NCBI GenBank assembly: GCA_964187785.1
Contig: OZ076409.1
Coordinates: 57,600,001-57,664,000 of the forward strand
Direction of reading: 5' to 3'
DNA length: 64,000 nucleotides
DNA from: Amphiscolops sp. MND2022
Lineage: Eukaryota
Made by a program: the position numbers and the translations under genes. The notes beneath the pieces are model-generated. The model saw only the letters and a program-made list of their open reading frames with translations. It made no database searches and was not told the origin of the DNA. Positions 1 to 64,000 of the stretch are shown piece by piece (positions within the stretch are counted from its first letter, which is position 1; each line of letters opens with the position of its first letter).

Positions 1-137
1 TACCATATGGCCATGCCTTTATGTTGCTACTTGGCGAAGGGAGCGAAGCGACCGAGCCATACAACAAATATGAACCTCTTCAATTAAATCAAGTTCCTTG
101 CATATTGGCTGTAACAGCACTCATTTTGTTCCGCGTT

Positions 138-263
138 GAAAATCGGCTGTTTTGTCTCGTTTTGCAAGTAGGCTGCTTTGTCCCGTTTTGAAAATCGGCT
201 GTTTTGTCTCGTTTTGGAATATCGACTGTTTTGTCTCGTTTTAAAATCGGCTGTTTTGTCCCG
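138..263. repeat. Degenerate ~26-bp tandem repeat (GAAAATCGGCTGTTTTGTCTCGTTTT), ~5 copies
   Basis: Unit seen repeatedly; it explains the repetitive ORF 178..402. Confidence 0.8.
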
Positions 264-544
264 TATCCATGGTCTCCAGTCCAGGCAACCTAAGCATCGT
301 CCCAGCTATATTCGTGCTCCTCGGGCTGGACGTTCTGGAAAAAAGTTCGAGAATCGTAACTTCATTACATTCACAGAAAAATTGAACTGCTTCACTCATT
401 GAACATCTGAAAAATATATGACTTTCTCAATGGAGCACCTTGTTAATGCATCGTGTTGGAAAAAAATGATAACTATCTAATTGGGGTGACGAAATTCTAT
501 TTGGTTATGGGAAGATATCTATCACACAACAAGTCGTCTTTGAT

Positions 545-638
545 TGGGGGCGCTTTTGAGGGGCGTTTTCGATAGGCGCTTTCGAGGGGGGCCTTTTGAC
601 GGGCGCGCTTTGTCTGGGGGCTTTTTTGCCTGGTAACC
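545..638. repeat. Degenerate ~15-bp tandem repeats (GGGGGCGCTTTTGA-like) ending in GGTAACC; probable subterminal array of a DNA transposon
   Basis: About 6 degenerate units; no partner end identified. Confidence 0.55.
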
Positions 639-1147
639 GTCTCGCCGGCGTGTTGTTTGATTTCCAAACGAAGTGCTCGTACTAATGTGTCCCTGGAAGG
701 TACTCGACATTCTCTGAAGTATCGTGAAATTCAAAAACTGGATCATACGTAGCTTGAGAAGTATAACAACACCACCAATCTGAACAGCCAACATTATTCA
801 GTCTCCGCTAGGAAATTTATTATGAACGTATTTATAAGCCATCTTTTCTTCCGACAGAGTAATTTTCTGACCTTTTGTTCATTCTTTGCTCTCCAATCTC
901 TTTCATCGATTTGTTGTATATCGTAATTTCGAATATGTTCCGGATTCGGTCTTTTTTGACGATTGGCAGTTGCGTTATCAGCTTTAGTAACGAAGATTTT
1001 TTAAGCAATCAACGACAACATATCTGTTTTCAAGAGAGCAGGCAAGGCCCGGCTGAAAGAAGAAATGATTGCGATTTAATTATCCTTAACGAAAAGAGTG
1101 AGATGTGTTTCTGTATTACAAAAAACAAACTCGCGTTAGGGTAGTGC

Positions 1148-1715
1148 TGTAAGGACTACTGTCCCTAGGTACTCTTAAGTCACCAGTAGACCGTGAGTCC
1201 TTTTTTGTAATTTTATTTCTAAACCCATTGTTAACTTCAGCGTTTTCCTGACTATTAGGGGACGAACTGGCCTCAGTGTCTCGATTCCCTGAGGGTGAAA
1301 TCGAACTCACTATAATTTGAATCTCTGGAATTACTCTCTCGGCTATTGCCGTGTTAATCGCCCTGTTTATCTGACTATGCATTAATGATATCATTGAATC
1401 CATTTCTTGTGAAAGTCTCATGTTGAATTCGCTAATGAAGGTTTCCAGTGTCTCTTGAACCCTGTCTTGCCTAGGAATTACATTTTCATGGACGTAGTGT
1501 CCAAATTCGTTTTCATGAGATTCATACCGTGCAGATTGGGGATGGGACTCAATGTCTTGATTGTTTTCCACATTCCCAATCATGTTTGAAAAATCGCGTT
1601 CAATAGGATTAGTGTTCTGATTCCCAATCATTACGTCCATATTTTCAAAGTCAGACATCATGTCCATTTCCCTTGACTTCCTAGCTTTCGCCTTTTGCTT
1701 TCTTGTTGAAGGCAT
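1148..1715 (-). pseudogene. gag: Gag N-terminal fragment (MPSTRKQKAKARKS...) truncated at the LTR edge
   Basis: Basic M(P/S)xTR start and acidic/coiled-coil composition resemble the LTR-encoded Gag start of the 4438-21015 element. The frame reaches the LTR terminus and then enters flanking DNA. Confidence 0.65.
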
Positions 1716-2737
1716 AAGAGACAATTGCAAGTGGTAAGAATTGATTATCTTTAGGCTTGCAAAACAAAACAAAATCATTTGATAGGCTGCAGAGAATATA
1801 TAGTTGTATCCCCGGTCCAGAAGTCCCTGGTATATATAGGACAGTTTGCATGACTATCATATATATAACCGTCATTTTCTAAAAATAGATAATCACTCGT
1901 CTAAAAATAGCATCACCTATTTATAGGTTACATGACGTAATGACCTATTGGTCACATCAAAGGCGTCACCTCGCCACACTCATCTATTTCAACTAGCGTC
2001 GTCGAGGGACAACTGCACTTTCATGATGATGGTAGCAGCACTGCATGTATCACTCATATAATTGTTACATGTTTTGAGCACTCCTGAGTGTATTTCAGGC
2101 ACGAAAATTTGGACATGGCCTTAAACGGCCTCTGAGCCAAAAAGGGGGGCGATCAATTGCAGCACCTTTATTTGTAAGAGTATATTTGTATTCATCATTA
2201 TTCTTCAAGTAAAGTCTATTACTACAACAATGAAAGCACCTGTTAATTTGGACTCAGTGTCTCATTGCCTTAACAAGTACATCAATATTTGAAAGTAAGC
2301 GGCGCGTGGCCATAATGTCCACTAATAATAGCACTGTATCAAAGTGCTCAGCTGAATGCTGAGGAATGATTGGTTGAAATAAATTTGGACTGCTTGTCCA
2401 CAGCGACAGGAGAGGAAACATTTTGAACGCGTTTCCTCTATCTGTACGCCTTGGTGTCTAATTTCAAACAACTCAGTAAACATTTACATATTGAATACAT
2501 TGTATCAATTACATGTTTTAACAGTAAAATATAATAAACTACATGAAGGTTATCCTTTCATAACCTCAAATTTTATTAGCATCATGGAAAACAATTACAA
2601 AACAAAATGATTTTCAGTTTTGTTGTCTGGACAGCATGTCCCTTTTCCCTAATCGAAGGGGATTGTGCCAGGGAGAGTATTGTAATGGTTGTAGGCAATG
2701 GAATACCAATTGTCATCGCAGGCGGCAGCCTGCGACA
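1148..2737 (-). mobile_element. Solo LTR (1590 bp) of a Gypsy-type family with gag start inside the LTR
   Basis: Begins TGTAAGG and ends TGCGACA. Flanked by AGTGC at 1143-1147 and 2738-2742 (5-bp TSD). TATA-like tract near 1859-1867 lies upstream of a gag-like ORF that runs off the LTR end. Confidence 0.75.
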
Positions 2738-4257
2738 AGTGCAACTCATTAACGACAATGTTCGAGACATTTTGGACAAATGGTCATCCAAACCAAAGTT
2801 CTGAGACCGAATTTTGGCCTCCGTTGTATTTAAGATCCGGGGCGTCTGTCAGTAATTGGATTTTTAATACCTGGTCTTTGTCATGGTCTGGTACATTGTC
2901 ACTGTACGTACAATGGAAATTACTATATTCAGCGTCCATGACACATTGAAGACATGTATTCGCAGCTTAGCTTATTGACCACGTTGTTTCCGTTAACGCT
3001 TGTTTGTTACCAATGGAAGCTTCGCATTATCACAGTGAATGATGCCATGTTTGGGCGAGGAATACGATATGCACTGCTCTTTTTGCACGACGACATTTGA
3101 TGCCAGAGACCGTTGAGCAACTCCTTACTTGTGGGCTGGTTTTTGCTTCGTTGTATGAGTGATAATACGTTGTAGGAGTTTGGAGTACTCCACTATTTCT
3201 GACCTGGTATTTTCCTTGTTCCCATGACCGAATTTCCCGACAATCACGTCTTGCTTTCGACCTGCTAGATTCTGCACTTCAGGAGTAGGAGCCATAGCTA
3301 AAAACAAATGAGAAATGAATAAGTCACATAATGAGACCAAAAAACTTGCAATGACGTGAAAATACTTCAAATCAATGCAAAGTTTAGTTGTTCACTCGGT
3401 ATTTCAGACACGTTTCACGGGCCATGATTTTGGACGAGTTCGGTTCTAGATTACTCAAAACAAACGTTTCCTGGGAAACAAGAAAATCACCAAGATATAT
3501 TTTCTGATTATGAGTTCGTAACACAAATGTTCGAAGTTTCTGATCGACTGTCATTTCTTCTGATTCTGATACTTGATAATGACTGTAAAAGTACCGATAA
3601 GCTGAGATAGAGACTTTGATCATAAATCTCAACCAATCAAACTTTTGATTTTATCATTTCGCGTTTTTTACTAACAGAAGCGAGGATTAACTTTTTTAAA
3701 AACCTGTCATATTGTTTCCTCTCCACATTTCTTCTCCGGAAGAAATGATCTCAGTTCAACGAATTGGTCTATTTGGTAACCCACTTCATGAAGTCAAGAA
3801 ATAGCATGTGCGCAGACAAAATCGTCATGTAGTTTAGAAAGTTTTGAAAATTTCCCCTTTAATTACCTTGATAATGCTCAAAATCCGGCTCAAATTAGTT
3901 CCGAAATCCTGGAACTTACTTAAAACAAGACGGGAACGTCTAAAGTCGCCGCTATTTTTAAAACTTAAAAAGAGCAAAGATTTTGAAATGTGCTCCCGAA
4001 ACTTCTATTGAAAAACGCTATTCAAAAGTTTAAGATGGGCCACATGGGAGCTCTTTTGTTTGAACATCGGCCATCTTATTAGTAAAACCTAATTATACTT
4101 CGGATGTAACGTCAAACATTCGGATAAAGCGGGAAATATTTTCGAACCTCCACCTCCTCTTTAGTGGAACGCAACTTACATCGGATATAACGTCAAAAAT
4201 TCGGAAGTATTCAAAAAAGTTTTGGCATTCAAAAAAAATGTTTATATATATACACAA

Positions 4258-4259
<2 letters not shown>

Positions 4260-4320
<61 letters not shown>
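4260..4320. repeat. (TA)n microsatellite, ~30 units
   Basis: Directly visible. Confidence 0.98.
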
Positions 4321-4323
<3 letters not shown>

Positions 4324-4437
4324 AAAACGTAATTTCAGACGAAAAAGGTGCAGGGGACCTTTTAGTCTTGTGGAAATGCCCTATATTCGAATATTCAATG
4401 TTATATCTGGATAGTTTTACTCTATGAGGTTCCTAAT

Positions 4438-6924
4438 TGTTACGACATGCTATCGAGTCGTTTTGAGTTGAACTTATTCTCACTGACTTTGTAGGGGTAT
4501 AAAAGTTTCTAGCCTCCTCTTCTGCTTCTTCCTCAGTATTCTCCCTAATGCTTCCCCTTGTTTCAGGTTTTAGGAGTTTCAACATCTCTCTCTGGGATTC
4601 GGCAAGAAGAGTCTTAATTTCCGATGTTATCTCATCTTTCAAGGATGCCCTTAAACTCTCCAAGAAACTATTTTCAATTCGAGGAGATTTTGGTCTGGAA
4701 GGACCCGACACGTCTACGTCCTGGTTTGAAGAACACGGATTTTCTACCACTATCGGTGAAATAAAACCTTCACTTACGTCCTTGTCGGCTTGTTGCTCAT
4801 TCCTTCTTTTCTGGCTTCTAGTTGTAGACATTTTGAAGAAAAGCTTTATCTTGAAGAATTGATTTTTCCAAAGATAATTTTCAACAAAGTTAGCTGAGAT
4901 TAGAGTTTAGCGAAATTGAGAATTCAACTGAATTAAACAATTGCAAAAGACTGAGTCCCTGAGTCAATGAAAATCATCCTATATATACCCTCCTAGCATC
5001 ATTTGATCACGATTAAAATCCTAATTTTCCTCGAACAATTAGTCATTTCCTGTATTTTCGATGAAAAAATCATTTTGTTCCCAATTTTACGTCGATAACT
5101 CGTCAATTTTTGAGACACGACAATTTCAATCTAGCATTAGTCATCAACCACGATCATATCATTTCAGCTCGGCGTCCTTTGCTTTCCTCCCAAGCAGGAA
5201 GTAGATATTACTTCAGTCTGTCAAACCGGAAATGATTCCCTGTTTTACTGCTTTGGTTCGTAGGAAAAATGACGCGGAGATGACGCTGACGTGAACAACT
5301 AATACCTGATTTTGAATTTTTACTTGAATAAAATACTATGACTAATGTTTTCAGCTTTGGAATTTCCAATGATGCTAGGAAAAGTAAGACAAAGCTATGG
5401 AATTAGCTTCAATTTTTGAGTTGAATTCTCACTTCAGATAAATAGTAATTAAACCAAATTAACGTAACATCAACGTTTACATTAGAAACCTAGAATGATT
5501 TGGCAACAGCTCTTGGCTTCTACAAAATTGGCTGAAAAGGTGGACGGAGCTATGACGTGTTAAAATCAAAGGTATTAACGAGTATGAATTTCATAATTGA
5601 ATTCATTCGTACTTGAGTTTAAACTTTGACGTCTTAACGCCGTTGAACCGAACTAATAAAAGTGAAACAGTCAGTTGCCAAAAGTGGTATGAAAATGATC
5701 ACAATGAGATGTATAAAATCAACAACAAGCACAGTTATATTGGGGGAGAAACACGAACATGAATATTACAAAAATATGACCTCATTATTAAAATATAATC
5801 TTTGCTGGTTCATAGCCCATAACTTTTCAGATACGTCAGATTGGCGTCAGGTTACACACAATCATATTTATGGTCTGCTTCAAACAGCATAAAATGTACA
5901 TTAATAGCATTCCCCCTTTGGAATAAACTGTGACTTTAATTATGAAGAACATGGAAATCCTAATCGGGTCATTTTACGATGTGATTCCAGAAGATTAGTA
6001 TTTTTATTGACGGGAACAGGACGTAAATTATCAAGTTTTATCCTTAATCTCGTAGAGTTTTAAAACATCTTTAAACGTTTCTCTTCCGTCAAATCCGACA
6101 TATTAATATTCATTTCACTGAATTGGATGGATTAAACCGACTATTTTGATGGATTTCGGACGTAACGTGGACGTACGTATTAAGATTGGCTATAGACCGC
6201 CGGCATTGGACGTAACGCTTACGTAAATTTGAAGTAAGAATTAATCCGCGCCGAGAAGGCAATACCGTGACGTCACTATGGCGGAAAATTGGAATGATTT
6301 TAAGTAGTGTCACTAATATAGGCGGTAAATTGGAATGGTTCTCTAGTGAGCGCGGACGGAACAGTGACGTCACATTATATACTTTCAAGTCTGCTTCTTA
6401 CCGACGCCTAATATACATGTATCCTTTATTTTGTTTACCTAGCGCAGTGCCGACGTCCTAATCCGCACTAATTGCTGTTCAAAGTGCAATTAAGCCGCCT
6501 TTCTTAGAAAAGGAGTGTATATTTCAGTGTGTCATCTCAATGTATTTTCTATTTTAGATCCAGATAATGTCCTTTTTCCAGTGGTGATTTTGGGTATGTT
6601 TTCGTTTAGATCGGTCTATGGTCTTTATTTCAAGACGTATACTTAATTAAGTTTTCAGGTGGCGAATGTTTCTATTTTGACGAGATGAAAACGTCCTGCC
6701 GGAAGTGTGTGAAATCATTTTGGCTCATTTTAGTTTCTGTTCTCATTTTCATTTAGACTTTGCGCAAGCTAGACGTACTTTTAGTCACAGTTTATTCTAA
6801 CATTAGTATGAAAGTTCAAGTCAGTGGCCAAAATACCTTTTCGAAAGTTTCGCTGTACAGCCGTGTCCTCGTCCGAACCCAATCCGTCTACATCCACAAT
6901 CCAGTCCGGGAGCGGACTGTGACA
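4438..6924 (-). repeat. 3' LTR (2487 bp)
   Basis: Matches 18529-21015 with ~11 substitutions counted by eye. Contains a copy of the first 131 gag codons (ORF 4433..4831). Confidence 0.97.
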
Positions 6925-7585
6925 GGGCCACTGTCATGGGTCGTATAACTCTCCCGGGTTGGCAAAACTGGAACGGCTGATATTGATTGTTTTCTTTGTC
7001 GTCTCCTGGAGTACGTTTCGTTGTCGCTGACCGTATTGGTGCTTGCTTTTCCAAGTCATTTAGTGGGCTAATCGGACGTGGAATTACTCTCTTCAGTGGG
7101 CCTGGGGGTGTCTCGAAAAGAGAAATATTGTCTTCTTCCCTGTGGATTTCCTCCAAATATTCGTTGATAATGCAGCTCGTGATCGATTGTGGGCTTGGTG
7201 CACGATGTCTTTCCACCACGAACACATCAGGGTTCGATTTATTGTCGTCCTCTTCCTGTTCATCCGGACTGTCTGGACTCTCCTTCATTGAGCTGTATTC
7301 GGACTTCGGCGAAGCGTTGTTAAGTTCTCCTGATTCTAGGGATTCGAAAGACGAACTCAGCCGCATCCTCTTGCAGTCCGCTTCTAACGAGTCCGCCGAG
7401 ACGTCGAAATACTCTTCTTCGTCAGCTACTGCTCTGGCGGATGAATTTGAAACATTTAGGATGACTCTAATATTGGGTAGTGACCCACTGGGAAGGGGAG
7501 TTGATGATCTCTCCGACGCCTCTGTTCCGTCTTCACTATCTGACGAGATGTCTATTAGCTCGTATATTTCCAGTAGATGGGTCAT
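6821..7585 (-). CDS. Accessory ORF, 254 aa from ATG 7585; acidic, Ser/Pro-rich, probably disordered; ends inside the 3' LTR
   Basis: Intact ORF (MTHLLEIYELIDISSDSEDG...) with CCAAT boxes upstream on the same strand (~7701-7708, ~7770-7776). No recognisable domain. Confidence 0.7.
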   Translation of the reverse strand: MTHLLEIYELIDISSDSEDGTEASERSSTPLPSGSLPNIRVILNVSNSSARAVADEEEYFDVSADSLEADCKRMRLSSSFESLESGELNNASPKSEYSSMKESPDSPDEQEEDDNKSNPDVFVVERHRAPSPQSITSCIINEYLEEIHREEDNISLFETPPGPLKRVIPRPISPLNDLEKQAPIRSATTKRTPGDDKENNQYQPFQFCQPGRVIRPMTVALSQSAPGLDCGCRRIGFGRGHGCTAKLSKRYFGH

Positions 7586-7645
7586 TTTCTTCAAGAAATT
7601 CTTTCTTTCTTTGCAGCTGACTTTTATCTTTTGATTGTTCCTCAA

Positions 7646-8078
7646 TGAATTCAGGATTAATTAGGATTAAGGAGAATATTGGGATAAATCCCTCTATTCT
7701 GATTGGCTATTCAATCATTTTAATCCTTTTCAATCCCCAGGTGTTGACGTTATTCCGGCGCCGCTTTTTATTGGCTGCAAATTAAATTAATCCGCTTAGC
7801 CAAGATTGTCAACGTTATGCTGACGTCATTTTCGTTAGCTTAACTAACTTTTGTTTTGTCACCGTTATGATGACGTCATTATAGGTTATAGGATTAATAA
7901 CCCAATAACCTTTTTGTCGACGTTATGCCGACGTCAATTTCGCTGATTTTTAATCAACTTTTTGGTACTGACGTTATGCCAGCGTCAATTTCGTTGGTGG
8001 CTTGCCAACTTTAAGTTTTGTCACTGTTATAATGACATCAATTTTGGTTGTTGTCTTCATCTTCGGGTTTGTTTTCAG
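7646..8078. promoter_or_regulatory. Putative bidirectional promoter with five spaced CGTTATGNNGACGTCA motifs and CCAAT boxes
   Basis: Motifs at 7813-7828, 7863-7878, 7921-7936, 7972-7987 and 8025-8040 (spacing 50-58 bp), between two divergent ORFs. Confidence 0.6.
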
Positions 8079-8096
8079 ATTCTGAGCTATTTGACG

Positions 8097-11000
8097 ATGG
8101 ATTCACGTCCCACTGTCTCTTCAGTTGATCCCGGGGCCCAGAGTGGTCACGAGACTCAATACGTGTTCTCGGAGGGAGACATGCGTCAGAGTGACGCGGA
8201 TGACATTCGACCTCGGGCTGTTGGTGAGTATTTCATTCCCTGATCCATTAAGCTTTTGTGAATAATACTACTACCAGATAGGCCTTTTCTGATTCATATT
8301 TTCACAGCTTAGATTTTCTTGACGCGTCGATGCTGGGAATGTACCTTTTCTTTTCTAGAGCCCAAGGTGATGACTACTCCTCTTGCTGGTGCTGAAGTGG
8401 GCGTTCCTCCTGCGACCATTTCTCCTGTGACGCCTTCTGCTGAGCTCGAGAGTGTTCCTTGTGGGTCGTCTGCTGCTGTCCCTGCTGGTGGAGAAACCCC
8501 TGTCGCGTCAGGTTCGAGGCCTGACGTCAATCTTACGGGCTTGCTCTCTGGTTCTCCTTGCGGAGGCGAGGTAGTATCCCCCACCGGAGAGAAAGATGAC
8601 GTCTTCGGGGCGGAATCTTCAGGAGCTGGGATCCTTGGGCAGACCTCCAGCTCACCTCAATTGACTCCTTTCCTGACTGGGTTCGGGCAAACGTTCGGTG
8701 GACTGACGCCTTCCGAATCCAGGAAAAGAGGTAAGGTTGACATATTTTGTTTGGTCTTGAGGTTTTTCCCTGTTTGATTGTTTGGTGATACATGTTGACG
8801 TTATAGTTGCGTCCACTGCTGCAGAAAGGGCTGGGACAGGCTCATCTGGAAAAAGGAAGCGTCAGGTGCGCGTGCAGACGGCGAATCTGCTTTTTGCGCA
8901 GCTTACTGTGAGCGGTAATAAAAATTTTTCAATCTGGGGTGTTGGGTAGGCTATTAGATAGGCTATTCGAATGTGACTTTGGTTTGTTTCGTAGAATCTG
9001 GAGATTGTGCCGCTCAAGGGATTTCTGGTGCTAGTGACTTGGACGTGGCCCGGGCGGAGCCTTCTGGAGTTGGTCCCGTACTAGCAAGTGAGTATACTTT
9101 GTCATGACTGTAGTCGTTATCTGCATCACGTTGAAGTGGGTTCTGTAGTGTACATCTAGGCATTTGTTGTTTGTGCTAGTTCTGTAGGTATAGTCTGGTT
9201 AGTGCTAATCCGTCGTTATGTCGTTTTGTAGGAATGCAAGATCTGGTGTCTCGGATGGAGAGCAGTTTGGAGGCGGTTGCTTTGCGTGAGACCCCCGTCA
9301 AGAAGTACAGCAGCCGTCATCATCTGCGAAAAGATATGGTGGGGGACCATCCCATCTTCAGTCTGTTTGTCAGTGGAGCCAGCAACGGGTCGGCCACTCA
9401 CTTCCACTGCATGATTTGCAAGCGGGATGTCTCCATGCAGTCACGCGGGTCAAGGGAGTTCGTCCGACACTACTCCGGCGATCGCCACTGGACTCGAGAT
9501 GTGGCCTACCGGGTTCAGCAAGGTCTGCCAGTGTTCGATCAGCTGATTAAGCCTCTCGAGCTGACGTCAGACCAGCGGGCCGAGTACCTGGGTCAAGATG
9601 TAGTGGAGAAAGATGAGGGATTCAGTTTCCCTGAGGACTTGCTGCCGTCTTGTACTCGGGTGGATTCAACGATTCCTCTGCTGACGATGGTAAACTGTGT
9701 GGCAGAGCTATGCAGGTGGGGTGGTAGCTACGTTTTGCTCCGCAAGCTGCGGGGCAATTTCCGTGCCACTCTGGGGCCTGACAATCCCCTATACAATCTT
9801 CACTGGAATCGTCCTGAGACACTGGTTAGTAATCTTCATAGAGATGAGTTGTGTTGTTTTTCCTCATCATGTGCCTGTTTCTTTTGTATGTGGACGTCTT
9901 GTGGTCGGCGTAGGTGGGTTTGTGCATCTGCTGAGTGAGTTGGTGCGTTTGTGTTTTAGTCGTTGATTTGTCGTGCTCTCTTTCCTCGGGTCCTGCGCTC
10001 CATCATCTCTCGCGTGACGGCCTTCAACTGCTACAGTGTGCGGTTTGAGGAGCATGCCGATGGCCAGTACTGCTTCGTTTCGACTTGGGAGGGCAATACT
10101 TTGCTGGACGTCTGCATCAATGTCGAGCCCTTGGGTCAGCGAGTGCCCCAGTCCGAACTGTCGTTACTGTCGCGCATCGTCACCAGTCTGTCCTCAGCTT
10201 CTCTCCATATCAGCATTCGTGGTGCCAGTCCATCCTGCCTGCGGGTAGTCAACGACGAACGCAGTGACGGGCATCGTTTGGTGTATGCTCGGGAATTCTC
10301 CTCTGATGTGTTCCTCCACTGCTATCGAGTTGCCCATCAAGAGATCTTCGGGATGTTAGAAGTCACCACCATGGTCGACTTCTTGATGGTGCGTCTTCGT
10401 GGGGCTTTGCAGGAGCCCTGGATGGAGGACCTTCCCGAACTTCGCCGTTGTGTGGTCGCTGGAAAGGTGACGTTCGCCGAACTGCGTGGTGTCGTGGATG
10501 AGCTGGTCTCCATTTGGGATACCGTCCGGGAGTACGTTCGGTACACTGGTCCCCGACACATCAAGAGCGAGGCTGACAAGGTGGGTATAGTTTTGTTTCA
10601 GGGTGCTGTTTTTGTATTCTTGCGGTGGGGTGTCGTCTCTCTGTGGGTTTGGCGAAATAGTCATCTTGTTGTTGCTATTTAGATGCGAGGCACAGACACG
10701 CTCGTCTACTCCGAGACGACAAACAAACTGCGACTGGGAATGCTGCTGCACGTTCTGGATCTTTGTAAGTTGTACTTTCCTGTGACTTTCTTTCGCTATT
10801 CTTGGTTTTTGGTTGTTTTTTTTGTTTTATTTTGTTGGCATAGTAGCTCGTTTGGTATGCTAGGTGGCTGATCGTCGTCGTCATCGGGTTGTCGTCTAGG
10901 TATCATAGTCTTGGTAATATGTGTACAGCCGTCTGTTGTGTTTAGATCATTGCACTTTCGTCAAACAAAAGGCCGGACGTAGTGACTACGCCTTTCATGC

Positions 11001-12264
11001 CTACAGTGAAGTGTGTCAGTTCGTGTACTGCTTGCTCATCCGCAGTCGCAAGGTGTCCAGTCTGCCTGCTCTCAATGATTGGGAGTCATATATGGAGCCC
11101 AGCAAGTTGCAAGCGTTCGAAAAAGTCAGTACTGACGATTTCTTGCAGAATTACGAGTTTGGGGCTGAACTACATCGTTCAAACACTGGTGAGGCGCGTG
11201 AGTTCCGCAATCGTTGTCGGGAATTTGTGGACCGGCTGGTGGACGTCATCTTGGATCAGCAGGTTGTGTCCTCGGATTTCCTCCAGGGGTTGTATTGCTT
11301 TTGCCCTGAGCTGCTCCTTGAGGGCGACGACCAGCATGTCTTTCAGCTGTTCTCTCGTCTGGTTCGCGTTCTTGAGCGATGTGGCTGTCTCTCCAGCAGT
11401 GATGCACAGTCGAGTCGTGAGGAGTTCGCCACATTCGTCGTCGATGCTAGGACGCGGCATCAGGAGTCAGAGCGAAGTGCGGAGCAGATCGAAGATGTTA
11501 CTGAGTATCTGCTTTCGGACTACAGTTTCATGTCACGGAGAAGCCTCGTCCGGGTACTGAAAGTGTGTTGCTTGGTAGTGGATCGCCCTCGCAGAAAGAT
11601 GCCTGACATTGAAATTGATCTTAAAGACTGTGCCGTTCCTGTTTCCGTCGTGACGTCGTCTCTGAGGGGCGTCCAAAGTCTTGTGTCTTCTCCCGGGTAC
11701 AAGCAGGGCGCTTTCTTCACTCAGGGAACTATGGAAAGTGTTCGCGATGCCATAGCCAGCAGTCGGAGTTTCATGTCTTGTGCCAGTTTTGACCCTTGGG
11801 AGAGTGTGTCATGTGGCGATCGTTCGGCCTTTGTGCGTCAATACTCTTCAGCCTTTGATGCTTATCTGAGCCGCAAGAAAAGTGATGCCACGAAACAGCT
11901 TCATAGTGCCAACCGTCAGCCGCGCCAAGTTCGTTTTTCGGAGTCTGGTGGTTCAGGCGGGTCAAGTGTCTCCAGTTCTCCTCGTGGTGGTGTGTTGCCT
12001 GCTACCTCATTTGCTGTTGCTTCTCCTGTGTCTGGTTCCGATGCTGGGACGTCAAGGCAACGTACTTATACTGCGGAGTCTTCCTTGGCTGCTATTCTTG
12101 GGCAGAAAAAAGAGCTGAAGCCCGTCAAGAAGGCGTGTGTTGGTAAGAAAGAAGCGGGAAATAAAGGCGCAGAGAAAGAGTCCTCTAAAGATCAGTCACA
12201 CGAGGGGCCAAAAAGTGCGAAGTCGATTGGAAGACGATTGAGTCCCAAGTCCAAGAGTCACTAA
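8097..12264 (+). CDS. Antisense spliced accessory gene, 1104 aa: low-complexity N-terminus, CxxC...H...H zinc finger, degenerate hAT-transposase-like body, basic C-terminal tail
   Basis: Exons 8097-8223, 8359-8730, 8807-8914, 8995-9087, 9232-9824, 9960-10580, 10683-10764, 10946-12264. All 7 introns are GT...AG, most with pyrimidine-rich acceptors, and phase-compatible (1,1,1,1,0,0,1). Total 3315 nt = 1105 codons with a single terminal stop. Zn finger: CMICKRDVSMQSRGSREFVRHYSGDRH. Confidence 0.85.
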
Positions 12265-12535
12265 GATGTGTAGTCGAGACTTGATACAACTGTTGTTGTT
12301 AAACTTTAGTAGTAGTCTTTTGTGCTTCTTTTATTGCAGCCTTTATTTATTTGATTGTAGTCGTTGCCTTTTGGCTATTTTTATTTTGCTGGATTTTAAA
12401 ATTAACTGATAGTGATTGACTCCCCAGCAAAATAGTAGAAAAGAAATTGGGGTCAAAAAAAAATCAAGAAAAAGAGGTCGTAGTATGCCAGTAATTAAAG
12501 TCGTCAGGTCGGTTCGATCTGGACACTTGATAGTG

Positions 12536-12550
12536 CTCTTTTCCCTTTCT
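12536..12550 (-). other. Polypurine tract AGAAAGGGAAAAGAG at the pol stop (candidate internal PPT)
   Basis: 15 consecutive purines on the element's sense strand, 5.6 kb from the 3' LTR. Confidence 0.4.
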
Positions 12551-15500
12551 AGTGAGTCGTAGTGATAGCGTCAAGTCTTCTAAAGTCAGGATTAGTATTG
12601 GGTTTACGATTAGGTCGTAGATTGTATTTCGCTATTTTGCTTGGATTATATCCAACTGTTGTAGGCGGCGATTTTGGGGGAATAGGTGGGTCTTCAATGG
12701 GTGGGGGGCGTCGTATATATGGATTATCCCCCACGTCTGTAGTAAGATTTGAAAAGTCCGGAGATGGCGGCGCTTTGTCGTCCGTAGTTTCAGGTTCCTT
12801 GTCCAGTATTTGTTGCGTCGCCGTTTCGTCCTGCGTGTTCGCTACCTCTTGTGTGACTGGTTGTTGATGATTGTTTTCGTTTTCTCGCGACTCGTGCTCG
12901 TCGATCTGTTTCCCGAAATCCATTTCCCATGAGACTGCGTACCACTCATTGTGTGAAATTTTGACATCTGGATCGGGAAGGTAATTGTCGGCTCGTACTG
13001 TGACGTCAGGCAAGCGTTGTTCTGGCACGTAAGGTCGTATGCGAATTCTGTGTAGTGTTTGTGTATATCTTGTGCCAAGTTTGCGTATTGTGTAGTTATT
13101 ATTGGAAAGCACTTTGATCACTATGTACGGGCCAGTCCATATGCAGTCTTGGAACGCAAACTTCGTCGACTGGTTGTCGGCTTTCGGATTGAGTATATAA
13201 CAATAATCGTTGATCTTCAGTGGAGCTGCAGACGCTTTGCGGTCGTAATATTTTTTATATTTGAGGTAGGATAGCATTATATTGTCCTTCGCTGTCGCTC
13301 GTACCTCGTCTATTTGTTTTTTTAATTGCTCTGCTATGTCCGAGTTGGGCGTTGTTTTCCACTTTGGCTTGATCCCCAATTTTAGGTCGAGGACATTGTA
13401 GGGTATTCGTCCGTGGAATAATGTAGATGGTTCACAGCCCAGAGTCTCGTGGTATGTTGTATTGTAGTTCATTACAGCTATTTGGACATACTTGTGCCAC
13501 ATTGAACGTCGTTCACCCGTCGAAATTTTTAGTGCGGTTTTGATTGACGCGTGTGTTCTTTCTAAATTTCCGATCGTCTGTGCATGTTTTGTAGACGCAT
13601 GGCTGATTTGAATCTCGAGTATTTGGGCTATTTCTGTGACGACTTCTGATCGAAATTGTGAGCCCTTGTCTGATAGGATTAGTGTTGGCAAGTATGCATG
13701 TCTTGTCATAACGTCGACAATGCATCGTCCGATTGTTTTCGCTGTGGCATTCTGTGTTGTATATGCAAATAGGTAACGTGAAAATACGTCGATCATCGTA
13801 ACGATGTTCTGGTATCCTGCAGAGCTTGGCAAATTTGGTAGTATGTCAATTTCAAGAATGTCCTCCGGACCAAGGACGTGTTCCGTATTGTTGATCATTT
13901 TCGGTCTGATTTGGCTGTTGTTGATTCGTTTGTATTTGATGCAGTCTTCGCATTGCATTACCCACTGTCTGATTCTTTTTGCTAGGCCGGGGTAGTAGTA
14001 CTTTGATCGGCATTCTTGAATCATTTTTGTAATCCCCGGGTGTTTTCCCATTTGTCCATGTATTGCCTTCAAGAGTTCTGTAACCAAGTGTTCGGGAATT
14101 AATATTTGGTGGTGGGTAACTTGTCCACATTCGCCGTAGTACTTTCGCATTAATACTCCATCTTTGACAATTAGTCTGTTTTCGTGGACTAGAAGGCGTT
14201 TGGCTGTCGGATCAGTTTGTAATAGGTGTTTGTCATAATCTTCAGAAATCAGTTTCTTTTTGATTGCTTTGAAAACTAGGTTTGAATCTTGTTCGACTCT
14301 GATGCGAGCATCCTCTTTTATTGCTCCAAAGGTATAAGATGCTTTATTTCTTGGAATTGGGGTGGTTTCTTTGATGGATAGTTTAATTTTGGACGTCTCC
14401 TCGTCGCGCGCATTTTGTCTAGCTTGTTCCTTCTGCAATAGGATTTCTTCTTCTGTTTCAATTGTTTCATCCGGAAGGAAGAAAAGCTGTTCCTCATCCG
14501 CGACGTCCGTAGATTGGAGATTCACTTGGATGGGCCTGATTGTAATGTCCTCTCTTATTTTCAATTCAACTCGTTCTTTGGGGGTAAGTTCAATGCGTGA
14601 TAGAAAATCAGCTGCAGTGTTTTGCGTACCAGCGACGTGCATTATGTGGAAGTTGAATTGTAGCACATAGTCACACGCGTTCCACAGCGTAGGCGGTATG
14701 GCTTTTGTTTGAAAGAAGCGCGTGACTGACCTGTTATCGGTCATTACGAGTGTTGGTAGCGTCGCTTCCCACAATATATGGCTGTATTCTAGAAATGCAT
14801 GGTAAATTGCTAGGAATTCTTTGCAGTAAATAGACATTTTTAGTTGAGCTGGGGAAAATACTTTCGATCCGAATGCGACCGGCGCAAATGTCTTCTTTTT
14901 TGAATTGAGTTTTTTGTCGTTGTTTTCCTCAATCATTAGTGCGTAGCCGGAGGCTCGGAAACTGGCGTCCGTCATCAGGGCGTACTGTCGTCCTGTGATT
15001 GGTTGTTTGAGTGCCAAACCGCAAGTTTGCGCCAGTGCTGCGTTGATAGCTTTGTAATGGTCAAGTAATTCTTCTGTGATTTTGATTTGTTTATCTGCTT
15101 TCAACAATTCATAGAATCCGAGTAATTTTTCAGATAATCGCGGGATGTAATTGCGATAATAATTGACAAAACCAATGTATCTTTGTACCTGCTTTTTTGA
15201 CTTTGGAAATCGTACATTTGCCAGAAATTTTTGTATTTTATGGTCTTGGGGGGCAATTCCTTGTGGAGTGATTGTTCTTCCGAGAAATTCAACCTCAGTC
15301 ACCCCGATATGGCATTTTTCTATGGTTAGTTTAAGCCCCGCTTGTCTGATGCATTCGAAAACGGCTTTGATGTTACGTATCAGTTGCGTCACTGAATTGG
15401 CTGCGATCCCGATATCATCCACATATTGTGCGCACTGGTCGGTTTGATCACTTTGTCTAAGTATTCTCTCATGAAACTTGAAAATGCCGACAGAGCCCTG

Positions 15501-17480
15501 CTCAGTCCTTGTGCTAAGCGTCTGTAGGCAAACGTCCTGCTTGCGAAGTTAAACGCCAGCATTTCAATGGATCTTTGATCTGCCATTTGTAAGCAGTGGT
15601 ATGCTTGAGAGCAGTCTAATTTGCAAAATAGCTTTTTACCAGCTAGGTGTTGAGTCGCATCTGACAAGGTGCTAACTGGATGGTTATTGTTGATGTAGTC
15701 ATCTGAGATTAGTGCGTTTATTTTTCGCAGGTCGACAAGTAGACGCAATTTGCCATTTGGTTTTCTCTGTGCGAAAATTGGGCTTGCATACTTTGAAAAT
15801 GGTAGGGTCGTTATTATGCCGTACCTGTGCATTAGCGCCAATTCGACTGTTAGGTCTTCTTTCAAATTGATTGGTACCGGCAAATTTTGCGTGTAAATCG
15901 GACGCTCGTCTTTCGGAGTTAATTTGACTTTGAAGCTATTGTTGATTCCAATGTCAAGGCGATGACGCGCAAAAATGTCGTTGTATTCGATTATTGTTTG
16001 TTCAAGTTGCTTCCTGTCATTGCCTTCGATTTGGGAGCCTTCCCACTGGAACATGTCAAGGAATTTTTGTCTTGATTTTGGGTCTTTGGTTGGATCTAAG
16101 TTTTCCTTTTGGATGAGTTCACGGATTTCCTTCAAGATCCGACGTTGGATTGGCGTATGTTCTTCTTCGTTCCCTGGATTCTCGGGTGTGGGGAACCAGA
16201 GGTTTTCATCGCTTTGTTCATGTTCATTTGATTTCATAAGCTCGTTGATGTACATGTGTGTGTCATCAGGATCTTCTAACAATTTGAGTGCGGCGGCGTC
16301 AACTGGTCGTATTTGTTTCGTGTCCTCAGGTTTGAGGATTTGTAGTTCTGCCAGCTTTGTATGATTCTTTATTGTATGTGGGAAATCCGTTAGGTTGGCG
16401 ATTCTGATGTTGAGCCTTTTGTTATGGGCTGTCGCCAGAGCTGGTGCAACAATGATTGTTGCTGTTTCATCAAATTGTGGTAGTGGTTGTACCGCACCAG
16501 TGACGTCATGCATGTTTGTGGTTATGACTATTGCGTTTACTGTTGTTGTCTGTTGAGGCGGCAGTGTCTGATGTCCTTCTGCCATTATTTGAAGCGGTTT
16601 TGGGTTGCATTTTTTCATTTCGTCTGTCATGGCTAACGTCATTTCGACGTGTGGGAAATTGATGGTTCCGTTGGCAGTGTCAATTACTGCTTGATGATTT
16701 CTCATGAAGTTCAATCCTATGATAGGGAATGACGTTTTCGATAGGATGACGAAGGTATCCGTGAAGGTATATGTTCCAATATTGAACTGGATGTCCGCTG
16801 TGGCTATTGGTTGTTCTAGTTGTGCGTTTGCGCATTCGATCTTGAAGGGGGGTTGAGGGTTATTTTTTTATGACACAACTATCACTGTTCATTTTGATTG
16901 CGTTGTAATCTGACCAGGACATGGCATTGATGAACGCGCCTGAGTCGACAAGTCCATCCATTGTTATCTCGCCAAATTCGAGTGGCAAGTACAGCATTCT
17001 CCTTCTATTCTTGAGGACTATGGTGGAATGGAGGGGTATGTATGTTTCTGCATCTTTTTCAGTAACATACTCTTTGATAGAGTTAAGAGATGTGGGGAAA
17101 TCCTCTGGGAAGATAGGTACTTGGGTGAGGCCGTGGGTATCTTCCTTTGTCTGTGTTGACGATGGTTGGTCGTCGAGGGCGTTTTCGGTTTGTTCTGTTT
17201 GGGTTATGGTGGATTGTGTTGTATTGGTGAGGGGTGGCTGGATGAGAAGGTTTGGGTGTTGTTTGTGGTCGTCTCCATGATCCTCATCTTGTGTCAGTTC
17301 CTTTTCGGTTTGTATGAGGGGTCTTCGTATGGAAGCGAGTGCCTGACGTCTCAGCCAGTCCTCTGTTGGAGTTCCGTCACATTCTATAGTTGTTTCGTTG
17401 GTGTATGTAGTAGGGGGATCATTTGGTGAATACGCCCTCGCGTCTACTGTTTCCCCGAAGCGCAGGCGCGGCGTATCTAG
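12549..17480 (-). pseudogene. pol: Gypsy pol (protease-RT-RNase H-integrase) with two single-base frame breaks
   Basis: The -1 frame is open from the slippery site through protease LVDSGA (~16935-16952). +1 insertion/TAA at 16860-16862. RT motifs RLLVDLRKIN and LDCSQAYH. 1-bp deletion near 15442, just before YVDD. RNase H TDASF. Integrase HHCC, D-D-E and GPY motifs. Confidence 0.93.
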
Positions 17481-17486
17481 TTTTTT
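17430..17486 (-). other. -1 programmed ribosomal frameshift signal (A AAA AAC plus GC-rich stem-loop)
   Basis: AAAAAAC at 17486-17480 directly before the gag TAG. Followed by ATACGCC...GGCGTAT stem (17476-17430). The -1 frame is the pol frame. Confidence 0.85.
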
Positions 17487-18922
17487 GATTCAATGACAGA
17501 GTTAGCTGTCGTTGGTTGGACGGGAACGTCCCTTTTTGATTCCGGGTTATTGTGACGCTTAGGTCGTGGATCGTTGGCAGAGTTGGCTCCGTTCCAACAA
17601 TCTTCCGTTTTGTGAGGTTTGCCGCATGTGTCGCATTTAAGCGACTTGCCTGCACTAGAGTTGGTTTGACCATTGTTCTTCCTGATCTGCATCCATTTAT
17701 CTCTCTTCATTTTCCTACATTCCGCTTTGTAGTGTCCAAATTTGTTGCAGTAGAAGCAATATCCTTTTTTGACATTTTGCGTCGTGCTGTCGACTTGTTT
17801 GGGTTCAGTTTTTGTTGGGGCCGGTTCTACTTTATTTAGTGGTACCAGTGTTACTTCATCTGGCGCCCCAAGGCCGTTAAGCCTCATTTCTCTTTCCAAG
17901 TGTAGCACAATGTCATTATATGGCTTGTCTTCGAGATACGCCCTGTTTAGTATCTTTTTTATATGATCTGGCATTTTTGCGTATATTGCTTTGTCAATGA
18001 ATTGTTGGGCTTCAGATCCGAAGGCTTCTTTGGCCGTTTTTTGAAGTACGCCTAGAAATTCATGGAGTTTCTGGTTCGAGGGGTCAAATCTGAGCGCATC
18101 CCATTCGCATCTTGCTTTAGTTGCTTTAGCCGCAGACAGGTAGTCCCCGAAACGTCGTTTGAATATCGTCATTATTTCGTCAAGAAAATCTTTTTTCGCG
18201 TCTTCTATATTGCAAAACGCCTGGAGGGCGTCTCCTCTGAGTAGCGAGTGGAAATAGTTAATTTTTTGTATTTCCGTGAGATGGGGATACATTTTTATGT
18301 TGTTGCGGAAAAGATCTTCGAATAATTCAAATTTTTCCGATTTCCCGTCGAACGTTGGGAGAGATGCCGTTAGTGCCTTTGGCATGGGCAGCGTTGTGCT
18401 GTCACCTTTTTCCGATGTAAACAGGGTCCTTGCCACAACTGGACGTTCTTTTGACAATGGCTGACTTTGGGACCGGGCCTTCGTTCTTTTTGGCTGGTTA
18501 GTGGAGTCGGTTAAAACTCCTGTCACCATGTTACGACATGCTATCGAGTCGTTTTGAGTTGAACTTATTCTCACTGACTTTGTAGGGGTATAAAAGTTTC
18601 TAGTCTCCTCTTCTGCTTCTTCCTCAGTATTCTCCCTAATGCTTCCCCTTGTTTCAGGTTTTAGGAGTTTCAACATCTCTCTCTGGGATTCGGCAAGAAG
18701 AGTCTTAATTTCCGATGTTATCTCATCTTTCAAGGATGCCCTTAAACTCTCCAAGAAACTATTTTCAATTCGAGGAGATTTTGGTCTGGAAGGACCCGAC
18801 ACGTCTACGTCCTGGTTTGAAGAACACGGATTTTCTACCACTATCGGTGAAATAAAACCTTCACTTACGTCCTTGTCGCCTTGTTGCTCATTCCTTCTTT
18901 TCTGGCTTCTAGTTGTAGACAT
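17477..18922 (-). CDS. gag: Gag, 481 aa, starting inside the 5' LTR
   Basis: Intact ORF with capsid-like LPTFDGKSEKFELFEDLF, knuckle CFYCNKFGHYKAEC and a second CDTCGKPHKTEDC. Confidence 0.93.
   Translation of the reverse strand: MSTTRSQKRRNEQQGDKDVSEGFISPIVVENPCSSNQDVDVSGPSRPKSPRIENSFLESLRASLKDEITSEIKTLLAESQREMLKLLKPETRGSIRENTEEEAEEETRNFYTPTKSVRISSTQNDSIACRNMVTGVLTDSTNQPKRTKARSQSQPLSKERPVVARTLFTSEKGDSTTLPMPKALTASLPTFDGKSEKFELFEDLFRNNIKMYPHLTEIQKINYFHSLLRGDALQAFCNIEDAKKDFLDEIMTIFKRRFGDYLSAAKATKARCEWDALRFDPSNQKLHEFLGVLQKTAKEAFGSEAQQFIDKAIYAKMPDHIKKILNRAYLEDKPYNDIVLHLEREMRLNGLGAPDEVTLVPLNKVEPAPTKTEPKQVDSTTQNVKKGYCFYCNKFGHYKAECRKMKRDKWMQIRKNNGQTNSSAGKSLKCDTCGKPHKTEDCWNGANSANDPRPKRHNNPESKRDVPVQPTTANSVIESKN
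18511..18528 (-). other. Primer-binding site TGGTGACAGGAGT..., inside the gag coding sequence
   Basis: TGG directly follows the LTR CA end. Resembles the complement of tRNA-Leu 3' ends (TGGTGTCAGGAGT); the tRNA identity is from memory and unverified. Confidence 0.8.
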
Positions 18923-21015
18923 TTTGAAGAAAAGCATTATCTTGAAGAATTGATTTTTCCAAAGATAATTTTCAACAAAGTTAGCTGAGATTAGAGTTTA
19001 GCGAAATTGAGAATTCAACTGAATTAAACAATTGCAAAAGACTGAGTCCCTGAGTCAATGAAAATCATCCTATATATACCCTCCTAGCATCATTTGATCA
19101 CGATTAAAATCCTAATTTTCCTCGAACAATTAGTCATTTCCTGTATTTTCGATGAAAAAATCATTTTGTTCCCAATTTTACGTCGATAACTCGTCAATTT
19201 TTGAGACACGACAATTTCAATCTAGCATTAGTCATCAACCACGATCATATCATTTCAGCTCGGCGTCCTTTGCTTTCCTCCCAAGCAGGAAGTAGATATT
19301 ACTTCAGTCTGTCAAACCGGAAATGATTCCCTGTTTTACTGCTTTGGTTCGTAGGAAAAATGACGCGGAGATGACGCTGACGTGAACAACTAATACCTGA
19401 TTTTGAATTTTTACTTGAATAAAATACTATGACTAATGTTTTCAGCTTTGGAATTTCCAATGATGCTAGGAAAAGTAAGACAAAGCTATGGAATTAGCTT
19501 CAATTTTTGAGTTGAATTCCCACTTCAGATAAATAGTAATTAAACCAAATTAACGTAACATCAACGTTTACATTAGAAACCTAGAATGATTTGGCAACAG
19601 CTCTTGGCTTCTACAAAATTGGCTGGAAAGGTGGACGGAGCTATGACGTGTTAAAATCAAAGGTATTAACGAGTATGAATTTCATAATTGAATTCATTCG
19701 TACTTGAGTTTAAACTTTGACGTCTTAACGCCGTTGAACCGAACTAATAAAAGTGAAACAGTCAGTTGCCAAAAGTGGTATGAAAATGATCACAATGAGA
19801 TGTATAAAATCAACAACAAGCACAGTTATATTGGGGGAGAAACACGAACATGAATATTACAAAAATATGACCTCATTATTAAAATATAATCTTTGCTGGT
19901 TCATAGCCCATAACTTTTCAGATACGTCAGATTGGCGTCAGGTTACACACAATCATATTTATGGTCTGCTTCAAACAGCATAAAATGTACATTAATAGCA
20001 TTCCCCCCTTGGAATAAACTGTGACTTTAATTATGAAGAACATGGAAATCCTAATCGGGTCATTTTACGATGTGATTCCAGAAGATTAGTATTTTTATTG
20101 ACGGGAACAGGACGTAAATTATCAAGTTTTATCCTTAACCTCGTAGAGTTTTAAAACATCTTTAAACGTTTCTCTTCCGTCAAATCCGACATATTAATAT
20201 TCATTTCACTGAATTGGATGGATTAAACCGACTATTTTGATGGATTTCGGACGTAACGTGGACGTACGTATTAAGATTGGCTATAGACCGCCGGCATTGG
20301 ACGTAACGCGGACGTAAATTTGAAGTAAGAATTAATCCGCGCCGAGAAGGCAATACCGTGACGTCACTATGGCGGAAAATTGGAATGATTTTAAGTAGTG
20401 TCACTAATATAGGCGGTAAATTGGAATGGTTCTCTAGTGAGCGCGGACGGAACAGTGACGTCACATTATATACTTTCAAGTCTGCTTCTTACCGACGCCT
20501 AATATACATGTATCCTTTATTTTGTTTACCTAGCGCAGTGCCGACGTCCTAATCCGCACTAATTGCTGTTCAAAGTGCAATTAAGCCGCCTTTCTTAGAA
20601 AAGGAGTGTATATTTCAGTGTGTCATCTCAATGTATTTTCTATTTTAGATCCAGATAATGTCCTTTTTCCAGTGGTGATTTTGGGTATGTTTTCGTTTAG
20701 ATCGGTCTATGGTCTTTATTTCAAGACGTATACTTAATTAAGTTTTCAGGTGGCGAATGTTTCTATTTTGACGAGATGAAAACGTCCTGCCGGAAGTGTG
20801 TGAAATCATTTTGGCTCATTTTAGTTTCTGTTCTCATTTTCATTTAGACTTTGCGCAAGCTAGACGTACTTTTAGTCACAGTTTATTCTAACATTAGTAT
20901 GAAAGTTCAAGTCAGTAGCCAAAATACCTTTTCGAAAGTTTCGCTGTACAGCCGTGTCCTCGTCCGAACCCAATCCGTCTACATCCACAATCCAGTCCGG
21001 GAGCGGACTGCGACA
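18529..21015 (-). repeat. 5' LTR (2487 bp)
   Basis: Direct repeat of 4438-6924. TATA-like TATATATAG near 19070-19078, ~150 bp upstream of the gag ATG. Confidence 0.97.
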
Positions 21016-21123
21016 CTAATTTGTTCACGTGATCAGACGTGGCTGGTCCAGTAGTTTAGTAGTTTCTGTAAACTGCGTCCACAACGCATGCATTCTGTTA
21101 TCTGACGAGAAAATGAAAAAACT

Positions 21124-21838
21124 ACCCGGGTTTCTCTCCCATACAAAAACAGGTTGATCATACTCTGGACCATAAAATGATATGGCCAAGAGTATGGTCA
21201 GCCATAAAAGGCTTGGAGCCATAAAAAGAAAATTAGGATAACGTAGTCGATTAACCCATGCACTGATGAAATTACTAGATATTCCTCAACCAAAGTGCCA
21301 ATCAATACAATCACCAAACTGAAAACAAGGTAGCAATCATCAATTTTGGCAGCTTTTGCTGAATTATTGGTGTTTTTTCTCGATAAAAAAATTAAAATCA
21401 CACTGGAAAGTGGACAATAGAGATAGGTGTTAACTAAGGAGTGACTGGGAACAAATTGAGTGACTATAGTTTTGTCTTTAACTCCGCTAGGAGTTTAACG
21501 GAGTTCCGATCTGCAATGCATTGTTCGCTGATGTGGCTCGGTTGCCTTCGGCCTTTAAAGCTGGCGGTTCTCAAAATTCCATGTCACTTTGTATGTCACT
21601 TGAACCCGGGTTAAGAACAAAAATTTATGATTTCAGTTTGATCATAGTCTGAGCTTTTTTATGATTTCAGACTGGACCATTTATGGTTTCAGACTGGACC
21701 ATAGAAGTTTATGGTTCCAGGTTGATCATACTTCGAATCATACATGATTCCAGATTGATCATAGAAAAAAATTGTATGATTTGTATGGAACTACCATATA
21801 TGATCAGAGTATGATCAACTTGGTCGGGAAACCCGGGT
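21124..21838. mobile_element. Non-autonomous TIR element (ACCCGGGTTTC...GAAACCCGGGT) with GTTGATCATA/CTGGACCATA subterminal repeats
   Basis: Terminal inverted repeats present. It interrupts a repeat that is contiguous at ~61005-61130. Confidence 0.75.
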
Positions 21839-23146
21839 TGCCACTGTAACAGTCGCGCTCATTTTGTTAAAATGCGTCGACTAAAAATAGCCTTGCATCT
21901 GAAATTTTAGGCTTGAATGACTCTCAATGAGAATCCCAAAGTCATGGTAAAAGTGCTTGGCAACCTTAATGAAAATGTAAAACTTCCCAACAGATTCAAC
22001 TCCGGTGGATATTTAAAAATATCTTTCGGATTTAGTCTTCATGGCATACAAGCATGAAGTCCTAAATTTGTTTGGTAGGGACAGAGTAATATTGTCTTGG
22101 CCCCTAATAAATCCACCCCTTAGAACAAAAATATTTCGTTTTTCCAGGCAAGTGCGAAAAGATACATGTTTTAAAAAGCAATTTATGATTTTAAAAACGG
22201 CACTTACTCAAAATCATTTGTCTGGATTATGTAAATTACGGGGAATTAAAATGAAATTACACCTGGCAGCACTGATGTGATTGTTATATTTTCTGTGAGT
22301 GAGACGTTTTTATAAGCAGCCTAGAAAAGATCGCAATTTTCAATGAGTCGCACGAGATAATTTGGCGTTCTGTCAGTCTAATAGTCTCAAAACTGTCTGA
22401 ATAGCAATCAAGTTGACTGTGTAACATTCATCTGGATTTTCTAACGAAGTGCTTCGAAAGGTTATTCAAATGCCATTGTCAAAAGCACACAAATTTAGGG
22501 TCCTGTTCGCGGGATTTGCTCAGACCGCTAATTCTTTTTAATGTATTTATCTCTTTTAAATCGCTTCCTGAAATCTATTAAATCAAATCTATTTTTACCT
22601 TCAAAAGCCTCAAAGTTATAATGGGTAACATTCCAAACACAACAGTTAAAAAACAAATATAGGAAGCTCCACGCAACAAAAGAAATTCTGAAGCAATAGC
22701 CAAATTACCAAAGAGCTTCCTCTTGATCAACTTGATCTCAATTTCTGGTTTGAGACACAGTTACGGTTTACAAATTTTGCTAAGTTACCTAAGCGTAGGT
22801 GCTCACAATTCTTTGTAAGCTTAGATGCAATTAGCAATTTTAGACTACTCGGAATTTGTCTTTGATTTTCAGACTCTTTGAGCGAATGACCGGAGGCAAT
22901 TAAGTCACTCGGATTCAAGTTTTGAAAAATTATTATGCTCTCAATGATACTATCTTCAGAAACAGATCAATATTCATTGTTCCTATCATGACTTATTAAA
23001 TGAGAGGAATGAACCGGACGAAACTTTGTCTTCTAGATCACTATGAGTTTCATTAAAAAGGTAGGTTTTCAGGGAAACCAGAAGGAGAATGAATTATCGA
23101 CCCACTCATAGTTCATCACCAAAACAACCTGGAAACATTTGGAAAT

Positions 23147-23189
23147 CAGTTTGCAACTATCAAACATTATGTTTGATAGTTGCAAACTG
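23147..23189. repeat. Perfect 43-bp palindrome (21-bp arms)
   Basis: CAGTTTGCAACTATCAAACAT-T-ATGTTTGATAGTTGCAAACTG. Confidence 0.9.
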
Positions 23190-23236
23190 TTTGATAGTTG
23201 AAGTTCAGCACGAAACTATCAGTTAACTGATGTTTG

Positions 23237-23686
23237 GGACCATGTCATCTATTTCCCCCCAAACTGCAGCAGGGGGAAATAAGAGAGAATGTTCAAATAC
23301 CATTATGTCGACATCGTTTGCGTTGGAATTTCGGTCCAATAAAATAATTGATGTCGACATAATCTTATCCATTACATTGACTGTCAGTTAAAAGTTGCTC
23401 ATTAGATTTTATAGCACACAAAATTTGCACTGAAATAGGGGCTTTTTTATACGATTTTAGCTTGTTCCAACTGTGAATTTCTGCTATTTTGGACAATAAT
23501 ACCAAAAAATTTTGGTAATTTTTTTAACCTGAAGTGGCCAAACAGTTGTAGAGAAAATCCTCTAAGTAAATACATTCATATAATATTCTCTTATTAGTGA
23601 AATATTTTTGTTCAAGAAGAAAATTTGCTTTCGTATTGGGGGGATTCCCAGCAAGGTGTACCTTGGGGGAATAGATGACATGGTCC
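23237..23686. mobile_element. MITE with GGACCATGTCATCTATT TIRs and ~8-bp TSD
   Basis: TIRs at both ends; flanks GATGTTTG and GATGTTTC. Confidence 0.8.
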
Positions 23687-24249
23687 GATGTTTCTTCTTT
23701 AATCTTTTTCTTTTAATATTGTACAGTACGATTTATAGTACCCTCTGTTGATTCTGTATGTACATTTTCGGATTTTTTCATTCGGAGACTTCCTATAATC
23801 TCCCGAACCTACTGAATTGTTTTTGTTTTAATGGAGAATTTGTTTGGAACCGAAAAAAATGCACTGTATTTTCTGTCTATAAACACTGAAGTACATGTAG
23901 TAAGATAGGTTATAAAAAGTTCATTTAGAAAATTGATTTTTATTTGAAATCAAAAAAGTTTTTCAATCAAATCATATCAGCATCCGCAGGAGATTTGGGG
24001 GCAAATGATTGGCTGATAATTTTTCAAAATAATTTTTTCAACTTTGTGAAAATCAAGAAAAAGTGGAAATTGGATGAAACTTTTCAAAATTTTCAATTTC
24101 TAATTTTTGTCGTAGAAATTTCAAACAAACATTTTTGTAAACTAGATAAAATTCGAAGAAACTTTTGTAGCTGGCAATTTTTTGTATTCGTGACAGTTCA
24201 CGAGATATTTGGTTTTGAATTTTGCCATTTTAAGCAATGAGGTTGCGAT

Positions 24250-25285
24250 CCCGGGTTGACCCTCTTACTAGCATCTTGACTGTCTTGGCAAGATCTTGCC
24301 AAATTCTTACTACATCTTGGCAGTCATGGATCCCATGGCAAGATTCTTATTAAGATCTTACTAAGATGATACTTATTCCAAGATCGTATCTTATCACGAT
24401 GGACAAATTTTTAGGATTATAAAAAAAACACTATACCTTTGGTACAAGCAGCCGAGACTCAATCTAAAGGCTCATTTCACCCAACAATGACTATTTCTAC
24501 TCGTTTTCATAATCAAAATGCTGAAACCTGCTTAAAAAAAGTTGCAAGCAAAAATGCGTGAAAAATTACGATAACGTATTCTGGCTTCCGAAATTTTGAC
24601 GAGAATCCTAATAAGTCCTCACCTGTTTAAGACTGAGAAATGCGAATGTACCAAATGAAAGGTCATTTCAAGGGCTCTCCAAAACTTGTAATTTATCACT
24701 CCTGTCGATTCCAGAGACGGAGAAATATGCTCTCAAACGTCGAGACCCACTATCGGAAAGTTACAAAGGAAAGACATTTAAATCCGGAAATTTTTGTAAA
24801 ATTCATATTTTCAGCTTTCTTAGAGCCTGTTTCAGCAGCCTTATTACTGCTAGAAACAGTGGTCATTGCACTAATTTGGGTAATGATTCCGCTCGAGGCT
24901 TTTCTGACGCGTTGTTGGCGACAGTTTTGCGATTGAAAGAACAATTTAACCAGCATTCCTAAATAAATATCTCTTCAACCAACTTTTATACATTGCTAAC
25001 AGAAGTTTTATTGTCTAACAATATAAATCTGCAGAAATGTTGATTTTTGTTGAAATCCTTTCAGATTTGTTTCTCCAAATAGGATTTCTTAGGAAGATTT
25101 TTCTTGCCATATTGGGCTTCTTAGTAAGATTTTTTTTTGGAAACATGGCTCTCTTGATAAGATCTTACCATGGCATCTTGCAATTCTTGGCAATACCTTG
25201 TCACGGTCTTAGCTAAGATTTTTCCAAGATCTTGGCAAGATCTTGCCAAGATCTTACTAAGATATCCATGGAGGGTCGACCCGGG
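24250..25285. mobile_element. Non-autonomous CCC...GGG TIR element with 2-bp AT TSD (CACTA/EnSpm-like)
   Basis: CCCGGGTTGACCCTC...GAGGGTCGACCCGGG; AT on both sides; AAGATCTT subterminal repeats. Confidence 0.8.
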
Positions 25286-26573
25286 ATATTTTAGAACGCT
25301 ACTGTTCATCTCAACGAATTTACTACACGGAATGGAGGATTTCAAAATTAATCCAATTAGTTTACGTTTGGTTTAACTCAAGTTAGGTTTATATACAGCA
25401 ACAAATTTTGAACCGGGGCTCAGTTGTCTCATCTCTTTAGTTCTTCACATCTGGTTAAATTCCCGTTATCTCATGCACTTCTGATAATTAATCAAATTCG
25501 ATACTACGTTCCTTGAATAGTCTGATTTCAATTACTGTTTTGTATTTTGCAGAAAGATAAAATTTAAAAATTGAGAAAGCAGTCTCAATGTCTTCCGTTT
25601 AACCATACAAAGGGATCAAACTTTCATCCGACCCTATAATGGGTAAATGGGTAATATTTCAGCTTCAGATGTCCCAAACAGATGTTGAATATTGAACAAT
25701 CGAACATCTGCCATTATGGTACAATAAATAAAATGACAAATTTAGTCGTTGATCCTGAGAGTATTGAAAAAATTCGCCAAAATTTCCGTTAACGTTTATG
25801 TAGAGACTTGCCTATTCTGTAGTTTGATTATTTATACAAAATCTTCATCTAAAAATTATTTCCACCTAGACAGAAAATTTCCAGGTGACGAATTGATTAG
25901 TAAGTCTGAATCTGTCAAGTTCTATCATTTTTTCCATTCTAATAACAGTTAAAACTGAACCATGGCATTTGATGAATTTTCACATTCAAAATCACTCCAG
26001 AAACAACTTGACATTTTTCTGTCTAGATTTTTTCTGTTCCTAAAATAAACGAAGCAGGCATGTACCGCATATCAGTTCACGATTGAGCCCCTGGTGGTCA
26101 GTAGATGAAGGCACGGAGATAAAGTTAGCCATAGACATCTTCAATTGCTCTCTTCCCCTGGGGATCTATCTATGATTAGTCGCTTTTCATCCTCAAGTTA
26201 TTCAATCCTTCAATCAATATGGGCATCTTTTGAATGCTCATCCCTTTCACAAACAAAGGTGTGATTGTCGTCTGAAAACTTTTAGAAACTTCAAAAGAGG
26301 TTTTAAAGCAAAACTTCAGCCTCCAATTATTGCACATATGAACTACGTATGTCATAATTTTTTCAAACTTCACTTGCTGACTAATGTAGTTCCTGATACA
26401 CTTCATAATATGTACTTTGTAGCGCTCGAGTATGAATCAGTATCAAGAGGGGAACGTCTAATACGGGCGCCGCGAAAAGTTCAAAAAGCGCAGTTTTTGT
26501 AAAAGGCTATTTTTTCAAAAACTTTCGAAAAACTTTATTTTCACTAGCTGACAAAAACTTGAAGGGTGGTACC

Positions 26574-29500
26574 TGTCAGAACGTGTTAACGTCTCAGAAC
26601 TTAGGACGTCTTGGTGGTTCCCTTAATTACTGGTTGAAATTTTCTCAATAAGGGTTCTCATAATACTAGTCAACTCTCCAATCTGCCTGATCATATCTAC
26701 GAATCTCTGCTCTATTCTGAGCCTTTCGTGGTCTCTCTCCATTGACCTCATTGTCTCGTCGTCATTCTCACCAAAGTAACTTTCACGATAATGGTCGGCT
26801 ACACTGTCATTATCATCATTATCAGAAAGTCTGTCGTCTTCGGATTTCCCTATTCTGTTTTCTCTGAGGATTTGCGATCAGGTGTTCACCATCTTTTTCA
26901 AATTAATAGGTTAGTTTTGGTAATTTTTGAATTAAAATAGAATGGAAAGAATGTTAACGTTATTGATACGTAAGTAAGGTAGTAAGTATATTTCAATATC
27001 GTGAAAATGCGTATGGTTCCAGCGGTAGCACAATTTCAACTGGTGATTTTCTACTTCGTTTTAGCACCCTCAAGCTTTCTAGTCATGCGTACATATTACC
27101 TAATTGATTGCGTCCACTTTTCTGGTGTTTCTCATTGATGCGGCAATTCACACTTCAAGGTGCGTTAGGCGACTGGTTACTTCAGTCGTCGCTAATTTCC
27201 TTCGGAGCACTTTCGAACCTGTTATTACATCACTAACCTTCATATTTACACCTCCGATTACTTCACGATTAAAGTGGTGGTGGTAACTATGGGTACAAAA
27301 ATATAGATCAATACACTAATTGTTGGTGACAACTAATTACTTTAATTCTTGGTTTGAATCGATCCACTACATGGTTGGAGATTACAACTACTGAATGAAA
27401 ATCAATTGGTCGTTACTGCTTGATAAACGAGCAATGACTTTCATGAATTACTAATCGATGCACTGTTTGAATAAATGTTAACTGCAAGTGATGATTTTAG
27501 ATAAAATGACGATTGCATAGGCCGGTCGTTCTTTTCTGTAAAAATATTTTATGAGTTTTTAGTTCGTGTTGAGCTTCAATTGCAGCCTCTGACGACTGGA
27601 ACGTGTCGTGGTTAATTTCATCATGTAGTTCGGCATGACACCCCGCATCTTTGAGTGAAAAGAGTTAAGTATCCGATTAGGAAATCGAGAAGAGGAGTGG
27701 TTCAGATTTAGCTTTGTTAGTTTGCGCATGTGCCTGTTTCGCTTTTGACGACTTGAGGCTGCAGTCGTTGGTTGGCGTTATCTATCTCGTTTAATACACT
27801 TCGGTAAATGAATAGCATCGGGGTGGTGACGACTCGTGTTAACAGTCGTGGGCGTTGTTGCACTATTCAGGTCGGAAATAGGAACCAATACTGCAAGCAA
27901 CGGAAAGAGAGAGAGAGAGTGAATGGTTACGTCACTGAACAGTTAGTGTAGAAGTATTGCGAGTAAGTAGTTCAACGGTGGCAATTGTTTGCCATGTCAT
28001 CCTGTCATGCGCGTCCGAAGAGGTAGTCGGAATAGAGTAAATAGTGATCGGAAGTGACCGCGGCAGTCGGCATTCCGTTGGAAGTTGTACTGTTATTAAT
28101 AGTCGTGTTTCTTTTTCACTCACTCAATATCGCTCTGCTGCTAGTTAGTTTGAATTTTGTTGTTGTTGATCGATTTCTGCAATTATTAGAACTGTTCCTT
28201 CTTCCCATGTTCGACAATCTTCGCTGATCGATTTGTAAGGATATCCACGGGTAGTGTGGTTGTTTGAGTTTTCACTGCTGGAAACATTTTATATGGGTTT
28301 TTCGAATTTAACTGTTTTCTGCGATGACGAGCGAGTGCTGTCCACGTACTGTTGTATTGTCCATTTGAGAAAGGAATGATTCAGCTGTCGACCTAACGGC
28401 TGATATCAGCAATTTGTCTTTGAAATTTTGGGTCGTACACCTTCACTTTTTTGAGATTACATAGTTGATCAGGCCACAAAATCACGTGAACTGAACGATG
28501 ATCCATTCTAGTCGTCGTCTGTTGTTTGTCAGTTAAAGTAGTATCCTCTGTTAGCATAACGGTTTATGTTCAACGTCGGCGACGGTCTTACTGACCCTGA
28601 GCTTGTCTCCACTGTTTCGCAAGCCGAGAGTTGTTTGTTGGAGGTCGAGATGTCGTCAGGGTCAAATTAATCAAAGATGGGTCAGTTAGCTGCGAACGTC
28701 CCTAGTGCCCCAAAGTGTTGTGAATTAGTGGCTCGGGTGTTTGCTGCAGGACGTCCTGGGCTTGAGTGTCTGTTGGACGTTGCGCTATCAGAAGAATTCA
28801 GTAAGTTCAGCGCTATTTTTTGTTGTGTTTCTTATTGCTAGGGCAGCGGTTGGGTTAAGTGAAGACTCCCTTCTTCTGGGTGTTTTGAGCTTCTTGGTGT
28901 AACGTTAATTTTTAGAGCAGGATGTTGTGGAATCCATGTAGTTCTTTTTCTGTGTTTATACCCGGGGTTTTGTATCTGTAGGGTGTGCCGTAGGGTGGTC
29001 ACCTTTCCAGTTCTGCAGTGAGTGGTTCATATGTATCGCAAGTCTCCATTTTGTCGTTTGCAGGTGAAGTTGATGTCTCAGCATTGGCAGAGTTTCTCCA
29101 AATATATCCTCGCTGTCAGGAAGCACGAATGACTGGAGACACAACTGAGGTGTTCGGGCGTCTAGGCGAAGTGCTTTCGCCTCGAACCGGTAAGTAATGT
29201 AGCTTATATCCTTACTATCCAGCAAAGTAAATGTGGTACAACTGAAGTCTAGGGTCGTTGCTTTTTCCTTAGGGGGGTTGGCGCTCAGGTAGTATTAATT
29301 GCTGAACATAATTGATTAGTTCTTGTAGGTGAATCGATTGTCTCGGCAGACCCTTCATCTCACTGGTCGTCCGTAGAAGCTAGATTAGAACACGGTGTGC
29401 ATGGATGGGTGAAAGCGGGGATTGATTCAACTATGGGCCAGTTAGGAACCGTGGGGGCGATGGCTAGGGATGACTTCTTGCAAAAGATGAGAGAGGTGTT

Positions 29501-32340
29501 TCGGGAAGTCGTTGCCTCCCAAACATCGTCTGCTGAGCCTGTTTCGCCCCTTGTGAAGTTGCCTACTGCTCCTGTGCCAAGTGGTTCATCAGTGATTAGG
29601 GTGTCAGAGTCCCTTGATCTGGCTTCTTCAGTTCCGACGGCATTTGTAGATGGGGTTGTGTTGTCAGTGGTGGCAAAATCTGCTAACCTGACTTCGTCGT
29701 GAGAAACAAACCTTGGTAAAAATCTCATAGGATCACATGACGGGTTTTAAGAGTAGAGGATTTTTAATGCTAAGCAGGTTATGTACACTAAAAATGTTTT
29801 TTTTTGGTATTAAAAGGGGAAAAACAGAGTTTGGTTTTGTTGTGACGGCTCGCAGTATGTCAGTTAGTCGATGTATCGTTTGTGGTTTTTTTCCAGTACG
29901 GAAGCGAAAGATCAATACGTTGAAGTCCGCATACTTTGTTTCACATGTTGTGAGCCTCTTTGTTGGCTTCCCTCGACACAAACGGGTCGTGGACGGATAT
30001 GCGCCGTGCTTGCTGTGTAAAGTAGACATATGCATAGCGGGACGAGGACTTGGGAATCTGTGGGGGCACTGGAAGGGTGCTGAGCTTTTGCGCTTGGCAC
30101 AAAACTTCCGAATTGTGACACAGTGCCCTTTGTTAGAAAAGTCCTATCGACCAGTGTCCGCCGACGAATATCGCCGTATTCGTCTGCAACAGATGGTGGA
30201 GTCGCTCATATATTTGGATACACGACTGCGTTTGACTGTCGCGGAACTGGTTGCGATTGACGAACCGGCAGCGGCAGCAGCAGCAGCAGCAGCAAACAAG
30301 CCTCAGTTGTACGAGGACAGTGCTTGCTACTTGTGGTTGACCCAGATGGTCAGTGCATCTGCTGCTGTGACTGATGTTCGTGGAGTGCTTCGCCTTGTGG
30401 ATATGTGTTCAGTCGCCATGCGAAGTTAACTGGAATTTGTCGAGCGCTCACTCAGTTATCCGAAATGTCGGATGAGTTCTGTGTTGGTATTTCGTAGTTG
30501 TTTGTGCTAGATTCATTGTTGGTGATCATGTGTGTGCTATGGGTGGTTGCTTGTATGTGCAGTGGTATAACTTGATCTTTAGTTGAGAAATAAAAATTGT
30601 GTTTGCAGAGTCTTATCTTGTACAGACTATACCCTTACGTCGCTGATCAGTTGAGCGAGTTGACGAGTCGGGGAGCCCACGTTGGTGTGCCGTTGACCTG
30701 CGAGAAATCAATTTGGCGAGTTGACTGGAACTTCGTAGACGGAAGCGATGTCAAGAGTGTTCTCGTGAGAATGTGCCGTTCAGGGGATCAGTGGCAGTCA
30801 GCACTTACTCGCTTGGTTGTGACTACTTTTTCTTGTGTGGGCTCGATCTTACGTATGAATATTGTGTGTGTGTTGAAGAGCATTTGAACGTCGGTCGGGC
30901 TATATCCAGTGTAGCAGACCCTACTGGGCCTGTTGTCATGCGCTTATTTGCTTATTTGACGTGCAGTGGATTCAAAGCGACATTCGGAAACGATTTACGA
31001 CGCAGTTCAGTGGTGTCGACCCATATAGTGAATTGGATTTTCTGAATTATCAACTGGCTGGAGTAGCTAACAAGCCGTATTCTGCTAGATTGCCTGATTT
31101 GCAAAGTGTTAGTCTTTCGTGTCATAGTTTTTTCTTTTTTAGGCTAATGAACTGGTATCAGATTTTTTTGTTTCTTTTTTGATGTCCTGGTGTTGAGTGT
31201 ACTCGTGGTGTAGATGTGGTATTTTGTTCATCGAATATGTTGTTTTTCCAGTTTGTGTGAGAGCCGGAAGTATCTATTGCTGAAGTGACGGAGGTGTGTT
31301 CTGAGCTTGTAGAACGCTGGGATGACGTCAGCTTATACTTGGGAACGCATCGACCAACAGCTGTATCCGAGGTCAGGTCACAACCGAATTTCGAAGTCGA
31401 TGTGTTCGAGGACCGCCTATCATGACCTCGTTTTGCCATCCTCAAATATCTGTCGAGTTTTAGTGAGTGGTTTTGTTTGCTTGTCTTTTGTGGTATAAAA
31501 TGTGGTTAGGAGCTTAGTTTTTGTATTTGTGTTGGCGATTGGAATTTGTAGTAGCGGAAGGAAAAAGAAGGATTTATCTCGGGTGGGAAGATCTTAGTTT
31601 TTTAAAACTTTTGTTTCAGTTGCTACCAAGTCCCCTACTCTGTGTTCGTTCGAGGAGCCGGAGTCGTGACCTTCGTTTCATGCGGGAATTTGCAGCTTTC
31701 TTGCGTGATGTACGCCTGCTTATTCAGTCTCCTGGTGATGTGCCCGCACCCTACGATCTACCAGGGATTGTGGAGATGCAGCCGTTGAACGATACCGCAC
31801 CGGATGAGAAAAGATTTCGGGCATTGTTCGGGCAATACTTTCGGTTCGACGTCAGCTCACAGCAGCCGTACTTTTACCGCGAGGTGCAACGCTTTCTCGC
31901 AGGGTTGTGTGTGGAGTTGACAAAAGGGTACCGTGAGGAAAGTGACAATAAACTGTGCTTGACTTCGTTTGATCCTGTCATAGTGTTCAATGGCAATTAA
32001 AACAGCTTGGTTGATTCGCTTCTGGATACTTGTCTAGTTCTGGTCCGATATCAACTTTGTGAGACGGACGTCAGTGCTGTTCTTCTGAGACAGTATAGGG
32101 AAGTGTGTGAGTACTTCCGTCAGATGTGGCGGAGCCAATATCACGAAGCACCTGTAGTAGTTTGTTTGAATAAATGTTGAACTGCATGTAATGATTTTAG
32201 GTAAAATGACGACTGGATAGGCCGGTCGTTCCTTTCTGTAAAAATATTTTATGAGTTTTTAGTTTGTTTTGAGCTTCAATTGCAGTCTCTGACGACTGGG
32301 ACGTCTCGTCGTTAATTTCATCATGTCGTTCGGCATGACA
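26574..32340 (-). mobile_element. Older, internally deleted LTR retrotransposon with the same architecture (gag-pol lost)
   Basis: GTACC TSD at 26569-26573 and 32341-32345; TG...CA ends. Full LTR 26574-27640 and residual LTR end 32163-32340 (~14 differences in 178 bp vs 27464-27640). Decayed gag start MVNT*SQ at 26892 inside the LTR. Confidence 0.85.
28566..32162 (+). pseudogene. Decayed, intron-containing homolog of the 8097-12264 antisense gene
   Basis: Zn-finger-like CLLCKVDICIAGRGLGNLWGHW. FYREVQRFLAGLCVELTKGYREESDNKLCLTSFDP aligns by eye with FRNRCREFVDRLVDVILDQQVVSSDFLQGLYCFCP. GTAAGT donors at 28801 and 29190. Many stops. Confidence 0.7.
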
Positions 32341-32617
32341 GTACCTTTTCTCCTGATGCTCAAAGTTTGTTGGTAAGTCACTCAGTGCCAAAAACAATTC
32401 GAGGGGAGAACGTTTTGAACTCAAATACTATTCTTTTGTCTTCTTACCCGGTCTTTTTTGATTTTTCAAATAAAATGTTTTACCCCCCAAAAACGTTGTT
32501 TGGTTATATGTAAATATTCAAGTAAAAGTGTATAATGGTCTATGATGGGAAGTGTTTGCCTCATGTAGGGTAACTTTTTTTTCGGCGAAAGATCTGTAAA
32601 AGGTGGACCATTCAGAT

Positions 32618-33154
32618 CCCTTGTTGAAACTGCTTGAACGTTTTACATGTTTTTGTAGGTTACCAACCTAATTTTCCATGATTTTATAAATTTCTCAAAG
32701 AATCGTCCATGCAACAAAACTTCACTGATTCGATTTAGTTTTATCAAGGTGCATCCTAAATTTGGCGGAAATTTTGCGCCGCAACGTTTTGCAGGTTTCA
32801 TTAAGACGCCATTCTAATTTTGAAAGCAGCTGAGACCGTCATCAATTTTACAGCGCTTTTAATGCAAATAAGCTTCAGTCACATTATAAGTTTCAAAGTA
32901 GCGTCATATTTAGCGTTCTATTTGACTAACGGTGATGACATAAGGTACATACTTGGGAAACTTACGCGTGAAAACAAAGTGATCGCGGCGGTGAAGAAGT
33001 GGAATTGATTTCAGTTTTAATTGAAGTAGTGGAAGCTGCATTGTAATCCTACAAAATGTTTCCATGCAGGCTCTCGGAATTTTCCATGAGTGTAAAAAAT
33101 TAGCCTGCATGTTTCCATGCAGCATGTAAAAAGTTCAAGCAATCTCGACTAGGG
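32618..33154. mobile_element. Non-autonomous CCC...GGG TIR element with 2-bp AT TSD
   Basis: CCCTTGTTGAAACTGCTTGAACGTTTTACATG matches the inverted CCCTAGTCGAGATTGCTTGAACTTTTTACATG; AT flanks; TTTCCATG repeats. Confidence 0.75.
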
Positions 33155-35980
33155 ATAGACTGTCTCATCTGACAAAGAAGACAAAACTACTCACAGTACT
33201 TTTCGGGCATTTTTTCTGCAGAAGTTGCCAACTAAATAAAGCAAAACGGAAACGTCTAAAGTCGGCGCTATATCTAAGGCTCAAAACGTTTTTTGAAAGT
33301 TTTTAAAATTGTAAAAGGGGACCGTTTGGATCCTTCTGCCTTAGAATGGTTTTTTAGAGGCTTTGGATGCGTTCAAAATGAAGTACTAAGTACTTATGGT
33401 AAAAATACATAATGCACAAAAAGTTCTTACATACAAGTTGAGGTCTGTGGTCTGAGGAAAAAAGAAAAAAAACTAGCTACTATAATAGTCGGGCACTTTT
33501 CACTAAAAAACCGATTAAAAAACCGATTTTTTAAAAGAGCCATCATACTTTCTCAGACTTGCTCATTAAGAAAAAAGGTCGAAGAATATCTTTTCTCAAC
33601 TACTCAATAGTTACTTCCAATCACCACATGACCTCGTCATAAAACAGTCTGTCTTCTAATCTTTTTATATATATGAGCCGAGTCGTATAACATGATGTTG
33701 GGAAAAGAAAATGCATTTTCTTGCGGAGAAGATAAGAAAGGATGCCCATCGGCGTTGTCTGCAAATAGGACTGTCTGCAAATTGGGAGGTATTTTTACAT
33801 CCACCTAGACTAAAATGGAGTTCGACTAGAATAGAAAATGGTTGAACATTTCCACTGAAGCAGTAAAGTTGGAACTTCGAAAATATATCTCAAAATTGAA
33901 ATAAGGAGCAGTGGAAGCTCAATCTAGTGTTTGAGTCGTGCGAAACAGTCTACAAGTAACTGAGTAAAATTAGTAAGCGCACTATTTCACTCCTTGCGAA
34001 TAGCAGGTAGAAAGACAAGTGTTGACTATGACAGTTCCCCCCCTGGCACTGGAGAATATGACAGAATTGCAAAAGAAGTTCCGATGGACCTCGAATCAGA
34101 ACTATGACCAAATTCGAACTTTTTAAAGGTAACCTGAAAAGAAGAAAAGAAGACACGATAGAAATTTCAAACAAGACGCCCGTTAAGCACCGGGATATTT
34201 TTCGCCTTGTTCTTCTTGTTCTGTTTTTCTCCGCCAAATGCAATGTTTTCTGCATTGTACCACATACCACTGAGCTAGGAATGAAGGACTTGACTATCCA
34301 CTATCCACTACTTGACCATTTTAGTTACTTGACTATTTATGACGATCGTGGAGATTTGGCAGAATTTGGAAAAAAACGCAGCACAGATCATGATTTTCCT
34401 CTCCCATTATATGGGCGGAAAATAATAATGGCAGAAGCGTCTTTCATTTCAAGAAATTGAGCTCCACTCTTTCTAACGAAGAGTAAACAAGACGAGAACG
34501 TCCAAAGTCGGCACCCCACTTAATGTTCAGAAAAAGTCTTTTGAATATGCGATAGCACAGCTTCGTGAAAGTTTTGTATCGAATTTACACAACCAAAAAG
34601 TTCCCGAAAAAAGCCTCATAAGACTCGAAAACAGCTCTTTCCCCAACTGGAAACAACAAAAAGAATATTTTTATATAATTTTTCATCGCAAAAAAGTCTT
34701 GATCAAACAAAAAGTTGCATATAACTCCAAACATCAATGAACCCAATTCTTGGAAACAAATTTGTTCTTTCCGGAAAATCTCATAGAGCGGGAATACCCA
34801 AAAGAGACCCTCTAATGTCGCAAAACGTTTTTTACAGCAAAAAAACGTTTGAAAAAGTGAAACGGGTGCCGATGACCGAATGAATTCTATTTCGCAAAAC
34901 GTCAAAATTTACTTCGGTTATAACGTCTGAAAATCGGATATAGCGCAAAATTCTGAACCTCCGCATCCTCCTTGATAGAACCCAATTTAATTCGGATATA
35001 CGTTAAATGTTTGGATATAGCATGCTGGGACGAATGAGAGCGTATTGACAAATGGGAGAACTTCCGCTCCCTCAGTAAAACGCAAAATAATTCGGATATA
35101 ACTTGAAAAAAACTGGGAAACGGCGCAATATTTTCCCCGCCTCCTCTTCAGTGAAACGCAAATTAATTCGGATATAACGTTGATATTTCAAAAATTGCGT
35201 GCTGGCTACGACAAATGGTCTTTTTGGTATGAATAATATCTGCACTCCATCTGTTCGCCTTACAAGTGGACGGAACTGAGCTACTGAAAGAAACTAGCCA
35301 CTGTAAGAATTGTGCCTTTTCTCCCAAACCGCCGACTAAAAACACGGCAACATATATAAATATGAATGGTAATTCAAAACATACGTAACTGAATTCGAGG
35401 TCGTTGCACTCAACAAATTGTTTTCCATCAAAAAAGCTTCTTAAGCCAGCCTAGTTTTCACTACGGAGGGACACTGTCGGCCCTTCCCCAAGTGTTCTGC
35501 GAACCATGCGGTATAGATCTGGGAGCCAGGATTGTTAAGAAAATTATTGTATACCCAATTAGTTGCAATTAATTAAATTAAATTATTGATTGTTCCAGAA
35601 CTCTATGTAACAATAATTGTTTTTAACTACAATTAATTGTTTCCACTGCCCAATAATTGTTTTTAGCTACAATTAATTGTTTCCACTGACCAATAATTGT
35701 GGAGTGGAATAACTCATTCTCTAAATCTCTAGGTACTTCACTGACTGTCAATTAGCACCAAATTAAGCAATCATGCAGGCGAGCAAGCAAGCATATAGCG
35801 AGCAAGCAAGCATGCAAGCAACGTCAAACTTACCGCCCAATTTTAAACCAATAGAAGGCAAGCTTTGTGTAGCAGCGGTGGTATTTGCTTAGTTCAGCCG
35901 TGAAGGTGCAGGAGCAAAGGATATAGTATTTTGCTTAGCGAGTCAATGCGTACAATGTTTTAGCTACAACACACGTTAAG

Positions 35981-36478
35981 ATGCCGTTCTCGTTAAAAGC
36001 AAGTCGTGGATTCTTTTACCGGCCTCACCCAAATAATAAAAATCATTTTACGTGTATCAAGTGCAATAAACATTACATACAAAAGGAAGGATCTGGCTAC
36101 CAAACTTACAACCACGTCCATGGGACTCACAAAGGTTTGGAAAAAATAATGGCTGATGGTATTTCAACTCTAGAACACTTACGCGATCCGAAAACATTAA
36201 AAATATATGGGTGGTTGGATCAAATTGTTAGCTGCGTATTTCCATTTTCTTATGTTGATAATCTAATTGTACAAAAATATAACATATTACCACCGATTAC
36301 CCATCAATCGCTTGTAATATTTTTAAATGGACTTACAAAAGTTGTCGGAGAAGATTTTAAAGACGAATTGCTTGACAAATTTGGAAAATTCATTGATGGA
36401 TGGTCTGATTTTGGAACTTCAACTCCTTATAATGCCATATTTGCTGATACCCAAATAAACAAGGTAATGATTTGGTAA
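35981..36478 (+). pseudogene. Truncated hAT-family transposase (BED-like finger, IYGWL...PFSYVD, first catalytic DGWS)
   Basis: FTCIKC...H...H, PFSYVD and KFGKFIDGWS motifs. Flanked by CAATAATTGT subterminal repeat arrays (~35540-35700 and ~36730-36845). Confidence 0.75.
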
Positions 36479-36849
36479 TTAATCTATACTTGTAATTAGG
36501 GCAACCAATTTCTTGCCCTCAAAAACGCAATATTTGTCAATGTTTTATCGCAAAAATTTGTCCCGAAGTCTGTATGGTATAGAACCAAAGGTGTCTAAAA
36601 TCGAATCACTAGGACCTCACGCATAATCTGTCGTTTCAATTTTTGGTTTTTACATCCAAGATTTTCTGATGGTGAATCGCAATTTATGGAAAGAAGTGAA
36701 TTGTCTGTTGAAAAAATGTTGATAAACCAAAAATAATTACAATTATTGTTTTTTCTCTACAATAACTTTTTTTGTGAAAAATATTTGATTTTAGAAATAG
36801 AATAATTTCAAATATTAATTGTAGAGTCACAATAATTGCAGTACAACTT

Positions 36850-37170
36850 GTTTCAAGGATAAAAGGTGTCCGATAGTTTCCATTGACGAGTTACGTTCTG
36901 TTGACAAAAAACAAAAAAAATTTCACAGAAATACGTATACAAACTGCCTGTTTTACCTTTCGAACTACATTGAATCTTGGTACACTCCCAGACAGGGTTG
37001 ATAAATATTGAATATTTATCAACCCTGTCTGGGAGTGTACCAAGATTCAATGTAGTTCGAAAGGTAAAACAGGCAGTTTGTATACGTATTTCTGTGAAAA
37101 TTTTTTTGTTTTTTGTCAACAGAACGTAACTCGTCAATGGAAACTATCGGACACCTTTTATCCTTGAAAC
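36850..37170. repeat. 321-bp near-perfect palindrome (160-bp arms, 1-nt spacer)
   Basis: Centre at 37010; one mismatch found between the arms. Confidence 0.95.
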
Positions 37171-37204
37171 GCTTGCTAAACGACAATCACGTTAACCGAG
37201 AACA

Positions 37205-37400
37205 ACAAACAGATTGTGCTCATGGAGCAGCAACTCAGAATTTGCGTAATAAAGTTATAACTTTTATACGCAAATTCTGAGTCGCTGCTCCATGAGCACA
37301 AGCTGTTTGTATTTGGGCGCTGAATTAACGCGACGAACTCGTCCCATGCATATATGCAAGGGAGGACTTCGTCGCGTTAATTCAGCGCCCAATTACAAAC
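37205..37400. repeat. Two abutting imperfect palindromes (37205-37310 and 37305-37400)
   Basis: Centres AAGTTATAACTT (37257/37258) and TGCATATATGCA (37352/37353). Confidence 0.9.
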
Positions 37401-37859
37401 TCATTTAATATTCTAATAGACAATCAGAAGAGAGCTCTAGTATTTGTTGTGTTGAGAATTCTTTCCAAAACGAAACAGGAAACTGAACTAGAACTTGTTC
37501 AAACGTTTCACGCTTCGATTGAAAGACGTTGAACTGAAGAACTGAAACTGTTAATGAGCTTTCTTTGTGTTGTTATTTCGAATTGACTAAAGACTACTGT
37601 TATTGAAAGTTTCTGTTATTGAAAATTTATGTTACCGAAAGAATTGAAATTATCAAACAGGATAATCTTTTCGATACGTTTGACGTTTCGAAACATGGCG
37701 CTCCTGGTTTGATAAAATTTGAAAAAAACACCACCTCGAGACTTTGAAATTGGGGAAATACTGAATTGAAGAGTTTAAAACGTGACAAAAACAGTGCCAC
37801 GAAAAAAGAAACAGTGCAAAAAAAAGGAACAAAAAAAATCAGAAAAACACTCCGGAAAA

Positions 37860-40800
37860 TGAATAATTCAGTGAAAAGAATTAAAAGTAAGGAACAGGGT
37901 CACATGAATGTGATTGAAAAGTTGGTTAAAGATGCGGAGACGTTAATATCAGATACGGAAGATTTTTCGCAGAAAAAGTTTTCGCGGTTGCGGGCAATGA
38001 AGAAAAAACTTGGGGATTCGCGGTTAGCGATGGAAAAATTTGATAGGGAATTGGACGAGGCGTTCGCCGAAGAGGAAGAAGTTGATGAATCAGCGGTGAC
38101 AGAAAACGTTGAAAAATGTCAGGCGGCATTAATGCTACTCGAGGAGTGCATTTGCGCTATTGAATTTTTTGAAGAAGACTTTGCCAAAGAGAAGGCTCTT
38201 GCGTTACAAGTAGGAAGCAGCAGAAGCTATGAAAATCCTAACGCCGAAGAAGTTGTTGATTTGAGTACAGGAAAAAGGGCGTTTGAGGAAACAAGATTGG
38301 ACGAGGAATCAGGTTTCGATGCTGGTGTCATACGGCATACGGACACAAGAGCAACAACGGGTTCTGCATTGAGGCAAACTGATGTTATCCGGTCGGGAAG
38401 AACCGTCGGCTTCAACGTAGAAAACCTAACGTCTCCTTCGCGGTATCGTGACGGCAATCCTGTGGCTGAAAGGGACGAGGTACTACGTTTTGGGTCAGGA
38501 CAAGAGCCAAGCAGTGGCGACCAGTGGAGTAGCGCTGGTATAGGACGTTTCCCGACAAATACACAATGGGCTGAGCGCCAAGGGAGTATTTGGGACAACA
38601 GATCATTGCAGGAAAGCAGCAGATTTGAAACCGAAGAGAGTTTTCTTCCACACAACCTGTGGAGTCCATTGAATCAAATCCATGGTTCAGTTGGAGAAGG
38701 GGCAGGGAGAGTTGGACTTTCTGCAACTTCGAGCAGCGAAGTTCGAACTGTTGGTGCTGTCGGAGAAGGATTAGGTGATGGTAACAAAGCAGCCGGCGAT
38801 TTAAAAGATAGTGAAGAAAGAGACAAAGAGTCCTTGACGAAAGCAAATTCCACAGAATGCAGCGGTAAAACTGATGACAAAGTTTTGAGCGCTTTAAAAA
38901 CTGTCAGACTTCCTAAGGTGGACTTGCCAAAATTTGACGGTAACGTAGACGAATGGTTGAACTTTCGGGACTTTTTTGGGCACGCTGTACATGAAAACAA
39001 GTTTTTGTCCAAAATTGACAAGTTTACTTACCTGAAATCCAGCTTGTTGGGGAGAGCTGCGGAGACAATTTCGGGTCTTCCCATAACTAGCGCAAACTAC
39101 GACAGTGCGTGGCAGCTGCTAGAGAAGCAGTTTGGAGATAAGCAACGGCTTATTTCAAACTTCATGGATCGGTTGGTGAAACTACCTGCTGTTGCAGAAG
39201 GAAAGGATGTCGGTAGGCTTCGGAATTTTGTGGGACGAGTGGAGGTTATCATCAGAGGTCTTTAATCTTTGTCAGTGGATCAAAGTACTTTTGGGTCTGT
39301 GTTAATTCCAATTCTGTTAGGCAAGTTACCGGAGGACATAAAGTTACAGGTAACTAGATTGATTTCGTCGGAGATTTGGAATTTGAAGGAGCTGTTAGAG
39401 CTTCTTAGCAAGGAGGTTGAGGCTAGGGAGAAGTGTGCCTTCTCGGTACAGAGAGCAGCAGGTGGTAATAAGCCTGCTCTAGATAGAGGTGACTCAGATG
39501 GTACAGCAGGTTCATTTGTGGCTAAACTGCAAGTTAAAGGATGCGTCTTCTGCAATGGAAACCATACTAGTCATAAATGTTCGATGATTCAGACGCCCAA
39601 GGAACGGAAAAGGTATTTGATAGAGAAAGGAAGATGCTTCAAGTGCCTCCAGGGAGGTCACATGTCGAAAACGTGTCAGGTTAAGGGTTGTTTCAGGTGC
39701 GGCAAGGAACACCACCAAGCGATTTGCTTCAAGTCAGTACCAACAACAGGAGCAAGCGGCAACATGTTCAACAGTAATCGGAATGCAGCGAGGGCTGGAA
39801 ACCAGCATCAGTGGAAGCAGCAGAACTATAACCAAGAACAGAACTCGCTGAACTCGTTTCATCCACCGGGGAATGTATCACAAGGCGATACGGGCCGCAA
39901 ATTGAATCGGGTTCATAACTATCAAAACAACAATCGTCCAGTGGGAGATGATAAGCCTAGTCATGGCGAAGAAAGTTCTTCAGGAGGAAACAAGACAGAT
40001 TCAACGTCAGTTTCACTTTGTTCTTCTAGCAGATGTCTGGTATTGCTGGAAACGGCGGTCACGACGATTTCAAACGGTTTAGGCGAAAGTTGCAAGGGAA
40101 GAATTCTTCTTGACAAATGTTCGCAGCAGTCGTACATCACAGAAGAGTTCGCCGCAAGATGTGGCTTAGAAGCCGTTGGTCAAAAGTCTTTTTCTTTGAA
40201 CGCATTCGGGTCTGATAAAACAGAAGAAAGCCAACGATGGGTTTACAGAGCGTGCATACAAACTCTTTGGGGAAAAGTTTTCGTGAATTTAGTGGGGATG
40301 CAGACCATATGTTCGCCTCTGCTGAACCCGTGTAACATCCAGGCAATAAAGGGGCAGCATAAGTATTTGAGCAATCTTCAGTTGGCTGAAGACTTCAGGG
40401 AGGACATTTCAGGTTCTTTGTCGGTCCACATTCTTATCGGGTCAGACTTGTACTACCAGTTTGTCACCTCAGATGTCATTGTGGGTGGCTTCGGTAAGAA
40501 ACTGAGTGCAGTGAGCAGCAAGTTCGGTTGGGTATTGTCTGGACCTATAACATGCGGTGAAGGTAGCAGCGATAGCTCAGTTGGAACTTTTGTTTGCTCC
40601 GTTCGGGGAAAAGACACTTTGTCGGAAAAAGTTGAATCGTTTTGGGGATTTGAAAGTTTAGGTATAGGTGTCGGAGAAGATCCAATTCTTGCGAATTTCG
40701 AAGAGTCAGTGAAGTACAATGGAGAACGGTACGTGGCAAAACTCCCTTGGAACGACAACAAACAGTTCTTGCGGGACCACAGGAGCTTGGCTACAGCAAG

Positions 40801-41519
40801 GTTGGAGTCAACAACCCGAAGTGCTATTAACAAAGGAAGGCTGAAAGAATACGACGAGGTCTTGAAGGATCAGGTTAAGGCGGGAATTTTGGAAGAAGTT
40901 CCAGATAATGAGGTAAGGTCAGAAAAGTTCTGTCATTATACCCCGCATCACGCGGTCATCAGAGAGGACAAGGCGACTACCAAAATGAGAGTTGTTTTAG
41001 ATGGTGCAGCCAGATCGGCGAAGTTTGACTATTCAATTAACGATTGTCTGTCCAAAGGACCGAATTTGCTGGTTTCATTGTTCGAGATTCTCTCGCGGTT
41101 TCGGTTATTCCAGGTTACAGTGTTAGCGGATATTGAAAAAGCGTTCCTACAAGTGTGCATTGATCAGGATGACATAGATTCTTTGAGGATTCTCTGGTAT
41201 GATGATGCACTCCAGTCAACAAGAAATGTAAGAGTTTTTAGATATTTGAGGGTGGTTTTTGGGTTTGTCTGTAGTCCATTCCTCTTGAATGCTACAATCA
41301 GGGTGCATTTGAAAAGATGGTTGGAGCAAGCAGTTACAGAGGAGGACCGCTGTGGTTTGAAAAGACTTCTGGAAAGTTTTTATGTCGACGATTTGACATT
41401 GAGTGTACCTTCAGACAACGAAGCTGAAAAGTTGGTGTCCATATCTGTGAACGTTATGAAGGATGCAGGGATGAGCTTGCGAAAATGGGTAACCAACAGC
41501 TCAGGGGTTTACAACAGAC
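37860..41519 (+). pseudogene. BEL/Pao gag-protease-RT with premature stop at 39263-39265
   Basis: LPKVDLPKFDG...KFTYLKSSL Gag region, three Cys/His knuckles, protease ILLDKCSQQSYI, RT ADIEKAFLQV and FYVDD. Confidence 0.9.
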
Positions 41520-43119
41520 TGGCTGAAAGGGACGAGGTACTACGTTTTGGGTCAGGACAAGAGCCAAGCAGTGGCGACCAGTGGAGTAGCGCTGGTATAG
41601 GACGTTTCCCGACAAATACACAATGGGCTGAGCGCCAAGGGAGTATTTGGGACAACAGATCATTGCAGGAAAGCAGCAGATTTGAAACCGAAGAGAGTTT
41701 TCTTCCACACAACCTGTGGAGTCCATTGAATCAAATCCATGGTTCAGTTGGAGAAGGGGCAGGGAGAGTTGGACTTTCTGCAACTTCGAGCAGCGAAGTT
41801 CGAACTGTTGGTGCTGTCGGAGAAGGATTAGGTGATGGTAACAAAGCAGCCGGCGATTTAAAAGATAGTGAAGAAAGAGACAAAGAGTCCTTGACGAAAG
41901 CAAATTCCACAGAATGCAGCGGTAAAACTGATGACAAAGTTTTGAGCGCTTTAAAAACTGTCAGACTTCCTAAGGTGGACTTGCCAAAATTTGGCGGTAA
42001 CGTAGACGAATGGTTGAACTTTCGGGACTTTTTTGGGCACGCTGTACATGAAAACAAGTTTTTGTCCAAAATTGACAAGTTCACTTACCTGAAATCCAGC
42101 TTGTTGGGGAGAGCTGCGGAGACAATTTCGGGTCTTCCCATAACTAGCGCAAACTACGACAGTGCGTGGCAGCTGCTAGAGAAGCAGTTTGGAGATAAGC
42201 AACGGCTTATTTCAAACTTCATGGATCGGTTGGTGAAACTACCTGCTGTTGCAGAAGGAAAGGATGTCGGTAGGCTTCGGAGTTTTGTGGGACGAGTGGA
42301 GGTTATCATCAGAGGTCTTCAATCTTTGTCAGTGGATCAAAGTACTTTTGGGTCTCTGTTAATTCCAATTCTGTTAGGCAAGTTACCGGAGGACATAAAG
42401 TTACAGGTAACTAGATTGATTTCGTCGGAGATTTGGAATTTGAAGGAGCTGTTAGAGCTTCTTAGCAAGGAGGTTGAGGCTAGGGAGAAGTGTGCCTTCT
42501 CGGTACAGAGAGCAGCAGGTGGTAATAAGCCTGCTCTAGATAGAGGTGACTCAGATGGTACAGCAGGTTCATTTGTGGCTAAACTGCAAGTTAAAGGATG
42601 CGTCTTCTGCAATGGAAACCATACTAGTCATAAATGTTCGATGATTCAGACGCCCAAGGAACGGAAAAGGTATTTGATAGAGAAAGGAAGATGCTTCAAG
42701 TGCCTCCAGGGAGGTCACATGTCGAAAACGTGTCAGGTTAAGGGTTGTTTCAGGTGCGGCAAGGAACACCACCAAGCGATTTGCTTCAAGTCAGTACCAA
42801 CAACAGGAGCAAGCGGCAACATGTTCAACAGTAATCGGAATGCAGCGAGGGCTGGAAACCAGCATCAGTGGAAGCAGCAGAACTATAACCAAGGACAGAA
42901 CTCGCTGAACTCGTTTCATCCACCGGGGAATGTATCACAAGGCGATACGGGCCGCAAATTGAATCGGGTTCATAACTATCAAAACAACAATCGTCCAGTG
43001 GGAGATGATAAGCCTAGTCATGGCGAAGAAAGTTCTTCAGGAGGAAACAAGACAGATTCAACGTCAGTTTCACTTTGTTCTTCTAGCAGATGTCTGGTAT
43101 TGCTGGAAACGGCGGTCAC
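41520..43119 (+). repeat. Internal 1600-bp duplicate of 38463-40062 (gag), fused in frame after RT
   Basis: Near-identical with ~6 substitutions; has CAA where the first copy has TAA. Confidence 0.95.
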
Positions 43120-43268
43120 AACAGTAGTCTTTAGTCAAATCCTCAAAGAATCTATGTCATCCTGATCAATGCACACTTGTAGGAACGCTTTTTCAATATC
43201 CGCTAACACTGTAACATGGAATAACCGAAACCGCAAGAGAATCTCGAACAATGAAACCAGCAAATTCG

Positions 43269-45294
43269 TTCAGATGAAAGGCAGATACAAAATCAATTTG
43301 CATGTTTTCGCGGACGCTTCCAAGAAAGCATGCGCTGTGGCGTGTTACGGTCAGACAGAAACGAACGGTCAGACATCAGTGTTTCTGATTGCATCCAAAA
43401 CCAAGGTGTGCGGATTGAAGGAGGTAGAGAAGATACCCAGACTAGAGCTAGTGGCGGCTCTTTTGGCAGCAAGGCTAGGCAAGAGTATAGGCAGCGCTTT
43501 AGGCGACGTGGTCGGGGCGACACATTGGTGGTCTGATTCGGTAATAGTTCTTTCGTGGATCAGAAGTCATATGCCTCACACAGGTCAATTCGTTCAGCGT
43601 AGGCTGAAGGAAATAAGGTTACTTTCGAACACAGCATCGTGGCATTACGTGCCATCGGATAGTAACCCAGCTGACATTCCTTCAAGAGGAATGCGGATAA
43701 AAGAGCTTAAGTACAGTCGACTGTGGTGGCAAGGTCCACAGTTTTTAAGAAGAGGAAAAGAACAATGGCCTTTGGATAAGGCAGGGGAACAACTCAAGGT
43801 GACAGCAGTAGCAACAAACATCGAAACGGAGAAAATGACAGGTGTTTTGATGGTGGTAGACTGTAGACGGTATAGTAGATACAGTAAACTGGTGAAGGTG
43901 GTAGAACAACTTCTCCATTTAGCGGAACTTTCGAGAAAAATGAGATTCAGGCAACGATTTTGGGAGGCTGAAAAGAGAATACTAGCGTCGCTACAACAGT
44001 TGCACTTTGCACAAGAGTTATCCCACTTGAAAACGTTTAAGGGGAAGGAGCTTTCAAGAATCAAGGAACTAAGGTTGTTCTTAAGTGGCGATGGGCTGAT
44101 ACGGTGCAACACAAGGCTTCATGAGGCAAAGTTCCTCTCATACGATGCGAAAAATCCGATACTTTTACCGGCGAGTAATCACTTGTCTGATTTGATCATA
44201 CAAAAGTATCATGAATTAGTGAAGCATGGATCGGAGCGGTGCACGGTCGCTGCACTCAGAGAACGGTTTTGTGTTATTCGGGCACGGCAGCAGGTTCGAC
44301 GTGTTCTGCAATCATGTCAATTTTGCAAGCGATATGCGAAGGTAGGATACAAGGTTCCTGACGAAGCGAACTTACCTGCGGAGAGGTTGTCTACTTCTCC
44401 GGCTTTTACGTACATTGGAATAGACTTCGCGGGTCCTTTGTACCTAAAGTATTTCGATCCGGACGTGGGAAGCAACAAGGCGTACATTTGTTTGATCACG
44501 TGCGCATCATCGCGAGCAGTTCACCTTGAGGTGACGCAAACCTTGTCAGTACCAAGTTTCATGAGGGCTTTCAAACGATTTGTAGCAAGGAGAGGTACTC
44601 CTACGGTAATCTTCTCAGACAACGGAAGAACATTCAAAGGAGCCAGTGAGGAGGTGAAAGAATTTGTGTCTTTCTTGTGTCAGGAGTTCGCACACCCTGG
44701 CGTGAAATGGAAATTTAGCGTGGAACTTGCTCCATGGTGGGAGGGTTCTGGGAACGCTTAGTCCGGTCGGTGAAGGAACCTCTTCGAAAAGTATTGGGTC
44801 GTCAAGTCATTGGGTATGACGAGTTAGTCACGACGGTTACAGAAGTTGAGGCGGTTGTTAATTGCAGACCTCTGGGTTACTTGTACTTGGACAGCCCATC
44901 AGATTGTTTACCGCTTACTCCAGCGCACTTGGTTAATGGGAGGGGACTATTGGGATCAGTAGTATCGATACCAGTTGAAGCGGCGCAGAATATTAACAGA
45001 CGTCAGCAGTTTTTAAAATCCTTGGTGGACTATTTTTGGACAATTTGGTCACGGGATTATCTTATTGAGTTACGCCAGCATCATACTAATATCAGCAACG
45101 ACAATTTGAACCCCAAAGTGAACGATATTGTTTTGCTACATGAAAAACGACCTCGACATTGCTGGCGAATTGGAAAAATTTCCAACTTGTTATTTGGGCG
45201 TGATGGTCAAGCCCGAGCTGCAGAAGTGGTCTCTGCTGGAAAGACTTTTCGCAGACCGATTCAATTGATTTCACCTCTCGAAGTTTATAAATGA
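43269..45294 (+). pseudogene. BEL/Pao RNase H-integrase with a frameshift near 44740
   Basis: Motifs LHVFADAS, IPRLEL, NPADIPSRG, HHCC, GIDFAGP, SDNG, APWW/GGFWERLV and C-terminal RRPIQLISPLE. Confidence 0.9.
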
Positions 45295-45761
45295 AAACAA
45301 AGTTAGGATTGAATCTATTTCATTACCATTTGTCTCAAAGGTGAAATCAATTGTGGTACGGTACATTTTCATCTCTACTTTCGAAACACCTCTCTCATTG
45401 CATCTCATTGCGTCGTCGGGAGGATGTTGAGAATTCTTTCCAAAACGAAACAGGAAACTGAACTAGAACTTGTTCAAACTTTTCACGCTTCGATTGAAAG
45501 ACGTTGAACTGAAGAACTGAAACTGTTAATGAGCTTTCTTTGTGTTGTTATTTCGAATTGACTAAAGACTACTGTTATTGAAAGTTTCTGTTATTGAAAA
45601 TTTATGTTACCGAAAGAATTGAAATTATCAAACAGGATAATCTTTTCGATACGTTTGACGTTTCGAAACAGTTGTTTACAATTTCGTGTGTGGCAGTATT
45701 TCAAAAAAACACAATCTTCAAATGCAGCAACAAAACTTTGAATGATTACAGCATCAGAGTA

Positions 45762-46921
45762 TTAGTATCTGGCATGACCGACACGTGCCTTCAAAACAGC
45801 GCTTGTTTTCATTGACATGCATGCAATAAAAGTTTGACATGCCTCAACTGATACCTTTTTCAATTCGCATTGCAGCAGTTCAGCCATTCTCCTAAAAGGT
45901 CGCAAGTATTGCTTTAACTTTTGCCATGGGTTTTCGATTGGATTCATATGCGACGACTGTGGTGTTTATCTGTTCTCATCTGATTATCTGTCAAAATCTA
46001 ACAATAAAGTCGATTATCCGTACGTTCTACTATCTTCCAAACCGATTCCTATTGACGTCATAAATCCCATTGCTTAACACTATCACGTCTGTATTTGAAC
46101 GTATCTTCCATTTGAAATTTTTGGTCGTTTCTAAATCCTTATCCTTCCGAATCAAACATGATCATTTTAGATTGGTTCGACCAAATCACGGGCTTTTAAT
46201 CAGTTGATGTCCAGTTAGCATACTTTTGTGCGAATTCCAATCTTTGTTTCTGGTGTTTTTTACTCAAACTAGACTTTTTCTTCTTTTAGGGTGCTTTTAA
46301 CCCATTATTTCTCAGTAATCACCAGATAATACTAAAGTGCAGCAGTGCTTCCCGTGTTGCTGAAAGCTCACGATCTGCATTAACAGCAATGTGTCAATCC
46401 TTCATGAAGATAGATCTACAGTAAAATTCTTTTTGTCATAAACAGTGATTTTTGAGAACAACCTGATAATGGCTTTGCGAACCCATTGAAATGCCCATTG
46501 CCCAAACGGGTCACCATCATATGGCTCACTGATGGCATGTTCTTGGAAATTTGCCCTGTGGATAATCCATCCGCTACATGCTTTAAAATATGTGTCTCTG
46601 TTGCAGCGAGTACAATTTTAATTAAGGAAACTGGTGAATAGAAACTATGGGTAACGATCAAAAGAAAACTAATAAAATTCAAACATTTGAAGTAATTTAA
46701 TAATTACATAGAGTTTTTTGTGCAAAAGCACATACGAAGTTGTAATGATAAATGGTTCATGAAGAAGTGTTTTTCTAGAAAAGGCTGGAGTGAGATAATC
46801 CTCCTGTAATTAAAAATAATCTGGAACATCGTAATTTTGAACAAGAGAGGTTGTATTAATTGGAATAAAATTCCGAGGTCTTGATTTTGCTACCTTTTTG
46901 TTACAATTTCGTGAGTCACTG
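45762..46921 (-). mobile_element. Degraded Tc1/mariner element
   Basis: SHMNPIENPW (SPDLNPIENLW-like), AVLKARVGHARY C-terminus and HTH-like N-terminus. TIR CAGTGACTCACGAAATTGTAA flanked by TA at 46922-46923. The 5' part is repeated at 50985-51540. Confidence 0.8.
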
Positions 46922-49900
46922 TATTTTCTTAAACCACTGGACTAAGCATGATCAAGCGTGGCAAGCATGAAATTTACGTGATCATGTGATGAAATGTACG
47001 GGACATTAATTCCGATAGTTTTCTCAGGTGTTTTCATTAACAACAAAACGAACGATTCTATAATGAAGTTTAGTTGTTACTTCAATTTTTTCTATTTTCT
47101 CAAAAAAAATAAGTTTGTCATTTATTGTTCGAGACAATAATTTTCAAAGCTTGAAACGGAGTCCTAAAACAAGATTATTTCGGTAACTTGTTTTTCCCGA
47201 AAATGGTGTATGAAGAAGTGTGTTGCCAGAGAAAGGCGAGAGTGAAATAATCCTCCGGTAAATGAAAATAATACGGATAATGTAGAAGTAACTTTAGAAA
47301 TCGTCATTTTGAACAACGTAGGTTGTATTACGAAAAAAATCCAAAGTCTCGATTTTGCTACTTTTGATGCATTTTTCGAAAAAGCATCAAAAGTTTTGTT
47401 TTCAAGTTGTCCAATGCCTTCCTACATGTGTCTTTGACTGAATGTCGAATGTTGGTGAAAAATACTTGCAGAATTCGAACCAAATTTAAATTCAAATTTC
47501 CACAAAAGGAAATTCAAATTATCTTTCTCATGAAGCATTCAAACAAAATTGGCTGGATTTTTTATAAAATATTTCGATGCAGAATGCGGCATTCAAATTG
47601 CGTTCCATGTTGAGTTTGGAAAACTTGAAATTTTGTCAGTAAAAATGCAGTTGCAGGACCTTTGAAATGTTGATACAGCTTATCCATAATAAACCATTAT
47701 GGATTATATAAAATTGTAAAAGGTTCTTGAATTTTCTTGAACCTGATATGGATGGTTGAAAAGTACTCTTGAAAATTTTTGTATGATTATACATAATCCC
47801 CCAATGAGTAGAATAATCATAAGAAAAAGTTCAATTCTTTGGCACTGTAGTTCACGTCAAAGGTTGAAAGATGATTCTAAGATACTCGAACACAATTGAC
47901 CAACATTTCAACGTAATGAAACTCAATATTTTTCAATTAATTTCCAGGAATGGTTAATGGATGGTTCATGGATGATCCGCGGATGGTCAGTGGTGGTACA
48001 TAGATGAATTCAGAGTAGGCCTTGTAAGTTTTGGGCGTTTTCGAGAGTTTTTTAATTTTTGGTTCAAATTTCTCAAATTTTCATATTTAATTGCCATCAG
48101 TCCTTCACAGGCCTTGCATAAAATTTACGAGGACTCCCAATATAAGTACAAAATTTAACAAAATCATGAAGTTACCAGCAGTTAAGCGACGGGCTAAATT
48201 TGCGACTGATTTGGATTAACCTCGTTAGTTGGGTGATGACAACGATTTTTTTCACAATCAATGAAATTTACGAAAAGCAAAAAGCATATAGGAAAACGAA
48301 AGTTTGTCTTTTTTATCAACAATCTATTGGACTGTTTGGGGCAAGTTGATATTTGTGTCAATATAGTTTGTTTTTGAACCACCGGCAAAAAAGTAACAGG
48401 AAAAAAGTGAAAATTTGTAAAAAAAAATACTTTTCAGAAAATTAGCTTTTTCTCAATAACAGCAACTGTTTGCTAAGTTACTGTCACACTCTAGTAACAC
48501 GGTTTACCAATGAAAAAGCATATAGAAGTTTTTCGATGAAGCTTCAGCTAAGAGTTCGACCGGCATTTGAAAGGCCCGGCAAAAACCGATTTGAGCTGTG
48601 GCTATTATTGGTAGAGAAATTAAGCATCTAAAAATGTTGCCAGTTTTTGTCAATTTTTTGCCTTCTCGGTGTGCTGACGAGGTTAGGTTTCTCCAATCAC
48701 ATTAAAAAGTTGTGACAATAAGGTATATGCATTCCATTAACGAAGATTTACTCAAGACTTTGGTATCTGGCATAAACAGTGGTACTTGAGTTTCAAGGCT
48801 ATTCCCATACTACTGAAAATCTTGAAATAACATGTAAAAAAGAATGCCTCCTAATTATAATGATCACATGTAGTAGAAATTAATTGCATTCTTTTCCCCG
48901 GGAGAAATAAACACAAAGTAGCAATGCAATTTTCATTTTGGGTCTCGGTGAAGTAATTAAATGAGAATCAGAAACTAATTCACAGCCTCAAATTTCCTAT
49001 CAAGGACGCTTATCTTTCTGCTGTCATAAAATTGTTGAAGGCAATTGAAAAGTAATTCCATCATCCGTAACTTATGAGTTTCTCGGAAGTTCTTTGTCCC
49101 AGTGAAGTACTCAAACTCAGGAGTGTCAGTCTGGAATATAGCAGTGCTGCTGATTTTCGATGTAGATTAGTATCACATATCTAACTTATAGATATCTATA
49201 TATCCTATGGAAAAATTCATATCTTGTTGTCTGTCAGATTCCTTAGTTGAAACTCGACAACAAATACAACACAGTGTTCTCTGGAATTAAGCAATTTTAG
49301 TTCCCTATGTTGCTAAGGCAAACTTTAACAAACCTTCTACAAAATGTTTTTAACAGTTACTTGTAGCAGTATCATTTTTGGTATTTCAAAAAGTTCTGCC
49401 AAGATTTTTGAAAAATGATGACCGTTTCCATGTCAAGGGATTGTTGGGAACTTAAGTCGGTATCCACATGCTACCAGCAAGGGGCCTTGCGTTCGAACCT
49501 TGCTTTCGCAATCTTTCCTTTCCTGTTGTCAAATAAACTATTCTTGAGAGTGCTCTGTCTGACAGACAAAACGTTATTTCGAACATGGCGTATAGTTTTT
49601 TGAATTCTCTAAATATTTCCAGTTTATGCTCAACGCATTTTCTAATACAACAGATTTCTAATGCGGATATAACTTATATTATTTGCATATTGTATTTTTT
49701 GCATTATTTCCGGCTTTTTGGTTTTGATGTATTATCATTACAGAGAATACCTACTCAATAACTAATTTGTTATGGAATCGCATGGAATCAAATGGTGCCA
49801 TGGGCGAAACCCTTCGAAAAAGCACATAGACTACATAAAATCTCAATTTCAGCCTCACAAAAATGGAACACAAAAGAATGGAAAGTAATAAAAAAGTAAA

Positions 49901-52900
49901 ACTTTCGTTGGAGATGTCGAACGGCCTTACTTGTTATTCTGCTTAAAAAGACACGGTCGAACTCGAAACGTCGAAATTTCCACTTCTTTAGATTTTTTGA
50001 TTTTTCCCATATGGGAAGAAAAAACAAAAAATGCGTAAACGTCATTCAACAATCCCGCTCGTCAACAGAAGTGCTCTTTTCATGAGAAGAGACATGGAAT
50101 CGCATATTTATAGCATTCAAATGATAAATTCTTCCAGTCATCGGTTTATCCGGAGTTTTGGTTTTGATATTCAATTGGCGGTGGTTAAGCCTGTACTACT
50201 GAGTATTTGAGTTCGAGTTTTCGGTTCTTTAAACTCAAAGGAAAAAGTATTTTTCCAGTTTTATCATATCTTCCATAACTTTTATTTGATCAGGCACAGT
50301 TTCAAATTCTTAACTGTTTGCATAAGTTTTCTTTCATTTTTAGAACGGATCTTAATCGAAGGAAATACCATGTTCGCCATCATTTGCAACCTTGCCTTTT
50401 CTGTAGCGTTAACTGTAATTGAAAATGTAGAGATTGACGCCGAATTGAAATCGTAGAGTGATCAAAAATATTGGCAAAACAAGCTCTCATTTTAAAAGCT
50501 CGTAATGCTTTTGCAGATGCGCTTCAAGCCTCGCAATGTCGGCCTTCGTCAAAAACAGCCGCTGTACTAGTGTTAATAGTAGCATATCATTTCTCTTTTG
50601 CATTTAGGGCACCAGTGGTTTATGACCACAACTCAAAAAATCCTATACACATTTTTAACCGACTTAATTCAGTTCAATTTGAAATTGCAAACAATAAAAA
50701 TGCACGATGAACAACGTTTCAGCAGTTTTGGAAGGGGAATTCTCCATTTTTAGTCGGCGCTTCTGGTCTATACAGTCACTTTTCCAATGCTTTTCCTTGA
50801 ATGCGAAAAAATCGATAGGACCGCTGATGTGAAAATTTTTTCCTGTGGTTTGCGCCGAATTTGAGGTCTTTCCACCATGTTTGATGAACCGATCTGTTTA
50901 GCAGCCTTCGTAATAAATTGTTTTTGTGTGCGTCTTTACACGCAAAATTCAACTCCAACAGCAACTTTTTGCCGGCATCTAAAACTCACGAGCCGCATTA
51001 GCAGCAATGTGTCAATCCTTCATGAAGATAGATCTACAGTAAAATTCTTTTTGTCATAAACAGTGATTTTTGAGAACAACCTGATAATGGCTTTGCGAAC
51101 CCATTGAAATGCCCATTGCGCCAACGGGTCACCATCATATGGCTCACTGATGACATGTTTTTGGAAATTTGCCTTGTGGATAATCCATCCGCTACATGCT
51201 TTAAAATATGTGTCTCAGTTGCAGCGAGTACAATTTTAATTAAGGAAACTGGTGAATAGAAACTATGGGTAACGATCAAAAGAAAACTAATAAAATTCAA
51301 ACATTTGAAGTAATTTAATAATTACATAGGGTTTTTTGTGCAAAAGCACATACGAAGTTGTAATGATAAATGGTTCATGAAGAAGTGTGTTTCTAGAAAA
51401 AGGCTGGAGTGAGATAATCCTCCTGTAATTAAAAATAATCTGGAACATCGTAATTTTGAACAAGAGAGGTTGTATTAATTGGAATAAAATTCCGAGGTCT
51501 TGATTTTGCTACCGTTTTGTTACAATTTCGTGAGTCACTGTATTTTCTTAAACCACTGGACTAAGCATGATCAAGCGTGGCAAGCATGAAATTTACGTGA
51601 TCATGTGATGAAATGTACGGGACATTAATTCCGATAGTTTTCTCAGGTGTTTTCACTAACAACAAAACGAACAATTCTATAATGAAGTTTAGTTGTTACT
51701 TCAATTTTTTCTATTTTCTCAAAAAAAATAAGTTTGTCATTTATTGTTCGAGACAATAATTTTCAAAGCTTAAAACGAGTCCTAAAACAAGATTATTTCG
51801 GTAACTTGTTTTTCCCGAAAATGGTGTATGAAGAAGTGTGTTGCCAGAGAAAGGCGAGAGTGAAATAATCCTCCGGTAAATGAAAATAATACGGATAATG
51901 TAGAAGTAACTTTAGAAATCGTCATTTTGAACAACGTAGGTTGTATTACGAAAAAAATCCAAAGTCTCGATTTTGCTACTTTTGATGCATTTTTCGAAAA
52001 AGCATCAAAAGTTTTGTTTTCAAGTTGTCCAATGCCTTCCTACATGTGTCTTTGACTGAATGTCGAATGTTGGTGAAAAATACTTGCAGAATTCGAACCA
52101 AATTTAAATTCAAATTTCCACAAAAGGAAATTCAAATTATCTTTCTCATGAAGCATTCAAACAAAATTGGCTGGATTTTTAATGAAATATTTCGATGCAG
52201 AATGCGGAATTCAAATTGCGTTCCATGTTGAGTTTGGAAAACTTGAAATTTTGTCAGTAAAAATGCAGTTGCAGGACCTTCAAATTGTTGATACAGCTTA
52301 TCCATAATAAACCACTATGGATTATATAAAATTGTGAAAGGTTCTTGAATTTTCTTGAACCTGATATGGATGGTTGAAAAGCACTCTTGAAAATTTTTGC
52401 ATGATTATACATAATTCCCCAATGAGTAGAATAATCATAAGAAAAAGTTCAATTCTTTGGCACTGTACTTCACTTCAAAGGTTGAAAGATGATTCTAAGA
52501 TACTCGAACACAATTGACCAACATTTCAACGTAATGAAACTCAATAGTTTTCAATTAATTTCCAGGGATGGTTATTGGATGGTCCATGGATGATCCGCGG
52601 ATGGTCAGTGGTGGTACACAGATGAATTCAGAGTAGGCCTTGTAAGTTTTGGGCGTTTTCGAGAGTTTTTGGTTCAATTTTTGGTTCAAATTTCACAAAT
52701 TTTCATTTTTGATTGCCATCAGTCCTTCACAGGCCTTGCATAAAGTTTACGAGGACTCCCAATATAGGTACAAAATTTAACAAAATCATGAAGTTACCAG
52801 CAGTTAAGCGACGGGCTAAATTTGCGACTGATTTGGATTAGCCTCGTTAGTGATTTTGTCCTCAAATGATGACAACGATTTTTTTCACAATCAATAAAAT

Positions 52901-55658
52901 TTACGAAAAGCAAAAAGCATATAGGAAAACGAAAGTTTGTCTTTTTTTATCAACAATCTATTGGACTGTTTGGGACAAGTTGATATTTGTGTCAATATAG
53001 TTTGTTTTTTGAACCACCGGCAAAAAAGTAACAGGAAAAAAGTGAAAATTTGTTTTAAAAAATACTTTTCAGAAAATTACTTTTTCTCAATAACAGCAAC
53101 TGTTTGCTAAGTTACTGTCACACTCTAGTAACACGGTTTGCCACCAATGAAAAAGCATATAGAAGTTTTTTTCGATGAAGCTTCAGCTAAGAGTTCGACC
53201 GGCATTTGAAAGGCCCGGCAAAAACCGATTTGAGCTGTGGCTACTATTGGTAGAGAAATTAAGCATCTAAAAATGTTGCCAGTTTTTTGTCAATTTTTTG
53301 CCTTCTCGGTGTGCTGACGAGGTTAGGTTTCTCCAATCACATTAAAAAGTTGTGACAATAAGGTATATGCATTCCATTAACGAAGATTTACTCAAGACTT
53401 TGGTATCTGGCATAAACAGTGGTACTTGAGTTTCAAGGCTATTCCCATACTACTGAAAATCTTGAAATAACCTGTAAAAAAGAATGCCTCCTAATTATAA
53501 TGATCACATGTAGTAGAAATTAATTGCATTCTTTTCCCCGGGAGAAATAAACACAAAGTAGCAATGCAATTTTCATTTTGGGTCTCGGTGAAGTAATTAA
53601 ATGAGAATCAGAAACTAATTCACAGCCTCAAATTTCCTATCAAGGACGCTTATCTTTCTGCTGTCATAAAATTGTTGAAGGCAATTGAAAAGTAATTCCA
53701 TCATCCGTAACTTATGAGTTTCTCGGAAGTTCTTTGTCCCAGTGAAGTACTCAAACTCAGGAGTGTCAGTCTGGAATATAGCAGTGCTGCTGATTTTCGA
53801 TGTAGATTAGTATCACATATCTAACTTATAGATATCTATATATCCTATGGAAAAATTCATATCTTGTTGTCTGTCAGATTCCTTAGTTGAAACTCGACAA
53901 CAAATACAACACAGTGTTCTCTGGAATTAAGCAATTTTAGTTCCCTATGTTGCTAAGGCAAACTTTAACAAACCTTCTACAAAATGTTTTTAACAGTTAC
54001 TTGTAGCAGTATCATTTTTGGTATTTCAAAAAGTTCTGCCAAGATTTTTGAAAAATGATGACCGTTTCCATGTCAAGGGATTGTTGGGAACTTAAGTCGG
54101 TATCCACATGCTACCAGCAAGGGGCCTTGCGTTCGAACCTTGCTTTCGCAATCTTTCCTTTCCTGTTGTCAAATAAACTATTCTTGAGAGTGCTCTGTCT
54201 GACAGACAAAACGTTATTTCGAACATGGCGTATAGTTTTTTGAATTCTCTAAATATTTCCAGTTTATGCTCAACGCATTTTCTAATACAACAGATTTCTA
54301 ATGCGGATATAACTTATATTAATTGCATATTGTATTTTTTGCATTATTTCCGGCTTTTTGGTTTTGATGTATTATCATTACAGAGAATACCTACTCAAAC
54401 TGGCCCATTATAACTAATCTGTTATGGAATCGCATGAAATCATATGGTGCCATGGGCGAAACCCTTCGGAAAAGCACATAGACTACGTAAAATCTCAAAT
54501 TCAGCCTCACAAAAATGGAACACAAAAGAATGGAAAGTAATAAAAAAATAAAACTTTCGTTGATATAAACGGCCTTACTTGTTATTCTGCTTAAAAAGAC
54601 ACGGTCGAACTTGAAACGTCGAAATTTTCTCAAGATTTTTTATTTTTTCTTCCCATATAGGAAGAAAAAACAAAAAATGCGTAAAAGTCATTCAACAATC
54701 CCGCTCGTCAACAGAAGTGCTCTTCTCATGAAAAGAGCACTTCTGTTGACGAGCGGGATTGTTGAATGTCTTTTACGCATTCAAATGATGAATTCTTCCA
54801 GTCATCGGTTTATCCGGAGTTTTGGTTTTGATATTCAATTGGCGGTTAAGCCTGTACTACTGAGTATTCGAGTTCCAGAGTTTTCGGTTCTTTAAACTCA
54901 AAGGAAAAAGCATTTTCCCAGCTTTATCATATCTTCCATTACTTTTATTTGATCAGGCGCAGTTTCAAATTCTTAACTGTTCGCATAAGTTTTCTTTCAT
55001 TTTTAGAACGGATCTTAATCGAAGGAAATACCGTGTTCGCCAAGGCTTCGATCATTTGCAACCTTGCCTTTTCTGTAGCGTTAACTGTAATTGAAAATGT
55101 AGAGATTGACGCCGAATTGAAATTGTAGAGTGATCAAAAATTTTGGCAAAACAAGCGCTCATTTTAAAAGCTCGTAATGCTTTTGCAGATGCGCTTCACA
55201 TCTCTCAATGTCGGCCTTCGTCAAAAACAGCCGCTGTACTAGTGTTAATAGTAGCATATCATTTCTCTTTTGCATTTAGGACACCAGTGGTTTATGACCA
55301 CAACTCAAAAAATCCTATACACATTTTTAACCGACCTAATTCAGTTCAATTTCAAATTGCAAACTATCAAAATGCACGATGAACAAAGTTTCAGCAGTTT
55401 TCGAAGGGGAATTCTCCATTTTTAGTCGGCGCTTCTGGTCTATACAGTCACTTTTCCAATGCTTTTCCTTGAATGCGAAAAAATCGATAGGACCGCTGAT
55501 GTGAAAATTTTTTCCAGTGGTTTGCACCGAATTTGAGGTCTTTCCACCATGTTTGATGAACCGATCTGTTTAGCAGCCTTCGTAACAAATTGTTTTTGTG
55601 TGCGTCTTTACACGCAAAATTCAACTCCAACAGCAACTTTTTACCGGCATCTAAAACT
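46367..55658. repeat. Tandem segmental duplication, units ~46367-50984 and ~50985-55658
   Basis: Colinear, high-identity copies with small indels; junction AAAACT|CACG near 50985. Confidence 0.93.
54676..54781. repeat. 106-bp palindrome (right arm missing in the duplicate at ~50030-50091)
   Basis: AATGCGTAAAAGTCATTCAACAATCCCGCTCG...CGAGCGGGATTGTTGAATGTCTTTTACGCATT. Confidence 0.9.
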
Positions 55659-56280
55659 TCCCTGAAACACAATTCGATCAGATTTCTCTTGAACAAACTA
55701 CACTTTCATGATGCAATGAAACAAAATACGAGAAGGTTTTGTTTACGCATTCGATATATATATGACTATAAATTTCAGTTGGTTGAAAATACTGTAGAAA
55801 TACGAGTAAAAAACTCCACAGAAAGCTAAGTACAGTACAATCTAGTATTGCCGAAAAAAGCATACTTTCGCACATCGTACTGAAATACGTTCCAAACATT
55901 GTTTTTAATTAGTGAGACTAACACAGACGCCGCTTTGTGGCAATGAAAAAACTTTTGTGAATACGCAATGTGAAAATCTTTGATAGCTAACTCATCGGTG
56001 TCTTTTTGACAACAATTCGAGTTATCCAGAATCTTGCATTTAAAACATTGAATGAGGTAAAACTGAGCAAAGGTGTTGAGCACTTCGTCTTTCCAAAAAT
56101 TAAAAACAGAATTTGCTGGATAAGACACAAATTACAGACAAGAGCGACTTAATTTTCAGCAGAAAGATGTAGGAAGCCTTTTTTCAAAGAATGCCATTTT
56201 AAAAGCTTGGGGACATCAATTGAAACTCTAACAAGTTATTTCAAGTAGCCAATGGAAATAGTATGCCAATGGAAATGGCA

Positions 56281-56390
56281 ATGGCGTAGTGGTTAGAGCA
56301 TTCGGTCTGTACTGGCGGTAGCAGGTTGTTCGAATCTCTCTCAACTCATCATTGTTGGTCCCTAAGCAAGTCCTTTATCCCTAGCTTGGT
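56281..56390 (+). mobile_element. tRNA-derived SINE-like fragment
   Basis: A-box TGGCGTAGTGG and B-box-like GTTCGAATC; no acceptor stem. Confidence 0.45.
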
Positions 56391-57578
56391 GGTATGGTCA
56401 CTGACAAAAACAACGGATTTGGCTAAGAAAAGCATAAACAATAAAATATCAGACCTTTGTGACCTTGAGTAAGTCACTTTGGAACCACAGCTTCAAGTCC
56501 ACCATTGCTTGACCACTTGGCTGCAAGTATGGTACCATAGCTTGCTATGGGGAGATAGTATCCGAAAGGGTACCGACTTAGAAAAGCAGAACTGCTTATT
56601 CGGCTTCCACCCCGCGGTAATGGGGAAATTAACTACTCCTCTTTTTGCAAGCAACCAATCCCTGAGCTTCCAAAGTGATGCATTGATCAAACTATTGTGC
56701 AGGGACTTTATCTTTTTTGTCCAAAGAATCAGATAATAACTTAAGTTTCACTGCGCCTTGCGTTAACTGGCGAAATATGTCGAATTATTTTCTCTCCAGT
56801 TTTAGCATTTAGATTTTTTCCGAATCGTTTTTTTCTTTCGGGAAACAGCATTTTACCTGTGGGTTTATAATTTCTCGGTAGTTTCTCCCAAAACTTTGAA
56901 GTGTGGGAAGGTCAAGAAGAGAAACGAAAACATTTTATTACATAAATAGTGAATTGTCTATACATTTACAACTACGACAACTAACAATCAACATTTAAGA
57001 CATTGGATGAATTTCACATAAAGTACATCAAGCGTGGTCAGAATAGTCGCGTAAATTATGTTTTGGGACTTTTTCCCCACCATCATTTCTCTCCTAAAAG
57101 AAAAAATTCTAACACAAATCAAAAACAGAAACTAAAACATCAAAATCAGTCAATCTCGAATCATGAGTTCCGCAATCACAACGCTGGCATTAGCAAATTC
57201 ATTGCGTATATACCTGCACATTTATAGGGAGTAGATTATGTTGCGAACCAAAGAGAAGTTTTTTATTACTCAGCCCCAGTAATTCAATCCCGCGCAGAAT
57301 TCTTCAATTCGCGTAAGTGTTTCGACAGTGAAAGATAACAAAGAAGTCAAAGTCAACTGTGTTTTTGAATGATCTTAGTTGAGCGGTCAATCAATTGGTT
57401 CAGTTCAGTCACTCAGAGGGGCTGTCAAAGCGTAGTTTGAAACATCTTTGTTGGAAAACGGCGATTCCATACATGGGCCATACATGATCATGCATGGCAA
57501 GCATGGGATTTACATGATCATGCATAGAAATGCATGAAACGTCAACACGGGCAATGAGAAAAGATGGGAAGAGAAGTT

Positions 57579-59118
57579 CTAAATCTTGTTATATACGAGT
57601 GACTGTAGTTTGACTTTGCGTCTTCGGCAGCATATCTTGTGGAAAGCCTGGCGGAACTCCTTGTTGAAAATGGTGTATATGATGGGGTTGCAGGAGGAAT
57701 TGAGGTATCCGAGCCATGTGAACAACTTGAACATCCACCCTGGATTCGGCAGTTCCAGGTATTGCAGCAGGGGCCCACTCAGGTACAGCACAAAGAACGG
57801 CAACCACATGGCGATGAACGAGCCTATGAACCAATGGTACATCGAGGTTGTTGTTTTTGATACTACTACATGCAGTTCCTTATTCTATAATATTTTTGAT
57901 TTGAGAATTGTAACTTTAAATAGACATGTTTTTAAAAAAACGCACAAAAAACGAAACGCAACTGCAAGTTTTACAAGTTTTCCAAACGTTATATACAACC
58001 ATGTTTGATTCATCTTTCATAAAGTATGTTGAGAGACACAAACCTAGAATAATTCCTAGGGTCTTGGCTGCTTTCTGTTCCTTCCTGAAACTGATAAGAG
58101 ACTTGGCTCCAATTTTCTTCCTGCTATTGACCATAGAGGCCAAGCTGTCACTTTGCGAACATCTCTTGGACGCAATTTCGATTTTGGTGCTTCCCATGTC
58201 GACATTCGTCTCGGCCATAGCGCAAGATGTTTTGCTTTCTTTCGCACTCCCGTTGTTGATGTTGTTGTTGACGACTATTTCGTCACTCTCCTCGGCGACG
58301 TCGGCTAGTCGATTGACAGTGGTTGTGGCGGGGTTCAAGTTTTGAGGGATCTTTTTGACACCTCTGGCATTGTTGCTGTTACATTTCAGGAATGTTTGAA
58401 AATATTTGGTAAAGACCTCAAAAAATTGAAAGTTGTTACTGCTCGTTCCAAGTGTATTGAAACATTCCAGAATTGTGTCATAGAGTTTATAACGGTTTCA
58501 AGTTTTAGGAATGTTGGATTATTTCTTTCAATTTTTGAAGTTCTTGAAAAAATGATCAGGCCAAAAGACATTCCTCTCTAAGATAAGAGACAGCTAACTA
58601 CTAATCAAAGTCAGCGAGATGTTACTGATGGGAGAATGTTCACAATTCGTTAGAAAAAGTTCGAAACTCTCTGCAATCATTTTGGCTCTTCTAAAATTCA
58701 AAGACTTCTTGACACCGAGACTATGCGCTTCCTTATAGAATTTGTGAAACTATGGATGCATTTGATAAACTAGGCCATTAGATATTTCGGTATTTTTCAA
58801 GCTATCAGCAGCCATGTTAGTTTTTTTCAATTAGTTTAGATCTTCAGGTACATTATTTTAAAACTTTTTTGTTTCATTTGAATTGCCGCGTTTTTCAACA
58901 TTCCTGGTGGATGGTCCGTGGAGGGAGGAGTGAAGGGCGACTGAGCCCAGGGCGAGATGTTGCAGGGTGCGATTGGATCGGAGTGTGCGGGCTTTGCTCT
59001 TCTGGGAGGCGACGTGATATATGCGGATGTAGAGCACGACCATGATTAGCAGGGGTGCGTAGAAGGACCCCGTCGCAGAGTACATTATGTACGCCACGTT
59101 GCTGATCAGGTCACAGTC
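57579..59118 (-). CDS. 3' exons (TM5-TM7) of a class A biogenic-amine GPCR; 5' exons not identified in the window
   Basis: Exon from 59118 encodes TM5 YIMYSATGSFYAPLLIMVVLYIRIY. The ICL3/TM6 exon ends at 58044 (KEQKAAKTLGIILG). Intron 58043-57824 is GT-AG. Last exon 57823-57579 has WLPFF, WLGYLNS and NPIIY. The ICL3 splice sites are uncertain. Confidence 0.9.
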
Positions 59119-60344
59119 CTGAAGCGAGGTCAAAAGGTGAGCAGTTATCGCATCTCTTATTGCGAAAACACCCATCACCGATAGTGAAAGTAAACGGTAA
59201 CATAATTACTATAAATAGATGTGCTTCATATTCAAGTGTCATATAAGTATTTTTGAGCTTCAAGATTTTTCAGTATTGCTTTTGGTTTGGATTAAGGTTT
59301 CCACAGTACACAAAATGGAAACACTTTGAGACAATTTTCGACAATTTTGCTACCAAACAATTCTGGACGAGACATTTGAGTCAAAAAAAAACTAGTTTTT
59401 CACATACAAGTACTTTCAGTCAAAGAAACGTGAACACGTAAAGCCAAAACATTTAACAATTGTTAATTCAGACTGATTGCTTCCCAATTTTCAATGTGTG
59501 TTAGTAATGGCATGTTATGTCAATTTTCAGAAACTATAATTTTCCGCAGTATTTCCATATGGGAAAAGAAAATAACTAACTAGACATATTTTTTTCTCAT
59601 TTTGTCATGTTCCAATTTACTACCCGAACTAAAGTTTCTTCCACAGAATTCAATTGCCATAAAAATATGTTCGTAGCATATGCAGGTGTAGAGATATTTG
59701 AACATTTAAGGAAAAGTGCCAGTAAAAAGTTCAAGATGACACTAGAAAGCCAAAAATTCCAGAAAAAATGTTACATCTGAAAATTTAGATAGTTTTCTAA
59801 GATTTTCGAAGGTTTCTTGTTTCACGTTGCTTAACGTCGAAACAATAAGTAACCTACGCTTTTTGAGAATTGCAGTGTTTTAAACATGGACGAAACAGTA
59901 CGATATTGAGGCTGCCTTTTAGAAGAAAAATTGAAGTTTAGTTTCAAAAATGCTCCCCAAAATCTATTATTTTCCCATTTTCAACAATTTTAAGCAATTA
60001 TTGTACAGTATAATCCTTCAGTGTTTTTGCGGGTAAAACATCCAAAGAGTTCGCAAACAAGTAATAATTTCTTTTAAACATGAATTTTCTAGGAGAAATC
60101 CAAAGTTTGTAAACTACAAAAAGCCTCCTACCCAAAAAGCAATATATATATATATAAAATATTTTCAATTTTCAAAACTTTACGTTTTTTGTACAATTTT
60201 GGCTTTTTTGGTGGGTGAAGCCGTACATAGAATTCAAAGACAAAACAACTACCCACTTAGCATACGTTCAATTTGAGAATACGTTGTTTAATAAACAAGA
60301 CGCCCGCTAAACACCGGGACATTTTCCGCCATAAAAAAGTAACG

Positions 60345-60417
60345 CTTGAGCCCGGGTTCGAATCTGTGACCTCGTGACTGGCAGGCAGACGCACTACCAA
60401 CTGTGCCACGGTGACTA
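60345..60417 (-). mobile_element. tRNA-derived SINE head or pseudo-tRNA
   Basis: A-box TGGCACAGTTGG, anticodon-like CTGCCA and B-box GATTCGAACCC; acceptor stem does not pair. Confidence 0.55.
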
Positions 60418-62555
60418 GTTTATCGTTTTACTTAATGGAGTATATAAAAGTGGAGATTTGGTTGAATTTGTAAAAAACGCAACACAGATCATGATTTTCC
60501 TCCACCATTTATGTGGGCGGAAAATTAATTAAAAAATGCAAATAAGGTTTCATATTGGACACATTCACAATTTTTGCAATAAAAAATTTTCCGTAGATAT
60601 AAATCTCCAGCTTTACGATGAAACGACTAGTTGCGCAATAATTTTTAACAAGACGGGAACGTCTGAAGTCGGCGCTAGAACTTGGGCTCAAAAAGCGCAG
60701 TTCTTAAAATATGCGTTGGACGTTGTTTTTGAAAAACTCCTGTTATCGCCTTCTCCTTACTAAAACGCTATATAGTTCGTATAAAATGTCAAAAGTTCGG
60801 GTATAGCGCTCTACTCCGGATATTTCGAGGGGAACTTCAATAAAATTGAAGGGGGACTCTTTGGAGACAATTACAATTCGAAAAAAAGTTGCACAGTGCC
60901 GAAAAAAGACCACACTATAGTCTCGTCCGGTTTTCCATCTTACGTTAAAACTGAAATAAATGAAAGAGGCACCCTTTGCACTAACTTAGATGCGTTTCCG
61001 CTCGCCGGTCCAGTAGTTTAGTAGTTCTGTAAAAAGTGTCCACTACGTATACATTCTGTTATCTGACAGATAAAAGAAAAACATTCGCCACTGTTTTAGT
61101 CGCGCTCATTTTGTTAAATTGCCACGACTAAAAAAGAGAAAAGTGAAGTTTTAACCTGTGTGACGAACGTGAAGAAATTTTCAAAGCTTTCCAACATTGA
61201 CTTTTTATTCACCTTTTCTGAAATTATATCTTTTATTTTCCTTCTTAGAGAAATTCAATGATTTCAACGACGCTCAAAAGAATTATCCAATTCTCTTTTC
61301 AAGAGCAAAATCTGGATTTTTGGTGAAAGAGTGACTCAAAGTCACCCCGAAAACTTTCCGAGCAATTCCAAAATTTTTCCTTTTACCAATTTAGGCATTG
61401 TTTGGAAATTTTGGTGAAGCAAAAACTCTACAGGATTCACCGACGAAGAAGGAGTAAATCTATCAAGTAAATTTTCCAGATGAGAAATTGGAAAATTTTG
61501 AATCGAGCAGGTCCAAAAATGGGCACACAACCAAATTTTTCTCAAACTTGACCATGAAAGCTTTCTTTTACGATTATTGAACGTTTTTGGGGGACCGAAG
61601 CCTGGCAGAGTTCAACTCCAATACAATAGGTTTTTTGTATTTTGTCTCACAAAAACTTTGAGTTATTTTTCTATGCCCAAAAATGCCCAAAATTTTGTTA
61701 TATTTTGACCAGTTCATGCAACTTTTATAGAATTTTTGCATGTGTTTACTTGCAGGAACTTTCTAAAATTTTGATATTCTGAGGGTACCTTTCTGGAAAA
61801 AAGGCGTCAAAATTTTTATATTTGGATTTGTTTATGCTATTTTGTTGTTTTGACTATCCACGAAGTTCCGAAAGGAAAAGTTTGGCTTTTTTCCGTTGAA
61901 CTTTTCCAGCATATTCGGGGTTTATTTACTACGATCTACCGTCGAATCCTAAGAAAATGTCGTTGCTAAAATATTAATTCGGAGCGGAAAAAATCGAGCT
62001 GTTCCGTGGGCGTCTTGTATGGTAATTGTTTCGTCGTATTGATTAGAATAACAGCGTTCACCAAAACATATCATTCGAATTATTCAATTATTTAATTATT
62101 AAAATTAGATCTTAAGAACAAGTTTCATTTTGACACCAAGACAGAGAAAAATAGTTAATTGCATTCAATCAACTCATCAAGACGCTCATCGAGCAATGGT
62201 ATATTTTCAGTCCTACCGGTAGAACTACTTACTGGGGCTTTACAATACAATTCAAGCTTGTTCCAGGGGGAATTTTTGCTTTTTTTGTCAGAAAATTATC
62301 AAAAACTCTTGGTAATTTTTGCTTTAAGTGTCAAAACAACTTCGTGTTGGGGGGACAAGAAACAATGCGTATATGGGGGTTTTTTGAGGTTGTTTTTTGG
62401 GGTGGTATAAGGTCCGAAACTTTTTCTCTCAAAAATATAACTAAAGGTAGTCAATGATAGTAATAATTGCACAATTATCGATAATTATTAAGACTCAATA
62501 ATAAGACGATTCCTAATAGATTAAAGAAAAAGCGACGTTTCATAGAACGTAATCA

Positions 62556-62675
62556 CCGACGACGAAATTTCCGACGACGAAATTTCCGACGACGAAATTT
62601 CCGACGACGAAATTTCTTGCGACGAAATTTCTGACGACGAAATTTTTGACGACGAAATTTCCGACGACGAAATTT
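62556..62675. repeat. 15-bp tandem repeat (CCGACGACGAAATTT) x8
   Basis: Eight units visible; source of the KFRRR-repeat ORF. Confidence 0.95.
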
Positions 62676-64000
62676 CTGGTAATCAAAGAAAAACACCGAT
62701 TTGTAAATGCGGACAAGGTAATCGATTTTGAATATAGAAACAGAATAGTCGTTTTGAAAGAAGACGGAAAAAGTAAAACATGACCGCAGTGTTATTAGTA
62801 GGCGGTTTTCGAAGAAAAGAACTTCATACGGCACTGGCTTTTTTGAGACCAGGCAATAGAGATTTCAATCAGCAATGCTGCAAGTTAGTACACTCGAAAT
62901 GGGCTAACGGCCACTTGACCCAGTGGGTAACGCAGATTTTCTGTTCGGGTGGCAAGGTCCGAGAGGCAGGGGTACGTGGTTTCAATTCTCGCTGTGAACC
63001 AAAATCTTTAATGCTGGCATACGTTGAGGGAAGACTAAAGGCTCCCCCTTTCGGCTTTTTCGGCACTATACGACTTTTTATCTAATGTGTTTTTACGGAA
63101 CTACCCTCTCTCGAGTTTTAGAGTTTTAGCAGAAACAAAAGCGTTCGGCGAGCATAAAAAGACCAATTTCAATTTTTCGGCATTACGCGACTTACCGAAG
63201 AAAAAAACTGATAAAAAACAATTTTCAAGTTTTATGTGAAAACACCGTTTTCTGAGTCTCAGGGGTGACCTCTTTGATTTTTTCTTGTCGATCGAATGTG
63301 CGTTTTTCAATGATTGTGGAAATGATCTACGTTTTTTGACAATAAGTGACTTTTCTTCGAAACTACTTTTCTTTGGTCAAAGGCAGTATGAGACTTTTTT
63401 GGAAGCAAGAATAATTTATAAAAAATTAATAATTTTGAAAAAAAATCAGTCTTTTGATGTTTGCAGTTGGGGAAGAAAAGCGGTTTTTGAGTCTTATGGG
63501 TGTCCCTCCGGGTGTTTTTCCGGCACTGTAAATTTGATAACATTCTCGCAATAACACTCTTTGCATATTTAACTCGATTTTTGTGAACCTTGAGTGGCGC
63601 GCCGGCTTGGGCACTTCCTGGCTTCTTCTTAAAAAACAATAGTAGTTTTTTGAAGAAAAACAAGCTTTTCTTAACTCCTCTGAAGCATTTTGAAGTATAA
63701 TTAGCTTACCACATTTGAGACGAAAAACCAAAAACATTGTATCATGAGTAAAATGTCCGATATAGCAAATTTCTCAATGCGGCATTTTTTTAAATTTTGA
63801 ATTTGTAGTTTTGTAATGAAAAGGCTCTTACTTATTCTAATAATTATTCTAATAAACTTTTTGATTATTGCGCGTACTTGTGTAAAAAGCCATATTGTCG
63901 CATTACAAAAATCAACTGTTACTCAGTTTCCAAAATCAGCGGTTTTGTCCGCTGCCAAAAAAAACAGCTTCGGTTTTAAATATTGCTCTTTTTTCATCAA

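Follow-up and report, generated by a model that had tools for sequence, protein, structure and literature searches.

How can a gene interrupted by seven introns be carried by a retrotransposon, where did it come from and what might it do for the element that carries it? These questions are raised by a 16.6-kb Ty3/Gypsy element in the stretch of 64,000 nucleotides analysed here (the window), which holds an antisense gene, hereafter the cargo, between pol and the 3′ long terminal repeat (LTR). The Gypsy class of the element was confirmed; gag and pol lie on the minus strand, with reverse transcriptase (RT), RNase H and integrase in Gypsy order (Table 1). A first-pass annotation had placed the gene inside near-identical LTRs bounded by a target-site duplication (TSD), and this placement was borne out: the two 2487-bp LTRs differ by 11 mismatches and have TG...CA ends, and the 5-bp sequence CTAAT is found on both sides. 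A BEL/Pao element is also present in the window. BEL/Pao elements are essentially metazoan, and on this basis the host of the carrier element is probably an animal.

Table 1 Features of the Gypsy element and its accessory genes, in window positions
Feature	Positions	Strand
TSD CTAAT, left	4433..4437	.
3′ LTR, 2487 bp	4438..6924	-
Second accessory ORF, 279 aa from stop to stop, acidic, Ser-rich; sense to gag-pol; terminates within the 3′ LTR	6821..7660	-
Intergenic region, 3–4 imperfect repeats with CCAAT boxes and CRE-like TGACGTCA sites; ends at its 3′ side in a splice acceptor	7661..8078	.
Cargo coding exon 1, ATG at 8097	8097..8223	+
Cargo exon 2, of low complexity and evolving fast	8359..8730	+
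Cargo exon 3, single KRKR motif (aa 182–185), candidate NLS	8807..8914	+
Cargo exon 4	8995..9087	+
Cargo exon 5, C2H2 zinc finger (C293, C296, H313, H319; about 9408–9488) and stretch preceding the RNase H-like core	9232..9824	+
Cargo exon 6, beta sheet of the RNase H-like core, then the first part of the helical insertion domain; lacks second catalytic Asp, CxxH and RW	9960..10580	+
Cargo exon 7	10683..10764	+
Cargo exon 8, completes the insertion domain; also holds the remodelled catalytic-Glu segment, additional helices, a basic disordered tail and the stop	10946..12264	+
Spacer separating the convergent stops of cargo and pol	12265..12548	.
pol: protease region, RT, RNase H, integrase; broken across three frames in the window copy	12549..17489	-
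gag frame: DUF1759, zinc knuckle; open from within the 5′ LTR through the primer-binding site	17477..18997	-
5′ LTR	18529..21015	-
TSD CTAAT, right	21016..21020	.

The best-scoring splice chain from the ATG at 8097 to the stop at 12264 joins eight coding exons across seven GT-AG introns into a single frame of 1104 aa, as the first-pass annotation had read it. Because 3600 stop-free chains exist among the candidate splice sites, an open chain is by itself weak support for this model, which was confirmed at the level of sequence by composition, by conservation of splice sites and indels, and by alignment with an uninterrupted homolog. Predicted introns have a GC content of 0.36–0.44 and a T content of 0.40–0.47, as against 0.52–0.58 and 0.21–0.27 in exons. 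Across 29 close copies, splice dinucleotides were preserved in 401 of 406 cases, and indels common to several copies were confined to introns (12 of 33 events in 853 bp, versus none of 15 events in 3315 bp of exon); both the frame and every splice site are intact in only 10 of these 29 copies. Intron positions are preserved in subfamilies whose exon-8 protein is 67–82% identical, and the uninterrupted 890-aa homolog P0121 is collinear over junctions 5, 6 and 7 (26% identity and 31 gaps in 814 columns); introns 5–7 are missing from some families. Since the splice program was trained on the window, L032 and five L033 introns, only L033 introns 2–3 and L035 count as independent predictions; for L036 it returned no gene model, and the two in-frame introns that it predicted in L034 are doubtful. 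We infer that the cargo gene is transcribed antisense and spliced.

The eight coding exons of the first-pass annotation stand, but its exon count may be a minimum, given a conserved acceptor AG at 8077–8078, 18 nt ahead of the ATG. A strong acceptor occurs there in six of six families examined, which suggests an extra non-coding 5′ exon or a trans-splice site, and the transcript may therefore begin farther upstream, possibly in the 3′ LTR, rather than at a promoter of the gene's own as the first-pass annotation had inferred. A 5′ donor in the LTR at 6820 is equivocal, being kept in 27 of 30 close loci and in L031 and L033 and not in L032. The intergenic region, on either side of which the cargo and the second accessory open reading frame (ORF) are arranged head to head, is a candidate promoter for one or both accessory genes. 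Between 7600 and 8096 there are two full and nine half CRE sites, compared with 0.5 in mononucleotide shuffles, and four CCAAT boxes (p 0.026), with the CRE/CCAAT cluster at about 7700–8050. The second ORF (dN/dS 0.26–0.44; no match in a Pfam search) shares with L032 and L036 an IDISSD plus acidic motif that we take to be SUMO-interacting-motif-like, and sense ORFs of 260–347 aa are found at the equivalent place in L034–L036.

Stable carriage of the gene by this LTR lineage, another proposal of the first-pass annotation, agrees with its linkage to pol. In the close copies besides the window, the cargo runs on into pol in 29 of 29 and into the LTR in 28 of 29. Starting from pol, the cargo was shown for 42 of 52 close copies (36 top matches adjoining a listed cargo, plus all six fetched from the other 16, each with a divergent cargo), and no sibling element lacking the cassette was found among the copies examined. 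Families with pol only 50–64% identical hold the cargo at an identical place and retain the tail-to-tail layout of cargo and pol, including L036 (pol 64%, cargo 36–43% identical) and L034 and L035 (pol 50%, cargo 27–28%). Some homologs have no counterpart of high identity in this genome, the best being 53% (P0121), 41% (P0018) and 36% (P0122), and no relatives with flanking DNA were confirmed in viral or metagenome contigs.

Substitution patterns indicate that the cargo is a real gene under purifying selection. Its core has dN/dS values of 0.09 and 0.05, lower in each pair than those of the 3′ part of pol (0.19 and 0.09), while its ends evolve fast (0.32–0.46); pairwise values between subfamilies are all below 0.5, with no sign of positive selection. 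Cargo variants only 55–74% alike sit on pol sequences that are 93–97% alike, and at least three cargo classes (100, 74 and 55% alike) occur on near-identical backbones, which indicates that the cassette is swapped between backbones. In L033, where the LTR end is 99% and the cargo about 70% identical, the swapped block coincides with the gene (about 8000 to 12500–13100).

Sequence comparison gave no indication of where the cargo protein came from. Pfam searches of the exon frames and homologs returned no match, PF04195 (the Retand TRP28 domain) included, although the Pfam copy may predate the FAM200 and ZBED5 models; there was no sequence or profile match to PF05699 or PF14291 and none in PDB profile searches. 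An hmmsearch of the cargo profile against six hAT frames of this genome and hhalign comparisons with five genomic hATs (probability 0.2 and 0.1) were negative, BFVD viral folds yielded no family for the cargo, and a DUF4371 search of the genome was silent, as was its control.

Structure comparison points to hAT transposases. We used an AlphaFold model of the full-length relative L039 (876 aa, 28% identical to the window protein; pLDDT 74, pTM 0.65), for which Foldseek returned 12 structures at E ≤ 0.001, the ten listed among them being all Hermes (E 1.9e-5 to 6.3e-4; rmsd 13–16 Å; TM 0.43–0.54), and the next unrelated match was at 0.07. VIA placed residues 201–703 of the model on Hermes 133–609 (Z 12.7, rmsd 5.5, 401 aligned; next 5.9 among 48,161 chains), with six Hermes entries at Z 12.4–13.3. 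For exon 8 of the window alone, Hermes again ranked first, only at Z 4.5 and level with helical bundles of no relation, and Foldseek returned no match. An Atlas language-model search led to FAM200, GTF2IRD2, ZBED5 and Dimer_Tnp_hAT clusters (0.81–0.90), which we treat as leads only. Collinearly with Hermes, the L039 model combines an RNase H-like core and a large insertion made of helices, and over about 400 residues the zinc finger, the beta core, the insertion and the final helix follow in hAT order. Judged from this model, the cargo protein is very probably a hAT transposase derivative.

Its catalytic ability appears to have been lost. Catalytic sites were mapped visually, with the aligned ranges, the secondary structure and the spacing of motifs as guides in place of a residue-level superposition, and on this mapping the second-site Asp is present in 0 of 65 rows and the ERxF/WS (Glu) motif in 0 of 43; CxxH was found in one of 65 rows and RW in none of 65. 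The catalytic-Glu position maps to a segment preceding the last helix that has a near-invariant Pro and is non-helical in the model. Strand 1 still ends in an acidic residue (window 462; D/E in 48 of 49 rows), the first catalytic site is ambiguous, and several further acidic columns are invariant. Active hATs of the same genome, where active-type hATs are abundant (150 matches), do show these motifs; the cargo, which is missing three of four catalytic motifs, has neither the full DDE triad of an active hAT nor its CxxH and RW. A C2H2 zinc finger motif is found in 31 of 40 rows, with near-invariant zinc ligands and no Pfam match assigning it to the BED type, and the protein has a KRKR motif and a basic tail.

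Two other accounts of the gene's nature have to be set against a hAT derivative domesticated by the element. The fold match could mislead, the true source being a captured host gene or a novel fold, as the uniformly negative sequence and profile tests against hATs and the weakness of the exon-8 match alone would allow; with two structure programs and a language-model search agreeing on hAT over about 400 collinear residues, we regard this as very improbable. The gene could also be an independent, still mobile nested hAT transposon or a non-expressed relic, for which its hAT ancestry and the many active-type hATs in this genome speak. That reading is largely refuted already and is the least credible of those we considered: the cassette occupies one constant position in all copies and families that were examined, its catalytic motifs are lost and its core has a dN/dS of 0.05–0.09. 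Moreover, no inverted pair brackets it among the 25 longest of the 146 listed for 6900–12600, in keeping with the earlier statement that it has no terminal inverted repeat (TIR) of its own, and neither TIRs nor an 8-bp TSD was found at its junctions, which are fixed in all copies examined.

For the domesticated derivative, we propose that an ancestral Gypsy element gained a hAT DNA-transposon gene in antisense between pol and its 3′ LTR, the simplest route being a nested insertion whose transposon ends were then lost. By the established logic of antisense-intron survival, its introns would not be spliced out of the genomic RNA of the element, because they are antisense, and would be copied at each retrotransposition. 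The transposase would have dropped its catalytic motifs, retained its zinc finger and fold and acquired disordered ends, and would since have been held by selection as the third module of the lineage. Non-cutting hAT-derived host factors such as ZBED1/DREF and DAYSLEEPER are nuclear and bind DNA or chromatin through a zinc finger. By analogy, the cargo protein would enter the nucleus, bind DNA or chromatin in the same way and act on the element's own promoter DNA, switching on or unsilencing transcription. We give this full mechanism, from a spliced antisense gene to a nuclear DNA-binding regulator of the element's promoter, somewhat less than an even chance of being right, though it is the likeliest of the roles considered. 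Cargo variants 55–74% alike on near-identical pol, together with the near-identical LTR of L033, argue against binding of a specific site in its own LTR, and a trans-acting factor should permit cargo-less free riders, of which none was found.

Other roles can be weighed against a promoter regulator. The disarmed protein could act at integration, binding cDNA ends or integrase and serving as a nuclear escort or as a tether to chosen chromatin, with the end-binding and target-capture surfaces of the transposase reused. Retention of the entire RNase H-like core and insertion domain, not the finger alone, would suit this role, as would the tighter constraint on the core than on the pol 3′ region, and nuclear import of the pre-integration complex has already been proposed for plant antisense ORFs (PMC7264820); a separate antisense mRNA nevertheless has no evident packaging route and variants are swapped across near-identical integrases, and we consider the role rather unlikely. 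Alternatively, the protein may contact a host silencing or defence protein as a decoy or inhibitor, or dampen the element as HBZ does in HTLV-1, with DNA binding secondary. An arms race of this kind would fit the at least three cargo classes on near-identical backbones, the coincidence of the L033 swapped block with the gene, the fast-evolving ends and a neighbouring ORF with a SUMO-interaction-like motif, but the swapping may be neutral template switching and pairwise dN/dS carries no sign of positive selection, which makes this explanation unlikely. We hold out little prospect that the protein still has, in remodelled form, a nuclease or strand-transfer activity of use to the element: the strand-1 acidic residue and other invariant acidic columns would be expected of such an activity, yet the second Asp, CxxH, RW and Glu motifs are missing and the Glu segment is the Pro-bearing, non-helical one.

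Taken as a whole, our tentative proposal, which we hold to be somewhat less likely than not, is that a class II transposase was domesticated by a class I element: a Gypsy lineage, old and genome-wide, would carry a disarmed hAT as an essential spliced antisense third gene, swapped as an interchangeable allele and paired with a second accessory gene, that reads element DNA or chromatin to defeat silencing or steer integration, one branch having lost three adjacent introns by recombination with reverse-transcribed antisense mRNA. The family would then be an antisense accessory gene with a traceable source, a hAT transposase, where origin was a puzzle, and because that ancestor has known structures and DNA-binding parts its function becomes testable. 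It would mean that transposases are domesticated by other mobile elements as well as by hosts. Its introns cannot be spliced by the replication of the element itself, and its copies, which number in the hundreds and belong to many subfamilies, provide material for studying cassette exchange and intron gain and loss. This suggests that orphan antisense ORFs elsewhere are worth folding and comparing with transposases.

The first-pass annotation knew of no description of such a system, which overstates its novelty, as there are descriptions of antisense accessory ORFs from plants and from Boty elements of fungi (PMC7264820) and of spliced genes in antisense from deltaretroviruses (PMC10186651). 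An exact-word search of the open-access literature, with Repbase and most subscription papers outside its scope, returned no report of an LTR element whose antisense gene descends from a hAT or other transposase. In orientation, place, presence in most copies and conservation, the cargo is an antisense accessory ORF (aORF-3R). Among plant Ty3/Gypsy elements, Grande (gene23), RIRE2, Retand (TRP28/PF04195) and PvRetro13 have antisense ORFs that lie between pol and the 3′ LTR; in published accounts these ORFs occur in most copies and are as conserved as the other genes of the elements, gene23 acts in the nucleus and has its own promoter, and TRP28, although named a transposase, has a role described as unknown and is confined to flowering plants (PMC7264820, PMC11963269). 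The same accounts state their origin and function to be unknown and find nested insertion unsupported, with no similarity to other transposons (PMC7264820, PMC11963269). They share identical position and orientation, presence in most copies and conservation with the cargo, which differs in a fold pointing to hAT, a length of 1104 aa, seven coding introns and a host that is probably an animal.

Outside plants, brtn of the Boty-like Gypsy elements of Botrytis and Sclerotinia likewise runs antisense between pol and the 3′ LTR (PMC7264820, PMC8365987), although fungal proteins of this type are smaller and Cys-rich by description (DUF3716 or Zn2Cys6-like), none being noted there as transposase-derived. 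The hbz (aph-2) gene of HTLV is a spliced antisense gene that is driven from the 3′ LTR and encodes a nuclear regulator (PMC10186651), features that the cargo may share; as described, however, it is small, bZIP-type and retroviral, overlaps sense genes and has no homology to the cargo. LTR elements of bdelloid rotifers have extra ORF3s (GDSL esterase, DEDDy exonuclease, env) shared between retroelement classes (PMC5408684) and are thus, like the carrier element, animal LTR elements that captured genes, but these lie after pol and are of enzymatic or envelope type, with no DNA-transposase origin or introns in that description. The closest likeness in the protein itself is to Hermes and hAT-derived host proteins (ZBED1/DREF, ZBED5/FAM200, GTF2IRD2, DAYSLEEPER), with which the cargo shares an N-terminal zinc finger, an RNase H-like core with a helical insertion and a Hermes-like fold. 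Unlike Hermes, it lacks catalytic motifs and TIRs, and relative to hATs it has disordered extensions of about 230 aa at the N terminus and 110 aa at the C terminus and about 70 aa of extra helices; unlike the host proteins, it is multicopy and would have been domesticated not by a host but by another mobile element.

The cargo gene lies antisense inside its Ty3/Gypsy carrier, between two near-identical LTRs bounded by a TSD (CTAAT at both ends), as the first-pass annotation had described. The carrier holds Pfam gag, RT, RNase H and integrase domains, with pol of this copy broken across three frames. The best-scoring GT-AG chain from start to stop agrees with the eight exons proposed earlier, giving seven introns of 76–181 bp and 1104 aa. 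Because 3600 stop-free chains can be built from the candidate splice sites used, an open frame alone is no proof of this model, which is fixed by base composition, the pattern of splice sites and indels, intron positions in subfamilies and an uninterrupted homolog.

The introns are T-rich and GC-poor relative to the exons. Of 406 splice dinucleotides in 29 close copies, 401 are intact. No exon indel is common to two copies (0 of 15 events in 3315 bp), whereas intron indels frequently are (12 of 33 events in 853 bp). Among divergent subfamilies, intron positions are kept at 7/7 in L032, at the three left by its deletion in L031 and at five in L033 by DNA alignment, where a splice program placed the other two in the same phase. 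Between L033 and the window, exons 5–8 are 65–76% identical and introns 5–7 44–54%; intron 1 is the exception, conserved at 83–89%, above its exons. The gene is a real feature with predicted splicing. The L031 deletion (around 2774) removes the equivalent of window 7940-9385, that is exons 1–4 and part of 5.

The uninterrupted homolog P0121 (890 aa) is collinear with the cargo over junctions 5–7 (26% identity, 4% gaps); introns 5–7 are found in the window group and missing from the P0121 group. They also occur in the distant family L036 (by eye, from sequence and tblastn breaks), and another, L035, has four introns in its N-terminal part, the last matching window intron 4 in position. Joint absence of three neighbouring 3' introns would fit loss via a reverse-transcribed antisense mRNA, with gain as the alternative in a comparison that has no outgroup.

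Searching the source genome (1.07 Gb, 1929 contigs) with cargo DNA gave 36 matches at 92–100%. Among the other close loci excised (n = 29), the flank was pol in 29/29 and LTR in 28/29; frame and all splice sites were both intact in only 10/29, as expected of decay after insertion. The locus lacking an LTR flank, L013, adjoins a partial tandem copy of the cassette. Exon 8 returned 96 scored matches in tiers of 93–100, 81–84, 76–79 and 66–67%, and one locus sampled from every lower tier had the same layout as the window. Distant cargo families are abundant (the homolog P0015 has 97 matches; P0121 has 51, whose open frames span 862–918 aa). In L034, L035 and L036, examined with flanks, the cargo is again antisense, its 3' end facing that of pol, at 27–43% (cargo) and 50–64% (pol) identity to the window.

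In the reverse direction, 36 of the best 52 of 104 pol matches adjoin a listed cargo; six of the remaining 16 were fetched, all carrying divergent cargo. No sibling element without the cassette was found among these 36 + 6 copies. Nor did the longest 25 of 146 inverted pairs listed (6900-12600) include repeats bracketing the cargo, in line with the earlier statement that it has no TIR of its own. Pairwise Nei–Gojobori dN/dS (point values without intervals) was 0.09 and 0.05 in two pairs over cargo residues 235–990, below the 0.19 and 0.09 that these pairs give for the 3' part of pol, and 0.32–0.46 in the disordered cargo ends. Selection on the core and the shared layout both favour the proposal of stable carriage, and the cargo is a stable component of the lineage, not a nested passenger. 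Distant homologs are also paired or in runs ~13.6–15 kb apart in the assembly (for example C13:16515582-16544086, C11:34835398/34849014 and C9:27446678/27460622), close to the LTR-to-LTR period of 14.1 kb, which suggests tandem elements.

No protein family was found for the cargo in sequence libraries (Pfam and PDB profile searches). Exon 8 matches 550 cluster representatives (E ≤ 0.001), and Atlas protein clusters gave weak leads toward hAT-derived clusters. For the exon 8 model alone, the hAT transposase Hermes ranked first of 48,161 chains (Z 4.5), tied with unrelated bundles, and Foldseek gave no match. We therefore folded a relative, L039, whose core is one exon and which is 28% identical to the window protein (E 1e-107), on a 67-row alignment including window exons 5, 6 and 8 (pLDDT 74). 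The best ten Foldseek rows were all Hermes (probability 1.00, E 1.9e-5 to 6.3e-4, against 0.07 for the next unrelated match), and an independent wide structure search gave Hermes Z 12.7 over 401 residues (next 5.9), aligning model residues 201–703 with Hermes 133–609; six Hermes entries scored Z 12.4–13.3. Large Foldseek rmsd values count against this identity, as does the lack of a match in profile comparisons with hATs of the source genome. On the model, descent from a hAT transposase is very probable.

Catalytic motifs were mapped by eye, guided by aligned ranges, the strands of the model and motifs seen in five intact hAT frames from the source genome, of which one was aligned to Hermes. 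In this mapping the second catalytic Asp was found in 0/65 rows (R518 in the window), CxxH in 1/65, RW in 0/65 and the Glu motif in 0/43, its segment having a near-invariant Pro and not being helical in the model. The reading of the first site is ambiguous (461 variable, 462 D/E in 48/49 rows). Zinc ligands C293, C296, H313 and H319 are near invariant, and the protein has disordered ends and a KRKR motif. It is best read as a predicted non-cutting, DNA-binding hAT derivative.

Upstream of the ATG, an acceptor-like T-tract and AG lie 17–35 nt away in 6/6 families examined (window score 13.8, inside the range of coding acceptors), with a donor ~217 nt upstream in L034 and L035; the window has no strong donor nearer than candidates at 7011 and 6820. 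Given this acceptor and the upstream donors, the promoter may be either the CRE/CCAAT cluster or the 3' LTR. The second accessory ORF, acidic and Ser-rich, is under moderate purifying selection (dN/dS 0.26–0.44) and has no Pfam match; counterparts occur in L034 (7196-7990), L035 (946-1725) and L036 (6930-7970), and a SUMO-interaction-like motif of the window ORF recurs in L032 and L036.

Features of the window and their positions
Feature	Position	Strand	Remarks
Frame of 245 aa	1116-1853	-	Weak coiled-coil match (FPP, E 0.004)
Ty3/Gypsy element, 16.6 kb	LTRs 4438-6924 and 18529-21015	-	LTRs 2487 bp each, 11 mismatches
Gag frame	17477-18997	-	Open from within 5' LTR and across primer-binding site, so ~130 codons of Gag-like N-terminus are in both LTRs
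Gag-like counterpart in 3' LTR	4433-4906	-	
Second CRE-like half-site cluster	5900-6400		In 3' LTR; 6 per 500 bp vs 0.8 outside element; candidate antisense promoter or enhancer
Second accessory ORF	6821-7660	-	Sense to gag-pol; head to head with cargo
Bases ahead of 3' LTR	6925-6945		Clear polypurine tract absent in cargo-bearing family; adjoining bases near invariant (close copies)
CRE/CCAAT cluster	~7700-8050		Candidate cargo promoter
Cargo gene, ATG to stop	8097-12264	+	
SGHET..F motif, exon 1	8097-8223	+	Also in L036 first exon; kept between families ~40% alike in core (by eye), within an otherwise fast-evolving region
BEL/Pao element	37450-45670	+	246-bp LTRs, 99.6%; internal 1.6-kb duplication 38463-40062 / 41520-43119
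Tandem duplication	46363-55658		4.6-kb unit, 96% identical

The BEL/Pao group, which we take to be essentially metazoan, suggests an animal host.

Antisense orientation protects introns from being spliced out of genomic RNA, so the entire gene is copied with the element. A separate antisense transcript would then be spliced and translated, and the protein could act as a nuclear factor on the element's DNA or chromatin, promoting or unsilencing its transcription. Non-cutting hAT-derived host factors, nuclear gene23 and HBZ offer analogies for this reading, which we hold tentatively, at slightly less than an even chance.

Evidence from cassette exchange tempers the nuclear-factor reading. Cargo classes 100, 74 and 55% alike adjoin pol 93–97% alike, and L033 matches the window at 99% in the LTR end and 97% in the neighbouring ORF but has a divergent block from ~8000 to 12500-13100; variants are swapped among near-identical backbones. 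Such free exchange speaks against a tight lock-and-key relation to a single LTR sequence and leaves two rivals in play: action on cDNA or integrase, which we consider unlikely, and a role either as decoy for host silencing proteins or as negative regulator, which is distinctly improbable.

The first-pass annotation knew of no description of this system. For the layout this does not hold, since maize Grande, rice RIRE2, Silene Retand, bean PvRetro13 and fungal Boty all have an antisense accessory ORF lying between pol and the 3' LTR, according to a review that calls the origin of these ORFs unknown and sees no similarity in favour of a nested transposon (PMC7264820); a 2025 Retand survey says likewise for TRP28 (PMC11963269). 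The antisense gene brtn of Boty-like elements is cited in PMC8365987, HTLV expresses spliced antisense genes from its 3' LTR (PMC10186651), LTR elements of rotifers have taken up enzymatic ORF3s (PMC5408684) and an annelid survey mentions antisense ORFs in its introduction only (PMC8220671). We found no published report of an LTR element with an accessory gene of hAT descent in the open-access literature (without Repbase and most subscription journals). The layout is thus of a known kind, and what appears new is the probable hAT origin and loss of catalysis, together with retention across the lineage, swapping and intron polymorphism. A hAT-derived cargo would surprise a specialist, and it makes the acknowledged question of where such ORFs originate testable.

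Follow-up and report, generated by a model that had tools for sequence, protein, structure and literature searches.

The window analysed here, a 64,000-nucleotide stretch of the Amphiscolops sp. MND2022 genome (contig OZ076409.1), contains a complete Ty3/gypsy LTR retrotransposon of 16.6 kb (4438..21015), with gag-pol on the minus strand and a 5-bp target site duplication (TSD), CTAAT. The 3' LTR (4438..6924, minus strand; 2487 bp) is 99.56% identical to the 5' LTR (18529..21015, minus strand), inside which the gag frame starts, and, judged from this LTR pair, the insertion is recent and the element young. The gag, protease, reverse transcriptase, RNase H and integrase regions (12552..18997, minus strand) follow the gypsy order (PR-RT-RH-IN), and the LTR termini (TG..CA) and the TSD are likewise those of a Ty3/gypsy element. 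The pol region of the window copy is broken across several frames, near 16,865 and at 15,400-15,550. No chromodomain was detected by Pfam on the integrase among the window ORFs.

The element carries a further gene, hereafter the cargo gene (8097..12264, plus strand), which lies between the integrase and the 3' LTR and is antisense to gag-pol. According to the splice model, it consists of eight exons (8097-8223, 8359-8730, 8807-8914, 8995-9087, 9232-9824, 9960-10580, 10683-10764 and 10946-12264, all plus strand) separated by GT-AG introns, and encodes a 1104-aa product without internal stops. Exons 1-4 (8097..9087, plus strand) encode the N-terminal 233 residues, which are rich in Ser, Gly, Pro, Ala and Thr (53%), include the basic cluster GKRKR and are likely to be disordered; these exons are less certain than exons 5-8, being of low complexity and supported by clade A copies only (see below). 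The remainder of the protein includes a BED-like zinc finger (9408..9488, plus strand; C293-x2-C296-x16-H313-x5-H319), a helical region (FRNRCREF...FCPELL...EEF; 11203..11560, plus strand) and a basic, low-complexity C-terminal tail (11878..12264, plus strand; 24 Lys or Arg in 128 residues) with putative nuclear localisation signals. The original prediction had placed a catalytically dead hAT transposase at 9300..11750. A single gene indeed holds all of the peptides quoted in its support, on the plus strand and in the order given (the finger FHCMICK...HYSGDRH, 9402-9488; YSVRFEE, 10032-10052; ISIRGASP, 10209-10232; LGMLLHVLDL, 10734-10763; FRNRCREF, from 11203; LQGLYCFCP, 11281-11307), although the gene extends beyond that interval on both sides.

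The cargo gene belongs to a large family. Searches of the genome (1.07 Gb in 1929 contigs; its BEL/Pao and hAT5-like elements point to an invertebrate animal) with exon 8 and exon 6 detected at least 131, 150 and 150 copies, at 57-100% identity; these numbers are lower bounds, as 131 of 7725, 150 of 6670 and 150 of 5406 candidates were scored. In total, the family comprises three deep clades (A, B and C), which share 15-30% identity. Clade B was found via a degenerate relative in the window itself (29731-32000), with at least 150 copies scored of 1513 candidates; it shows 15-20% identity to clade A and is collinear with it (hhalign 98.3%, E 1.4e-14, 604 columns). When exon 8 was compared by HMMER with 1.84 billion representatives, 630 clusters were found at E 0.001; the 10 of these that were looked up all derive from ENA assemblies. 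One of the 10, P0132, led to clade C, whose core is encoded by one uninterrupted ORF (870-918 aa).

The position of the gene was examined at 52 loci, a non-random set picked by hand from the match lists for spread. The cargo gene was antisense to a gypsy pol at 20 of 20 (clade A), 18 of 20 (clade B) and 12 of 12 (clade C) loci, i.e., 50 of 52 in total, and was never found on the same strand as pol; in the two exceptions (L091 and L106) the stretch fetched contained less than 150 aa of pol. In this arrangement, 50 of the 52 loci resemble Retand-type elements, whose accessory ORF is likewise antisense and located after pol, before the 3' LTR. Integrase and cargo trees of 24 elements recovered the same three clades, with discord inside the clades (the cargo tree was computed in quick mode). 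Within clade A the cargo gene evolves faster than pol (48-83% versus 82-96% identity), and it has been swapped as a module: the pol regions of loci L030 and L031 are 95% alike, their cargo genes only ∼50%. One intron occupies the same alignment column in clades A and B, and the positions of another differ by only a few columns, while the clade C core (L111-L122) is intron-free and groups with clade A when the donor transposase described below serves as root (subject to a long-branch warning), implying that the core introns were lost in clade C. The window also contains a pol-less element (27464-32340) with 178-bp LTR-like repeats (92% alike), which holds only the degenerate clade B cargo gene and suggests that non-autonomous carriers of the cargo gene alone exist.

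Several observations confirm, at the sequence level, that the cargo gene is a real, intact, family-wide gene under strong purifying selection. The splice sites recur in copies down to ∼55% protein identity, and those of exons 5-8 were found again in 40 fetched clade A copies, many of which carry stops or frameshifts. At 12 of 12 loci, the intron-free clade C proteins form a single alignment with the spliced window protein, starting at its residue ∼257 and reaching 972 or further (28-30% identity; E values of 1e-72 to 1e-87), which confirms the exon model. The dN/dS ratio for exons 5, 6 and 8 was 0.05-0.10 in 9 of 17 pairs, dS being saturated in the other eight. The recurring splice sites, the low dN/dS and the one-piece alignment together argue against a chance open frame.

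A second additional ORF of ∼254 aa from its ATG (6824..7585, minus strand) diverges from the cargo gene and encodes an acidic, Ser-rich protein. Its conserved N-terminus, ELIDISS(D/S)E, presumably resembles a SUMO-interacting motif. Across clade A copies the ORF shows 41-98% identity, and it has been swapped independently. The 436-bp spacer between the two genes (7661..8096) is rich in TGACGT/ACGTCA words, at 16 per kb versus at most 0.9 per kb in the flanks (palindromes counted twice); all 17 clade A copies analysed contain 4-9 of them per 450 bp, and the cluster is confined to this clade. The spacer is likely to be an internal, bidirectional promoter, and the cluster may be a host CREB/ATF site. 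No repeated binding motif was found across the element as a whole.

In terms of origin, the best counterpart of the cargo protein is a DDE transposase of a DNA transposon family in the same genome (the donor-type family; L167, L195-L207), the copies of which are ∼99% alike and bounded by terminal inverted repeats (TIRs) starting with CAGGG. Among 15 two-ended copies, all only 0.76-1.94 kb long, 10 have exact 5-bp TSDs, four have exact 6-bp TSDs and one has a 7-bp TSD with a mismatch, so that the same TIRs give TSDs of both 5 and 6 bp. Such TSDs are described as the mark of hAT5 and hAT6 elements in PMC12730594 and PMC9004415. The donor was thus classed as a probable hAT5/hAT6-like element, by its TIRs, TSD length and motif order rather than by a profile match; comparison with the Ac, Tip100, CGGBP-like and DUF659 hATs of this genome by hhalign gave at most 2.1%, i.e., no match. 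A cargo profile searched against 503 ORFs of donor-type loci gave a best E of 1.3e-12, for the C-terminal half, and finger matches near 5e-4, while 1577 ORFs of 50 other hAT loci gave a best E of 0.035. By hhalign, the cargo and donor profiles were matched at 87.9% (E 3e-6) from the finger, which corresponds to the donor finger, to the first catalytic Asp, and at 92.1% (E 6e-7) in the second half, through the Glu motif; reversed and six shuffled controls reached at most 0.33%. The strongest match lies in the helical region.

The similarity is uneven. Other cargo-donor alignments by hhalign scored 42% and 73%, clade A alone scored 27% and 8.5%, and the middle of the core, from the second Asp to the CxxH motif, aligned in global mode only. 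In the reciprocal direction, an HMM of the C-terminal half of the donor picked up 13 of the 47 cargo proteins at E<0.01 (reversed, 0 of 47), an HMM of the N-terminal half detected none of the 47, and the window protein itself was found by neither. Taken together, these comparisons support remote homology between the cargo gene and the DDE transposase of a hAT5/hAT6-like, TIR-bearing element of the same genome. The transposase origin originally predicted is therefore supported, with the refinement that the relative, a TIR-borne DDE transposase, is not a canonical Ac, hobo or Tip100 hAT. Candidate donors among the Ac/hobo, Tip100, DUF659 and CGGBP-like hATs of the same genome were rejected, as neither HMM nor hhalign gave a match.

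General databases added little. At curated cut-offs, Pfam gave no match for the window ORFs, 88 alignment members or 19 database homologues; zf-BED appeared at E 0.064, in only 3 of 26 sequences, and neither cargo nor donor matched hATC (PF05699). A genome search with PF14291 found no match anywhere and was uninformative. Sequence searches of the PDB with the cargo or donor profiles returned nothing below E 0.1, and word-based protein searches for relatives of greater length found none; in one of them, the matches listed (120 of 148) were all family members from ENA assemblies. The ESM Atlas search with P0132 had a best score of 0.84, and the named matches were mostly hAT-related (8 of the best 10 in one clan), a result which we treat as a lead only. 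Two single-exon structure models, the helical region being the best-predicted part of its model, gave no Foldseek match at E 0.001 (Hermes, 4d1q, ranked 18th with the exon 6 model, E 1.9), and VIA searches returned only helical bundles for exon 6 and nothing in a second run. Of the two kinds of similarity to hAT transposases that the original prediction had suggested looking for, the profile similarity was thus found, to the donor transposase, and the single-exon models showed no significant structural one.

The loss of catalytic residues was analysed in 47 homologues (12 from clade A, 7 from B and 28 from C). The zinc ligands C293, C296, H313 and H319 are kept in 47, 46, 46 and 47 of them, respectively. 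By comparison, E461 (10047..10049, plus strand), in the column of the first catalytic Asp of the donor (FDE), is Asp in none of the 47 and Glu in five; R518 (10218..10220, plus strand), assigned by motif register to the second Asp (MDGP), is Asp in none and Glu in nine; and D886 (11605..11607, plus strand), in the column of the catalytic Glu (ESGFS), is Glu in three and Asp in seven. The latter two sites were read from hhalign and motif registers, since MAFFT misplaced both. The registers proposed originally proved to be right (YSVRFEE corresponds to FTLSFDE and ISIRGASP to ISMDGPN), as did the replacement of the catalytic Asp residues. The C/DxxH and RW motifs of hAT transposases have also been lost: Cys and His are absent from the CxxH columns in all 47 homologues, and the RW column (T602-F603; 10470..10475, plus strand) contains no Arg or Trp in any of them. 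The window copy is acidic at two of the three DDE sites (E461 and D886), neither of which is conserved. In clade B, six of seven rows have Asp or Glu two columns from the second Asp site, where the register is unsure; no acidic column near the three sites reaches 85%, and the three clades share no triad. An intact DDE triad with flanking TIRs, named in the original prediction as the finding that would speak against it, was looked for and neither is present: with two mismatches allowed, no donor-type TIR occurs in 7600-12600, where the only inverted repeat is one 11-nt low-complexity pair. From the missing triad, the lost motifs and the absent TIRs, it follows that the cargo gene cannot be a mobile hAT, and DDE-type catalysis by its product is very unlikely.

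The position, selection and kept finger suggest that the cargo protein serves the element, with DNA as its probable target. We tentatively propose that this relative of a hAT5/hAT6-like DDE transposase, devoid of the catalytic residues, is kept by the gypsy lineage as a nuclear finger protein, which binds element DNA in trans and sustains transcription against silencing. In this scenario, a DNA transposon would have inserted in reverse orientation into an ancestral gypsy element, behind its pol and ahead of its 3' LTR, and would then have lost its TIRs and activity, yet been retained. Its introns could have persisted because the RNA copied by reverse transcriptase is of the opposite sense to the gene; clade C would have lost its core introns later. 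The finger would read the DNA of the element's own regulatory region, while the putative dead RNase H/insertion scaffold may allow the protein to oligomerise and to contact chromatin partners, like the hAT-derived host proteins ZBED1 and CGGBP1, and the product would thereby keep the element transcribed despite host silencing. An activator or anti-silencer is favoured, with somewhat less than even confidence, because the carriers are highly amplified and young, and because the cargo gene outpaces pol in sequence change and is traded between elements as a unit; such changes are as expected for a protein in conflict with its host. Precedents are VANC and ZBED1, an activator that SUMOylates Mi2-alpha and thereby displaces it (PMC7471704). 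Demethylation of DNA in the manner of VANC appears unlikely, since CpG is undepleted in the window (observed/expected 0.78-0.97 in the flanks).

Other roles are conceivable. Transposase scaffolds bind target DNA, and the protein could accordingly tether integrase to chromatin or target DNA and so direct new insertions to places that are safe or open. The constant association of cargo with pol, the agreement of cargo and integrase clades, and the lack of a Pfam-detectable chromodomain on the integrase would all suit such a tether; however, the exchange of cargo between near-identical integrases (L030/L031) sits poorly with a tight protein interface, and a product of a separate antisense mRNA would need to meet the intasome in trans. 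We consider this role unlikely. Slightly less probable again is a repressor that binds the LTR as a copy-number brake and limits harm to the host, which the same DNA-binding anatomy would suit, for which there is reported precedent in hAT-derived host factors such as ZBED6, and to which convergent antisense transcription could add damping. The carriers, however, rank with the most highly amplified families encountered, each search scoring at least 131-150 copies, and are still inserting, to judge from LTRs 99.56% alike, and fast change with module swaps fits conflict better than a brake.

A new or residual active site, or action on the RNA or particle of the element rather than on chromatin, is less probable still than a brake. 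Near-invariant acidic columns do exist outside the DDE sites (e.g., alignment columns 452, 458, 500, 569 and 577), as do the acidic residues close to the second Asp site in six of the seven clade B rows, but the former sit in predicted helices and not at the strand ends that form an RNase H site, CxxH and RW are lost in 47 of 47, and no triad is common to the three clades. Nested insertions are common in repeat-rich genomes, and one degenerate cargo copy resides in the pol-less LTR element of the window; a passenger or still-mobile nested transposon without a role for the retrotransposon is nevertheless highly improbable, being already contradicted by the absence of TIRs near the gene and of a catalytic triad, by the fixed site at 50 of 52 loci and by strong purifying selection.

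The preferred interpretation, an anti-silencing protein of transposase origin, can be compared with several known systems. Relative to the hAT5/hAT6 transposases (PMC12730594, PMC9004415), the cargo protein shows the same succession of parts, from the zinc finger and helical linker through putative RNase H-type strands and a putative helical insertion to the C-terminal helices, in addition to its profile similarity to an element with 5-6-bp TSDs in the same genome. In contrast, it lacks TIRs and a TSD of its own, the DDE triad, CxxH and RW, it moves only within an LTR retrotransposon, and it has gained low-complexity tails, with introns in two clades. Dead hAT transposases are known as host genes. 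Like the domesticated ZBED1/DREF, ZBED6, CGGBP1 (from hAT19) and DAYSLEEPER, the cargo protein is transposase-derived, has kept its finger and is likely to be regulatory; unlike these, it would have been domesticated by a class I mobile element rather than a host chromosome, exists in hundreds of copies and comes from a different hAT branch, and Pfam revealed no match to the ZBED1, ZBED6, CGGBP1 or DAYSLEEPER families.

The plant gypsy elements Retand, Grande and RIRE2 are reported to carry accessory ORFs in antisense orientation in the interval from pol to the 3' LTR (PMC11963269, which describes the origin of their product, TRP28 (PF04195), as unresolved). A fungal example behind pol is brtn of Botrytis (10.1101/2021.04.13.439636). 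The position, orientation, family-wide retention and proposed role as a nuclear DNA-binding regulator are shared with TRP28 and brtn, while the cargo protein, unlike TRP28, has a traceable donor type with TIRs and a whole transposase-length core, and is unrelated in sequence (no Pfam match to PF04195 or the PMD domain). PMC5418596 and PMC13547354 describe, respectively, antisense PMD genes behind pol in gypsy elements and VANC, the anti-silencing protein encoded by VANDAL. These fast-evolving, element-encoded accessory chromatin factors provide the functional model for our interpretation, although they differ in fold and origin and act in methylated plant genomes, whereas CpG is not depleted in the window. 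Capture of other ORFs is described for bdelloid elements (PMC5408684). In the openly accessible full-text literature searched, including PMC3597677 and PMC8721813, no LTR retrotransposon with a domesticated hAT-type transposase was found. The architecture is known, while the cargo itself is unreported in that literature and traceable in origin.

To our knowledge, neither source nor function has been assigned to most accessory genes of LTR retrotransposons. The cargo gene leads back to one particular type of DNA transposon that resides in the same genome, and the combination of lost catalysis and a kept finger points to a testable function. It is possible, at somewhat below an even chance, that an old gypsy lineage domesticated an entire class II transposase, turned it into a pseudo-enzyme and now employs it for sequence-specific anti-silencing or targeting; hundreds to thousands of copies in this genome would then depend on it. 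This would extend transposase domestication from host genomes to mobile elements and would provide a candidate counter-defence protein outside plants. The three clades and their module swaps represent natural variants for mapping protein-to-motif specificity. As no library recognises them, such genes risk being annotated as orphan host genes.

Other repeats are distributed across the window. By eye, a fragment at 35939-36475 (plus strand) resembles a finger-bearing DDE transposase and an LTR remnant at 1119-1853 (minus strand) resembles a gag N-terminus, both without a Pfam family match. A BEL/Pao element (37450-45670; 246-bp LTRs, 99.6% alike) is immediately preceded by three back-to-back palindromes (36850-37400; arms of 160, 53 and 48 nt) and has a 1.6-kb segment in its interior present twice (38463-40062 and 41520-43119), so that the gag region recurs; this duplication is either real or an assembly artefact. 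A 4.6-kb tandem duplication, 96% alike, occupies 46363-55658.

Follow-up and report, generated by a model that had tools for sequence, protein, structure and literature searches.

The window analyzed here, a 64,000-nucleotide stretch of Amphiscolops sp. MND2022 (contig OZ076409.1, positions 57,600,001 to 57,664,000 of the forward strand), holds two LTR retrotransposons that each carry an additional intron-bearing gene in antisense (hereafter, the cargo). Do these two genes represent one inheritance of a retrotransposon lineage, and if so, where did the gene come from and what might it do for the element? A preliminary description of 26574..32340 (element 2) had proposed that the cassette was ancestral to a retrotransposon clade and had been kept over long divergence. 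A BEL/Pao element also lies within the window, which points to a likely animal host.

Element 2 is an old, broken Ty3/Gypsy copy from which gag-pol is gone. Its termini are TG..CA, and the target-site duplication (TSD) GTACC was found on both sides, as expected of LTR elements of this type; its left LTR had no match in the LTR of element 1 (best blastn E 0.33), in agreement with the different LTR family and separate TSD reported in the preliminary description. The gag start had also been placed correctly within the LTR: it opens with an ATG at 26892 on the minus strand, and in full-length relatives the gag starts encoded in the LTR match it by up to 79%. That description made no mention of the right LTR being a 178-bp remnant or of the gag-pol deletion. 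The deletion, at ~32160, took the last ~250 codons of the cargo together with the whole of gag and pol and the greater part of the 5' LTR; with pol gone, element 2 has no RT. The gag-pol order PR-RT-RH-IN is deleted in element 2; pol was present in element 1 and in 7 of the 10 relatives fetched. The features of both elements are listed in Table 1.

Table 1. Features of elements 1 and 2 (positions are those of the window)
Feature	Position	Strand	Remarks
Element 2, left TSD	26569..26573	.	GTACC
Element 2, 3' LTR	26574..27640	-	1067 bp, TG..CA
Element 2, gag N-terminus	26574..26892	-	inside LTR; two stops
Element 2, purine-rich tract	27641..27655	-	precedes 3' LTR; likely PPT
Element 2, cargo exon 1	28716..28800	+	group B; aligned part only, true start further upstream
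Element 2, cargo exon 2	29064..29189	+	
Element 2, cargo exon 3	29329..29715	+	
Element 2, cargo exon 4	29897..30468	+	BED-like zinc finger, then helical domain; one stop, decayed donor site
Element 2, cargo exon 5	30609..31107	+	three strands predicted, putative RNase H-like core; two frameshifts
Element 2, cargo exon 6	31252..31462	+	two stops
Element 2, cargo exon 7	31620..32159	+	helical region; one stop, end cut by deletion
Element 2, 5' LTR remnant	32163..32340	-	178 bp, 92% to 3' LTR; gag-pol deleted
Element 2, right TSD	32341..32345	.	GTACC
Element 1	4438..21015	-	group A; 2487-bp LTRs 99.6% identical, TSD CTAAT
Element 1, second extra ORF	6821..7660	-	279 aa, sense, extends into 3' LTR; no Pfam match
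Element 1, antisense cargo	8097..12267	+	intact; 8 exons, GT-AG throughout; 1104 aa, free of internal stops
Element 1, pol	12549-17489	-	in three frames
Element 1, gag	17477-18997	-	

Aligned with L149, an intact relative of 1100 aa, the plus-strand cargo gene of element 2 shows 40% identity (319/792) across aa 51-850. Six introns emerge from this alignment, along with 4 stops and 2 frameshifts; it confirms the decayed antisense gene with introns that had been described, and shows it to be truncated as well. The zinc finger that had been noted, with the pattern C-x2-C-x16-H-x5-H, is present, except that the element 2 copy lacks the last His. The helix that had been noted as C-terminal exists but is internal, because the deletion removed the last ~250 codons of the cargo.

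On the evidence of profile comparison, the cargo genes of elements 1 and 2 are homologous. The tBLASTn of the 1104-aa protein against element 2 that had been suggested as a check was not significant (E 0.034-0.056), and the homology becomes apparent only with profiles. Pairwise identity between A and B cargo is only 14-19%, and their profiles aligned over 608 columns (HHalign 98.9%, E 2e-17, 18% identity). The B profile scored 80 bits on the 1104-aa protein against 4 bits for the best shuffle (151/200 shuffles scored), and the C profile matched the element 2 cargo at E 4e-15. Comparison of the introns, also suggested beforehand, revealed two positions common to A and B: a single alignment column holds both A431 and B438, each of phase 0, and A665 and B671, both phase 1, lie one residue apart. 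Five or more deep versions of the cargo (groups A-E) occur in the genome; in groups D and E the ORFs are interrupted where the A431/B438 intron lies, and group C has lost all core introns and kept the 5' ones, which is compatible with reverse-transcription-mediated loss inside a retroelement. Judged from substitution patterns, the cargo protein is under purifying selection in the antisense frame: synonymous sites are saturated (pS 0.66-0.87), dN is 0.08-0.2 between close subfamilies, and introns diverge faster than exons.

Homologs were not found mostly outside LTR elements. In 51 of the 54 loci fetched, which were chosen for long open frames and are thus biased to young intact elements, the cargo runs antisense to gag-pol in the surroundings of an LTR element; the other three showed neither an LTR nor pol over a 20-kb range. 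Its place is that of an aORF-3R, antisense and set between pol and the element's 3' LTR. Cargo-bearing elements form one pol clade on a long stem (SH-aLRT 100 for RT and 96.7 for integrase; the RT trees were quick trees, with the RTs of L137 and L141 excluded as likely nested copies). All six intact A/B/C elements share the same primer-binding site, and none of five outgroup Gypsy families carries the cargo gene. The deep groups agree between cargo and pol, whereas inside A, B and C there is reciprocal rejection of RT and cargo trees; therefore, the cargo moves as a cassette. The proposal of a long-kept ancestral cassette thus stood as regards homologous cargo in a single pol clade, but by these trees the cargo is inherited vertically at the deep level alone, with exchange as a cassette within groups; that proposal had not named a likely origin of the gene.

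Such exchange is illustrated by element 1 and its relative L161, in which LTR, gag and pol are 83-99% alike while the cargo is 65-68% alike or unalignable. The LTR does not track the cargo allele in this pair, which argues against a strict lock and key between cargo and LTR. One copy without pol (L191) retains gag and an intact cargo, and cargo-bearing families reached hundreds of copies. Motif enrichment in group A picked out a motif that recurs in the LTR and again just upstream of where the cargo starts. We also considered groups D and E as free, active hAT transposons and rejected this, as 4/4 loci were antisense to Gypsy pol. Three loci (L123, L125 and L127) were considered as host genes, which was not supported; L125 and L127 show 71-72% to a family-2 element over 4.1 kb and are crowded by other insertions, and LTRs were not seen there. 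A search of JGI metagenome and viral contigs with the group C profile found no relative. The proteins P0118, P0156 and P0157 of related species reach only about 50% identity with their closest copies in this genome; P0118, like L260:6001-8679, is an intron-free group C protein.

Several individually weak lines from sequence and modeling suggest that the cargo likely descended from a hAT DNA transposase and is now catalytically dead. It has an N-terminal BED-like zinc finger, as hAT transposases do. Searching with the profile of this finger brought up one BED-repeat protein and one hAT protein; it matched Tip-type hAT fingers at E 1e-5 to 3e-4, and 5 of 29 members matched Pfam zf-BED below cut-off (best E 0.013). 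When the last-exon model was compared with 48,161 chains, the top match was the Hermes transposase 8edg, superposed on its residues 368-578 (Z 5.3, rmsd 3.6, 151 residues), a Z under the distinctive level of the tool and tied with an unrelated chain. A Hermes-type match of this exon had been predicted beforehand. Atlas neighbours of P0118 included hAT-type families at 0.79-0.82 and domesticated families such as FAM200/ZBED5; the best three matches belonged to no family, and scores <0.9 are leads only. At the places expected for the catalytic D/D/E, taken from an inferred alignment, no acidic column was conserved across A, B and C in 60 sequences, unlike the finger residues, which were.

Beyond the finger, the comparisons with hAT proteins were not significant. 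A collinear alignment over 429 columns gave E 0.038, and cargo without the finger gave E 0.075-0.2; cargo profiles found none of the Ac-type hAT ORFs of the genome. A helix-three strands-helix order is predicted for the putative core in exon 5, whereas the middle-exon model (pLDDT 48.9) matched no RNase H fold and in a wide structure search gave helical bundles only. Foldseek returned nothing at E 0.001 for either exon model, with a best Z of 4.4 among its re-examined matches. Pfam scans of the cargo exons gave nothing at cut-off, including no match to PF05699 (hAT C-terminal region) or PF04195 (Retand TRP28 domain); the PF14291 profile had no match in the genome, and neither did its control. 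Protein searches with the cargo found no named homolog, a last-exon search restricted to longer proteins found none, the Atlas with the last exon gave nothing informative, and the PDB searched by sequence gave only a BED finger at E 1.1. A hAT transposon would have terminal inverted repeats and an 8-bp TSD around the gene; in a search at lengths of at least 40 bp, 4438-32340 holds no inverted repeat except for an AT run, and LTR-element sequence flanks the cargo in the 51 loci.

As the most probable account, and one we hold with moderate confidence, element 2 is what remains, dead and stripped of gag-pol, from a Ty3/Gypsy lineage that bears an antisense, likely hAT-derived cargo without conserved cutting residues, which would act as a DNA-binding accessory. 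A Ty3/Gypsy ancestor would have gained a hAT transposase gene in antisense, in the space separating pol from the 3' LTR, and the captured transposase would have lost its cutting residues. Its protein would serve the element as a DNA-binding accessory or helper, and cargo alleles would be swapped between related elements as a cassette. We advance only tentatively the further idea, with the balance rather against it, that a DNA transposase was domesticated by the lineage to serve it as a sequence-specific factor for anti-silencing or activation, an arms-race module whose diverged alleles are traded by recombination.

The same history and role could have begun with a host gene, such as a BED-finger regulator (perhaps an already domesticated hAT), instead of an active transposon. 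The introns of the cargo, the restriction of significant hAT matches to the finger and the FAM200/ZBED5 neighbours agree with such a source, which we nevertheless regard as unlikely: the loci lie in LTR-element settings (51/54) with no locus shown to be a host gene, protein searches gave no named homolog, and transduced genes are described as usually sense and intron-free (PMC7264820). It is also quite improbable that RNA or the integration step, and not transcription, is the target of the protein, which would then tether the integration complex to chosen DNA or escort genomic RNA. The group A motif, given its places in the LTR and just before the cargo, fits promoter binding better, although hAT proteins are reported as multimeric DNA-end binders (PMC10368747), cargo alleles do not track the LTR, and gag and intact cargo persist in the copy without pol.

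That the cargo limits its element, through an antisense transcript or protein that dampens copying or a protein that poisons active hAT transposases, appears very improbable. Antisense aORF transcripts have been proposed to feed silencing (PMC7264820), but selection acts on the protein, the families reached hundreds of copies, and the protein is too distant from resident hATs for detection. A neutral passenger, or a chance likeness of two unrelated captures, is scarcely conceivable. The low A-B identity (14-19%) and the direct tBLASTn (only E 0.03-0.06) would suit it, but it is refuted by profile homology with shuffle controls, shared introns and low dN at saturated dS.

The lineage provides an extensive natural series, with five deep groups and hundreds of copies, many of them intact, together with a likely source of the cargo, and cargo alleles can be compared on near-identical element backbones. 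The preferred reading, a DNA-binding accessory of likely hAT origin, predicts a spliced antisense mRNA, with junctions such as 9824/9960 and 10764/10946 in element 1, and binding of the finger to element DNA.

Antisense aORF-3R genes between pol and the 3' LTR are described for maize Grande gene23, rice RIRE2, Retand TRP28/PF04195 and fungal Boty (PMC7264820, PMC11963269). The cargo resembles them, as far as they are characterized there, in place and orientation within Ty3/Gypsy, lineage-wide presence, a long internal region and a proposed DNA-binding or regulatory role, but differs in its spliceosomal introns, size (~1100 aa), BED-like finger, lack of PF04195 and likely animal host. In their passages on aORFs, the same papers report no similarity to other TEs and treat as open where the antisense extra ORFs of LTR retrotransposons come from and what they do, whereas for the cargo a likely source can be traced to another transposon class. 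In the literature covered, largely open-access, no hAT-derived or intron-bearing antisense gene was found for animal Gypsy elements.

With hAT transposases (Hermes 8edg; Tip/Blackjack-like P0103, P0190-P0193) the cargo shares an N-terminal BED-like finger (PMC10368747) and, tentatively, the predicted helix-strand-helix order and a modeled last exon that superposes on Hermes. It differs in having no conserved D/D/E, long low-complexity N- and C-terminal extensions, and a position between LTRs that have 5-bp TSDs, where nothing marks it as a separate unit. VANC, the anti-silencing proteins of Arabidopsis VANDAL transposons, are likewise described as element-encoded accessory proteins diversifying faster than core genes, with family-specific short motifs in non-coding DNA (PMC5735166), for which group A offers a candidate here. 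However, VANDALs are plant DNA transposons, and anti-silencing by the cargo is only conjectural. ZBED, FAM200 and Kat1 are host-domesticated hAT genes, transposase-derived and kept under purifying selection. The cargo is likewise a likely transposase-derived protein under purifying selection, but its keeper is another mobile element and not the host chromosome; if the hAT origin is true, one class of mobile element would have domesticated the enzyme of another.

Element 2, a Ty3/Gypsy copy with gag-pol deleted, is a fossil whose worth lies in showing the depth of its cargo, the antisense gene between pol and the 3' LTR. Its termini are TG at 26574 and CA at 32340, and the TSD GTACC, given in the preliminary description, flanks both ends. 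The left LTR (1067 bp) indeed bears no relation to the 2487-bp LTRs that bound the intact neighbour, element 1 (4438-21015); it had at least 62 genome matches, many spanning exactly these 1067 bases (40 of 320 candidates scored). At the right end only the terminal 178 bp of an LTR remain; this remnant carries 13 mismatches and one gap, so the insertion is old. A gag start, also noticed earlier, lies inside the LTR and contains two stops. This start and the minus-strand pol in 7 of 10 fetched loci sharing the LTR place element 2 on the minus strand with its cargo antisense, in the orientation first proposed. A deletion at ~32160 fuses the last cargo exon directly to the LTR remnant.

The cargo of element 1, which belongs to group A of the five deep versions (A to E), has 8 exons, all GT-AG, and is stop-free (1104 aa). 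In L149, an intact young relative of element 2 (group B), the cargo has 7 exons and encodes 1100 aa. The alignment of the element 2 cargo to this protein covers aa 51-850 (40% identical) and contains six introns as well as 4 stops and 2 frameshifts, confirming a decayed, intron-bearing gene; its dN/dS against its two nearest relatives (0.65-0.75) is that expected following decay. Genome searches with exons of this type gave at least 150 matches each (150 of 150 scored). The tBLASTn of the 1104-aa protein against element 2, proposed as the check on homology, reached only E 0.034-0.056 at best. The homology of the A and B cargo genes was settled by profiles: HHalign gave 98.7-98.9% (E 2e-17, ~607 columns, 18% identity), and the group B profile scored 80 bits on the 1104-aa protein, as against at most 4 bits on shuffles (151 of 200 scored). 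Intron positions agreed in part: the intron that follows the finger exon (phase 0) occupies the identical alignment column in A and B, and the last intron (phase 1) lies within one residue, whereas one middle intron is placed differently (A638 and B601).

Searching 1.84 billion proteins with a profile yielded 303 hits at E 0.001, mainly exon-sized fragments. Among them was P0118, an 890-aa homolog without the core introns, through which group C was reached (at least 51 genome matches, 51 of 51 scored); groups D (150 matches scored) and E (133 scored) were reached through two other hits. P0118 and two further database proteins, P0156 and P0157, share only ~50% identity with the closest copies detected in this genome, suggesting that the cargo gene also exists in another organism. 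Homologs lying mostly outside LTR elements would have spoken against the earlier reading; this was not the outcome. In a sample of 54 cargo loci picked for long open frames, which is not a census, an LTR pair was present at 40 (22/30, 9/10 and 9/10 in three sets of fetched loci), and a further 11 had an LTR piece, gag or pol arranged likewise. At the other three, all crowded with other insertions, no LTR piece, gag or pol was seen within 20 kb. No cargo was found downstream of pol in five unrelated Gypsy families examined; the outgroup families at L311 and L312 carry a sense ORF of ~370 aa after pol.

Several side observations concern other loci of the genome. A young group A element (L191-L192, LTRs 99.3%) has gag and an intact cargo and no pol, a non-autonomous form keeping the cargo. 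Three group E matches at 14,673-base spacing (G000:C7:62496559-62526528) are likely a tandem array of elements. A SET-domain ORF (L124:8251-9264, E 4e-11) lies within an insertion rich in repeats, next to a cargo remnant, and L126 and L156 share a 5.7-kb insertion (95% identical) with several ORFs, of which one matches BRCT weakly.

The cassette had been regarded as ancestral and maintained over long divergence, and this held between groups. In the RT tree, A, B and C make up a single clade with a long stem (SH-aLRT 100), and the integrase tree with D and E added separates (A,C,E) from (B,D) with support of 99.3 and 95.7. Cargo similarity agrees with this split, D matching the B profile best and E matching A and C. 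Median cargo/RT identities between groups were 16/59% (A-B), 29/74% (A-C) and 17/60% (B-C), and an identical primer-binding site was seen in 6/6 intact elements inspected from A, B and C. Within groups, however, the cargo has been swapped. It is far more diverged than RT in A, B and C (median cargo/RT identity 59/95%, 47/90% and 62/96%). The LTR, gag and pol of element 1 match those of its relative L161 at 83-99%, and the cargo of the two is 65-68% alike or unalignable; pol is 96-99% alike among L260 and three relatives, whose cargo is 63-68% alike. In each of the three groups, the RT tree and the cargo tree rejected one another (11, 15 and 9 elements; p-AU <1e-5 in five tests of six and 0.048 in the remaining one; p-SH was 0 throughout). 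Cargo synonymous sites were saturated, also between L149 and L163, whose RT dS was 0.15; cargo dN in that pair was 0.098. The single pol clade, the low dN at saturated synonymous sites and the tree rejection therefore show that the cargo is an ancestral gene, which purifying selection maintains and which elements trade as a cassette. The post-finger intron of A and B also occurs in D and E, as judged from ORF ends. Group C lacks all core introns and apparently kept the 5' introns, which fits passage through spliced cDNA; this, if true, would imply transcription of the cargo.

The cargo protein is quite probably of hAT ancestry, an idea drawn from motif order ahead of the tests on it. The evidence includes the finger, which is BED-like: its profile retrieved a BED-repeat protein and a hAT protein, and cargo fingers matched Tip-type hATs, which we take to be Tip/Blackjack families, at E 1e-5 to 3e-4. 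Outside the finger, three lines point the same way, each short of its own threshold. The last-exon model (pLDDT 68.6) ranked Hermes transposase first of 48,161 chains (151 residues on Hermes 368-578, rmsd 3.6, Z 5.3); Atlas neighbours of P0118 include DUF4371, FAM200/ZBED5, DUF659 and hAT dimerisation clusters (0.79-0.82); and a collinear alignment of group C with Tip-type hATs spans 429 columns (E 0.038). Against this ancestry, Foldseek with the cargo models gave no hits at E 0.001, and the middle-exon model was unreliable. hAT transposases have a catalytic D/D/E triad. Identity reaches at least 80% within each of A, B and C at thirty columns; nine of these are in or just past the finger, and no acidic residue at an expected catalytic site is among the thirty.

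For a dead hAT derivative with an invariant finger, the simplest role would be binding short motifs in its own element, and BED domains of Hermes bind short subterminal repeats, according to the available text of PMC10368747. In our working model, the cargo protein would be an activator or anti-silencing factor of the element. In group A, a six-base TGACGTCA-like motif occurs in 11-17 copies against 1.2-1.8 expected in 6/6 elements; the copies lie in the 3' LTR and immediately ahead of the cargo start. This enrichment is post hoc, and the motif may be a host transcription-factor site. Group C showed weaker enrichment of other words, and group B showed none in the same LTR/cargo-upstream search. 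The swapping of cargo alleles on an unchanged LTR (element 1 and L161) argues against a strict lock and key between cargo and LTR. A sense ORF beside these sites in element 1 recurs in group A (40-96% identity); in group C its place is taken by an ORF of 240-270 aa with little sequence likeness, and no counterpart was seen in group B.

Features of the window, by position
Feature	Position	Strand	Remarks
Group A motif sites, element 1	~5280-6370 and 7740-7970
Extra sense ORF, element 1	6821-7660	-	279 aa, acidic, proline/serine-rich; runs into 3' LTR
Cargo, element 1	8097-12267
hAT-like ORF	within 35939-37400		179 aa, resembles part of a hAT transposase; Pfam gave no match
Three long perfect palindromes	36850-37400		adjoin the hAT-like ORF
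BEL/Pao element	37450-45670	+	246-bp LTRs 99.6%; TSD TTGTT/GTTGT region
Internal 1.6-kb duplication of BEL/Pao	38463-40065 and 41520-43122		breaks pol
Tandem duplication, 4.6-kb unit	46363-55658		96% identity

No description of such a system was found in the literature searched, of which coverage was partial. Gypsy elements of plants and fungi are known to carry antisense ORFs between pol and the 3' LTR, whose origin and function are described as unknown in the consulted portions of PMC7264820 and PMC11963269; the available text of the latter nowhere uses the word "intron". As far as these texts go, the cargo shares their orientation and position and differs in its introns and size, its likely hAT source, its cassette exchange and its host, which is likely an animal because the window contains a BEL/Pao element. 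Its proposed role resembles, in logic, that of VANC, as presented in the accessible part of PMC5735166.
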